Assembly: GCA_030704615.1 (NCBI GenBank)
Contig: CM060731.1
Span: forward strand, 82,274,001 to 82,338,000
Direction of reading: 5' to 3'
From: Takakia lepidozioides
Lineage: Eukaryota; Plantae; Bryophyta
DNA: 64,000 bases
Made by a program: the position numbers and the translations under genes. The notes below the pieces were generated by a model. The model was not told where the DNA came from and made no database searches. It saw nothing but the letters and a program-made list of their open reading frames with translations. Shown here in pieces: positions 1 through 64,000 of this stretch; the stretch's first letter is position 1; the number at the start of each line of letters is the position of its first letter.

Positions 1-657
1 GACATCTTCACAGTTTCTCTCTTCTTCTTCTCCTCTAATGATGCAGTGCCCACGTTTATCCAGGAGCGATTCATCCTCATTAGGGAGACCTCCCATAATG
101 CGTACCGATCGTCCTCTTACGTTGTGGCTGGCGTCATTACTTACCTGCCATTTCTAGCAGTTCAGGCCATGACATACGTTCTGCTTACCTGGTGGGCATT
201 GTCGTTGGATGGAGGATGGCAAATTTTCTTGTTCTTCTGGCTCGTTCTATTTGTCTCGCTCATTACAACGAATTCGTTTGTGATGTTCATCTCCGCACTG
301 GTGCCCAACTACAGTCTGGGGTACTCCGCTGTCATTGCATTCACAGCCCTCTACTTCCTCACATGCGGCTACTTCCTGAACGGATCGAAGATTCCAAAGT
401 GGTGGAAATGGCTGCATTATATATCTACCATGAAGTACCCCTACGAGGCCCTGTTGCGCAACCAGTTTGATCAAAATCGCTGCTACAGTGTAATCCCTGG
501 AGGCTGCGCACTGGGAGGACGTGATCTTCTGACAAGTCTCTCCATCACTAAGCTGACAAAATGGCAATGCCTCTACATCCTGATCGGTTGGGCAATATTC
601 TACCGCATAATGTTCTACTTCGTCCTGCGGTTTGCCTCTAAGAATCAGAGAAAGTAG
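1..657 (+). CDS. STR2: 3' part (transmembrane domain) of a half-size ABCG transporter, STR2-like, copy A; truncated at the window edge
   Basis: Frame 1 reads [23 protein letters not shown]...ETSHNAYR...KYPYEALL...[11 protein letters not shown]. The RFASKNQR C-terminus is typical of STR2, and the sequence is clearly paralogous to 19095-22003. Confidence 0.85.
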   Translation, partial: DIFTVSLFFFSSNDAVPTFIQERFILIRETSHNAYRSSSYVVAGVITYLPFLAVQAMTYVLLTWWALSLDGGWQIFLFFWLVLFVSLITTNSFVMFISALVPNYSLGYSAVIAFTALYFLTCGYFLNGSKIPKWWKWLHYISTMKYPYEALLRNQFDQNRCYSVIPGGCALGGRDLLTSLSITKLTKWQCLYILIGWAIFYRIMFYFVLRFASKNQRK

Positions 658-2674
658 CCGATATTGTACAAGCGTGGAAGAGGTAGCCGTGTACGAAATC
701 CGCTTCCAGCTTCCGAATGTCGTTCCTGAGGGCTAGACTTACCACTGGCATGGAGACCATTCTGCACAAAGGAATCCTAATTCGACCTCCTGGCACTATC
801 ATTAAATGCTCAAGATAACTAGAGCCGAGTTCACTTTCTAGTTGCCCATCACCTGGGCGGCCTTGTCTTCATAGTATGCCTCCTCCTCATCTTCTTGTAC
901 CTCCTCCGTGTTTATGATTGCCTACCATGTTCGCCCACATGGGTGTGCGTCAACGCACTCCAGTTCAGATAGACTTCAGATGTGTACAGTAGTGGCTGGC
1001 AGGTTGATGCTTACAAGGGTGCTATTTAGATCATTTTTTAACATGTATCAAGATTCTATTCAAGAATTACTGCAAATGTAATACAGTATTCAAAACCAGG
1101 CTAGATTCATAGCAGATAAACTTATTTGGAAAACAATTGACCATCAGAATCTCATGTAGACTAGTGGTAACAGCAGCTGCTGCCCGTCATTACTTTGAAC
1201 TGGCTTTGCTAGCTACAAGCTAATCAGCTAGTTCGATTTTCTGAAGCAGGACCCAGTAGCAAGATTAGACATTGACCCACTAACCTAGTCAGTTCAATCA
1301 GTTTAGCACTAAGAAATTTTCTACTAATGTAGGAAGGAAAGCAGTTGCAGCTCATATTCAGTGTGTGCAAAGCTGTGGAGGAATATAATGCAATCTATGG
1401 GACGTCGAAAAAGCTCACATCCATAGACTGAGCTAGGAACAGGTCAAAAGACATTCATGAACAAGAATTATAGCTTAACAACCCAACTGGGCTCGTCAAT
1501 TTTAGGATACGCACAAAGAGCCACCACTTGAAACTGGCCTGGCAAAACCACGTCATGTCATGCTTGCTCACTCTAAACAATTCAAGAGGTGTTATCTAAT
1601 ATCTATTATCTCCATCTTCAAATTCTTGATCTCCTTGATCCCATTAGTCTTGATGATGTTGAAGATTCAGCAGATAAACGTCGTTTCTCTTAATTGTGAC
1701 GACTGTACACTGCAAGGTGTAGTTTTGTGTTGAGGAAACTTCGTCGGAAACCATTTCATTAAATGAAGTAACATCACTTGATGGAAATGCTTGCTGTTTG
1801 TTTTTTGTACATCAAAACTAACTATATCTTCACATGATACTCTCGCATGAGCTTGAACATATGTGCACACTGATTATTCACTTCATATTAGAACCAACAT
1901 TGTCAAAGCTTTGCGAACTAATGATAGAATTGCTTTGAATGACCCAACCACCCTTCATTGGTCGCCGATAAAAAACTTTGTTGAAGTCAATAAGCACGTT
2001 AAACGGCACCAAAATAACTTGTCCATTGCTCCTACTAACGGTCCTCACCGTTTTATGTACCCCTACATGTGATATGATTGAACACTCCATCAAACCTTTT
2101 ACGGGGTAACGAAGCCAATAGTATTAGATACCAGTAGCAACACAATCTGCTTTGCACTGGATGCGATTTTTTTTGCTTGACTCGGGAGATAAGATTTCAC
2201 TACAAGTAGTGGAGTAGTCAGGTTCGCATCAATCTAGATTGTAGACCACAACATTAATTTGGGTCCAAGAGGCACCACAACAATTGCCACATCGTGTACA
2301 TGTGCGCTCGTCTCGAAGCGAATTGCAGCTTCAAAACCAATTTGCTGATTTGAGCCTTCACTCTTTGTCGTACGCAACAACTTAGAAATCAAGGTTAAGA
2401 CTACCGTGTTTTTGCTCCAAGACGTCACCTTAACTGACCCTGCACAAACTCAAAGAACACCTTGTGCTTGGAAGCTCATACAATAATTGAGCAATTTGAT
2501 AGGCCAAACTGCAGTAGCATTTTGCAAGTCCATCTTGTCCAGAAATTGCCAGAGAAGCGTCATACTATGTGGCGAAAACTTTACTTCCCTACAATTTTCT
2601 TTTTGTGGATCCACGTCCATGGTCCCAGTACTTTTCCTTCCAAACTCAGTGGAAGTTAAAGTAACTTTATCTTT

Positions 2675-3174
2675 NNNNNNNNNNNNNNNNNNNNNNNNNN
2701 NNNNNNNNNNNNNNNNNNNNNNNNNNNNNNNNNNNNNNNNNNNNNNNNNNNNNNNNNNNNNNNNNNNNNNNNNNNNNNNNNNNNNNNNNNNNNNNNNNNN
2801 NNNNNNNNNNNNNNNNNNNNNNNNNNNNNNNNNNNNNNNNNNNNNNNNNNNNNNNNNNNNNNNNNNNNNNNNNNNNNNNNNNNNNNNNNNNNNNNNNNNN
2901 NNNNNNNNNNNNNNNNNNNNNNNNNNNNNNNNNNNNNNNNNNNNNNNNNNNNNNNNNNNNNNNNNNNNNNNNNNNNNNNNNNNNNNNNNNNNNNNNNNNN
3001 NNNNNNNNNNNNNNNNNNNNNNNNNNNNNNNNNNNNNNNNNNNNNNNNNNNNNNNNNNNNNNNNNNNNNNNNNNNNNNNNNNNNNNNNNNNNNNNNNNNN
3101 NNNNNNNNNNNNNNNNNNNNNNNNNNNNNNNNNNNNNNNNNNNNNNNNNNNNNNNNNNNNNNNNNNNNNNNNNN
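2675..3174. other. Assembly gap (500 N)
   Basis: Run of exactly 500 N. Confidence 1.
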
Positions 3175-3546
3175 AGAGGGGGTCGCCAAGGGTGGGAGGG
3201 CTCCCCGGACCCCACCAGTCTGTCGCTAGGTCTGCTGGGCAAGCTGGTCTCTGCTTGGGCCCACAAAACACTTGAGCTAATCTGCTAGGGCCCATAATAT
3301 GCAGATAAAGCATTAGTTATTGCATAAATCTTTAGAAAGTGGTGGGTAGTGTGGTGGTTAACATCAATGAGAGATAAACACGAGGTTTGTTGTTCAAATC
3401 TTGTCATGTTGTACTGTGGTAGTAATATGTGTTATTAAATATATATTTTGTCGAAGGGTATGCCGGTTTGCTGGAGGGTCCAAGCCGGTCTGCCGGAGGG
3501 GCAGGGATGCCTCGGTGTGAGCCTGGTGGCGTGAGCGCAGCCGCGC

Positions 3547-5586
3547 TCACGCCACGTCACCTTGAACGAACGCCACGTCACCGAGCTCACTCCACATCAT
3601 CGAGCTTAAAAGCCACGTCAACGCGCGCCAATTAAGAAGCAGACTGTATTTCCGCGGAAGAGCACCCTCAACCGCGGAAACAAGTTCGACGAAATAATAA
3701 AATGACGTGGTCATCCCCACCTGAAAGCAACAATTGAATGCAGGATGGATGAATGTAGAGTGGATGAGAAATATATGGATATGTGGGAACAATGCAAACG
3801 AATGGATGAATGTGGGATGGATATTGAATAGTGGAAAACATTCTTGAATGGAGGATGCATGAATACACAATAGATGAATGCACAATGGATATGACATGAG
3901 TGTGAGGGGTTGAGGGGATGGATTCATGAAGATTGACATTTGAATCCGAGTAGATTGTTTGAATCACCTTTTTTTCTGCCGGAACAAATGCAATGAGGCA
4001 AGGGAATTCAATGAGTTCCGAATAGGATATTAATTGAACAAAATAAATGCGAAGTTCAGTCTGATCCAGAGTCAGTACAATGTCGGTACCGATCATCACA
4101 ATCAGACTGCCTTGGGAAGCACAACCCATGAGGTCTAAATGTGATGGTCGACACCGATCATCACTATAAGTCAGAATCCCCTCTATCACACATTGAACTT
4201 GATGTCCTCTCTTGGATTCTGGTGCATTGCCAATCTGTTCAAAAAATGATGATCGGTACCGTTCATCACAATCAGATTGCATTAGGAAGCGAACCCCATG
4301 ACGTCTGAGTGTGATGGTTGGCACCGATCATCACTCTTAGTCAGAATCCCTTCTTTCACCCACTGAACTTGGTCTCATTTTATGGATTCTGGTGTATTGC
4401 CAAACCGTTCAAACAGTGATGGTCGGTACCGATCATCACAATCAGATTGCCTTGGGAAGCACAACCCATGAGGTCTGGATGTGATGGTCGGCACCGATCA
4501 TCACTTCACAACATAATTCTGCATTTCATTGTATGAGATATAGAGCATAGAAATGGACTTGTAGGCAATGGTCGACACCGACCATCACTTTTCTATTTCT
4601 CCAATTCCAAATATGAAGTTGAATGGACATTTCTCCACCTAAAGAATTTCATTGTACAAAGGCTTCCAGTGCGAGAAAGGATTTTGGGTTAACATGCAGT
4701 CATTGCCGAAAGTGATGATCGGTACCGACCATCACTATTTAAGTGCCAAGGGATGCACAAACAATGGGAGCTGAATGTGATGGTCGGTATCGATCATCAC
4801 TTTCCTGAACGACCACGCCATTTCTAAACTGTTCTGAACAAGAAGGGAATGGACCTCAAAGCGATGATCGTTACCGATCATCGCTTTGACGTCATTGCAA
4901 GATGCGTCTTTAGTTCCCTGTCACTCTTGAATCACAATGAACATCACATTCTTTGCTTAAATAAAGCAATGGCGAAGGTGATGGTCAGCACCGATCATCA
5001 CTTTCGCCTTGATACATATTCTTTCCTGCCTGCCCGACTTTCTGAATCTGCTGAAATAAGACACCAACTACATTCTTCTGTAAAGCGATGATCGCCACCG
5101 ATCATCGCTTTTCTCACATCGGGGGACTATCAGTAAAGAGGGAGAAGTGCGTTTGAGAGAACTTACGGATCCCTTCGCCTTCTTTGGCTTTGTGGCTGCA
5201 TCGCTCGGATCGCCCTCTGCAGCTTTCCTCTTCCCTTTTTCATCGGTCTGAACATAAGAAAAAACAATGTAATGATCCCACATGGAATGGAAAACATCAA
5301 GACTAATGATAACAGTATTATGCGGATATTGAATGATCACCATTTCTGTCTGATGTAGGGTTTGCTGACTTCCTCCCGGTATGGCGTCCACTGCTCCTCC
5401 TTCTGTTGTGTTGTCTTCGTGCATGAACTCGGCTGGCACTGTTTGGTTACCTACGCTCATTGCTCCAGCCGTCGCTGCGACTGCGGCGACCTCACTCTCA
5501 CTTCCTACATGCTCTTCTGCTTGATCTGTCTCCAAGTTCACATGATGCCTAAGCGCTGCACCATCTTGCATGCGACGCCTCGTCAT
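3547..5586 (-). CDS. Putative spliced accessory gene inside the MULE, divergent from the transposase
   Basis: Acidic ORF MTRRRMQDG...QTEM, then a GT..AG intron (about 5340-5248), an exon TDEKGKRKAAEG...KPKKAKGS (NLS-like) followed by GTAAG, and a candidate last exon TTTCAG/VGMTTSFYYFVELVSAV. The last exon is conserved in the related copy near 53950-54004 (VGMTTVFYYVVQLVSAV). Confidence 0.45.
4083..5108. repeat. Array of 12 copies of a 24-bp palindrome (consensus GTGATGRTCGGTACCGATCATCAC) with variable spacers
   Basis: Copies start at about 4076 (partial), 4141, 4246, 4311, 4416, 4481, 4565, 4712, 4777, 4861, 4978 and 5085. Confidence 0.9.
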
Positions 5587-6437
5587 TTGCTCTCTTGATC
5601 TCAGCCTCTCTCTAACCAATGTAAAATACAATGATTTCCTCCTCTTCCGAACCGAACAAGGAACCCTCTCCAGCTTGACTTCCTCTCTTCCTCTAAGAAA
5701 CAAGAATGATGAACAGACTCGTTTTCTTCCGGGGTCCCTTCGTTTTTGAAGTGTCCCTGGAACCGTTCGATTCCCTCTTGCGTGTCCAATACTTGAACGT
5801 ACGTGACAGTGAAAATAGCGTAACCTATTTGGGACAGTTGTTCCTTTGCGCGGTTGTTTTGGGTTCTTGGCGTGTGCAAACATAAATTTGACATGTGTCT
5901 TTTTTGTGACGGCTTCATTAATATCACCGTTGGACGTCATGGATGAGAATTCTCGAAGTACTTGCCATGAGGCCTAGTTAGGATTTAACGGAATATGCGT
6001 ACGTGGAGAGTTCTGGGCCCAGGGATTGCATGATCTTGAAACCATCCACATGATCAGACATATTGGATATAGTCATGGCCTGACAAATGAACTAATTACT
6101 TCAATTCTCTTCCCATCATCCATGCATGGGATCCTCAGGCTGTCTTCAAGGAAGTCGGTGGGTTTTTATTGTTTTGGGGAGACCCCCACAACTAGATGGA
6201 TTATCTGTCAGCATTGCTCAAAAGACAATACAGACTGCATGTCCCATACGTTAATTTGACGGTGACTTGTCAGGAACCGTCCCACATTGATTAGATGGAA
6301 TATCATAATATGCACAATCTTCAAGGAACGGGTGCTCCCGCCTCATTTCATGTGCAACCAGTGTGTTGCATAGCTGAATCATCTGATTTCGCAAAGGAGC
6401 AGCTGAGGAAAGAAAACCCCCCGCTCGGGGACGTAAC

Positions 6438-9400
6438 ATGGCTTCCTCCGAAGCAGAGTTTTATTCTGACGACAAACCAATGCCTTTTTCCAAAGAAGCA
6501 CTTGACAATGGATTCGCGATTGTGATGGAACATGTCCTGGCTACCCGGTTTGAACTTTTGAATGGGTCCATCTTCTTGGAGAAAGAGGTGTACGATTTCG
6601 ACGGAAAGTTGTTGAAATACTCTTTTCAACATCGTGATGAGACGGCTCATGTGAGCCAGTGGAGAGTGCGCCCTGGTAGATACAGAGTACTTGGAGAGCC
6701 TCGGAGAAAGTCCCTTGGATCATATGTGACGTCCGGGACTGCTGCTTCAGTCGTTGAAGACAAAAGTGAGGTGGTGGTGAAAAAAGAAGAAACGTGCTCA
6801 ACTCCAATCGTTGAGCTTTCGGATTCGTCCGATGATGACATTAGTGAAATTCCAACTCCAGTCCTTTGTACTGTAGTTGTGGAAGCGGATGAAGAAGACA
6901 TTTGTAGTGTCATTCCAAAACTACAGGCGATGGGAGGAATGGCAGGTTTCAAAAGTGAGTTGCGGGGAATTGATTGGGAAGCTTTGAAGCAGGTGCCTGC
7001 GAAGTTCCTGCGATAGACTTTTGATGGGGATAACCTATTCGAGCTGCCTCCTCCTCCGCGAGTTGGAGGTATAACAAGCATGATGCACGGAATTGACAAG
7101 AAACACGACGGGCACCCATGGTGCAGAACAAAAACATCCAATATTCAAAATGAGGACAAGTTTGTTTTCAGGAGAACAATATGCAATGGATACCTTAGGT
7201 GTGATAATTTGAATTGCAGACACTTTCTTCAGTCTGGGGTTCACAATCAAAGCGAGTGGGAGGGTCTCGCGGAAAATCCATTTAAGCCTAGGACTGCTCC
7301 TCCAGCGGAAACCACTTTCGTTTGCAAATTCTGCAAACTAGTACCAACCTGCCTGGCGCTGTGTGGAGCAAGAATGTACTATGTTGTCCACCGTTTGAAA
7401 ACTATGACAAGAGCTTGTGTGCATTTCGGTTTCCATAACCATCCTGTTTCGAAGGGGGATTACAGGGAGAGTGTTGAGACAGTATCGAGGTTGATTAAAC
7501 AGGAGTACAATAGAACAACATCCGCAATTGCTCTTGGCGCAAGCAAGTCCTTCTTGGAAAGCCATATTTTGAGTGAAGGGGATTCTGTGGGGACTAAACT
7601 TGACGGTGCAGCACTCGACGTTGTCATGGATTATTTCTCCACGTTGAGTTCACCTAACACTCGGCATCAGATCAATGCATTGAGAATGGGCTCTGGGATC
7701 AGAGGCTACATAGACAACATTTTGGAATTGAAACGACTGAGCATGTACGACTACATCCAGGACAATGTTTTTCCAGGTCAAGGTGTCATCAAAGTTTTTC
7801 TTTTCAAAATGTTGACTGTTGGGGAGGGTAGTGGGGTTAGCCTCGTGAAGCGGATGCAGAAGACTGGGGACCTGCATAATTGTTTTCTTATGTTTGATCA
7901 TGTGAAACGAGTGAAAGATTGGACGACAATGGCTTGTCATGTGTACGATCCAGTGTACCAACGAGTTATGACAATTGCAGTTTGTGACATGCAATTCGAG
8001 GATACGGAATCCCAGAAGCTCATGTGGAATTCCCTTGTATGTGTTATGGGCTGCCATGGGGTGTCATCTCCAAATTTTGCTGGTTTTATGGCAGATAGTG
8101 CTCAGGCGAATTTCAATGCAGTTCGAATTGTCTTCGGATCAGGCGACCCAAAAGTGCCAATGCCGGGAAGAGAGCGTACATGTCTATTCCATTGGACAAT
8201 ATCTTTGGAGAAACATACAAAATCGGACATCAAACCAGAAATGCAGACACAACACCGTAAATTGTGCAAAGAGTACAAAGATGCTAGAACAATGAAGGAG
8301 GCGGACACTTTGTTCCAGACAATTCGTGCTTGGTGGTTCTCTTCTGGAGCTGCATCGCTTGAGAGTATGAGAGCATTGGAAGATTGGCTGGCGTTTTGGC
8401 ACTTCCGGTACAGACAGTGGGGAGCAGCCATGACAATGGTGCGAGGCTTCTATTGCTAGCTTTATTCATACATTTACTTTCCAAATTTTGCTCTCCTTGC
8501 TTTCTTTATGTTGTTCCCTGTGCACAGTTCTGAAGTGTGGTTCTGCTCTTTGCAGAACATGTCCATTGAGGAAATGGCGGACATGCCATCTTGCAATTTG
8601 GCAGAGACTGTGCACAATGCATGGTTGCAACAGTCTGGGAAACGAGGTCGGGATTTGTATGTGGCAACAACAGATGATCTGATACGTGCCTTGCAACAAC
8701 AAACCAGATACCGTGATTTCTTGCGAGGAGGGGCTGGTGGCAAGGGTCCGGACAAACAGGAGTTGATGTTGTGTGCTGCAAACAGATCTGGGGATCCAAG
8801 CAAGATAGCACGGGCGGTGAGCATGTATGCCCAGGGAACGCCACTTGTTTCTAGAGTTCCACATCTTGAAGGGGAGGAGAGATTCGGCTCATGTAAGAGG
8901 AAATCGAACACCCCACCTGGTTCGGATTCTGATTCGCACAGGGCAGACCGTGATAACTTCTCGAAGCCTCGTGTTCCCCTGCATGGCAGATCCATGTCCG
9001 GAACCTCCATTCTGGATGAACCTCCGACTCGACGGCAGGCTCCAGCATCTAACAGTGCCACTGAAATGGTGCAGGAGAGAAACTACCCCTTTGATGTGTT
9101 GGTGTCCGCATGCCCCGACCACGTTTGGCACATAGAACGCACAAGTGCAGGGTCTCGTGTGAAATGTACAGCGATCAGGGCAACTAATTTCGAGAAGTGC
9201 ACTTCATTTATATCCAGAGGCGGTGCCCGGACTTCTGCTTCGACTTTCACGGGTTTGATGCGTCCATACGGCCAACCAGAAGCAAAGAACCACAAGTTCT
9301 GGTTCTGCGCAGACGATTGTGGTAGATGTGTGCATGGAACTGTGCGTCCTTCCGTGGTGATGAAGCCAGCTCCTCCAACCGTTTGGCCCATCAAGGTGGG

Positions 9401-9920
9401 AACACATCTCACAAGTCAGGAGATTGCAATGCTGGAGGAGGCAGGCTTTTCCCTTGTGAGACAATCCCTACTGCATACATGTGTTTCTACTTCTGCGTCC
9501 TCTCGGGTCCCCCCGGCAAATCCTCACTTGTGGCCAACCAAACGAGATGGAAAGCTCGTTCGGCGTTTCCCTCCAACCGCTGAACACTTCGGCAAAGTGG
9601 GGTCCGCAAGAAAGCTCCAAGCTCGTGTTGCAAGCACCACGGAAGTGCTCGATCCAGGATATGGTCGGGTGTACACAATGATCACTTCGACATATGCTGT
9701 TGATGACAGGGCATACGACATCACGGTTTTCAATTTTCCCAATTGCACATGTCCTGATTTTGTGAATATGCTATCAACCAGTTTGGGCAAGAGAGGTAAA
9801 TTCATACCCTGCAAACATTTGTATTTCGTATTTTTGAAGATGATGGTTTGCGATCCCAAATGTGACAACTTCGTTCACTAGGCCACTCTGAGTTTCAACG
9901 AGGTCGATACTCTATTGTAG
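6438..9920 (+). pseudogene. MULE transposase (WRKY/GCM1-type Cys/His DNA-binding region, DDE core, C-terminal SWIM finger) with premature stops
   Basis: ORFs at 6438, 7080 and 8508 share one frame. Motifs: MFDHVKR (D1), FMADSAQA (D2), TCLFHW (CxxH), CNLAETVH (E), and SWIM CTCPDF...PCKH. Phase-0 GT..AG intron at 8439-8555. In-frame TAG at 7014 and 9879; the frame continues after them as TFDGDNLFELPP and ATLSFNEVDTLL. Confidence 0.8.
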
Positions 9921-10760
9921 CGGGATACAACACATAGGTAGCATCAACTATGCCATGTGGTATATGGACGATCATGCTATGAAATGTGTAATTTGCAACA
10001 TTGTCATGGAAATTCAATTCAAATCAATTCGTTTGCAACATCGTCGGCGGTGCAATGATATGGCGTCCCTTACCCCTCCATTATCCTTCCAACTATACTG
10101 AGTGAGCTCTGAGTGGCAACTTTTAAAAGCACATTCATCATTGCACCGTTCGAAGTGTACATGTCTTCCTGTCGCTATGCACTGCAACCATCTTTTGAAG
10201 ATGATCCTAACTCTCATTGTTATTTGGGGATGGAGCAAGGTCTTCCTGTTGCAGCCTCTATGGTGCACACTTTGTGAGGATATTTCAAACCCTTGTAATT
10301 ATAAAAGTGAAACAAACATTTGTAATTGCACAATGTTGGATGCTGCAATTGTAGGCCTCATGGTAGTCTTTATTGTATTCAGCCAAAGATTCCCTTCATT
10401 ATTCCCACGGTCATAGGACCATCCTCGGTTATAGGCGGCGCATGTTCATGCTGACGTGGCAGATGACAACGCAGGGCCACGTCAGCATTTGCTGCCACAT
10501 CAGCCTGCTTACATCACGTTCACGCCACGTCAGCGTGGGTGCACGCTCACGCCACGTCACTCCTGCGTGAGCGTACGCTCGCGTGCTCACGCGCAAGGCT
10601 CACGCCATTGCGTCGTTGCCGGAGGGGGGTCTGCCCAGTCTGCTGGAGAGGTGCCTGTCCGTCGGTCTGCTGGAGGGTCTGCCCAGTCCGCTAGAAGGTC
10701 CGCCACGGTAGATGAACGTGGACTTAGAAAAATTTCAGAATTTTGCCAACCCGGTGAATG

Positions 10761-10936
10761 GGCAGTGGGCTTATGAGCTCACCCCAAAGGTCATACTGGT
10801 GGGGCCCGCCCGTGCATTCATGACCCTATTATTAAAAAATGAGAGCCCGGCAATGGGCTTATGAGCTCACCCCAAAGGTCATACTGGTGGGGCCCGTCCG
10901 TGCATTCATGACCCTATTATTAAAAAATGAGAGCCC
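10761..10936 (+). repeat. Tandem duplication, 2 x 88 bp
   Basis: GGCA(G/A)TGGGCTTATGAGCTCACCCCAAAGG...AAAAATGAGAGCCC repeated at 10761 and 10849. Confidence 0.9.
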
Positions 10937-10938
10937 TA

Positions 10939-11227
10939 CCGTACCTGCCTATGCTGTCCGATGATAAATAATTGCACAAACAGATTGCCGGAAATCTTAA
11001 AATGACTGCTGGGCCGAATGTCAAAGATATTCGATCCCAAAACTTGCCCTACCAAATTCATGCGGATACCATTGCACTACCCACTTACACATGTGACAAA
11101 GATGTTTTATTATTATTTATGATTATCATTGCTGAAACTGCAGAAACAAAAAGCCTGCCGGACCCCTTCCTGGAGAAAAAAATAATTATTCCAGCAGGGT
11201 CCTGATGAACAGCATAGGCAAGTACGG
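10939..11227. mobile_element. Tc1/mariner-type MITE
   Basis: TIR CCGTAC(C/T)TGCCTATGCTGT at both ends, flanked by TA on each side; non-coding interior. Confidence 0.8.
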
Positions 11228-11374
11228 TAATAAATTTAAATTACAAAAGAGTTTCAAAATTATTTTGATGTGCGCACAATATTATATTTACTTTTTTCGC
11301 ATAAGATATCTAGAATCAACGTATTCACCTTCAACAAAAGGTAGTTTTTCCTTGAGATGAGAAATACCTGCACA

Positions 11375-11617
11375 TCGGCTGGTAGCTCAGCCGGTAAGTG
11401 CACAGTGTGTCGCCCCGTGGTTCGGTTCAAACGTTCAAACCCGCTACCTTGCCCCGTGTGTGGGATTGTTCGTGACGGTATGTCTGGGCGTTGATCGTCC
11501 TGTAGGTCTCATGGCCCATAAATGAAAGGGGGTTAATTTTCCCCCCTCCTCTGGCAAGAGCCTGAATTGTGGGCTGTCGCTCCCAGGTTTCCTTTTAATT
11601 ATTTTGTTTAAAAAAAA
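11375..11617 (+). mobile_element. tRNA-derived SINE
   Basis: Pol III A box TAGCTCAGCCGG (11383), B box GTTCAAACC (11433), body of about 170 bp, A8 tail. Confidence 0.6.
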
Positions 11618-11972
11618 CCATATGTTACGATTCTTTGTTATTTTTTTCTCATTTGGAAAAAAAATTGAAAAAAAATTTCAACTGCAAAACAATGTTTTTG
11701 AGTTTTGATTTTATTTTTAGTTATTAAAAAGTTAATGAAAATTATTATAAAAAATAATTATTTATAAAAAATATGATTATTTATATTTTTAATTTAAGAT
11801 GTGATGTACTTGAGTCATCTTTAATGAGATGTTATAATTTATGATACTATTATAATACAATATTATTTAAATATTATATATTTGTTCTTAATGGTATTCC
11901 ACGTGGACTATGACAAGTTTTAGTTTCTTTCTTCCCAATAATTCTACATAATTCTCTATCTGTTGTGTGTGC

Positions 11973-11977
<5 letters not shown>

Positions 11978-12006
<29 letters not shown>
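11978..12006. repeat. (TA)n microsatellite
   Basis: Directly visible. Confidence 0.95.
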
Positions 12007-12010
<4 letters not shown>

Positions 12011-13633
12011 CATTCATAATTGACCCTATTGATGGGGCAGTACCCTATGTCCACTTAGTAGTAGTTCTGTTTTCAAACATATTATCCCTATAACCGTGAA
12101 TTATGCTCACACAGGCTTTATTTTCCTGTCGTGACTCACGCAATACCAACCCCATTTGAACGTAAGGCGGTCCAGTTCCAGGTGTTTGCTGAAAAATATC
12201 AGTGGGCTCTGGGGATGTGGCGCGGGGTCTATAAATAATTAATTGCAAATGATTTCCTGTCTGGAAACTTAAAATACTGAAGCTCTATGGGTGAATTCAA
12301 CATTAATACATATTTTTACAAGATAATTTTTTTTGATCACTTATTACCATGAAAACAGAAGAATATATATAGGTATTTGAGGGATGTGAACGAATGAACT
12401 GATTAATGAGCTAATCTAATAACCAGGACTGACCCAACCCTGTTCTCGACTTGGCTAGTGGGTCTGGTCCAGTTCCGGGCTCTCTTGCCCTTGTTCAGAG
12501 CTGAATCTATGGAAGGCAGCATATGCGAAGTCTCATGGATTATCTTCCTCCAAATGCAAGCTTGCTCGCAGCTGCAGGTGCTCTCTGTCCGTTATATTGG
12601 ATTTCGTAGCTCAGCAGAGGAGCTCAATGAAACTGGTTGAACTGATTGTGTTGGTAGTTGGTGATAGATCATTAACCCTTAAGTGGTATATCGACCCATT
12701 TTGGGTTAGCTTAACCAGCCATAACTTCCTGTGGTTAAGGCTGATTGACCTTTTTTTGGGCTCAATCGACAGATAATCGGATCCCCCTTCATATGGCATT
12801 GGCCATTTGGTCAATGCCCGAAGGGGTAGGGGTCTGGACCAAATCGGAAGGGGGCCAACTCAACTTTTTGACCATTTTGGCACCCCTAACCAGCCCAAGT
12901 GGCTTACATGGCAATTGCGGTCAGGTTATGGTTGTAAGATGGAGTATTCCACCTGTTGCAGATGCTCTTCTGTTCGTTGGCTAGATGAAAAACAGGGCGG
13001 TTGGTGAAGCTAATTAAATGTGCCTAATGTTAGCCTAGGCCCTTGTCTCATTCCAACAGTAACCTAATCTGACAGGGTGGCTGCTAATGTGTGGGAGAAA
13101 CTAAATACAATCCTAGCAGCCAATAAGAGGCCACCATTTGCCATTTCAGATTAGCCCTTTCCTTAATATAAAAAGCTTATGCCAGATGCAGGATGTTTTG
13201 TGTGATGATAACGGTGTACCTGGATGAGCCTGCTGTTTTGGATGTGTTGCACTTGATGCCCTTGCATGTGATTTGATTGGCCCACCTGTGGGGTTCCTCT
13301 AGCAAATAATCCTTCCCATTTAGCTTGGCATGCTTTACTGGCTAACTTCCCCGCTTCAGCGCCCAAACTCGTAGAGGATAAGGGAATATCCCCCGGGTAG
13401 AGATATTTGGTAGAGATGGGGGGCACTTTTGCATTGTAATCTGACGGCTCGGGTGTTCTAGTGATGATAACCTAGGTTCGGTATGGCTATGGTGCAACGA
13501 CGGCTGTACGGGATATCTAGGAAAATGGCGGCTCAATCCACCCTGCACAATCATTTGTTCCACCCTGTGTATGTTGTTGCTGCTAGTTTTGTGTCTACCT
13601 TCCTTGTGAGTAAACACTGTGTACGCAGCGGCC

Positions 13634-14533
13634 ATGGCATCTAGTTCGAGAAATGCTGCTTCTTTTGAGGTTGAAGACGATTCGTTTGAAGCGGTTTTTC
13701 TGGGTGTTGTACGTGATCTAGCGTCGCCTGATGTGCTTAAGCCATACGAAGGAGAGCCCCCTGTGAGAGGCGATGCAGAGATCCCGCTTGATGTTCCCTC
13801 TGATTACTAGATAGAAAAATTTGAGCAAACTGCTGTAGATGAAGCTCGCAAAGACGTGCATTCTGAAGGCAAGAAGCGCGAACAGCGTCGCAAGATCGCT
13901 GAAGCCAAGCAGGGTGTTTTTGCTGGCAGATTGCTACAGAGACTATATGCGAGAGAGATAGCCAAGCGCTTACCTTGCGCGGTCATCCGTGAGCGACTTG
14001 GACAGGGCAAGCTGCTTACTTGGCTGCAGATTGGCGTTCCCAAGTTTGTTGTCACCGGAGATCGCACCAACACTCTTGAGAGTTTCCTGCACCCCAAGGT
14101 TCCCAGCAGCTACTGTTTTTGGGAGCTCGTTCGTGGTGGTAGTGCGGCGGCGCTGATGAACATTCGCCCTGCCTGGACTGCTGACTAGCCTGCTGACGAT
14201 TTTTCGTGGGAACAATCCATTATTGGTTTCCCGCAACACTTGTTTTGTTTCTCTTCTCGGGACATTGTGATCTTCCTTGGTGAAAGCTTTGATCAAGAGA
14301 CCATTGGGCTTTGCCACGTTCAGGTTCCTACTGAGAAATATCCTTTACACTCGTTGGTGATCAAGGAGAATGTGGTGCGTACGGTGACCCGTGTTACGTT
14401 TTGGTTAAAGGTAGCCCCAACACTCTGGCATTTACAGGGAGAGGCAGTCTATCTCAGTTACAACCACCGCTTCATTTCTTCCTACACTGTCACGGATTTG
14501 GAGAAGAGCATGCCGCATCCTAGTGACAGGTGA
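13634..14533 (+). pseudogene. Extra ORF (about 300 codons) upstream of gag, with two in-frame TAG stops
   Basis: ORFs 13619, 13856 and 14240 are in the same frame, separated only by single TAG codons at 13808 and 14186. Confidence 0.55.
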
Positions 14534-15544
14534 TTCTCTCTGGATGATTTTTTTTGTTGCTCTACTGAATGCTCACAAGAGCTAAATCTAAACTTTTAGA
14601 GAATCAAACCAGTAAGATGGGAGAGGTAAATGATGCTTGTGAACGAATTTTTGAAGCCAGTGAGCCTAGTACTGAGTTCACTGCGGGTGGGACGAGACTG
14701 TCGGGTCCTGAAACTAAGCCGAGTGTGGCTGCCACATCTCATGTTGAACAGCAAACAGGTAAACCAGAGCTTGATGACTTGTGCCATGCAATGCGTCTTA
14801 TTTCTGACTGTCCTGCTTTGTTGGAATTGCTCTTTGCTAAACGTGCTCAGAATGTATCCTATGAGACCTGCATGACGAAGCAACCTTATCCGGAATACAA
14901 GGTGGGGCAAAACTTTGATAATTTTCTCACTTTTTTTGAGATGAGTGTGAAGATGAATGCAGTCCCACCTACTTTTGTCACAAATGCATTTCGTTTTTGT
15001 CTCAAGGGAGGCCCAAGAACTCTTTGAAGCCACTATCAAAGATCTAGGGGATGTGCCATGGTCTGAAGCTAAAGGTTTGGCTGAACAATTATTTCACGAA
15101 GAAAAATTGTCTGATTACTTTGTACCTGAGAGACGATACAAGGAGGGGGAAAGTATACATAAGTATTATACTAATATACGTACAGCTGTGTGTAAGACTG
15201 TTCATGTTCTCTCGGAAAGGCCATTGGCCATTAAACTTGGCTTCATCCGAGGACTGCCTCCTGCAGAGCAAGTATATCTGCAACGAAACAAGTACTCCAC
15301 CGAAAAAGAAATAGTTCGGTTAATTGAAGAACGTTTGCGCACTAAAGCAGCTAAACGGGGAGTTGTACCCAAAATTCAACCTACTCACATGATGAGTGAT
15401 GCATCCGAACTGGTGATGAGCACTAACAAGGGAGAAGCCTTAGAGCTTCTTCCTGCAATGGTACGAGATGTGCAGGAAACGGTTCGACTTGAATTACAAG
15501 CCATTAAGGCTGACGCTCGCTGGCAAGCCCTATCAAATTTCAAC

Positions 15545-16540
15545 CAGAGTGTATATACCTGTCCTTAGGACAAATAAAAGCTAGGCCAGTGGGAGCCAAG
15601 ATTTGGGACATTGCAGGCAAATCAATATCATGAGGAGCCCTCAACTGAATTGCTGGAAACAGGAAGAGGGGCTCCAGTCTTCTTACCTGGTTCAGGGAGA
15701 TGCCATTGGAGGAGGGTAGTGGTTGAGTCACTATTAAAATTAAAGAATCTGGTCCAGTTGTATGAATTACCAGCTTTTTGGCGAACCTCTTGAGCAATAG
15801 CCTTCATCTGAATAAGATGTCGTGCAACTTCCAGCCATGATAGGGACAGAGTTCAGATTGACAGTATGCCTGGTACCATTGTCATTGCTCAATGTCATGA
15901 CATTAGTGTGTAAGTTGATTTCTGCCCTGGCTTCCCTCATCCAATCCAAGCCAATCAGAAATTGTTCTCCCATAGTGACAATACCAGTCACTGTGACCAC
16001 CTGTCCAGCTATTCCAATGGGCAAGGTTACAAGCCCTAAAGGTTCATATTTGGTGCCATCAGCTATAGTAACTTCCAGCCCTTTGGCAGGTATCAGTTTC
16101 AAACCCAAACTACATGTAATGGAACAGCAAAAACCGTGCACCCAGTGTCAACTATGCAGGAAAAAGACAAATGGCCTACATGACATTGAGTAAGTAGTGG
16201 GCGTATACGCAGCTTCTTCCTGGGTTTAAGCACTTCAGTATGTAGCAACTTGAATGTGTCAGAAACAAGAACAGTAGTTAGGGGTTCTGAAGGTTTAACT
16301 CGACGATCACCTGTCCCTTCATTCGTAGGTGATCCTATTCGTTTAAACGAGCCTTACCCTTCTTTTCTTTTTCCCTCTCAAAGTTTTCAATCATACCTGG
16401 CAGATCAGCCTGGTAAGGGCAAAATCTGGTAACATGATCCTTGCCTTTGCAAATATAACATGCTGCAGGACTTTGATAACCAGCACCAGTATTAGTACGT
16501 CCCCTGTTGCGGAAATCGAAGGCTGGAAGAAGTTGTCCTT
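15545..16540 (-). other. Inverted internal segment of the gypsy element: gag zinc knuckle, aspartic-protease region and N-half of a dUTPase-like domain
   Basis: The minus strand encodes CYICKGKDHVTRFC, the protease C-half (TIADGT...FLIGLDWM) and LRAPHDIDLPAMSQILAPTGLAFICP; both flanks code on the plus strand. Confidence 0.8.
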
Positions 16541-19094
16541 GCTGAAACACTGTTTGGTGGCTTCTAGGGTTTTGGACAGAGGGTACAGAGGAGAAATCAA
16601 ATTACTCCTTGCTAGTCCTGAGCGTATGATGGTCAAAATCAAGAAAGGTCAGGTTATGGCTCGATTCACTGCCTTGCCCTTGACTACGATTCAATTTGTA
16701 GAGGCTGCTCTCAATTTTCATGACATTGGTCTTATAGATAGCCCTGCGGACAGACTTGTTGCCATGACCAACATTGCTGCCGTCAGTGATGACACTGTTC
16801 TCACCTCAGAACAAGAGGAGCACTTTGCCCAAGTGCTGGCAGAAATCCAGGTGGGTGATATAACCAAGGTTCAACTCGCCAAATTGTATGCTTTGATCCG
16901 TAAGAACTTGTTTGTATTCAGTCGAGGGTCTCATGATCTTGGTAGAACCGATGTTTTGAAACACGAGATTATTACTGATGGGCATCTTGTCAAGCAATAT
17001 GTCTATCGTGAATTTGTCCGTGAGAGGGCAGTAGTTCAGGATGAGATAAAAAAAAATGTTGAATGCTGGTGTCATCCGCCCCTCTGTGTCACCTTGGGCC
17101 AGCCCGATTGTGGTGGTAGCCAAAAAGGATGGTTCCACCAGGTTTTGTGTTGACTTCAGACGGCTCAATTCCATGACTAAGAAAGATGTGTACCCTTTAC
17201 CGAAAATTAATGAGACCCTAAATCAGCTTAGTGGTGCCACCATTTTCTCTTCACTTGACCTAGCTTCTGGCTTTTGGCAAGTCCCTCTTACAGAAGCATC
17301 TAAAGAGAAAACTGCTTTTACATGCAGATATGGCATGTATCAATACGAGACCATGCCATTCGGACTCTGCAATGCCACGACAACTTTCCAAAGACTTATG
17401 GATATAGTCCTTGGAAATCTGAGATGTGAATGTGCATTAGTATACATCGACGACATTAATGTTTATTCTGCTACTTTCGATTCTCACCTCATTGACCTGC
17501 AGCGTGTGTTATGTCGTCTCAGAGCTGCAGGTCTCAAGGTTAAAGCAATGCGATTTTTGCATGGCAGAGCTCAAATTTCTTGGCCACATCCTTTGTGGGG
17601 AAGGCATCAAACCTGATGTTAGCAAAATCCAGGCAATATGGGACTTCCTTGTTCCACGTGATAAGCATTGTGTCCGTGCATTTCTTGGCCTTGCCTCCTA
17701 TTATAGATGTTTTATCCTCCATTTTGCTGACATGGCTGGTCCCTTGTTCAGGCTTCTATGCAAGGATGTTCGTTTTCACTGGGGCATACCTGAGACCAGG
17801 GCCTTTGAACAGCTGAAGATACCCCTTACAACTGCTCCAGTACTGGTTTTTCCAGACTTCTCTCTCCCTTTTCTTTTGCAAACAGATGCCAGTGACATGG
17901 CTATTTCTGCAATTCTCAGCTAAGTGCGAGATGGTAGAGAACATGTTGTTGCTTACGCATATAGGCGGCTTGATAAACATGAAAAGAATTATAGTATTAC
18001 TGACAAGGAGGGGTTGGCCGTCATTTTTGGTGTAAAACACTTCAGGTAGTACCTGTATGGCCAAACCTAGGGCGGGAGTTTGATAGGGTTGAGGGTGGAG
18101 TGGGCAACCCCTGAAAGCAAGACCGGGTAGCCAGAGGAGCTCCCAAACCCCGTGGCCTCCTGGGCTATTGCTCCAAAATATCCTAGGCCTGCAGGCTATA
18201 ACATAGGTGTGCCATTTGAAGTCTTGGGCAGGGAACCTAAAGATGCGGTGGCATTGGCTGATTAGTCCCAAAGTTTTTTGGGGACTTCATATGAATGCCC
18301 ATGACATTTCAACTGGAGGGATTAGGGTTTGACCTGCTGATTTTTTTTGTATAATTTTAGGAAGAGAGATTTTGGCCTGCCCAAAGAAAATGGCATATTT
18401 TGACCCAATTTGTCACTACAAAGGAGCCCACTTGAGAACATTTCAGGAAAAACTGAAATTTTCTGAGAATATGTGTTATCAGGTAGCATGCTTGAGACAT
18501 TCAACAAGAAAAAATTAAAACTGCCCAAATACGAGAAAAAAAACTGTTGGCACCTATTTCTTAGTGGAGATTTTTTTTGGTCCCCACTCTACACTTTATA
18601 ATCTTCAGATCTGGCAGTTGGATTTTGATGAAACTTTTTGTGGGGTAGGTGGGAAGTAATTCCAATGGTCTGTTTTACAGGGGCACAGAGATTCTCCAGA
18701 TAAAAAAGTTTTTGTGGGCCAGGGTCATGTTTTTCCACGAGAGGGTGAAAATGAGTTTTGGCACTTAAGGGTTAATGTCTTTCTTGCTTGAGTACCGATG
18801 GGCCTCTCATGTTCAGCAGCTGCTGTTGACACTAGGTTGTACATCCAATTGTGATGTTTTACTGAACCTGCTCTCGAAATAATTGAATCTAGCCGGATTT
18901 GAATGAACATTATGGTACAGTTGGATTGAATCGTGATAGTTCTACCGGGCTGCATCTTCAAGATTGATCTTGAGCACGCTCTAAGCATCAAGCTTGTATC
19001 TAGAGATTACCTAGTTGCATATCGTCAACTGAATTAGATGACTTGCTCAATAGCGCTTGGTGTACATCGATTGACTAGACCGCACAACTGGTCC

Positions 19095-22003
19095 CTACTT
19101 TCTCTGATTTTTAGAGGCAAACCGCAGGATGAAGTAGAACATTATGCGGTAGAATATGGCCCAACCGATCAAAATGTAGAGGCATTGCCATTTTGTAAGC
19201 TGATTGATGGCGAGACTGTCCAAAAGATCCTTACCTTTCAGGATGCAGCCCTCCGGAGTCAAATTAAAGCACTGATGTTGTTCAAACTGGTTGAGAAGCA
19301 TGGCCTCGTAGGGGTACTTAAGGGTAGACAGATAGTGCAACCATTTCCACCATTTTGGAATATTGCTTCTGTTGAGGAAGTAGCCGCAAGTGAGGAAGAA
19401 GAGGGATGTGAATCCAATGACGGCAGAGTATCCCAGAATGTAGTCGGGCACCAGCGCTGCGATCAACATCACAAACGAATTTGTGGTAATGAGCGAGAAG
19501 AATAGAATGAGCCAGAAGAACAGGAGGATTTTCCATCCTCCATCCAGCCGCAATGCCCACCATGTAATCAGTGTGTAGGTCATGGCCTGCAATGCCAGAA
19601 AGGGCAAGTTAGTGATGACGCCAGCCACCACGTAAGAGGACGATCGGTACGCGTTGTGTGAAGTCTCCCTGATGAAGATGAAGCGCTCCTGGATAAACGT
19701 GGGCACTGCATCGTTGGACGAGAAAAAGAAGAGCGAAACTGTGAAGATGTAGAAGGAGAGAAGCTGGGTCACTCCCTGCAAAGTATGTGGGGTGTGAATG
19801 AAGAGCGTCGCCATCATAAAGCCCATAATGGTGAGCACTATCTGTCGCGAGAGAAAGAGCTCGGGAGTTCTCTTGATGTTTAGAAAATTTCGGAAGACAA
19901 GGATGATCACCTCTCTCACCCAATTGTTAGCAAACTTGGGGCCATGATCATGCCCAACTGTGCTATCACACTCCAATTCATCTTCGTCGAGCGCATATTC
20001 GCTCCTCAGGGGGCTCGGGGTGGCCAGGCAGATCTCGCCGGACGGCGTTATGTAGGGGTCGAGCCCCCTCTTCGGGGTCTTGGACGGCGTCTTTCGGCCG
20101 GGGGTTCTCTGTGCCGATGAACGCTGGGGGGTCCCCCTCTTGGGTGTGCGACCCATCAGTCCGTTGGACGGCGTCTTGGATCCCGAGGTCGGGCGCAGCG
20201 GTGTTCGAAGGATGCCAGTTGATCTGACCCCCAGTTGTTCAAGAATGTTGCCAGCGTAGAAAGTGGATGCCAAGCGGACGGAACTTTTGGTGAGCGAGTG
20301 ATCGTAGTCATCGTCGTCATCGTAGTACATAGAATCGTCATCGTAGTGTAATAAATTGATCGGAGCTTCTGGGTTCTCTTCGTCCCCACCCCTCACTGAA
20401 AGTCCAGTGCTCCTAAGCGGCCTGAGAGGAGTGCCCCTTCCTGGGCTCTTCTGGCCTATAGACTGGCTCTGTATTTTGCTGGTCAGCTGCACAGAGTTGT
20501 CATCGTTGGGCTTCACACCATCCTTATTGAACTGCACCAATGGATCCAGGCCATAGGTGGAGCGGTCGTACTCTTGGATCACGTCCAGAAGATACTCGAT
20601 GCTGTTCTCCCCTTTTGGAACTTCCCGGCCGAATGCGGCCATGTGTGAGTTCAGCTGGGATGGTGATCCCTGGTATATGAGCTTACCCCTGCACCACCAT
20701 AGAATCCAGGAACAGTGGTTTTAGTGTTGGAGATTCAATTCTCACCGAAGATGCACAGATGATCAGCAGACATGTTATGCCTTCATCGGACGTGGTAATC
20801 TAAATGCATGCGTAGTATATATCGGACTGGCGTGGGTCGTCCGGAGTATTCTCTCGCTTGTACGCTGGCGACAATAGACAATCTAGTTGAATAAAATGTG
20901 CATGTGTTGATACACCTGTAAACAAACCAAGAAAATCCGGGAAGGATTGCACATTGACCATCTACCTTGCGAGAACAATGAGCCGATTGAGGAGCTGGAG
21001 AATCCGGTGTGAGGGCTGATGGATGGTCAGGATAACAGTGCTTCCTGCCACCGCAATATCATGGACCTTTTCTACCACACTGAATGCACTCGTAGAGTCC
21101 AGTCCTGACGTGGGCTCATCCAGAAACAGCAAGGATGGTCCATGTATGATGTCTATTCCAATCGACACCCTTCGTCTCTCACCTCCAGACACCCCGCGGC
21201 GGCCTTCATCGCCAATGTAGGTGTTTTGCGCGCTCTGCAGCATTTATACATTAGCGATCATACAACCACTGGTCTATGCTTAGCGCAGTCTCGATTCTTA
21301 TATAAACACACTGTCAAGTGTGGTTCTTTCAGTCTTGTGAGAGGGCAAGCGTACATACAACAAAATTCCTGAGCGATGTTCCCAAGATTGTTCTCTATCA
21401 TTCACTCCATGATGCATGATGATAATGGGTTGAGATCAATACAGTGAGGCCAAGTTGTTCAATGAGCTTGTTCACTCGCATCTGCTTTTCTGAGTGAGAG
21501 GTGCTTTGCGGCAGCCGGGTCTCTGCAGCAAACATAAGAGTCTCACGGACCGTCAGCATAGGAAACAATTGATCGTCCTGCATCACGTACGCCGATATTC
21601 TTTTCATGAGGCTGGGGCCAACAGGATTCCCGTCGACCGTAATCAGGCCATCTAGACTCCCACTTGCGATTCTTCCCGCGAGGGCGTCCAAGAATGTGGA
21701 CTTCCCGGCACCACTGGGGCCCATGACTGCAGTCACCTGTCCCTTCGGACAATGGGCGGTGATGCCGTGCAGTAAATCGACTTCCTGTGTTATCCATTGC
21801 TCTTCTTTCTTCTGCTTTTTAATCACCGTGTATGTGAGATCCTCACATTCCAGCCCTGTGCCTCTGATTGCAGGAAGGTTTTGGTCGGTACTAACTGCAG
21901 TACTTTTGGAATGCTTTAAATTATCTATGGTCAAGAGAGTTTCCAAAGTTTGCAGCTGTTTTGGCTGGACTTTTCCACTGATCATTGGCTGAGAGGATCC
22001 CAT
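19095..22003 (-). CDS. STR2: Half-size ABCG transporter STR2-like, copy B; 3 exons (22003-21443, 21234-20966, 20688-19095), 807 aa
   Basis: Walker [10 protein letters not shown], signature [12 protein letters not shown], Walker [13 protein letters not shown], then the TMD ending [15 protein letters not shown] junctions keep frame (561+269+1594=2424 nt). [21 protein letters not shown] and [11 protein letters not shown] match STR2 rather than STR. Confidence 0.9.
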
Positions 22004-22979
22004 GATTGATCCCCGAACTAAATACAAATCAACTGAGGAGACCACAGATACTAGTACATCTGTTCTGAGGACTTGCTTAATATTGTATCTAGAATAACAG
22101 AGGATGATGGAGACTTTGTAATGCAGGTTCAGCTCATCACCTGCGGATAGTTCTGTGCTCTGGAGAAGGTTTCCAGGTAGATAGATGATAGATGTCTCTA
22201 GGATCCTTCCAACTCGAAGCAGTCTTTTGAGTCTCTCTAAAGTGAGGTGGGAGAGAGGCAAACAATCTGAAGTTGTGTGTCCTCTATGGTTGCGAGGAGA
22301 GCTCCTCTGTAAGGCGATTGTCTTGTTTTGTATCCCTGCATCTTTCAGAAGTGGTCAACAATTATGGACTGAACCTATCTCATGCACAAGAATCACTGCG
22401 GAAGGTGGTACTGCAAGCGGAAGGTCTCACACTTGGCGCTCCACAGGCACTCGATGCCGGAAGGACGAACTTTCATGATGCCCTGATATTCACACTTGGG
22501 AGATGTGGTCAGGACTACAAAGAGCGACATAACAAAGGGCGTTACGTACAAGAAAAGCGGCGCAACAAGACAAAGCTACAGACAAAATTTGCATGCATAC
22601 AAGCAGCAGCTGATGGACTTCACGAGGCTGTCCAACCGGATTGTGGAAGCATCATGACTTCAATTGAGCTTCACTTTGCTCACACATTCAGGCAGCGCCA
22701 TGTGGCGCAAATCACCCACTCTGGGTACAGTTCACACCGATGTTGTAGGCACTGAGGCAGCCTTGCACCGCAACAGGGAAGGGATTTTGGCTTGATTCGG
22801 TTCACCTACCGCACATCAAAGAGCTTGTGGGATCGAGAAAGAGAGAGAGGGGCCCTCCACAAGCAGCTGTTGCACAAGGGATTGCCTAAGAGGTAACGCC
22901 TCAAGTAGTTATGATCCTCGTATCGGAATAGACAGTAGGAATCTTATTACAGTGGAAGGATAGTGAAAAACAATGTTCA

Positions 22980-23850
22980 ACTCACTGTCGTCCCCGGCGC
23001 AAGCGGGTGCAGGTTTTCCCACCCACAACTCTCTATAGGGAGACTTTGGGAGCCCACTCGAAACCTCCCCAATGCGAGGGAGATAGAGTTGCAGACAGGT
23101 AATTGGGCCGCGAGATTACGATGCCTCCCGATAGAATAGGACTTTTGTTGTAAGATTGACTGGTTTCCCAAGTTCCCGTCCCAAGCATCTGTTGCGGTCC
23201 TGCTTGACTCCACCCCCTCCATATTTAGTAGCAGTAGGGAAGCAATGGAGAGTTCGTGGCGGTCAAAGAAGTTGGAGACCCGAGCATACCAGGAAGTCTT
23301 GAAACACGCGTTTTCGAGTCTGATAGAGGTTGCGAGGACCGGGCTGGTAACCATTTGGGTGGTAGGGCTTGCAACCTTGATTGTAAGCCCGAAGATGGCC
23401 TCGGTCTCGCGGGTCCAGAAAAAGGGCTCGAGGGACTGAATCGAAAGCTTTTCGTTTAAGTCCACGAAGCATGCGGAGACCATTTTCTTGTCATAGGTTG
23501 CTAGTTCTATATAGTTTGAACAGTGAAAATGTGGTCCAGAGAAGATCGTTTGGGCCGGAAGCCTGCTTTCCCAGTAGCTCGAAGCCTAGAGTATCCAGCC
23601 TAATTATCGAGACGACTTGCCCCAAACAGTTTAGCCAGCACTGAGGAGACCATAATTGTGCGATACTTGGTCGGGTCGAGCTTGTCGCCATTCTTGAAGA
23701 GGGGTGGATGATGCTTTTTGTCCATTTTGTTGGAAGCCACGCCGCACTACAGAGAAGATGTGCAATGAATGGGACCAAAGTCGCTGTCGCATGTTTGATG
23801 AATTCGCTCTGCATCCGCGTAATTCAGTTCGATCTGTCAGCATCACTTAG
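22980..23850 (-). mobile_element. Degenerate, internally deleted LINE (non-LTR RT remnants)
   Basis: Frameshifted motifs PLFKNGDKLDPTKYRTI, ACFVD...RKAFDSVPR and the C-terminal LGRFRVGSQSLPIE. Confidence 0.7.
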
Positions 23851-24310
23851 GTTCGAAGTTGCTGGGTCTCTCGTGCGTGTATGGATGTGCTCAGGGACCA
23901 CTCTCCCTGCAGGATACTAATCTTCCGGGAGCCTGTTGTGCAGTGTCAGCCCACCAGGATGAGATTCAACCTGAACTTGATATAGTGCTGCATCGCCCAC
24001 GCAAACCTCTTTAGAAAGATCGAGTATGCATTGATTGAAGAGAATATGATGTTGATTTCAGCCCTGCTGTGCTATGGCCCACTAGCTACAAATAGATGTG
24101 AGATTGTTCCTTTGTGAATGGTTGCACAGCTGAAGATACACTTTGAAAGATAAAAGGTGGAGTGCATAATACAAACAGAGACACAGTCTGCAGAATGCTG
24201 ACCTCCAGTAGTGCCGCCATAAACCCTCCATGTTTTCCCTGTGCACCGGTTTTCAAAGAGAGAGATAATCATAGGGTATTTTGCACTAAGGGCTGGTCGC
24301 AATTAATCAG

Positions 24311-24330
24311 ATTATTATTATTATTATTAT
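24311..24330. repeat. (ATT)n microsatellite
   Basis: Directly visible. Confidence 0.9.
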
Positions 24331-26412
24331 GCAGATAATCAACTGCTCGATTGGCCTGCATTATGACGATCTCCTGACAAAATTCAAACTAGCAAGAAAG
24401 ATCATGTTCAATTTTCCCCACCCATTCGCACTGGGGTGTGCCATGTGTTTGTGCTTTTGTGAAGATCCTCTCTCACATCCAACGCCTGAAGCTCCATCAA
24501 CTCAACATGGGTTACAGGAAGATCCCATTTCGCAACCAACACCTGAAGCTCCTGCAAGCCGTTTGTCTGGAACAATGGAAAGAGACGGCAGTGAGATGAA
24601 TGTTGGGGCATTTGAGGGAGGTTGGAGTGAAATCATGTTCAGAAAACGTTCTTGAGCATGGGAGGCTTCACAAGTCCCTCCCCCCACTATAGCTACTAGT
24701 TCTATATACCACCTCCTCACCGTTCCAAATGCACTGCATGTCTGGAGACCTGCCAAAGGAATTATGGTCAGCCTTTGCAATCCCTAACTGCCCTGTCTCA
24801 GGCAAAAGGAGGCTGAGATTGTGAGCAATTTCTAGGTGAAGACAAGGACCGATTTTCATGTACATAAGCAAGCATCCATGACATACAGCTGCCTGAAGGA
24901 ATAGGAACAAAGAGGGGCAGTGGACATCGGCAATCTACTGCTAGCCTAACTCTAAATGAGTGGAGAGAAGAGAGCTTTTCTTAGTAGTTGCTGAGATTGA
25001 CCAATGGGTTTCTGCCTCTAGTCTGGTTCAAATGGTGATAGTTTGGTAGTTTGTCGAAAAGGCATGGAGATGTTTAATAGAGTACATCCAGCATCTCTAC
25101 CAAGTTCAACTAGACTACATACAGCAATCTTTTGGTACTCGATCCGATGTGGTCAGGAGATCTGGAGGTATTCATTGGTACTTCAAACTGCGCAAAAAAC
25201 TAGCGTTTACCCCCTCTTCATGTTTGAGCCCGTCAGTACTCTCTCTTTGTGGCATGTTGATTGTTCTGTTCTACATATACAGAGGGGAGCAACCACCAAT
25301 GAAGTGTTTGCTTGCCCATGTTCGGGCCAGCAATTTGTTTTGCTCTTTCGGTTGGTGAAGCGTTGATGCTTTGCTTGCAAAGATCTGACAGCAGCCGCTT
25401 GGTGTGGGAAACTGTTGGTTGACCACTTACCATGTTTTTCAATTCTGTGGGTGCATCTGCTTGCCTCAGGCTTTGTGCCCCGGGTGTCAACAGTAGGAAT
25501 TCAGGACGCGGGATGAAGGAGCAGGACCTTGTGCATTTTGCTATGGAGATGATCCTAGCTGTGACGTGGTCCATCATTCTCTGGATTGGTGCCTGTGTAC
25601 TACCTCTCTGATTCTCTCCATAGCTGGTACAAATATGCCAACAGATGCTCCCTTTTCTTTCCATTTGGGTGAATTTTTGGGGCCAAGCAGCCTTGTTTTT
25701 ACATTTCAAGACCTCTCTCTTTCACTCTTTGCCTCCTTGCCAGTGCAGCCATTTCTTTCAAGCTCTCTTTTCCCATCCCCCCCTCATTCTTCCTTTTCCA
25801 ACTCAACATTCTTAGCAACATGTAGACACTTGGATTTACCAAAATATTTGTTGCTGGCAATATGATGCATGACCTTGTTGCAAATGCTTTGTGGATGAGG
25901 GACAAGCTTGGTTGTCCTTGTATTAACGTAGTGCTGTTGAACTTTATTGGCAGATGAAAAGATTTGAGAGTCATGGGCAGTCTGATGGGCGGTGGCAAAC
26001 TCTGGTTATGGCTATGAGCCATGATCACACTGGCCTTGCTCTGGGAAGGTGATTTTATAAACAGCTGGGGGACCATCACGGAATACTGTCCATGTCATTG
26101 TAGTTTCCAACAGGGCTGCCAATTTCATGATGGGAGTGTTGTGAATCTACTACTCTTCTTTTTGGGAAAGGCTTGAGGAAGACAGGGAGCTGCTTATTGT
26201 TACCAGGTAGACCAGACCATCTCATATTCAGCCGGTTACAACTATGGATGCAGCAAACCCATCCAGTCCTACTTTTACTAAGCAGGGAAGGAAAGGCGTC
26301 TAGAATACTGTTGTTTAAAAACAAGATGGCAATGAACTGAAGAACACACCGCACTTGAAATTGGGTAGTATTCGAACCAAATGATTCAGACAATCACATG
26401 TTCAAGGGGAAC

Positions 26413-28224
26413 TTACTTCAGTAATCTCTTAGGGCGAGGAGGCAGCCAACCCCCCAGACAAAGCAATGAATGTAAACTAGGATAGTAAGGGCGCAAGGAT
26501 GTTGTCTGCGCAAGTCTTTTGACCCTTCTGCCCTTCTTCTTCGATCTCAAAGAAGTACGTAGAGGTGGAATGGATGTAGAGATTCCCATTTTGATCGGAC
26601 GTGAACCAGGCAGTCTCAAGATATCCAGTCCATAGTCGCAAATGGCCATGTGACGCTTTAACCAATTCTTTCCAAGTGTGATGTTGTAGATTTGACCTGG
26701 TAGAACATTCAGCTCATCACAGATCTCGAGGTCACCAATGTGCATGGTAACAATACATGTGCGCTCTGGGTACCTTTCTACATGTGTGTTAGCAAGAGTC
26801 ACCACTAATACATCTTCCGTGTACCAAGTCTCAAGCTCCAACTCCCGCGCAAAGCTCTCAGTGATGGCCGAAATAGACGATCCCGTGTCCAGCAGCATGG
26901 TTGTCTCCACCCCATTCACTTTTCCACATATGAGGGCCACAGACTCTTCCGATTCCAACCATGAAGTAGCCGCTGCATAATCTTTCTCGTCGCCATTGAA
27001 CCAGTGGTCGAATTCTCTCTCGAATTCCTCGTAAGGATCTCCTTTCCTGGGCCTCCTTAGGGCGGAGTCTTCTGTGTCTGTGGACGAAGAAGCTGTTCGA
27101 CCCAGTTCATAGTTAGACCTGCAGCATTGGCAGTCGCATTCTCCATCGAAACTATCGTTCTCAAAGGGATTTGCAATTTTCTTTGGCCTCTTGATCCGAA
27201 AACTCATTTGTGCACTTTGACTGGCCCTGGCACCTCTACCAGCTTTTCTGTTGGCTCGGAAACTGCAGTATGGTCTACTCCGACATTCATCGCTAAAGTG
27301 TCCCAGGCTTCCACAGATGAAGCAGTATGTTGGCAGATTGTTGGTGCGCTTGCCTTTGAAGCCTTGATTGACCCGGTTAACGTTGATGCATGACCCGAAA
27401 TGTGCACCACCATGTGGTTCAAGCAGATCCAACTTGTGGAACTTGCATGGACTAGAAGCACATGGAGATCCACATTCTCTATCAACTTGACAGAGGATGG
27501 GCTCTGTAGAAGAAAGGCCCCTTTCCAATGAAATCGGTACCTTCACATCGAATGCTCCAGAAATTGTACCTAGAAACTGTTGAATAACTGATTGATCCGT
27601 TGTCGAAATAGCTTGTTCAGGTGACATGAATCCTTGATCAACTTCCCCCGAATCTAGAGTTTTCAATTTCTTCTGTCTATCGCCAACTTCATGCCGATGC
27701 GCAGTTTGGGTGGTCTCATAGAAGTCGAGGTCGGGGTGTTTGTCTCCATTACCATCATCACACTCATTACAAAGATGTCCTGGGCTGCCGCACAAAAGGC
27801 AATACATGAATTGCTCAGACGGCAACTGCGGCGATTTTGTCATGGCTTCAGCCTGAAACGTGGAGATACTGCGTTCAGTCCCAAAGCGACAACCATGTCG
27901 GGGCTCAAGCACATTTCGGAATCTGTATAGACTAGTTACTGGAGAGGAAGATGCTGGACGTACTTTGCTCAAAATTTTAGTCCAGGGAATGCCAGTGTAC
28001 TCTGCCCAACGGGGAGACTGTTTCAATCCTGGACCTGTGGATCTCAGACACAAAGATTGATTGCTCGATCTGCAGCTTGACGTCCATGAATCCCAAGTTC
28101 TGTGTGTTCTAAGTGCAGATTCCACATCTTTTGTGGACATAGGGAAAGTCGACATGCATACATATGGCACTCGATTTCTCCTTAAACTACATTTAAAACT
28201 CTCAACTGCAGAATCTGTGCCCAT
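26413..28224 (-). CDS. 603-aa protein with two CCHC zinc knuckles and a retroviral-type (A2) aspartic protease domain
   Basis: CLLCGSPGHLCNEC and CFICGSLGHFSDEC; GKVNGVETTMLLDTGSSISAIT...ITLGKNWLKRH. The ORF is uninterrupted, and no RT or integrase is seen nearby. Confidence 0.65.
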   Translation of the reverse strand: MGTDSAVESFKCSLRRNRVPYVCMSTFPMSTKDVESALRTHRTWDSWTSSCRSSNQSLCLRSTGPGLKQSPRWAEYTGIPWTKILSKVRPASSSPVTSLYRFRNVLEPRHGCRFGTERSISTFQAEAMTKSPQLPSEQFMYCLLCGSPGHLCNECDDGNGDKHPDLDFYETTQTAHRHEVGDRQKKLKTLDSGEVDQGFMSPEQAISTTDQSVIQQFLGTISGAFDVKVPISLERGLSSTEPILCQVDRECGSPCASSPCKFHKLDLLEPHGGAHFGSCINVNRVNQGFKGKRTNNLPTYCFICGSLGHFSDECRSRPYCSFRANRKAGRGARASQSAQMSFRIKRPKKIANPFENDSFDGECDCQCCRSNYELGRTASSSTDTEDSALRRPRKGDPYEEFEREFDHWFNGDEKDYAAATSWLESEESVALICGKVNGVETTMLLDTGSSISAITESFARELELETWYTEDVLVVTLANTHVERYPERTCIVTMHIGDLEICDELNVLPGQIYNITLGKNWLKRHMAICDYGLDILRLPGSRPIKMGISTSIPPLRTSLRSKKKGRRVKRLAQTTSLRPYYPSLHSLLCLGGWLPPRPKRLLK

Positions 28225-29693
28225 ACTTGCGATCGAACTGGTATATTAGGCACCAAGAATATTTCAGATCCTAGCAACCTCTTGTCAGCTAGAGTATATG
28301 TTAAGAGTAAGTCTAGGCTAGCCGTGAGGCAGCGTGCACGAAACAAATTAATCATGGCCCCATTTCTTCCTCAGTTGAATTAGAAGCTTCCTAGAAGAAA
28401 GGAAGGCCGGGGCGTCTGGACAGCTTCAAATGCTTTGTAAAAGTTTTAGTCTTGAATTTGAGTCCTCAATCAGGACTGCTGGAATCCTGATTGATCATTC
28501 ATGTCATATACACCTCCAGATGGGTCTCTGCCCAGCCACCAGATCTGATGGATTGATTCTAAATTTACTAGTTGGGCCATCTGAAGCTCTGTGGACTGGG
28601 TGCAGAGATTTCTTCGCCATATATACAATTCTACAATCCATGATCTTGATCAACACTAAATAACGACTGTGTTAAATTCAAGACCAGATAATTTCTTGCT
28701 CGCCGCGGGGAGGTTTCAGATTCGTCACTTCCTCTCTGGATCAACTCTAAGCATGACTTTCTTCTGTTTTTCACAATGACACACGTGCATGATGGGCGAA
28801 GCTTCAGGGCTGGCAAATTGGAATGAAGGGGTTCATCAGCGATCAACAGTTGCAACTGGCGACTCCCCGTTGCGCCAAACGTCTTGCCGCTTCAGGGATC
28901 TTCCTATAACTCGAGATAGTCAACACTTCATTCGCTGTTTGCCTTTCTCATCTAGATGCACTGTGGACTTTCAACTGCAAATTGTGGCAAGGTCATCCTT
29001 GATTATAAGCAGTCACCATCCACATGACAATTCAGTCTAAAAATGTCTGACGATACATTGAAATGCAATCCAATGTATGTAACTTGGAACGAGTTGGAAG
29101 ACGGGCCGATGGCTGTCCGAATGCACACATTGGAAAAAAACTTGGGCACGTATCAATGATGATCATGATCCTCACTCAACCAGAACTTACATTTATGACA
29201 CTTCTTCAGGATCAAAACTTAGAACTCCATTACGACTTGTCCCAACTGTCAAACTGTGCACATTAAAATTATGTCTCTAGAGCTGTCTCAATGGACTGGA
29301 GAGCTCACTAATCATCAAGAAATGGACCTAAATTGTCAGTTTCAGCTGCGAGACTCCTGTCAAGGGTGGTTAAATGTTATTCTACGAAATCTGAGTTTTT
29401 TAGTTTTGGACTCGCTTGTAAATTTGGACTCGCTCTCACTTTATTTTCCAGCTTCTTTCAAACACGTATACTGTCGGTCTCCTAACACACCACAAATTAT
29501 GTCTAGATTATGATCACTACAGAGAAATTCGTGTTGAGCGACCAGCATTCGCCAAGAAGCTTTGAACAATCTGTATTTATTTTGAGTTTAGAAACCCGCT
29601 CGAATCCCGTATTGATGGTCGGAGTTTGAGCTTGAGACTGTAAATTCTCCAGGCCCTGACATCGTATTTGAAAACCCGGAATTTTGTCTTTGA

Positions 29694-30452
29694 TCACCTG
29701 GGACACAGCTGTCCAGATTTGGACAACGCTTCACATTCTTCCCTCAAGAGCTCCAGCACGAATGTTTCCTCGTCCACTACATGAATTACTGACTCGCTCC
29801 TCTCGAGCTTCAGTTTCATTCCATAGAAAAGTCGCATGACAAACTTATCGATGTTGCTCTCATATTCATCTCCGAAGCATTGCTTCCTCCTATTTTTTAG
29901 CTCAGAACAGCCCATAACAGAGGCTCTCCAGATATAGGGGCCAAATTTCTCATTGGGATATCTCCTATGTGCACAAGAAAGCCATTCTTCCAACCTACCT
30001 TGCCTGAAAGCTTGCCTGTCTGACTGTTGGATATGCCTCAAAATTGGATGGTTATTCCAGTCAGGTGGATTTGCACAAGATTCTCCCATGTAAAACGTTC
30101 GTCGATCTATCCAAGTCATTCCAGGGCGGCCCTCTGATTTGTAGGCCCCCTCATGAGAATTTTTCTGACGTCCTGCCTGTTCATATTTATAAGAATTCAC
30201 ACGCCCTCGATCACTTTCCTGAGGACTCACACGGCCATGATCGCTGTCATAAGGGGTCCGACAACCATCACGTTCATAAGGATTCGCACCACCATCATTT
30301 TCATAACATGGGTTACTTGCTTTCCCAATCGTTGAATAGTCTGGATCCGGAGAGTCGCAGTTGGATCTGGAATATTGGCGTGGGCTTAGCTGCTGGGGTG
30401 TAGGTCGTGTATCCGTGTCCCAAGGCGAATCCATGAGTACCCGCAACTGCAA
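29694..30452 (-). CDS. Hypothetical protein or exon (252 aa)
   Basis: Long ORF with repetitive (A/V)xPYE(R/S)DxGR units followed by a globular-looking region; same strand and upstream of the knuckle-protease ORF. Confidence 0.3.
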   Translation of the reverse strand: MQLRVLMDSPWDTDTRPTPQQLSPRQYSRSNCDSPDPDYSTIGKASNPCYENDGGANPYERDGCRTPYDSDHGRVSPQESDRGRVNSYKYEQAGRQKNSHEGAYKSEGRPGMTWIDRRTFYMGESCANPPDWNNHPILRHIQQSDRQAFRQGRLEEWLSCAHRRYPNEKFGPYIWRASVMGCSELKNRRKQCFGDEYESNIDKFVMRLFYGMKLKLERSESVIHVVDEETFVLELLREECEALSKSGQLCPR

Positions 30453-32841
30453 AAGGTAGCCAAGATGGAGAGAAGTGTGCGTGAGAAGGATTGACAGATG
30501 AGATTTGCTCTAGAGATAGATCTATGCCTGGCATCAGTTGACAGATTCCTGAAGAAACATGGCTTCAAGCCACTGTCTGGCGACATATGGAAGGACAGAA
30601 CGGAGATCTGTCTCGGTTGAGGGATCTGGGGGACGTGGGACGCAGACAGTTGGCCCACTGTATCTAGAGTGAAGTTGTCTTGGAGTTCGATGTGTGCGAG
30701 AGATGTACCTAACAAGCTGAGAAAACTTGGAAATTGCCAGTATACAGTACAGATTTAATTTTCCCCGGGAGCATCTTTATCGATGTAATCAGAGGAACTC
30801 TGATAAAAGTTTGAATTAGTCATAAATGGTTTAAATCTTGACCCCGTTCCAAACGTATCCACTAGCTCTCACTGGATCTCTCTCAGCGACAAGCTTTGAG
30901 TCTCCCAAAAAGACATACACCTCCTCCATCTCACACTCTCTACAAGAGAAAACCAAGAAGCGCATCAAACCGCTCGGAAACGGGAAGCCTTGTGATAAGC
31001 TGCTAAGCACACTCCGCTAGCGCTGAGACCTAATCCATAACCCGAACAGCCCTTCCAAATTTCTCTTTTTCTTACATTTTCTCCACACATACACTAACCC
31101 AGCTCTAGTCAAAACCCAAACTGTAGCAATATACCTGATTGCAGCCTGGGACTCCTGCAGCGCTTGATGCAAAAGTGGGCACTCAACCCAGACTCTCACT
31201 AGCTGCGTCTTAGAAATTTATTCCTGGTATCATAAGCAAGAGCTTTCCGCCGAGGCTATGAAGTATCAATTCATTTCTTTCTTTCTCTGTCTCTCTCGGG
31301 TGAAGAGCCGTTACGGCAGACGGTTGCAACGGCACCAGGGAAAGAACTGTCCGCAGTGGGCATCCCCTCAACTGCTCCCATCCACACATGGCCTCCGGTG
31401 TTGCCATCGAAACTTGTTCCCAACAAGCAAAGCAACATAGCAAAATGATTGCCTCCTCATCGCAGTATGTACTTGGCTATACACAGATTGCCTCTACCGA
31501 CGAGCTGGGCTCCTTGCACTCACCACTCAGGTTTGCGGTGGATCACGGGTTCTCGCCGGAAGACAATGGCAATGAGGTCACAACTTATTACTGCGAGCGC
31601 GTCAGGCTCTGACACCCCACGCCGCCGGTTTTCCGCCTCCGGCAGCCATCGAAAGGCAGCCGGCAGGGCTCCGTCAAATCCTCCCCACCTCTGCTCTCAT
31701 CCCATCGGCGGGGTTCCATCAAATCCTCCCTACCCCCGCTCTCATCCCATCGGCGTCCCCGGCTGCCCGCGTCGTCGCCCTGCGACCAGTCCGCCAGCTC
31801 CCTGCAACCCCCGACACACGTTACCCCATTACCCTATGTAACCCGCCTCAATGTTACCCCGCCGCATGTCAGCCCCTATAACCCCAGCTCGTGTAACCCG
31901 CACCGTGTAACCCCGCGTCATTTAACCCCAGCTCCTCCTGTCGCCCTATTTAACCCTACATCGTGTGACCCTGGCCCATCTGAGCCTCGTGTCACCCTCT
32001 GTCACCCCCACCCTTGTAACCCAAAACCCTACCAATGTCACCCCGCCGCATGTCACCCTCTGTAGCCCTGGCTCATGTAGTCGCATTGTGTAAATCCCCA
32101 TTGCCAGTTCCACCAGCCCACCAGTTCCATGTAATTCCACCTCATGCAAGCAACCCTTCTAATGTAAACCCTGCCACATGGGGGGGGGTTACCGAGGGTG
32201 ACCACCTTGGGTTATGGTGGACACGGTGGTCTGGGGTTACATACGGTGACACAGATTGCGTTATGGTGGACATGGTGGTCTGGGGTTACATACGGTGACA
32301 CAGATGTATTTTTACATAGGATGACGCACTCGAGGGTTATTCGAGTTATTCGATGCTCACCTGGGATGGCGTGACACAATGTAGGGTTACATAGGGTGAC
32401 ACTTGTCGGGGTTATAGTCTTTGGGGTAACACAATTTGGGTTACATGGGTGGGTGACATGGTCATGGTCACATGAGCCGGGGTTAAGGGGGGGGGGGAAC
32501 ACAAGGCTCACATGGGGTGGGGGAGATGTATGGTTACAAAGGGTGACATGATCGGGGTTGGAGGTGGCGAGGTTTCATTGGTTGGATGAGACACGGCGAC
32601 ATATGGTGACACGAGTCGCGGTTACATGAATGATGTGGGCTTTACACTGTATCTGTTACAAGAGCCAGGATTACAGAGGATTACTCGAGGCTCACATGGG
32701 ACAAGGGGACTCGGTGCAGGGTTACATAGGGTGAGAAGAGTTGGGGTTACACTTTGGATTGTGGGGTGGGGGTTACACGGTCCGGGTTACATGAGGCGAG
32801 GTAACCTTGGTAGGGTTACATGAGGCGGGTTACATGGGTGT

Positions 32842-33112
32842 CGTAAAGCACTACCAGAAAAATTTTAGTGTATTTGGACGTCCGCTTATTCACGTGAAGA
32901 TTTGAGGCAAGTCGCGATAGGGCATTACGCTTTTGGTGAACATCCCACGACAGGCTGTCCAGGGGATTATGCTTTTTGTGACATCCCGCGCCAGCCTGTC
33001 CACGGCGTTACGCGTTCTGTGAACATCCTGCGACAGGATGGACCACTTGAATGATGACGCGTCAGCAAAGAATGATGACGTTAACTGAAAAAATTTCTGT
33101 CCGTGCTTTACG
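32842..33112. mobile_element. MITE nested in the foldback element
   Basis: TIR CGTAAAGCAC..CAGAAA.ATTTT at both ends; three tandem units of about 41 bp inside. Confidence 0.6.
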
Positions 33113-33114
33113 CT

Positions 33115-33224
33115 GGGTAAGTCCCTGGACCTCGGGCATTCACTGAATTTCTGGCACCTACTCGGGCTGCGGGCCTCGTAGTTGCCCTCAAATCAGGGAA
33201 TGCCCTCGGTCCAGGGACTTACCC
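33115..33224. repeat. 110-bp hairpin (mini-MITE)
   Basis: GGGTAAGTCCCTGGACC ... GGTCCAGGGACTTACCC is a perfect 17-bp stem that continues imperfectly to the centre. Confidence 0.8.
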
Positions 33225-35035
33225 TATACGTGATTACGGAATCTGTCCCCCCATACTTTATTTATCTATTATTCTTAATATTGGGCAGACGATTTTCAAA
33301 CTTGGGCAGCGAGCTACAACGACGTGACAATGAAACCCTAGTGGCAACGCAGAGGAGAAACGGGCAGTATCGAAAACGGGGCAGCTTCGTTTTTTGCGAA
33401 AGGTAAAGGCCTCGCCCTTGGACTTTCCTGGATTACATAGACGGGGTTACATTGGTAGGGCTACAGGGAACTGGTGGAGTGGTGCAACTGGCCGACCCGT
33501 GTCGCAGGGCGACGACGACGCCGCCGATGGGATGAGAGCGGGGGTGGGGAGTATTTGACCGAGCCCTGCCGCCTGCCGGAGGCGCAAAACCGAGGGTCTG
33601 ACGCGCTCGCATTAAGTTGTTACGTCACTCCTATAATCTTCCGTTCGCGCCCAGTCCCCAGCTCGTACAATAATCCACCTCGAAGTTGAGAGCCACAACG
33701 CAGGGAAAGAACTGCCCACTTGTCCCAACCTTCTCTCTGCAAGCATGCCTGATGAAGGGATTTGTCTCGAGTATGATGCAAAAAACAAAATAAATAAAAA
33801 ACAAAACTACAAAAAATATCTTAGATCTCTCATTTACGTTTTGGGGCCTGAAAAGGGCTGTTGACCACTGACGTGGCAGGTAAACAAGCCCAAAACAGAT
33901 TGCACTCCAAAGGCCATTTTTGGCAGAAAATTAGCAATTTTGGAAAAAACACTTCACCTTGTGGTGTGAGCATTACATACACACATCTATCATTGGCTTT
34001 TAAAAAATTTGTAGAAAAAAAAGTACTTCATTTGGAGGCACATTTTCTATTGTCAATTTTGAGATTTCAACCCCCATGTAATTGCATGAATAGCAAGCAT
34101 AGGTGAAAAAATCAGTTGGACCTGCAATTTAGTGGGGTTATGGCCACTCCACTATTGATTTGAAAATGGTGGGTCTTGGGGCAAGCAAAATTGGATAGAG
34201 CTAGGTTTTGATTTGGTCAAACCAATCTCTTTCTCACTTTTTCTTTGGGACCTGATATTTGAGGTCCGGGCCAACGCTATAATCTCACAATTTCCACGGT
34301 GGACTTGGCTCATTTTTTGGTATGTCATGCATAAATGAGCTGGGCCCATTGCTATAAGGCTGGAATCTGTGGATGATTTTTGGTAAGTTTCTAGGGCAAT
34401 TTACTGCAGCTGGGGTACCCAAAATTGGTAAAAAGTCAAAAAAGGGCTTGGGATTAAGTTGTGGATATTGTGGGATTTGAAAGGGGAGTAAATATCTGCC
34501 CTGAAAACTTCCATCTCTGGTTGTTATGAGTTAACAACATCCGCAACGAAAGCTTTGTTGGCTAAAGGATCTGCAAGCTACAACTCGTTGGATCACCCCA
34601 CTGCATGGCTAGTAAGGGATGCATGCCGCATGTGATGGGCAATGAAAGCCTACCTACTTGAAGGTTGAATATTATACATTCACAATCACCATGAATAGAA
34701 CGATTTTGCGGGAGGCATCTGATCTGACTCCCGGGTGATTAAACAAACTCTGTTTTACCAAATTGTAATGACACGCTATTTCATTGCTAGTGTGTCAAAT
34801 GTCTTGCACCTGCCTGTGTGATGGTGCCCACAAATGCAAAAGTGAGTACATGCTATGCTCTGTCATGTGGGGTCATGTGTGAGTGATCCTGCAGTGAAGA
34901 GAGAAAAGACAGCCAGCAGAGGACATAGCAAAGCTTCAAGCGAAATCCAGAAAAGGGTAATGATATTGTGAAACAATACGCGTCTCAAGTCCTGCATTGG
35001 CTGCTGATACGCAAGCAGGCAAAAGCGCAAAGACC

Positions 35036-36523
35036 TTACACAAAAACATGTGCATTTGGCTGAAAGCCTGCTTCGGACAAGAGAATTGCAGTGGGCAGAC
35101 GCCGACGTCGTCCCCTACAGACGTTCGGAAGAGATGAATGGTGGAAATTCCGAACTCCCGTGAACGGAGAGCTGGGTAGCCAAGCCCAAGTTCCGTGAGT
35201 TATACTGAAGACAAGCACCTGGAAGCTTGTCACGTCCAGGAGGCAGATTTGATCACCTTGCCCAACACAATTGTACGTTCGGAGCTGGTAACCTGGCTTC
35301 CATCCCTGTGCAGAAGAGGTATCCAGTAACTTCCCGACTTCTATCCTCTTTCCTGTTGTGGCATCCAGCCTGTGAACGACAACGCTGGGCGCCATTGTGT
35401 AATCATCTTTCTCGCCTACTACCATGAAAACAGCGCCCAAGCACTCCACCACATGTGCGTTGGTTAAATGCAGAGGTCCTTTCTTGGTCTTGCACTCGGG
35501 CAACGCCATCCAATTCCCACTGAAATCATAAATTACCAAACCCCGAGAATATAACTCCTCTTCATCCTTGTCCTCCACAATAGCTTTCTCTGTTGCAACA
35601 CAATAGAGAATGTTATTGCAGAACGCCCCATTTTGAGGATTGAAGAACACTCTCAATTTGTACAGAGGCATGCTGCGCTCTGTCGTCCAGGAATCCCTTT
35701 GAGAGTCGTAGAATTCCGCATAGGCACGCATTTTATGATCGTACAGCGCTACTATAACTTGGTATGAGCCGGTACATTTGTTCACCACCATGTGAGTAAA
35801 GATCCAAGCAGAGCCGATTTGTGGTCTTGACATCACTAGCATGGAGGGTAGCTCCTTGCATTGCTGCGTGACTGGGTTGCAGACAAACAGGGTGGCCCTC
35901 CCACTAGCATCCATGTCCCGGAAGCATAAAAGACCTCCATCTCCTGTTGCAAACAATTTACATTCAAGCGGAATTAAGAACAGTAGTGCTCGTGGCTAAT
36001 AACTCACTTTGATCTACCGACCAATCTTTCAATCCACGAGGTAGGTGCGTGCAATCCAGTTGCAACTTGTGCCATCGGCAAATCCCTTGGGATGCAGCAA
36101 ACACCAAGACCTGCGTGGAAGAGAGCACTAGCACCTAGGCATGTCAATTCCTCTATTAGATATCGCTGTGAAGTTGAGGGAAAAGCACTGACCTGCCACC
36201 ACATCTTTAGCTCGAGAGGGAAGGCATGTAAGAGGTGGCATGACTAGCCACCGATTTAAGATCGGACTAAAAGCCGTGCATGTCAATTTGTTTCCCATTG
36301 AGAGGAATACGAGAATGTAGGCTGCATGAGAAGAGAGATCCGCCCAAGAAGCAATGTCAGCTCTGATCTCGTGATATTTTTGAGAAAAGATGAAAGCCTG
36401 CCATCGCTTGCACACGGCCAGTGCTTGGAAAAGGCTGGGAATTGGCAGGGATGCTACCACCTTCTCCAGCAAGTCTTCCGGAAGGTTACCCCACAACCCA
36501 GGGCTCATCACTCTCTTGTCCAT
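35036..36523 (-). CDS. F-box protein with a kelch-like/F-box-associated beta-propeller; multi-exon
   Basis: F-box LWGNLPEDLLEKVVASLPIPSLFQALAVCKRW; downstream GGLLCF...FVCNPVTQQCKELP...AEFYDSQRDSWT. Internal splice sites are uncertain. Confidence 0.8.
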
Positions 36524-39500
36524 TGATACAATCGCCTGCCGTCTACAATGGTCCCCAACCCACACAGGCATCTGTATCTATGTGAGAAACCTAATATCTG
36601 CATATAGCAAAGTGCAGAAGATAAAATTTCTAGCTTTGGAAGAAGATAGCAAAACCCGCGCCCCTTATAATATAGCTCTTGATGTCAGTGTAAGAAAAAT
36701 CCTGCATTAGGCCCCCGTGGAATCTAGAAAACAGTGGGGATCCCAAAAAAAAAAGGGTTCCATGGTACCTGCTGTCACTCATTCCCGAAACACAGACGAT
36801 ATCTTGAGATGAGGGGGCACGTCGAAAGCATCTCTACCCTTTCAGAGTATCAGTTCTCTCTCTCTCTACGCTTAAGAGATCACAAGCGCCCGAGCCTTAT
36901 CTAGGTGCTATTCACCGAGCCGCTATTGTATTGGCAACTCACAGCATGCTGCAGACCTGTCATGCCTAGGTGCTAGTGCTCTCTGCCACGCAGTCATTCT
37001 AGTGTCTCTCTGAATCCTTCTCTCTCCTTGAATCCGCCTCTCCGATTCTAATCCATCTTTCTCTCTTCCTATCGAGCTGTCTCTCACACATCCACACCAT
37101 GTGTGTGCCCGTGTTGTCTTCCTTAAGTTTATGTTACGAGTGCTCCCGCGCACCTAAGAGAAAAAGCGAGGGAAACGGTTACGTACACAAGTACAGCATG
37201 CATGAATCAGAAGTACTCTGCAGGGGGCCTGCCCCTGCTGTACTCCAAAAGAGGCGTGAGATGAATAACTGACTAGCAGTCCTGCAGTTACTGAAAACAA
37301 TCATTTTAAGTCAGAGTGGATGGTGGCATGAATGCAGAACCGGTGGCTGGATACTTACCATTGAATGCGCGATTGAATGAAACACAAAGTGCGTAGGCCT
37401 TTTGCCTCTCACATTTACTCCCACTATTCAGAGAAAACATAGACATGTCCCGACAAGAAATCTGGAAAACTACATGTCAACCACCTCAGTACAAAACTGA
37501 GCTTTCACGGCAGTTTGATATCTCCAGTTCCTGGTAGGTACTAGGTACCTTGCGCTACTGTGCAACACACTGTGATTCAATTCGCCTCGGTAAGGTGGTG
37601 ATCTGTCGTCTCTTTCTTTCTTTGTCTCTAGCTTCCTTTCCTTTTCGCGGCACCTTTCCACAGGATACTGGGTAGGCTTGGCCAATTATGGTTCCATGGG
37701 GCTTTGTCCTCTTTGGAAGTATGCTCTGAACACCTCACATTAAACTAATGTCCGAGTGTCTACACCAGACAACCTCCAGGCACTGTCCTACTGGCAACAA
37801 CCAAAGATAGTTTGTGAGTTACCAACTGGAAGGAATCATCTCACACCCTTCGATACAAAGTCCCTGATATGCGGAACGTGAGAAAAAAAAATTTGTCGAA
37901 TGGTCAGAATGGTTTCCTTTCTTGGTAGATACGTTCACTTTTAAAACAAACAAGTAAACTTCCGAGCTTGTCATATCATCTCATCTCACAAACATTCAAT
38001 GAAGTTGTTACTACGGAACATAACTATGTTATGTGGTAAACGATATCAAAGTTCTACAAGTCATTATGATGCAAAAGTTGAGTCATTCCATACTTATAGT
38101 GTACCAGTCCGGACTCGTGGGAAGTGCCACCCTCCTTTACTAGCCCATTTCCATCATATTTGCCCATTTTCTAGTTAACAAACTCTCCCTCAGTTACACT
38201 AAATCCTCTTCCTGCTTCAAACGCAGGTGCTGAGAGGTCCTCAGCCAGCACGTCAGTAGGATTCAAGAGAGACGACACTTGCCAACGAACGTGAACTTGG
38301 TTCACAGAATTCTCCAGAAAAATTGGAAACAAATTTGAATATTGCACGCTCACCAGGATTGTAGATCTCATTACATGCTCTTCTTCTCGAAGGCTGACAA
38401 GAGGAGGTCGGAGAAGTTCTCGAACTAAGTTAGAGATTAGAAACATCAGCTTCTGCACCCCAGTTGTTCTTTGATAAAAATCCCACATTTACATGTTCAG
38501 ATAAATCTCGTCTCTGTCTACACCTAAATTCAAGACCGAAGTTCATCTTCAAAAGCACAGTAAGGTAGAGGAGCGTATAAATGTTTACCATTCAAAATGT
38601 GACCCCTATAAATATTTGTTTATATGGCTCATACGCGAATTCAGAAACGTCGAACTTGCTGATCCGAATTAGGTTTGTGACATGGCAGTTCACTGTTACT
38701 GGCTAGAATTACCTGCATGGTAAAGATAAGAGATTAAAGTGGCTGATCTACATGACAATTACTGCTGGGTCGAAACTCAACTCATATCTAGGGACGCATT
38801 AAGTCGTTTTGGGAGATGCATAGTGTTAGGAACTGCTGCAAGGGGGTCAGGATTCAAACAAGTTGTAGTTTATAATTGCAACAAGAGTGATTAGTTAGTG
38901 TGATTAATCCGATTTGAATTTGCAAGCAAACATATTAATGCAGAATGCATGGCCATTTTGAATAAGGGTCTGGTACTCCGATTCCGGCCACTGCTTATCG
39001 AGGAGCCTTTTTCTGTGGATCAGTTCCACCTATATCTTATGTTGTCCGTAACATGAAAGTGGCAATTCAAAAACAGAAAGCAAAGAAGGCAAGTCTGGAT
39101 ACATAAAGTAGTCTTCATCGAACCTCCATGGGTTCACAGGAATGCAAGCAGAGAACAAACGGTTCAGGCTGATGGCGACAGATAGATTTTGGTGGAGGGA
39201 AATGTGGTTCCATTACAATACTTGCCCATCAGCTTTGGGATCAGATCCAAGAGTTTTGGATGAGGAGGAGATTTGTTTATCTTCCAGTAGCATTTAGTTT
39301 TCAGATCATGAAGGTCCGTTTTTAATCAGTCCTAGGACACATCTGGTGGTCGCCAAGGACCCTTCAATCAACGCAGTCAGATTCTTAAAGCTCAGTAAAT
39401 AATCAAGTTAATGTAACTGATGAATAGTTTAACTGAATGACATGGACCATGTTACTGTGCAAACTAACTAATAAATGAAAGATGACACGCACCTTTTGGG

Positions 39501-39805
39501 CACCATTCGCTCCAGATTCAGTGCACTTGCAGTTCAAAATGATACCCCCTACGGTCCATTCAAGGATAACTCTGTGTTTTCACATTGATTATTCACCAAT
39601 ATTACATGTTACTTGAAACTTCGGATAATTTTTGTAATCTTTTCAGTAAATTTCATTTCCTTGTGCCCACATTAGAAAAATAATATGACGACATTGCACA
39701 CCTGGAACTGCCTGCATTTCTTAAAGGAGCCATTATAGGTTCGTCTACCTTATCAACAATCTTTTGATGCACTTGCGCGAAGGGGGAGAAGAAGGGGGAG
39801 AAGAA

Positions 39806-39890
39806 CATACCAACACCCGTCAAGATAGCAGGATTTGACCCCAGAATCCTCTGGGTGCACTATCCAACTGAGCTACTGACTGTTGGTATG
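39806..39890 (-). other. tRNA-derived short element (SINE head or tRNA pseudogene)
   Basis: Minus-strand A box TAGCTCAGTTGG and B-box-like GGGTCAAATCC, enclosed by the inverted 10-mer CATACCAACA/TGTTGGTATG. Confidence 0.45.
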
Positions 39891-39895
39891 GCGTG

Positions 39896-42800
39896 TCATT
39901 TATCAGCAAATTCCTCGTCAACAAAGATATCAAAACTTCGTTTGGGGGCTTTAGAGACAGGTGGCTGCTTTCTCGCCACCTTTGAGTTCACTCCGTGAAA
40001 CCCATTGCCAACAGGCATGGCCAGATCCTCATCTACAAAGACCTCAAAGCCCTTGACCTGTGATTGAGCCGATGTGCCTGCAATTAATCCTCCTTTGGAA
40101 CGCATTTGCTGCACAGACAGTTCTTCATCCTCAAAGACTTGGAAGCCCTGATTCAGTGCCGGAGACTTGGACAATTGCTCCCTATCTACTTGCTCAGCCA
40201 AATGGTGATCCACGAAAACTTGAAATACCTCTTCATTTATCCCTCTTTTGTCACAGGTTTGCTCCACAGACAGTCCTGCATCCTCAAACACTTGGAAACC
40301 CTCATTCAGTGGCAGACACTTTTTCAAGTTCGGTTGCACAGCCAAATCTTCATCCGCAAGGACCTGAAACCCCTCCTTCGGGGCTACAGATGTAAGTACA
40401 CTGCACCTGTTTGCTCTGGAGGCCCGAGCTTTGGACCTAGCTCTCTCACACGAAAGAGGCCTATTGAACATTGAGAGGATGTCCTCCAAAGCCTCCTTTG
40501 TATTGATAGTCTGATCAAGCAGTCCCTGATGACCCACTGCATCTATACTGTTCACATCAGGATCTGGCCCCCGAATTATGAGTTCTTCTGCAAATCGCTT
40601 AATTGCAACGGTTTCATCTCCACTGCCTGAGACAGCAGTGGCAATGGCACCCCCTGTTGTTGGTGCAGGCAAAGAGCAATCAAAACCCCGAGGTTCATTT
40701 GTTTCATCTGGTACTTCTTTTGTTTCATCTGGAGTACCAACCGCCAGGTTCTTCCAAGCTTTCAGGGCACATCCTTCATTGGAGGAATCACTGCCCACGA
40801 TGGGATTCACTGGATTCGTTTCATTCTGATTGTCTGCATGCAGCATCAATTTACAGTCTTGGGACTGGCTGCTTCTCTCCGATAGTGGCAATGTCGGTGA
40901 TCCAAAACCTCCACTCCTTTGCTTCTCCCTCTCTGATCTAAACAGGTTTAAAAACATCTCTATCCTCTTGGCCTTCTCAATAGAGTTGCTCAGGGATGGG
41001 GACCATTGAGGTTGTTGCTGAGCAGCCCTCCACTGGGAGTGCCTGGCCTCCTCAAAACTGACCTCATCTCCATCCCTTGTGGTGTATATCTTGCTACCTA
41101 TGAGAACTATGGTAGATGTGGTAGCTTCTTTGCTACCTTGATCTCCTTCTGCAATCCACAAATTTCAAGCCCATTAAAGACAACAGAAGCATTGAAACAT
41201 ACAGAGGGTGATTCACAGGATATTGAATACTAATGGCCTTACGGCCATAAACTTCCCCTCAACAGTATGGAGAGTATGGAGAAGAGCGAAAAAGGAACTC
41301 AATAATGTCCACAGAGACAGAATCACACGAGCAGCAGTAGCTTGACATTTAACAAAGAAAAAACGAGGAGAGAGTGTGACCATAGCGGGGCTGAAAGGAC
41401 ACTGGAGCATAAACTCTCTACTTGAATCTGCAAGAATGTGTGCCTTCAACCTTACCAGGTTGTTTGCAATGCTTTTTGCCGACAAGAGACATCAGAGGTG
41501 GGTGATTGCCTTCTGTGAAATGCAGTAGTGGGTTTTTCATGAGAGCTTCGGTTCCCCTGCTGTCAAAGTTACAGGGCTTTAGTGTCAACACTCCCACCTA
41601 AAAAATCAGCTACACAATCATGCATCCCCTCGTCTGTTTGTCCACTCCAAAAAATGGATGTCAGCACTAACTTTGCTGCATGAATTCCATTAAAATGCAT
41701 GTATTTGTCTCAACTATCGGAAAAACGCACATTGTCAAACACTTGGTATGACTAGAGTAATTTCTTAAGGATTCACACTGTATGAATCTGCATGCTTCAT
41801 ATGTGTACAAGGAGCATAGAGAGCAAAACAAGGAAGGGAAATTGAGTAGACCTCTGGTTCTCAGGCATGTCATCGAGCCGCAAACGGAGGGTGGCTGGGA
41901 CAAGGAACTCCTTTGCTTGCACTGTTGGTGCCTTTACCCTGCATTCACACAGGCATTCTTTAAGTTAGGTGCTCTCTCTTCCCCACTTTTCTAGACTCAT
42001 TGTAATTGGGAGGGTTACCAAATTCAGGGCTATGGCACCAGTGCTAGAATGAATTTTGTGCAATCTAGCATGATGTCTCCATAACCCATACAGCACACAC
42101 TTCCTTGGCAACTGGATTTCATCAACTGTGAGCGAGTGCTTTGTCATAATCACATTCAATTTCATATACCCCAGTGGGCTGAAACACCACAAGAGGCTCC
42201 TGGAAGTTAGTATCCTGTGAAGACCATACCCTAGAGGGATGTGTTATAGGAGAGTTTTTTGCAAGGAACTGTCTTTAAGTACTTTCTGTCTTGTGAGCTT
42301 CATGTAGATATAAACATATAAACAAGTATTTTGTTTTCTTCTTCTGACTATGTATACTTAATTGATAAGTTTAGCTGACCTGTCAAACAGTCGAGCCTCT
42401 TTTGGGAAGAAGAAAATTCGTTCAGTTAACCATGCAGTGTTTTTACTCAAAAGAGGGCCAGGAAGCAGGAGAGCCATATGCAAAGAAAACTTACTGGGAG
42501 AACTCGTCATCAACAAAAACATTGATTTCTGGTTGGGCAGCTAGGGAACCTTTCTTGTGAGCAATCTGTACTGTGTATGACAAAACCAACTTAGCATATG
42601 TGCACCACAAAGAAAACTTCATTGACTCTGAAGAGTTTTATTTGAGCTTCTTGCAACATTCCTTCCAGTATCCTGCTTTCTATTGCCCCATAATCCCTTT
42701 TGGGTTTTCTGTGGGTGTGGTTTTCCCTTTTCATTCTTTCACTTCTTCTACTGCCCTCTATACTATGAGATCCGTGGGAGATTTCACTGTTTATTCAGTG

Positions 42801-45800
42801 GAACCCAAACTCTCACTGATGTCTTTCACTATGAGGATCAAAAATGCGTGGCAGCCTACCTACACGAGGCCTTCACCCTTAGACAATCGCTAGAACATTA
42901 ATTGTGGTTTCTGGATTTGTTCCTCTCTCATGTTTTCTTCCATTTTGTCCCATAAGCTCTACGAGCTTTCCGCGGACGTTATAAAGCACCATTTCATTTC
43001 ATTTCTCAGCATTTCATTTCTCATAACCTTCCTTTCCGTTCTCTAGAGAGTGTCTCTAAACTAATTCAAAGCTGCAGCGTGTTTGATGCCGCTGGCCAGC
43101 TTGTGCTGACAAGACAGGCAAGAGATTGAGGGTAAAGAACACTTCCTTCTTCTCTACTACAAATCATGGGCTGCTGCTAGTGCCTATTCAGGGACAGACA
43201 TCTTACAGGGTTGTTTCAGTATGGGGACCAGCAATGCCTGGCAGAATATCTACATGAAGCTCTCCACCTTAGAGAATCTTTGGAAGGCAATAGTAGTCTT
43301 CAGGCTGCTTTTTGTGGCTAGGCCTACTTCACTAGTTTCTCATTCTTGACCCATGAGTTCTGAGGCTTTAGAACCCATACAGTTTGTTGCTCAGATTTTC
43401 TCTCCTATACAAGCCCATGCACACACCTTCCCATCAGTCCATTTTGCTGGTAGTTGAGTGTTCTCCTTCGTGACTTCTGACTGGCTCCCCAAATTCTTCC
43501 ACAATGGAGCAGAAACATGACTCATGGCTGCATGGAAGCTGGCAGGCTGTTGGATGGATGGGAGAGATGGCTTCTTGCCAACCTCAGGATCGACATACAC
43601 TGCAAAGCCAGTATTTTCTGGTCTGCAAAAGCAACGCAAAGCTAGAGTTACTTTTGGTTCTTGCATACAACTGTTTCTGCAAACATAGGATTGCAAATCA
43701 ACTGTAAGAGAACTCATTATATCCATGGCAGGACAGGAGGGTCTATGGGACACAGTAGAACTACAGGGAACCCAAGACAAATTGTCAAAAAACCCTGGAG
43801 CCAGAGTGCCTCCCACAGGCCTCCCACAGGCCAGCTGCCTAGAGTGAAAGAAAGACAGAAGGAAGCTTTATAACTCTGTAAGAAATGAAATGGTGCTTTA
43901 TAACGTCCGCGGAAAGCTCATAGAGCTTATGGGACAAAATGGAAGGAAACATGAGAGAGGAAACAAAACCAGAACCCAAGAATACGAACTAATGTTCTAG
44001 CGATTGTCTAAGGGTGTGCAGGTAGGCTGCCAAGCATTTTTTATCCTCGTAGTGGAAGCTTCAGTGAGAGATTGGGTTCCACTGAATAAACAGTGGAATC
44101 TCCCACGGATCTCGTAGTATAGAGGGCAGTAGAAGAAGAAGTGTTCTTCAGTTTCAATTTCCTGGCTGCACCCTGTAGGAGAAAGATTGACTATCTACAA
44201 CACATTTACCTTTGAGTTGGTGCTGGTTGAGCTTTTCGTCTTGGTTGTCCCTGCAGCGACTGTGAAGGTACCCTCAGTGAATGACCTCCTGAAACAGAAA
44301 GAAAAGAACTTGGCATCATCCACATTGTGTGTTCAGTGGAGCGGAGCATACCATTTGCAAATCTCAGAGGCATAAATTGGCAGCATAACTCAACAGTTAC
44401 AACAACGTATGAGACAGGATAAAATACACAGTTTGCTCTTGAGCGTACTAGAATTGTTGATTATCTGTGTATGCTCCTTCCTAGGTCTATTACAATTAAC
44501 CCTCTTAGTCTTCTCATATTGATATTCAATGTGGCCAAAATGCAGCTCAAAGGCCTGATGATTGCAATACTAAGAACCTAGGCTAAAGACACCCTTGAAC
44601 TAACGAACCCGTGCAGGGAGCATGACCTCTACCTCCGGCCAAATGCCCAAATGAGCGTGGTCTCTCTGACTCAAAAGCTTCTTGCTCCTGCACAACCTCC
44701 CATACCAACAATTAGCTTTACACAAAAGAACACAAAGATGATGCACTACTCAACACTACAGTCAGATTGAACAAGCTGTCAAGAGATCCTGACTGTAGTT
44801 TTACCTCCTGGAGTTCACGTTCGCCACGCTTGATCATTCTCTTCATGAAGCTCTTGTGCATATTCTCTAATCTGCCTATTGGCTGGGCTTCCCTGTCACC
44901 CATATACCACAGCCTCAGCTAAGCAGTTCCCAAGCAAGAACCAGAAGTGCAGCTTTGATGGTTAATAATTGTGACACTCAGAACTTCCTTAATTGAGCAG
45001 GAAACCCAGGTCTGAGAGAGTTAAGTCTGCATCATACATTCTTATCCACCAACATTGATGGAAAACTAACCAAACTAGAGGTTATATATCCATCCAAATC
45101 TATGTGATTATGCAGGGATATTCAAAAAAATTAGCAGACATAAGAACAAAATTGAAGTAGGTATGAAATACCCAACCTTGCTAGGCCAAGCTCATAGACT
45201 TCATTTGCCTTGGTATAATGTCTGCAGATCTCCAGGTAGGTAGCATAAGCTTCATAGAAAAGGGCATGATCTTGGCCTATTCCATGTGTTTCCAGAAATG
45301 CGAAGATGTCCCTTGGATCCGTACAGCAATCTGCCTGCATGACAACACGGATATGCAGTGAAATCCACTCAAGGCTGGATTAGAGGACAAAAGTGCTAAT
45401 ATCTATGTAGCTAGAAGCCTCGCTGCCCCCTTGTCAATTTGTCCTCTATCTCAGATTATATGAGTCATATTCTGATCAGGATAATGAAGAAATTTACACT
45501 GATTTCTGGCATCAGAGTACACTATATTCAAGACTGCTGTGGCTAACTGAATGGTTCCCAAGAGGGCCACTTGCTATAGCTTTTCAAGGAGAACTCCAGT
45601 CCACGTTGAAATTGACCAAACTTAAGGGGGAAGAGGAAAGGATAGTTTGAGAAAGAACTCACATATTGCACCCAGAGTCGCAGATAGCGCACATCAGATT
45701 TGTAGCGTTCATCTGCTTGAAAGGTGTGTGTGCATGCCTCCAGCAATGGCAGCAGCTCAGACTGTGCACCTCCTGATGGGAAGGCCTCTTTTACCCACTT

Positions 45801-47786
45801 TATGCACCTGGTGCACAATATAAACTTGCTTTGAAAGCTGCCATCCCTTCAAGTTCCTTAACAGACAACTAAAAATTCTTTGTAGTATTAAAACAAAAGG
45901 TATTAGCATCTGGCTCTTTCCCTTCGCCCCAAATCTCTACCTGTGTACCTTTGGACCATTGGGCCTCCCACGACTAAATTAAATTTTTTGTTTATGCCTT
46001 TCTCTGTAAGCTCTATGAGCTTTCCGCGGACGTTATAAAGCACCATTTCATTTCATTTCTGTAAGACCTCTTCCTTTTGACAATCTGCCACTGTCTCCCT
46101 GCATCAAGAATTTGAAAAATTGTCCTCCAACAGTAATATTTCATAGAAACCACAACAAGAGTATACATGTAGCATACTCTCATGAGAAAGTAGTGGAGCA
46201 GGGTGGAATTCGAGAAACTTAACCAAATAGGACCACGTAGAAATTTCCTTCTAACTTAAGGATCAGCATCATTCTACAGAGAACACCTGGAAACTGCATG
46301 CTCATTGAAGAAGAGAAAAAAACAGGCATATTGCTATCGCCTTGAAAGATGGGTTAGGCATCAGGATAAGGAGGCAGGGTTTACTGCATCTGCAATATTT
46401 CCGGAAAATGTCTGGGAATAGCCCACTTTGACAAGCTAAGACAAGACATTCTTGCTTTCTCTGTAATGTCACTGTTCACCGTGGAGTTGAGGTGCCCGTC
46501 CTTTTTTACTCTCCAAACAGGACTTACCCAAGCCCTGCTAAATACGAGGGGGTGAAGAGACACATTGATAGACATCGAAAAGACACATTGAGTGCTCATG
46601 AGATTACAGAAACAACATACCGGAGCCATGGTTCGAGAGGATCGTCCCCTTCGTAATTGTCAATGGCTTCAATCATCTTCCTGCAAAAAATTCCGCCATA
46701 AGTTGATTTAACCAATGCTTTTGAGGCAGTCGCTCCCCTCTGGCAAAGATTGCAGAAACTGGGAGCAGCATCTCACATCCTCTTAGCTATTCACACCTTA
46801 CATGAGCATGCTGTGGGAAAAGTTATGACACACGAGGGCGTCATCAAGGAGGTACAGAGAAAACTAGAGTCAAGCCAGGATGCCACGCTCTGTGGACTAT
46901 ACATTGATGACCTGGAAGAATTCATCAGGGCTGACAAGGGCTAAGAACAGAGCTAGATGGAGGACATTTTGTTGTAGGCTGATGGCACTCTTATCCTGAT
47001 ACCCATTACAATTCTCACATCACCAAGCTTGTCTAGAAGAATTGCAGGACGATATGGGACTGCAGGTGAACTTGAGAAAATCAAAGGTGCTAGTGTTCAA
47101 CATGACAAATCCTCAGATGCAGGACAACCGATTTTTGTTCTGAATTCTACACATGTATGGAAATGGTGCCTACTGCCCCCAGCCTCGAGCACAAAGAAAG
47201 CAGAAAAGGACAGATTCACCAAAGGATCAGCTGCATCATTCAACTACAAGCCCAATGATAGGGATACTCTATTGTGCAAATGGCTATTTGGTTTGGTGGT
47301 CGCCCCCTTTCAGACATCTGGGGCCTGCTCATAGTTATCCCTTTGGTACAAACTTATAAGCCCTACTTTACTGCAGCAGATGATTGGCGCAACAAAACAT
47401 CAAGCAGATAGGGTACAAAGCTATCCGTGTCTGCACCAGGCTGCAGAAAGAAACAGAGCAACAATGTTTATCCTCCTGGCCTGCGTAATCAGCCCCAAAG
47501 AGATACTATTGTCTGTTTTTAGGGATACCTAATCTTTAGTGGAGGCAAATTCCTTTGAAGATCCTAAGTGCATAGCAGTCCTGCTTGAAAAGTCATCTTC
47601 GGGTGACCCTTGATCTATATTCTGAAGCATCTCTCGGAAGAAGTATAATCCAAACCTGCGTTGATGCTCAAAGATGTTGATCCGGGTGGGACCTTCCGTT
47701 TTCGCCTTGAGAGCCTCATTGAGCACTTCCACGTGCCTTCCCTGTCTTAGCGGCTGTACATTCTCTTTGCTGAGCTCCCAATCCAT
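39896..47786 (-). CDS. BUBR1: MAD3/BUB1-family (BUBR1/MADBUB-like) spindle-checkpoint gene, multi-exon
   Basis: Exon 1 MDWELSKENVQPLRQGR (KEN1). TPR exons: YEGDDPLEPW (about 46620-46680), CIKWVKEAFPSGG...RYLRLWVQY, and ADCCTDPRDIFAFL...GIG...ALFYEAYA. Then GFAVYVD...KENTQLPAKW (ABBA, KEN2) and a large exon with EVSFEEAR, TINTKEALEDILSMF and FxVFxD repeats. The 3' end is uncertain. Confidence 0.8.
42742..43005 (+). mobile_element. 5'-truncated LINE 3' end in an intron
   Basis: HFFYCPLYYEIRGRF...LEH* (ORF2 C-terminal CCHC region), then a 3' UTR and a (CATTT)n tail. Confidence 0.7.
43882..44180 (-). mobile_element. Second copy of the same LINE 3' end, inverted
   Basis: Reverse complement of 42742-43005; encodes CSQEIETEEHFFFYCPLYYEIRGRF. 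Confidence 0.75.
46007..46059 (+). mobile_element. Third, very short copy of the LINE tail
   Basis: TAAGCTCTATGAGCTTTCCGCGGACGTTATAAAGCACCATTTCATTTC. Confidence 0.7.
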
Positions 47787-50700
47787 GATTTTACCCTTGT
47801 CACATGCCTGCATTTAGCATCAACCAAAGACAGTCTGACTTGTCTTTAAGCGCACGTCTTCACACAAAACATCGGTGTAGGGTGGAATATTTTCAGATGC
47901 GGAAAATGTGTCCTTCCAGATACGTTGTAGCTCCGAGTGATCATATCCATGGAAGGAAGACAACCAAACCACACATATTCAGAGGAAAGGGGAAGGGAGT
48001 TTGAACCTGAAGTCACGTAAGGTTTTGCTTGCTATACCGTGGTGGAAGTCGGAATTCATTTTGATACTGGCGGCGAAAGTGAGTTTCATTGTGGGCGCAT
48101 ATGATTTAGTATAACAGATGGCAATACCATGAGAGGAACAAACAGACTTGAGGCGTAGAATAGGACCTTCAAATAGAGAACCCTGGTTTCACTTACCAAA
48201 ATGGAGAGGCACTTAGTTCTGCCCAGAAGATTGAACATACTTCATGAGAGGGGGAAACTCTCTAACGGGAAGCAAATCGGCTCATGGCTTACCTTGTGGC
48301 TATGTCCAGCTCCCGCTTATATGACCAACCCCTTCTCCTTCATCGCACTTTCGTACACATCTCTCACACACACAAATTTGGAAACGGATCCTTTCTGATG
48401 AATCACGTCATCAGATTGTTTCTTCCTTTCTTCCTTGTCCTCTTTCAACAGATTCCTTTACGCTTGGAAACACCCTTCAAACCTTCGATTTCAATCAGCA
48501 CAGAAACTTAGACACGCGAAGAAGAGTGGCATTCCATGTATCGAAAAAGGGCGGGCCGTGTTCTCAGACCCGAGGCGCAGGTAGCCGTTGCAGCGTTCAA
48601 AGTTCAAACCAGTGTTAAGGCGGGTATATAGTAGGGTATGTGGAATGGTCTCTAATACCCTACTAGGTGGGTATGAGCTAGGACAACACCCCTCAATACC
48701 CTGGTTGTCCCCAGTAAGTGTTTGTAAGAAGCCAACCAGACCAGCCTGGTGTAAGAGTTCGCGATACCAACCACCTACCTTTGTTGTGGAGGAGGAATGC
48801 AAACTGAAGGGTAACGTCATCCAGAGTGATACCAGACAACAGGGTGACGTGACAAGAGATAAAAAATTTGCAACCTTAATTAATTGAGGTTTCACATTTT
48901 AATTCATTTAAAAATATTATTAATACCTAATAAAGGTGATACCTTCATTCTTTGACATTAGTGTCTTCAATGCGGGCACCTGTGGTTGCGACGGGCCGCA
49001 TGTGGGAGAGGGGGTCATGACGGGTGGGGCGTTCCCTACCCGTGGGGGCTCAGTTTGCTCAGCTGACTGAGCAGACTATATATATATAATTACATATGAC
49101 CTTAAAATAGACAATGTCTCACAGAGATCATGGCTTTAAAAGCCCACTTAGTTGTCGTCTGCAAATCACAGTCATGATTGAAATGAACAGGTGATCCATC
49201 AATCTAGTGCTCACATAATTCCTCTGAGAAAGACCCTGTGACTTTAATAGACATAAGTGGTTGAGCATGATGCTTTCTATATATCAAATACCTAACCCAG
49301 TAGTTCTGTTTTGACACTTGAAGAAAAATTCAATCTTGAAGCCCCATTCCAACTCTGAAATCACTTGGCCTAATACAAAACACAAACTCAGGAGTTGAAA
49401 ACCAGTCCTGCTTATATCAAATTCCAGACTGGTCAGATTACTGGATATGTAAAGTCATAACTTCGGATAGTTTCAGTGCTTGTCAATCATCTACGATTCA
49501 AGAGCACTTAAAACTAAGTGAGTTCAATAGGAAGGGAATAAGGATTATCTGGTGGAGCAGCTTAGATAAGCCACTTCCCATCGTATGTAGATATCCGCCC
49601 TACTCGACGAAGATTCAGCCGTTGTTCATCGTACCCATGTGTGTTTATCTTTGCTACCAATAAGCAACATCATATGCAGCAAATACAACATGACTCAAGA
49701 ATGCATGACAGCCGAGGAGCCCTCACTTGTACCTGTCCCAAAAAGCACCACAAGCCAATGTGGGTTAGTGAGGATGTACGAGGTGAGTTCCAGACTCTCG
49801 CACTTGCTATTATAGGTCGAATGTAAGTGGTGAGAAAACAACACGGGGAATCCTGCGTAAAAGACAAGGGACATTGGGGTTTTGAGACTTGAAGAAGACG
49901 AGATGTTGGCGGGGAGGGAAGCAGATGAGTTCGCGATTTTTCGTTAAGTGGCTGCAGGATGAAATCATCAAAATTTCGTTGATAACACAGATGGAGGGCG
50001 AGTTGGATGACGGGCAGGGATGAAGACACCAGTTTTCATCAGCAGGATGAGTGGCGGACGATATGGATGACAAGGTAACGAAACAGCAATAAAGTGATCT
50101 GTTTTTCATTTTTGTATGAATGAGGGGGTGGATTAACGACAGGCATGAATGAGGGCGTTCTTCATAAGTGTTTATGGACAAATGGTGGGATGAAATAATA
50201 CATCTGGATGGATGAAAAGTAAAGGGGCACCAGGGAGAATAAGTTGTAGTGCAGCCTTTTATTAAATGATGATAAATGAACAGCAGAAAATTCATTGAAA
50301 TAAGGCTCCACGTAGTATCTAAGTATTTTTAGATAGAAGAAGACAAGCGTATGATCTGGCGCAGAGGGGGATAACACCCGACGGCCATCACATTTTCTAT
50401 TAGCTTGTCTCTTATATTTCAAGATAAAGTAGAGAGTAGCTAAGTATGCACTTGATAGAATGGCGGTCATTAAAGGACCTGCTGGCTCGTCTTCCGCATA
50501 TAAGTAGAGACACAAGACGCTTAAGCTCACTTCTCTTGTAGCGACTTTTGTGAAGTAAAGATACCTTCTTGATGTAAGCAATGGTACAATCGTGATTGTC
50601 TTTGTGTGAGAGCAACATTAGTGCCATGAAGATCCAGAAATTAGAGTCTCTTTCTTAGAGTGTTTCACAGACAATAGACATGGGTACAAGCAGCCGGAAA

Positions 50701-52269
50701 AATAGTTATAGACTTGAATGTATAGTGGTGCAAGAGCATTTAGAGAAGGATTACATGTAGGCAAGAGTGAGAGAAGGAGAGGGAGATGAGGACAATGCCT
50801 TACAAATAGATGCAAAACCAGCGGTATTACCTGTAGCTTCAGAACAAGTAGTGGCAGGAAGATCTATGACCACATGCAACTCTAACCTTGGCAAGCTTGT
50901 GGACTGAGGTCTGTTCACAAATGAGGAGGTGGTACCAAGGCTTGTAGGAGGCAGAAGTGTCAATCATGATCCGAGGGAAATCCTCCAGGGATGATATTTC
51001 CATTGAATAACACATAGAGATTCATTGCTAGGCTATTAATGCACGCACTTCTATCTTCAGACTTTCTCTTCCGCTGTAGTCATGGAGATAGATAGTGATC
51101 TAACTGGTTGAAATGATGTGGGTGTCAGTGCCCCTTATTTTTACTTATACTATTGCTTTCAAACACATATCTCTAAACATGCAGATAAGCAGTAGAGGAA
51201 AGGTAGTACACTTATCCATGTACCCGACCTTGTAAGCTTGTGGTAAAGTGGCCTGAGACATATTGGTAATGTCTCCTTCAACACCATAGACAGTAGCAAG
51301 AACCTCTTATACAACACTAAAGCACTTGCAGGAAACGAATGAGAGAGATAGACCCAATGTGAGTATGACTTCATGTATTTGATAGAGGTCAAGGGTCATG
51401 TTTCCCTTGTCAAGCCCATATGGTATATCCCGAAAGCCGCGCGAGGGCATGTTGTTGTCCATAAAGATCGCCACCAGCCTGTGTAGATATCTCCTTCTCT
51501 GGATCGGGGGGTACTAGTAATGCAAGTGATTATGAATTCAGAGACAGCCTCGTGGGTTTCACGTAGAGCCCGCAAGTTGCTTAGTAAGTTGTGTACTCCA
51601 GAAACTCCTAATGTCATAAAAACTGTCATGTGCGTGTTTATTTTCCGGATGTTTTTCATAAGAGGTTACATATGTCTAAATTCTGTCTATCGACTTATGA
51701 ACGTATAGTAAGGCCTTAGTGTATTTTATGACCCAATAAGTCTTATTTAGGTACCAAACCCTCCAGATCAGAAAACATGTATCTTCTTAGAATGTACTTA
51801 AAGCCTAGGATATGAAATATGAGAAAGAAAAGAAAAAAAGAAAAAAAAGAAAAAAAAAAACCCTCCACCATATCCCTCGGTATAACAGTCCCTTGAAGAG
51901 CGAGTGTGGTATGCACTCACCCCTCAAGGGAGTGCATACCAGACTCCAACTCCTCAGAATTTATATTGCACTCCCATCTCTGCTGTGTAGTCGAGGTTGG
52001 CCACTTGCTGTCAACACTCAGTGGTCATACACTATCATATTTAACAAGTACTGACTTCTACATTGTTACTGCTCCTTGAAGCAAAGACAGCTACATAACA
52101 CCATTTTCATGAAGAAAAGAATACATATACCTTTAAGAAGATCAATTACCTGAAAACCAGATCGGGAAAGACATATTCTTCAAGGAACTTGATGAGAATG
52201 GTATAGAGTCTCTTTCTGCCGAACCCATTGTCTTCTAGGGTCTGTATAAGTATCATCAGTTCGGTCACA

Positions 52270-53012
52270 ATGTGTTTCACTTTGTTGGACAGGTATAGTA
52301 TAGGAAAGCCTGTGAAAGAACCACATTGTAGGATTGACGCACTGGTCTATTTGACCGACCGTTAATGTACCGAGTATACTGAAACGGTAGGTTGCTCCTC
52401 TTGTCATATTTTTTGAACTCGTAAGTCCCATTGACTGGATCAAGTATTGTCAATTGCAGATTCATAAAGCAGGCTTCAATATCTACATAATTGGGGCCAA
52501 GTCATGAGTTCAAGAGCTCTGGTTTTATTTCCACGATGTCCAGGGGATAGATCCACCAAGGGTTCTTATCATTTTGTTTGGTGGTGGGGTCCAGGAATTG
52601 CATAGCATCCCCGACATTGACCCAACAGATGTCAATGTACCTGAAGGCATGTAGGAAGTTGGGCAGGATATGAACCTGCTCCAAGGCTGCCAGTCTGAGA
52701 ATGAATTCATCTTATACATCAGAAAATATATGTTGCACCATAGAGGTGAACAAGAGAAACCCATGGGTATGCATGACGTTTGTTGCCATACTCGGTCCCC
52801 CGATCGTACAAAGTAGTGTTTCATGAGCCATGTGTGCAGAATGATCAGTCTCTCCTGTGATAGTACTATCCACCAACCATTTCAAGATGCGGATGGCCCC
52901 CATCTGGTTTTCATAAACATCTCCTTGTTGTCACTATATTGTACCCACAGATGGTGCCTTGCCCTCTTGTATTTGAGATGGTGTTGCAGCTTGAACGCAA
53001 TATCTACTACAT
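52270..53012 (-). mobile_element. Penelope-like element reverse-transcriptase remnant
   Basis: HYFVRSGDRVWQQTSCIPMGFSCSPLWCNIY, FRYID, and the thumb YDKRSNLPF...SNRP...YNVVLSQ; frameshifted. Confidence 0.65.
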
Positions 53013-53760
53013 CAGCATAGCTACGGCGTGAGCCCAGCCCCGTGAGCCTGGGAGCTAAGCTCACGCTTCAGGGAAGCGTGAGCGGCACAAATGTGCTAGA
53101 GAAGCAGGCCCTTTAGGCGAGGATTGCAGGAAGAGGGCCTATTACCGTCGACAAAACAAAGGGGCCACCATGCACCATGTCTGCAATGTTTGCACAAAAA
53201 GAGGAATATGAACATATGGCAGATTTGAGCTCAGAATGATCGTCACACTTTATTTCAAATCAGAGAAAGACACCTACAATGAATGGCATGTGCAATTGCC
53301 CTGGTTCCGCGAATAAAATGTATGTGTCTGTCCTACATGCAAAGACTCCACACGATAAGCTGGGAGCCAGCACGGGGAGTGGGCATGGCTCGTTTTTGTT
53401 CACTGAGAATCTGGCGGAGCCCCACGGCAAGTGTCTCGCTGCAGAAGAGTGATGACTTCTCCATAGCCTAGTGTGGCCTGGTGAATGAATTGGTTTCTCT
53501 TACCGTCGTAGCACATAATTATAAGGTATATGTAATATTGATGCTTGCAGGGGACCCACTTCCCTCTCATGCCGAGAGCGCCCTCACGCATCGTTACAAA
53601 ATCGGAATCCGTCCATACCCCGGGGCCGAGACTTTGGTGATACGAATCACCCGAGCCTGCAAAATTCTAGCTGATTTCATCTTGCAGTCGTGATCTGCAC
53701 CCGAAGCGACACGGCGCACTGTTTTTCCATCTCTTATTGTTGGGTGGGAGTCGGCACCGG
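53013..53760 (-). mobile_element. 3' end of a related MULE (terminus plus deleted SWIM-finger region)
   Basis: The terminus CAGCATAGCTACGGCGTGAGCC resembles the TIR at 3502. The peptide SARILQARV...PGYGR / PDFV...RGKWVPCKH...FIHQATL aligns with the transposase C-terminus at 9600-9910. Confidence 0.7.
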
Positions 53761-53778
53761 GTGGAGGCATTGCCGGAG

Positions 53779-54530
53779 CAGGGATGCCTCGGCGTGAGCC
53801 TGGTCACGTAAGCGCGTGAGCGCAATTGCGCTCACGCCACGTCACCTTGCGCCAATGCCACATCACGGGGCTCACTCCACGTCATCACACTTGAAGACCG
53901 CGTCACCGCGCACCCAGGAAGAAGTGGAGTGTATTCCCGCGGATTGGCACCTTTACCGCGGAAACAAGCTGGACGACATAATAAAAGACAGTGGTCATTC
54001 CCACCTGAAAGCAACAGATGAATAAAGGATGGATGAATGTATAGTTGGATGATAAAGAGATGGATGAGTGTGAAAAATGAATGTAGATGGATGAATGAGG
54101 GATGGATAAGAGTCAAATGGATGAATATATAATGAATGTTGAGCAATGGAAAACATTCATGACAGGAAGATACATGACTAAAACTTTAGACGAATACACA
54201 ACGTATATGACATGAGTGTGGTAGGTTTGTGGGTTGGATTAAAGAGTACAGAGGATGAATGTACAATGGATGTTGAACAAAGGAAAACATTCATGAATGG
54301 AGCACGCATGAATACACTGTAGATGAAAGCACAATGGATATGACAAGAGTGAGGGAGGTTTGTGAGATGGATTCATACATATTGCAATTTAAATGGTAGT
54401 TGATTCTTTGATTATTTTTCTTTCCAAATGAACAACTACGGTGGAGGAAGGGGATTCAAAGTTTTCCAAAGAGGATGAAACAGAATATTAAAAGAACATA
54501 GTTCAATCTGACTCAGAGTCAGTACAATGT
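53779..54530 (+). mobile_element. Left end of a second member of the 3502-10618 MULE family
   Basis: Starts CAGGGATGCCTCGGCGTGAGCCTGG and is collinear with 3502-4083, including the GGATGAAT-rich tract and CAGAGTCAGTACAATGT. Confidence 0.8.
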
Positions 54531-55049
54531 ATCCCCGCTTCCTCTGCATCTAAGTCTAAGTATTTAAGAACTCCGGATTTACGCTGGCTACACCTATGGC
54601 TGGGCAGTAAAAATTCAGGGGATAGGGACTCGGCCGCGTGAAGTGTCATTGCTTCGGCATAATCAGGAAGCAAAAAATTGGAAAGGGGGCTGTCGAAAAT
54701 AGACTCGCCACAAATGACTGTATCTCCTGAAGATCCACCGCTGCCTTTCCTGAAAGACAGCTTGAAAAAGTTATTACTGTAACTTTGATGTTATTGAGAA
54801 ATTGAGTATGACTCCCAAAGTGGGTTTAGCACTTACTCACATGAAAAGTCGTTGTCGACCTGCTTATCTTCGGGATCGTCATCATTTCGAATTTGAATCC
54901 GATCAGTTTGTGTGCCTGAAGTGGAGCCAGACAAAAGGGGGAGGAGCATTGTGTTGTAGAGGTTAGAATCACCCTCCATGCCAAAAAGGCTTCTTCCACC
55001 TACCTTGCATGCATGGTAAGTTGCTCCTGCACCAGACAGGTTTCGTACT

Positions 55050-57204
55050 TCACAATTCCGACATCGACTGGCGATCGTAAAAAAAAATTGCAAGACAAAA
55101 ATGTAGAAATATCAAAGGTATTCAACCCCTATTCCTTGGAGCTAGAGCTTTCATGAGAGCTACCAAAAAAGAGGCGGCATTTGCACTTTATGTGACTCCG
55201 ATCAAGTCCACAACAGACAAAGGTACTTCAACATTACCCGCTCAATATCAAGATTTCAAAGATGTCTTCGAGAAGAAAAATGCAGACATATTGCCAGAAC
55301 ATTGACCTTATGACTGTGCAATTGAGTTATAAGAAGTCCAAGGATCACATGATTTGTCGGAGACTAGATGACATTGAAAACAATATGTGATGTTTGATCT
55401 TTAAGCTTCACTTCAAGTGGTCGAGTTTCATGGTCCACATTTTCTGATGCTAATGGTCGTCCATCGATGAATTCAACGGGGGCCGAGAGTTTCTTCTTTA
55501 CGAGCGTTAAATTGTTTTGCTTCGCAAAGTTTTTGTCCATAAAACAAGCTGAAGCTCCTAAGTCCAAAAGTGCTTTTACAATGATATCTCGATTTTGCAC
55601 TCTGATTTTTACTGGAACTGTGAAGCAAGGTGCAGGGTCTGGAGGTAGAAAGAGATTTTTTTTTCTTAAGGAATTTGTGGTGTCCAGCCGCATGGTCCCT
55701 ACTGTGACTGGACATCTTCGTTTTTCGACCTCCTCGTATCGAACACTTGAGTTGTGCCCCGAGCTTTGAATCTTCTATTGTTGGGGCAGTTTAATGCTAT
55801 GTGATCTTCTTCTCCGCAATAGAGGCATAATCCATTCGAGCATCGTCTTTGTTTTTCTTGTGGCGTCAATGGCTTGAATCGGACAGCATCAATCTGCATA
55901 GGATCACTACTGGATGTCTGATGGATCGTTGTGTTTGGTGTCGTAGTAGCAGTGGCATGATGTGTCGGAGACCATCCAGATCGCTTCTCTTGACGTCTTT
56001 CGAACAAACGATTATCGCATGCAATGACTTGGGTGATGAATTCACTCAGTGTGCTCACGTTTGGCATTGTCAGCAACAAATCTTTTACATCATCTTTTAG
56101 TCCACATCAAAACTGACTAATGGGGCTCTTCTCATTCCAGTCGAGGTCGCACGCAAGTTGTCGAAATTTGGCAACATAAACGGAAGCAGGACGTGCTCCT
56201 TGTCGAAGATTTCACATTTTTGTTTCTGCAACTCTCTCTCTATCATTTTCTCCAAACGTTGCAGTGAACTCGGACTTGAATGCTTCAAAATTGTATAGTA
56301 AATGCGAATTTTTTTCTAATAGCGGTGCAAACCAAGATAGGGCAGTGCCTGACAGAATGGTGCCCACGAATCCCACTTGAATACCTTCATCGGTTGAAGA
56401 TCCATTGTTCGACTCATTTAACTCTGAAATTTGTTGTTGCAAATTGTGGAGAGCGTTGCTAAGATCTTGAGACTAATCAGCTTGCAATTGGGCGGTAGAT
56501 GTACAAAGTTCTTGCATCTGGAACTGAAGACTCTGCAATGTGGTGACCATTTCCGCAAATGTGCCTTCCATCTCAACTAATTAAAGAACAAACTTGAATC
56601 TCGCCAAACTGTCAAGGACGAGAACATGACAGAACACAAACAAGAGATCAGTCTAGAGGTACAAGACTAGACAAGAAGTTGTTGTGCGCATACGTATCGC
56701 TACACAACTACATTGTTGTTCAAACCACACCACACATATATGCACAATAAAGTAATCTGTCATCGTGCGCATACGTATCGTTACACAACTACATCGTTGT
56801 CCAAACTACACCACACATATATGGACAATAAAGTAGTCTGCCACAATTGATAAGAAACTAAAAACACGCTGTTGACACAAAAACATGAAATCCAACACCA
56901 TCACTCATCACTCTTTAAAATAGTAGTCAAGCCAGGGGCACCCCAAGCTATGGGGACTCCACCCCACAACAACCTATGCTCCCTTCATAAGCACACTCAG
57001 ATTCTAAGCAGTGAAGGAGCTCGGTCGTGCAGGCTCAACTCGAGAGAGATGAGCCGCACGACTGACAAGCTCGTGAAGATAAGATGATTCAGGTATCAAG
57101 CTAAACTTGACACCTGACTTAACACTTGAACTAATTCCAAGTGTTAAATACAAATAACTAGATTTATTCTAGTTAGTTTCACACTGTGTTTATTTAACTT
57201 GACA
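55050..57204 (-). mobile_element. Truncated Tcn1-like chromovirus (Ty3/gypsy): LTR 56610-57204, gag, protease
   Basis: LTR TGTCAAG...CTTGACA. gag LSGTALSWFAPL...PMQIDAVRFKPLTPQEKQRR..GLCLYCGEEDHIALNCP; protease ALLDLGASACFMD. The post-protease segment lies inverted at 55050-55335. Confidence 0.8.
56680..56845. repeat. Two tandem copies of the 85-bp mini-LTR, inside the chromovirus LTR
   Basis: Near-identical to 57207-57291. Confidence 0.8.
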
Positions 57205-57206
57205 AC

Positions 57207-60200
57207 TGTCGTGCGCATACGTATCGCTACACAACTACATTGCTGTCCAAACCACACTACACATATATGCACAATAAAGTAGTCTGCCACAATCGCCCCC
57301 CTAGCTGGTGGTTAGGTCCCTCTAACTCCAGATAGCTACAAGATGTAATAGCCACAGCCATACTAAGTCCTCTATCACTGTATCTATTGTACTCAAACTC
57401 TATAGACCAAGAGGCCGGGTACAAGAGCAACCCCATCGTTAGTCGCCGTCTTGCAATCTGTGAACTTGAGTCAGGATCTTGTGTGTTGGTCTCCTAGTAG
57501 CTTGGCCTTGCATTTCTTGTTAGCCTTCCATGGTTGTATCCACTCCCACTATCCAATGCAATGCGGACAAAACCAATCCCCATCAGGAACCATCTCAAGA
57601 GGTGGAGTCAAGCATCCCATATGCCAACCTCTAGAGCATTGATCACACACCAGCATGGTGGCTGCCCCTCTAGCAGACCCACATAACATGCACCTCAAAC
57701 TTGCAGGTACCACTGCCAGGTTTGGGTCAACCTTTCCATCAACATTTGGAAGGTGACATGGCGCGCAATTACGCACATGGTCCTTCCTAATCATGCCATC
57801 CCGACCCTCCAAGATCAGGACTCCTGAAGGCAACACCTCTTGAACCCTCAAAATAGTACGTCATGCAGTCACATCCAAGGTCGTAGGAGCAGTCTGCTGC
57901 AGATAAACATAGTCACCAAGGTTAAATCTCCGGATCCCAGGACGATAGCCCCCACCACGTATGGTAGCATACCTCAACATATCACGATGTTGTGCAATGG
58001 CAAGGTTCTCGAAAGCCATGGGCATGACTTTCTTCAACAACTCTGCACGCTGATCACGCACGTGCCTACATGTCCGGATCGTCAAGGTTGAGAACTGTAG
58101 CAGCTTCTCTACGAATGGATGCAGGCAAATCTGGCTCTCGGCCAAAGAGAAGAAAGTATGGTGAGAAGGAGGCAAGTGATGCTTGTTTGCTGAACTTGTA
58201 GCCCATGGCTAACCAGGGTAACTGAAGGTCCCAATCTCCTAGGTGTCTCTTTTGCAAGCCATACTTGCGCAAACCCTCTTTACTGTCTGAACAACCCTCT
58301 CTGCCAAGCCATCGGCCTCAGGATGATCCCGAGAAGTGGTGCGGTGGTCTACCAAGGCCTGGTCACACAAATCCTAAAACTCCCCCAAGAACTCTCTCCC
58401 TTGGTCCATGAGTACCTCAGCTGGAGCACCGAATCGGCTAAGTACACAATCCAAGAATGCATACGCAGCTCCCTCACTAGCCTTATCAGGCAATGGAACG
58501 AACTCGATCCACTTGGAGAAGTGTTCCACCATCACCAACACGTACTTGTTGTGGCGCATGGTCAGTGGCAACGGCCCTGCAAAGAACTCGTACACCTGCC
58601 TGCAGCACTGCAGCCAATCCAGTGTTGATCCCGCCAAACAAGTCCAGAAGGCATATGCCTTCATCCGGGCACTGCCACACAAGAGGTGTGGTGTCCAATG
58701 GCGACAATTGAGGTGGTCCTGGTGCAATCACCGCACTCTCCTCCTCTCCTGACAGTACGAAGGCCTCTACCCAGGCTTGTTGCACATGTCTATCATTAGC
58801 CTGCTGCAAATCCTTGCTCGTACCCCACAATGGAGTATGAGCAACCATGGCAGGCAACTCCGCCGTACCATGCATGTCATCTTGCTCTGTTGGAGGTGGC
58901 ACATCCTCTACATGGGCATTGCCCTCCAGCAACCCTCCAGGCCAACTAATTGCAGCTGTGAAGGCAGCTAGTGTTGGCATCTTGCCCCGCTGGGCAGCAG
59001 CAGCACCCCCAATGAATGTCACAGGGAGCTGTACACGACGACCATCCCCTGACTGTCATCCAGGCCTGTAGGATGCTGACTCCTCCCAAAAATCCAGGGT
59101 GAAGCCCATGGGATATAACACTGCCCCACCAATGAGGACATCGTAAGAGACCGCGTCTGTCACAATGGCCTTGGCTCGCATCACTGAGCCATCTATAAGA
59201 TGATCCGGCTGTAGTCTAATGGCCAACTCACGCCGTGTCATGCCCCGAGCCTGCTCTGATCCTCCCAGAGATGTCTGTATCTGGAAAGGACAAGGCTCCA
59301 TGTCCGCCTCCATGAGGCCCAAACCTGCAATAGCAGCTCTGCCCAACATCAGTGGCTGAGCTCCCGAGTCCAACAAGACCCGCAGTGGCCGGTACCTCTT
59401 GCCTGCCGGTCCACTCAAAGAGAAAATGCCATCCTGGTTGTCTAACAAGACAACTCCAGGTGTCACTATGGCGCGCTCACTGGCCCAGCTGGCAGCTCCG
59501 TCAACCTGGCAGCAGCAGCTTGCCATGGCGCAGCCGTGGCAGTCTTGACCCTCAAATCCGAGGATCCCTCTGCCACTACACCCTCCACTAACTCCGCAAA
59601 AGATGAAGTGACCTCCTCACTCTCGCAGAGTGTTGCTGCTAATCTGAACACTGCAGCTGGTCTTACCCCCGGCGTCGCGATCATGGTTGCCGAGAACAGT
59701 GGGGCCTGACACACAGAGGTGGCTGCCCCCAACAATACACTGGCTGCACTAGCCTTGGCAGCAGGTGTCAGTGTTGCACGTGTAGCTCTCCCCAATGGCA
59801 CAATAACGGCCTCTGTATCTGTCAGGCGAGAACTAGGTGCCATGGATGTCGTCGACACTGTCTCCCCCAAGATGAATGATTGAGGCAACCTAGCCTAACA
59901 GCTTGCCTCCCCATGCTGTGGATCTAACTCTGCACCTCGTGGCTCAGGAACTCATGTTGCTCCTCAAGTGACGGCTGCAGCAGACTCCACCTGCACTAGT
60001 GGTAGTGTTGCCCCACACATAAATCCCATGCCTCCCATGTTGCCTCCGTCAGGATGACGCTGCTAAGGAGGAACAGGAGGTGGACCCTCAGGTCTTGGAG
60101 CTGGTACCACCTAAGCTATGGCCATGGCAGCAAGCCTTTGCTCTAGTTGCTGAAGTCGGTTGGCCATGCCTTGGTCAACTCCCTGACCTCCACGTCCTTG

Positions 60201-62031
60201 GCCATACTATGCTTGCCCTCGTCCTACACCTCATGCCTGACCACCTCATCGTCTCTGAGGTGCTCCAGCTCGCCCTCGGCCACCATTGTTCCCTTGGAAC
60301 TGGCCTTGCCGCAAGTCAGGGTGCAAGTCATAACACTGGGCATCTCCATGCCCATATTTGCCACAATGCCCACACTGCAATTGTGCAGGCTGTGCTTGTG
60401 CCGGCCTTTTGCCACTCTCTGGGCAATCTTTCTTGACATGGGGTCCTCCACATTTCCAACATATCACCCCTGGTTGCTGTTGGCTTGCAAAAGATGCTAT
60501 TGGCCTCTGCACCTGCGGTCCCCTGTAGCTCCATGGAATTTGGGTTGGGAAACCTTGCCCCCCTGACCACGTTGTTGGGCAGTCCCTTGTGCCTGTTAGC
60601 TGGCAGCTGCGCCTCGTGCAGGCATGTCCTTGCCAAATCCAATGGTAACAACTCGCTCCTCCACCATGTTGAGCTCAATCCGCTCAGCCAGCAGAAACAC
60701 ATCTGCTAATGTGGGTTGGGCCGCTTGTAACAGGGTTGCATCCCGCACCCTTCTCCTGAGCTCCTTGTCCAAAATTCCATACCAGAACTGGACTGCCTGA
60801 GCTTCAGTAACCCCTTGGGTCACACTTATCAAGCGCCTCATACGAGTGTAGGCCTCTCGCAAGCTCTCACTAGATTTGCGCTGGAAGTCTTGCAAACTTC
60901 GCAGCTTCTCTATCCGTACGCCTTGGTAGTTCGTCCGCAACTCCTGGAAGAACTCCACCACTGGGTTGAATCTAGGCACATGTGTTGTAGTCGTGGCAGG
61001 AGGAGTAGTAGCACCTTTTGAACTGGTACCACCTACAGAAATACCGACACTACTTGTTCCACTACTAGTGCTGGCAATGGGAGATATTGGTGCTGATGCA
61101 GCTACTAGTCGCGTCGTGCCTCGAGTAATGAAGACGTAGTCAGGTGACCAATACATCCTCCACTCCTCAATCTTTGCTTCATGTCCTCGCCTAAACTCGT
61201 GGTAATCGTCCATAGGCGGACCTTCCAAATGCTGGAACAGTCCCTTCCACGCCATGAATGGGGTGAACAGCTGTGGATTGCGCATCTGCTGCAAATCACA
61301 CCAGCTGTCGAACTCCTGGATAAAGTCATCCAGCTCGATTGTGCCCATAGCTCCAGAGTACCTACGAGGCCCCTTGGTAGCTCCATACATCTCCTCCATG
61401 TCGTCCCACAACAATGGCGAATGAAACTGCACACCTGTTGATGAAGCCTCCGAGTCTGTGTCTGACTCTGCACTAGTTGAGGGTGGAGGTGAAGGTGGTC
61501 TGAAACGAACACCTCGTCTGGTGAACTCACTGCTACTGCCTGTAGCCGTACTCCCCTAACCCTTGGGTAACTCCGTGATAACACTCACAACCTGCACCTC
61601 CCCCACGTGACACTATAAGGCTCTAGTACTAATTCTAATAGTGACACGGGTGAGCACCTGTTGCGGATTAAGGGTCATATCCCAGTGGTTAAGGGCACCT
61701 GCACCTGCATCCACTGTAAGAACTCCTATGGTTGGCTGGTCATCAACCCAGCCTCACCATAGAAGAAACACTGGTGGTCTTGCTGGTCATCACTCCAGCC
61801 TCACCACCGACAGCATACTCTAGGATTGACCGGTGATCAAATCCGGCCTAATCCCTATGAAAGCAAGCGCCCACACAAAACCAACATGGCGCACAGTCAA
61901 GCATGCAGGTGTTGGGGGGGATCCAAACACAAGAAATCAAAACATCAACACCCCCACACCAAAATCCATCTGCAGTGATGATCCTGCAGAATATCCCAGC
62001 CCAAAAACCCCGGACTGACTGGCCTCCACCA
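57207..62031 (-). mobile_element. Internally deleted Ty3/gypsy element: gag (two zinc knuckles), protease, DNA-methyltransferase N-terminal remnant // integrase, PHD finger, PPT, 85-bp LTR
   Basis: gag 60596-61399; knuckles CWKCGGPHVKKDC and CGHCGKYGHGDAQC; protease RVLLDSGAQ; LLDLFGGINTGLAAVLQAG; integrase FAGPLP...VEHFSKW...DQGREF; PHD CMLCGS...LVCDQCSRGWHMGCLTPPL..VPDGDWFCPHC; PPT GCTAGGGGGGCGAT; LTR TGTGGCAG...CACGACA at 57291-57207. Candidate PBS TGGTGGAG at 62031. Confidence 0.85.
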
Positions 62032-64000
62032 AGAGAGGCTTTGGCAACTACAAGTACAAAGTAATGAAAATAGTAAAGAGAAGGAGGGGAAGAATAGAGG
62101 CCCGACCAAGCAAGATCTAATCCTGATCTATGCTATCAACTGCCAGACTTCTCTCAAAGTGCCTCGCTCTGCATGATGGTAAGGTGTAGGAGGTATATCT
62201 ATGTCCAGAAACCTGCTACTAACCTTATCCCAAGCTACAGTAGCTCGCTCTAACCAACCCTCCTCCTCTTTCTGCCAGGTAGAGACAAAGCAATACTTCC
62301 CTATCTCCCGCTCACTGAATACTAAAGAAAATAAAGGTAGGGTCCGACAGTCTCTCAACTCGAAAGCTTTGAGACGGTTGCGAGTGTCCTCATTGCGAAT
62401 GACTGCATCTCCTTCAAGCAGAACAAACTTGTCATTGCTAATGAACCCCCGCTTGGGGGGCGATTGCACTGCGCAACACCTTCACCTTACTCTCAATGAG
62501 GCTAGACGTAGAGATGGAAGAGGAGAACCACCGAATGGAGCTGCAGAGAACCAGGAAGCAAGTGGGAGGAGCAGGAGTGCCCACAGCCTCTTCTTCATCA
62601 GTCGACTCAGTATCAGGAGGAGCTGGAATGGCTTCATCACCAGCCCCCTTACATCTGGGGATCCAGTCGAAAGGCAAGGGAAAAGCCTCTCCACCGAAGA
62701 TCCAGCCGCACTTGCGCATGAAAAGCCTGGTAATCATACCTAAATTTCAGATGCCAGGCTGCATAGCCCTTAATGTGCAGGTCCAGAAGCATCAAAACAC
62801 CCTGGACTCATTCAATTCCAGCCACATTTCCAGGGTGAAGACATAGCCGCCAATGCACATGGCAATTAGGCCTGGAATCAGGCTGCAAAGCCTTCATTAC
62901 GCTTCTCCATAAGCATCAAACGCCATGAATTCATGCATCAGGAGCACTTAGCCGTCACCATCCACTTCAACACTACTTCCACAAGCAGAGGCCGAAGCAG
63001 CAATTCACAAGCTGATGGGCACCGACAACGTTGAAAGCCTGCGTCACACTTCTCCCCTACTATTCCTTCCTAATTGTCACCATGTCTCCCTTGAACACCA
63101 CGATACAGACTCAAAATTTTATGGTAAGCCTCGGTGGTGAGAAGTCAAACTGCTCAGATGCTGAACTTGATGTCGATCACTTGCCCTTCATGAATCGTCT
63201 TGCAGCACTCCCTCTCTTCAAAGCTGTGAAACAATCACTGCATCGCCCTATCTTGATTAATTACAAGTCTAAACTGCAATCAAAAGACTTTAGTAGGAAA
63301 CACATTGCCCGCTTCTGATCGTCATAAACGGATTGCTTTGCTCGGCCCTCATGACCACCACTAATCAACTGTAGCCGTGGCCCTCAATCTGGTAGTTGCA
63401 TAAGATATCACACTGCGAAGTCATCAACCTAATTCCTGCCCATCATCTGGCAGCAAGCTGCTTCTCCCACCAGCCCTGCCTTGTACAATCATGATCATGA
63501 GTGCCAATGACGGCACAGTATCTATAGCCGCACCCCACCAAGCTGTTTTCCCCCGTGAGTTCATAAATTGCTAAGTGGTGATCACAAGGAGAGCGGCAGC
63601 TCCGCCTCTCCTCATAGGCTCAAATCATCACAAAGCAAACAGATGGCACCGTCTCACCCCACCTGCACTTGCACAACATACCAAGTCCTTCCCCCGTGAG
63701 CTGATCTTTCAGAAATAGATCATCAAAAGGCGGCACCGCTTCCCTGTAATCGCAGCTGCACACCCTTCCAAGCATTGCTCCTCCTCTGTCAGCCGCACCT
63801 CATGCCACGCCATGCTCCTCAATCGATATACCTCAATGCATGCATGCCAAGCTCCCTGCTGCACACTCTTCACTGCTCCTCACCTTCTTTCGACAAATCG
63901 CTTTTCTCACTTTTAAAACAAAAAACCACAAGTGCTAAAACTAAACTCACCTCTGGCACTCACAGATGCTAGATGATCTCTCTCGAGTGATAAGAAACTA

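Follow-up and report, generated by a model that had tools for sequence, protein, structure and literature searches.

A decayed Ty3/gypsy element of Takakia lepidozioides with a DNMT3 remnant and a PHD finger belongs to the KnitGypsy-Dnmt3 lineage

Introduction

The kind of retrotransposon described here is already known from Klebsormidium as KnitGypsy-Dnmt3 (de Mendoza et al. 2018, PMC5890265). Like the land-plant family analysed below, KnitGypsy-Dnmt3 combines a Gypsy pol with a non-permuted Dnmt3 under purifying selection, and DIRS-like repeats with Gypsy domains. The available text of that paper describes it as having been acquired in the K. nitens lineage, where copies are few, and gives no mechanism of integration or priming. 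The term "PHD" is absent from this text and from the readable supplements, and such a domain may be drawn in Fig. 4c. In yeast, the KnitGypsy-Dnmt3 enzyme, the only one of its lineage to have been assayed, produced no methylation, a result that the authors call inconclusive, whereas this assay did detect activity of the SymbioDIRS Dnmt3 enzymes. The role of retrotransposon methyltransferases was left open, with RNA binding and host benefit among the options. The accessible part of PMC12344493 merely repeats the streptophyte and dinoflagellate report, and that of PMC11982613 offered nothing relevant.

Other known elements share some of these features. EpiLTRs and DAM-LTRs (bioRxiv 10.64898/2026.05.21.726589) are likewise LTR elements with a DNA methyltransferase and a chromatin reader, but they involve DAM, a chromodomain and a DNMT4-sister enzyme, and occur in Cymbomonas and Euglena; as far as its available text goes, the preprint sets them apart from streptophyte Gypsy-DNMT3 elements. 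As accessory domains, PHD fingers recur among transposons and are common in green algae (PMC8557442). REM1 and others in Chlamydomonas, Chlamys, CR1 and Rehavkus carry one in this way, but the accessible part of that article names no DNMT3 partner. In the self-priming chromoviruses Tf1/Sushi and Tcn1, the primer-binding site (PBS) pairs with the element's own repeat and not with a tRNA, and the integrase has a C-terminal reader (Neumann et al. 2019, PMC6317226). That reader is a chromodomain instead of the PHD finger of the land-plant family, and neither "PHD" nor "methyltransferase" occurs in the main text of that study of REXdb clades.

Results

The window is a stretch of 64,000 nucleotides of Takakia lepidozioides (contig CM060731.1). 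It contains, on the minus strand, a dead, internally deleted Ty3/gypsy copy of the KnitGypsy-Dnmt3 lineage (Table 1). The initial annotation had placed this element at 57207..61399, an interval that lies inside the real element but is too small: the 3' end is at 56680 and the 5' end lies past 64000. At its 3' end the copy is inserted in an unrelated Ty3/gypsy element, and beyond 56679 the sequence differs in other host copies of this neighbour. A Pfam profile search showed that gag, protease (PR) and integrase (IN) are retained. The gag region shares 58-63% identity with Gag of the Marchantia proteins P0012 and P0020-P0022, and is broken by a premature stop at 60598, a frameshift and more stops; the protease reading ends at a premature stop at 59058. 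Two open reading frames in the leader had no Pfam match, one had no credible match in Atlas, and neither nucleotide nor translated matches to the relatives' loci were found. The family appears to be repetitive in the host, as judged from summed contig depth, which is no copy number.

Table 1. Features of the Takakia copy, listed from its 5' to its 3' end.
Feature	Position	Strand	Evidence or remark
5' terminal repeat A1, last 13 nt (remainder outside the window)	63988..64000	-	exact match to end of A2, 56860-56848
Predicted self-priming primer-binding site	63976..63987	-	12/12 complementary to 57050-57039 in repeat A
5' leader, 2.6 kb	61400..63975	-	longer than relatives' leaders and dissimilar to them
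gag with zinc knuckles, and linker	59485..61399	-	PF03732 below cut-off; identity to Marchantia Gag
Aspartic protease (LDSGA)	59059..59484	-	PF13650 and PF13975, both below cut-off
Linker and motif I (58677-58585) of DNMT3-like C5 methyltransferase, truncated by deletion	58585..58842	-	59% identity over 85 aa to P0337
Junction of 3,277-bp deletion	58584..58585	-	X9 contig; interval in relatives
Integrase core (remainder) and C-terminal region, interrupted by stops and frameshifts	57693..58584	-	PF00665 above cut-off
C4HC3 PHD finger, integrase C-terminus, then terminal stop	57549..57692	-	PF00628, 44.8 bits
Polypurine tract and 2 nt preceding B1	57292..57302	-	like arrangement in relatives
Repeat B1, 85 nt, TG...CA	57207..57291	-	75% identity to B of L069
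B/A junction, GACA-nn-TGTC	57200..57210	-	marks both ends of inserted copies
Repeat A2, 357 nt, TG...CA, predicted transcript start 57050	56848..57204	-	
A/B junction (the 2 nt that also follow the polypurine tract), then repeat B2	56763..56847	-	B1 and B2 93% identical
Extra tandem repeat B3, element 3' end at 56680	56680..56762	-	

The minus-strand peptide WQCPDEGICLLDLFGGINTGLAAVLQAGVRV (58677-58585) had been read as motif I of a C5 methyltransferase resembling DNMT3. This identification holds: its close relatives in Marchantia, Sphagnum and Calypogeia (53-73% identity) run on through PCQ and ENV, which in full-length elements both lie between the protease and the reverse transcriptase (RT). 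An 86-aa stretch ending in the remnant matched 19 proteins (E 3e-19 to 2e-8), seven of them with a precomputed PF00145. The motif-I pattern occurred once in the window's six frames and never in 50 base shuffles, a weak control since the pattern was fitted to the peptide. The original label, "DNMT3/DRM-like", was correct for DNMT3, given the linear motif order, but not for DRM, as the domain is not permuted. Indeed, motif I precedes motifs IV and VI, and DRM entries scored under DNMT3A/B, so that a DRM-type enzyme was rejected. The structure model of a relative's DNMT domain (pLDDT 92) was compared by Foldseek; the 32 matches listed were all DNMT3A/B/C, with DNMT3A/3B best (best E 2e-18).

At the other side of the breakpoint, the FAGPLP of the integrase core starts at the next base after 58585 in a different frame, and the core remnant scores 38.6 bits with PF00665 (cut-off 32.6). 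RT, RNase H and the rest of the DNMT domain had been proposed to be deleted here. A contig of a related organism bears this out: contig X9 of organism B (5,009 nt) aligns to 57287-58584 and to 58585-58965, and these segments lie 3,277 nt apart in it. Contigs X1, X3 and X5 have loose ends at 58584. Among 18 relatives in which the corresponding interval could be measured, it spans 3.1-3.3 kb in 14 and 4.1-5.0 kb in the other four. The deletion also removed the integrase zinc finger and the codon for the first catalytic Asp, which the proposal had not included, as well as the position of the stop codon described below.

Intact relatives have the order Gag-PR-DNMT3, in-frame stop, RT-RNaseH-integrase-PHD, and thus the Ty3/gypsy order gag-PR-RT-RH-IN with a DDE integrase. 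Membership in DIRS, PAT or Ngaro was rejected, because full-length proteins carry an rve integrase and the Pfam matches of 17 long relatives include no recombinase family. The DNMT domain is intronless and non-permuted, and is sited in the pol region. Among 80 JGI loci with this domain, RT was found at 55 and Gag at 48, many of the loci with missing neighbours being cut by contig ends. Near-complete domains (n=186) displayed a motif IV-like sequence in 164 cases (strict PCQ in 86), EN[VTAS] in 163 and motif VIII in 175. Proteins P0020, P0336 and P0337 show all five patterns, in the linear order I, IV (PC), VI (ENV), VIII and X, as does Marchantia Mp4g09160, an intact-looking Gag-PR-DNMT3 gene; P0013, P0019 and P0050 show fewer. 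For DNMT, dN/dS was 0.10-0.26 in 14 unsaturated between-subfamily pairs, dS approaching saturation in many pairs, and 0.43-0.56 among decayed copies within one subfamily. At the sequence level, both DNMT and PHD show purifying selection. Viral contigs contained one distant related locus, L081 (34%).

The canonical C4HC3 PHD finger reported at the end of the integrase was recovered with all eight ligands (57692-57558), well above the PF00628 cut-off of 24 bits. Each of the 27 loci that extend that far closes its integrase frame with a PHD finger, which also ends the DNMT3 elements with PCQ and ENV; the proposed pairing of writer and reader in one family therefore stands. This pairing is not limited to land plants, since a sister group contains 44 RT-RH-DNMT-IN-PHD proteins. 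The best PDB matches of the window's finger were CHD4, ATXR5, KDM5B, PHF12 and KDM5A. In PHD fingers that read H3K4me3, the second residue ahead of the zinc-binding His is the tryptophan of the cage. At this position the family has G (70 sequences), A (3) or P (2), and W in none of the 75; its finger lacks the H3K4me3-cage tryptophan.

Between DNMT and RT, a TAG or TAA followed by CAR-YY was found at 51 of 55 anchored loci. These 51 belong mostly to one subfamily, with the same insertion in several samples, and represent about four independent lineages; they are relatives, the host itself being uncounted because the position falls within the window copy's deletion. Proteins of the P0020, P0337 and P0023 type terminate near this stop. 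Stop-CAR-YYA is the readthrough context of TMV (PMC2754532, as available), where it likewise stands ahead of the polymerase, but in the land-plant family the stop lies between Gag-PR-DNMT and RT-integrase, and the main subfamily departs from the context by a C as sixth base. The full CARYYA follows the stop in L019, L028, L074, L075 and L076. In 44 of the 51 loci the stop is followed by CAACCC, and in the largest subfamily an ATG comes next; this context is therefore imperfect for readthrough and also allows re-initiation. In the K. nitens protein, by contrast, DNMT runs into RT without a stop. Since writer and reader lie on opposite sides of a conserved stop, the DNMT and PHD proteins of the land-plant branch are probably not produced in equal amounts.

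The family is Gypsy by its enzymes and non-canonical in its ends. Two complete direct LTRs at both ends are absent; copies have TG...CA ends and the layout A...B or A...B-A-B. Such DIRS-like split repeats were found in the window, where host contigs connect the window end to 56865-56881, and in L013, L057, L062, L064 and L069. B1 and B2 within a copy resemble each other no more (90-94% identity) than B1 does between copies (88-96%). The B/A junction is a perfect palindrome in L013, L043 and L069. A 4-bp target duplication flanks 9 of 10 loci with both ends visible (7 exact, 2 with one mismatch), all of them other loci, as the 5' end of the window copy lies beyond the window. The PBS of L047, L065 and L069 differs in sequence but lies at the same place and is also paired (14 nt). 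Pairing of at least 9 nt was seen in 10 of the 26 rows listed, which include false anchors and decayed copies; support for self-priming therefore comes from the least decayed loci and the window. In L062, L064 and L069 a TATA precedes the predicted start by about 29 nt; none was matched in the window's A2.

Phylogenetic analysis of RT-RH (69 rows) and DNMT (70 rows), by a quick method with SH-aLRT only and leaving out an outgroup and host DNMT3s, placed the loci and K. nitens KFL_009030040 in one "DNMT before RT" group (SH-aLRT 99 and 98, respectively). The single group in both trees supports common descent with the K. nitens element at the sequence level. From its species and domains, we infer that KFL_009030040 is a KnitGypsy-Dnmt3 copy; in four of five pairwise comparisons with land-plant and related domains it shows 41-47% identity, and in the fifth, with a damaged Sphagnum model, 31%. 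The window copy, without RT and DNMT domains, is linked to the tree family by Gag/PR/IN identity. The land-plant family is abundant in seed-free land plants, in contrast to the few copies described for K. nitens. Searches for the family names returned only PMC5890265 and bioRxiv 10.64898/2026.05.21.726589, with most subscription papers, Repbase and theses outside their scope, and the relatives' gene ids gave no matches. Within that literature, we did not find in print the land-plant occurrence, the PHD finger, the DNMT/RT stop, the predicted self-priming or the palindrome ends with 4-bp duplications.

Discussion

We lean, by a modest margin of confidence, towards a KnitGypsy-Dnmt3-lineage family with Gag-PR-DNMT3, a stop and RT-RNaseH-integrase-PHD that would package its methyltransferase at Gag level and methylate its own cDNA. 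The steps would be as follows. Most ribosomes would halt after DNMT and few would read through, giving abundant DNMT and scarce RT/integrase-PHD. The 5' end of the RNA would pair with the PBS and prime reverse transcription. Integrase would then cut B-A...B-A cDNA at the internal B/A palindrome, yielding A...B copies, and joining of free ends would give A...B-A-B copies. The PHD finger may tether integrase to K4-unmethylated H3 tails, that is, to repeat-rich chromatin, which pre-methylated cDNA would fit. In a fuller scheme, which taken as a whole is rather doubtful, an old Gypsy lineage of green plants that abounds in bryophytes would combine a capsid-level DNMT3 obtained through a leaky stop, self-priming, cDNA methylation, palindrome-cut integration and steering to H3K4-unmethylated chromatin.

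Several alternatives bear on these steps. It is vanishingly improbable that the peptide merely looks like motif I by chance, or comes from a host DNMT3/DRM gene captured by this copy alone: the 38-aa remnant by itself has no Pfam match, but it is colinear with the relatives' PR-linker-DNMT at 53-73% identity, and the contig with 3,277 nt and the 80 JGI loci, 63 of them with a protease upstream, refute both readings. The methyltransferase could also have been retained for a task other than catalysis, or one that does not concern the element's cDNA methylation: it might bind DNA or RNA inside the particle, shield cDNA, or methylate DNA of the host or of rival elements in trans. We regard this as possible, though on the unlikely side. 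The failure of the Klebsormidium enzyme in yeast and the options of RNA binding and host benefit listed by de Mendoza et al. (PMC5890265, accessible part) speak for it, as does a Gag-level output far above the need of one cDNA. Catalysis is nevertheless favoured, because all 49 aligned sequences keep the Cys of PC and the Glu of ENV, and dN/dS is low; moreover, SymbioDIRS enzymes worked in that assay.

With respect to expression, RT-integrase-PHD might be a separate protein instead of a readthrough product, with re-initiation or a spliced or additional transcript as its source. Most main-subfamily loci do have an ATG two codons past the stop and C, not A, as the sixth base. However, L019, L028, L039, L074, L075 and L076 have no such ATG, the frame is maintained across the stop in 18 of the 21 loci measured, and stop plus CAR is kept across subfamilies with differing flanking peptides, which makes a separate protein quite improbable. 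A templated, inherited layout (DIRS/PAT-like RNA copying), or recombination after ordinary end-to-end integration, is an unlikely source of the split repeats, if somewhat less so. It would agree with the finding of A...B and A...B-A-B only, never A-B-A...B. Recombination between B1 and B2 could turn A...B-A-B into A...B with the target duplication kept, and tandem LTR structures are frequent in plants (PMC11899658). On the other hand, the annotation of the 17 long proteins scanned includes no tyrosine recombinase, ordinary integration would put B at the 5' end, and B was seen upstream of the 5' A at none of 25 clean 5' ends. The variable A/B junctions, with PBS or polypurine-tract remnants in L036/L037 and L062, resemble joined cDNA ends. 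Cutting at the palindrome is preferred here; against it, a symmetric two-LTR circle also predicts A-B-A...B copies, of which there were none among these 25 ends.

If the fuller scheme is true, the retroelement would reach silent chromatin already methylated, and its cDNA ends would play no part in integration. The role of retrotransposon DNMTs was left open by de Mendoza et al., whose green-lineage enzyme failed in yeast (PMC5890265, available text); with the intact-looking Mp4g09160, the question becomes testable in Marchantia, a plant with methylomes and chromatin maps. Gag-PR-DNMT3 genes of this kind can be miscounted as host DNMT3s. Finally, the conserved stop predicts a capsid-level methylase, and the element ends predict a DDE integrase that would use an internal site, unlike the textbook end-processing route.

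Identity of the methyltransferase remnant

The decayed minus-strand Ty3/gypsy copy is a real feature and was identified correctly in the initial annotation (see table). It is a dead copy that carries multiple stops and frameshifts. The 38-aa methyltransferase (DNMT) remnant alone gave no Pfam match. The 86 aa ending in it matched 19 longer proteins (51-73% identical), of which 7 carry precomputed PF00145; named matches came from Marchantia polymorpha, three Sphagnum species and Calypogeia fissa. Full-length relatives place the DNMT between protease and RT and have GWPCQG and ENV downstream at fixed spacing, which bears out the reading of the peptide as motif I of a C5 methyltransferase. Judged by these relatives, WQCPDEGICLLDLFGGINTGLAAVLQAGVRV is a remnant of a DNMT. 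The integrase does end in a PHD finger, as had been claimed.

Features of the DNMT element and other genes and elements in the window
Feature	Position	Strand	Remark
gag	start ATG 61399	minus	Pfam score below cut-off
Protease	59484-59059	minus	Pfam score below cut-off; followed by linker
DNMT remnant, WQCPDEGICLLDLFGGINTGLAAVLQAGVRV	58677-58585	minus	downstream of protease and linker
Integrase core, starts FAGPLP	directly after 58585, different frame	minus	PF00665, 38.6 bits, above Pfam cut-off
PHD finger, closes coding part	end 57549	minus	PF00628, 44.8 bits, above Pfam cut-off
Terminal repeat part B1	57291-57207	minus
Terminal repeat part A2	57204-56848	minus
B2 and extra B3, after A2	element end 56680	minus
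F-box beta-propeller gene	35039-36577	minus
gag-protease ORF of another LTR element	26416-28245	minus
RT/RNase H fragments, further Ty3/gypsy element	16347-17920	plus	judged by eye
RT-like fragments, non-LTR or Penelope-like element	52180-52881	minus	judged by eye

The loss of RT, RNase H and the rest of the DNMT at about 58584 was confirmed by a 5,009-nt contig from organism B, a source related to the window's host (run X9, 95-99% class), in which the segments matching 57287-58584 and 58585-58965 are separated by 3,277 nt. Contigs from three further runs depart from the window at 58584 and continue into sequence upstream of the integrase core; thus the zinc finger and the first catalytic Asp are also deleted. 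The matching interval measures 3.1-3.3 kb in 14 of 18 measurable related loci and 4.1-5.0 kb in 4. Further internally deleted copies are L015, L047 and L055; in L015 the DNMT is complete and the PHD finger present, but RT, RNase H and integrase core are missing. The leader (61400-63975, minus) spans about 2.6 kb, versus about 1.2 kb in JGI loci. Its two ORFs (117 and 102 aa) had no family match, and summed contig depth over 62675-63742 was several hundred-fold below that of the coding part (run X1).

The parent family and its wider lineage

The family set comprises 81 loci (80 JGI, 1 IMG/VR), many on short contigs. All contain the DNMT, with protease in 63, RT in 55, Gag in 48, RNase H in 40, integrase core in 31 (one, in L027, belonging to another element) and PHD in 27. 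Domain order is Gag-PR-DNMT-RT-RH-ZF-IN-PHD. PHD was present in 27 of the 29 loci having the integrase C-terminal part, the remaining two stopping at a contig edge. Most loci closely resemble Sphagnum-named proteins, with median identities of 64-75% and a maximum of 91%; the window element shares 72-74% DNA identity with family loci across the integrase-PHD part. On the IMG/VR contig, L081 has a distant DNMT match (34%) at 10001-10345 with no retroelement domains nearby.

A wider profile-free search with the related protein P0007 returned 269 proteins with E-values no higher than 1e-30. The 219 classified sequences included 44 RT-RH-DNMT-IN-PHD, 5 DNMT-RT-RH-IN-PHD and 104 with DNMT only. The chlorophyte Cymbomonas protein P0062 was the sole named member of this wider group found without RT-RH matches. 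In a large sister group (P0041, P0044-P0059 and others), this DNMT lies after RNase H and before integrase, and a PHD is usually present; P0044 additionally has a G-patch, and P0173 two PHD fingers. Trees of RT-RH (69 rows) and DNMT (70 rows) were built by a quick method without bootstrap, outgroup or host DNMT3. In each, one change suffices to link the 'DNMT before RT' and the 'DNMT after RH' arrangements (SH-aLRT 99, 98). In both, including the DNMT tree envisaged in the initial annotation, land-plant-type loci group with K. nitens KFL_009030040 on the 'DNMT before RT' side.

The P0007 DNMT best matched DNMT3A among solved structures (E 6e-12), followed by DNMT3B/C, DRM and bacterial enzymes. 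Its predicted structure (pLDDT 92, pTM 0.90) retrieved DNMT3A/B/C exclusively among the 32 Foldseek matches listed. Among 186 near-complete DNMT domains, 131 had the motif I pattern, 164 a motif IV-like sequence (strict PCQ in 86), 163 EN[VTAS] and 175 motif VIII. DNMT dN/dS was 0.10-0.26 in 14 unsaturated between-subfamily pairs and 0.43-0.56 in three pairs of decayed copies from a single subfamily; it was undefined in 4 saturated pairs.

Terminal repeats, priming and integration

The window's terminal 13 nt repeat the end of A2 and are adjoined by a 12-nt primer-binding site (PBS), the reverse complement of 57050-57039 within A. L047, L065 and L069 have a differing PBS at the corresponding place, with 14-nt pairing. 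The A repeats of the window and L069 are merely 60% alike, and pairing kept despite this suggests that the family primes itself, as Tf1/Sushi/Tcn1 do (PMC6317226, consulted in part).

An A...B-A-B layout was found in L057, L062, L064 and L069, in L013 (5' end missing) and, rearranged, in L036/L037. L019, L029, L039, L053 and L055, with both ends in view, are A...B. Four-bp target duplications flank 9 of the 10 loci in which both termini are visible; L057 could not be placed. Each insertion end corresponds to one half of a GACA-nn-TGTC junction. At A|B, the 2 nt found after the polypurine tract recur; they are identical to those of the same copy in the window, L013, L057 and L064 and one transition away in L069. 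L036/L037 and L062 retain longer PBS/tract remnants there. Standard reverse transcription would yield B-A...B-A. Such cDNA would be cut at its internal junction, and the free ends joined or left unjoined, which would account for both layouts. At all 25 clean 5' ends, from 22 distinct insertions, B was absent upstream, though a symmetric circle would permit it there; this is left unexplained by the internal cut.

An in-frame stop between DNMT and RT

An in-frame stop precedes RT in 51 of 55 anchorable loci (34 TAG, 17 TAA), 17 or 24 codons ahead of the conserved W-x-P motif preceding RT. These loci represent about four independent lineages; the four in the trees form one branch (SH-aLRT 99, 98). 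CAR-YY directly follows the stop in 51/51, and full CARYYA, described in the part of PMC2754532 consulted as the TMV readthrough signal (CAR YYA), in five (L019, L028, L074, L075, L076). In L075, open frames of 1,369 and 1,047 aa lie in the same frame on either side of the stop, the second finishing past the PHD. Re-initiation is a rival to such readthrough, since CAACCC follows the stop in 44 of the 51 loci, with ATG next in most of these. Proteins ending close to this position include P0020 (Marchantia Mp4g09160), P0337 and the P0023 group. No such stop interrupts the frame of K. nitens P0050 and P0038; in the window copy the region lies inside the deletion.

Other features of the window

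Two inverted STR/STR2-like ABCG half-transporter genes (1-657, plus; 19095-22354, minus) are 84% alike across 656 nt. Among named matches, the 19098-20720 part was closest to Marchantia paleacea (58%), followed by Selaginella and ferns at 50-51% and seed plants at 46% or less over full length. This ranking makes a seed-free land plant the most likely host. STR genes are linked to mycorrhizal symbiosis. At 7017-9878 (plus), 480-aa and 473-aa ORFs in one frame, separated by a stop, are possibly a DNA transposon; the 473-aa ORF has a weak SWIM zinc-finger match. A 0.9-kb core flanked by nested inverted repeats (78, 43 and 81 nt; 42742-44138), one arm of which is present a third time at 46007-46060, looks like a non-autonomous DNA transposon. 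A repeat is common to 3498-4802 and 53775-54411, about 50.3 kb apart, with a 170-nt tandem array at 4075-4802.

The PHD finger and possible function

The top PDB matches of the PHD finger were CHD4, ATXR5, KDM5B/A PHD1, PHF12, DPF3, BAZ2, PHF21A and UHRF1, most of which recognise H3 tails that lack methylation at K4. The residue two before the His, a tryptophan in H3K4me3 cages, is G, A or P in 75/75 family PHDs and tryptophan in none. The IN-C/PHD segment gave dN/dS of 0.05-0.26 between subfamilies and 1.36 for one pair of decayed copies. The window copy is nested in the 5' part of another Ty3/gypsy element (55360-56679, minus), which is unrelated, degenerate and repetitive (DUF4939/Retrotrans_gag, protease); this single anecdote is in line with repeat-rich targets.

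An incomplete literature search returned no paper on the family in land plants, the stop or the integration route. In the parts consulted, PHD fingers are recognised transposon accessories (PMC8557442), and a 2026 preprint (bioRxiv 10.64898/2026.05.21.726589) names 'streptophytes (Gypsy-DNMT3)', but its own DNMT+DAM+chromodomain elements are unrelated to the present family. The consulted text of de Mendoza et al. 2018 (PMC5890265) reports KnitGypsy-Dnmt3, DIRS-like repeats and purifying selection, proposes cDNA methylation and describes a yeast assay in which the SymbioDIRS-Dnmt3 enzyme was active and that of KnitGypsy-Dnmt3 inactive. It is plausible that members of the family could methylate their own cDNA and target their integration, as the initial annotation proposed.
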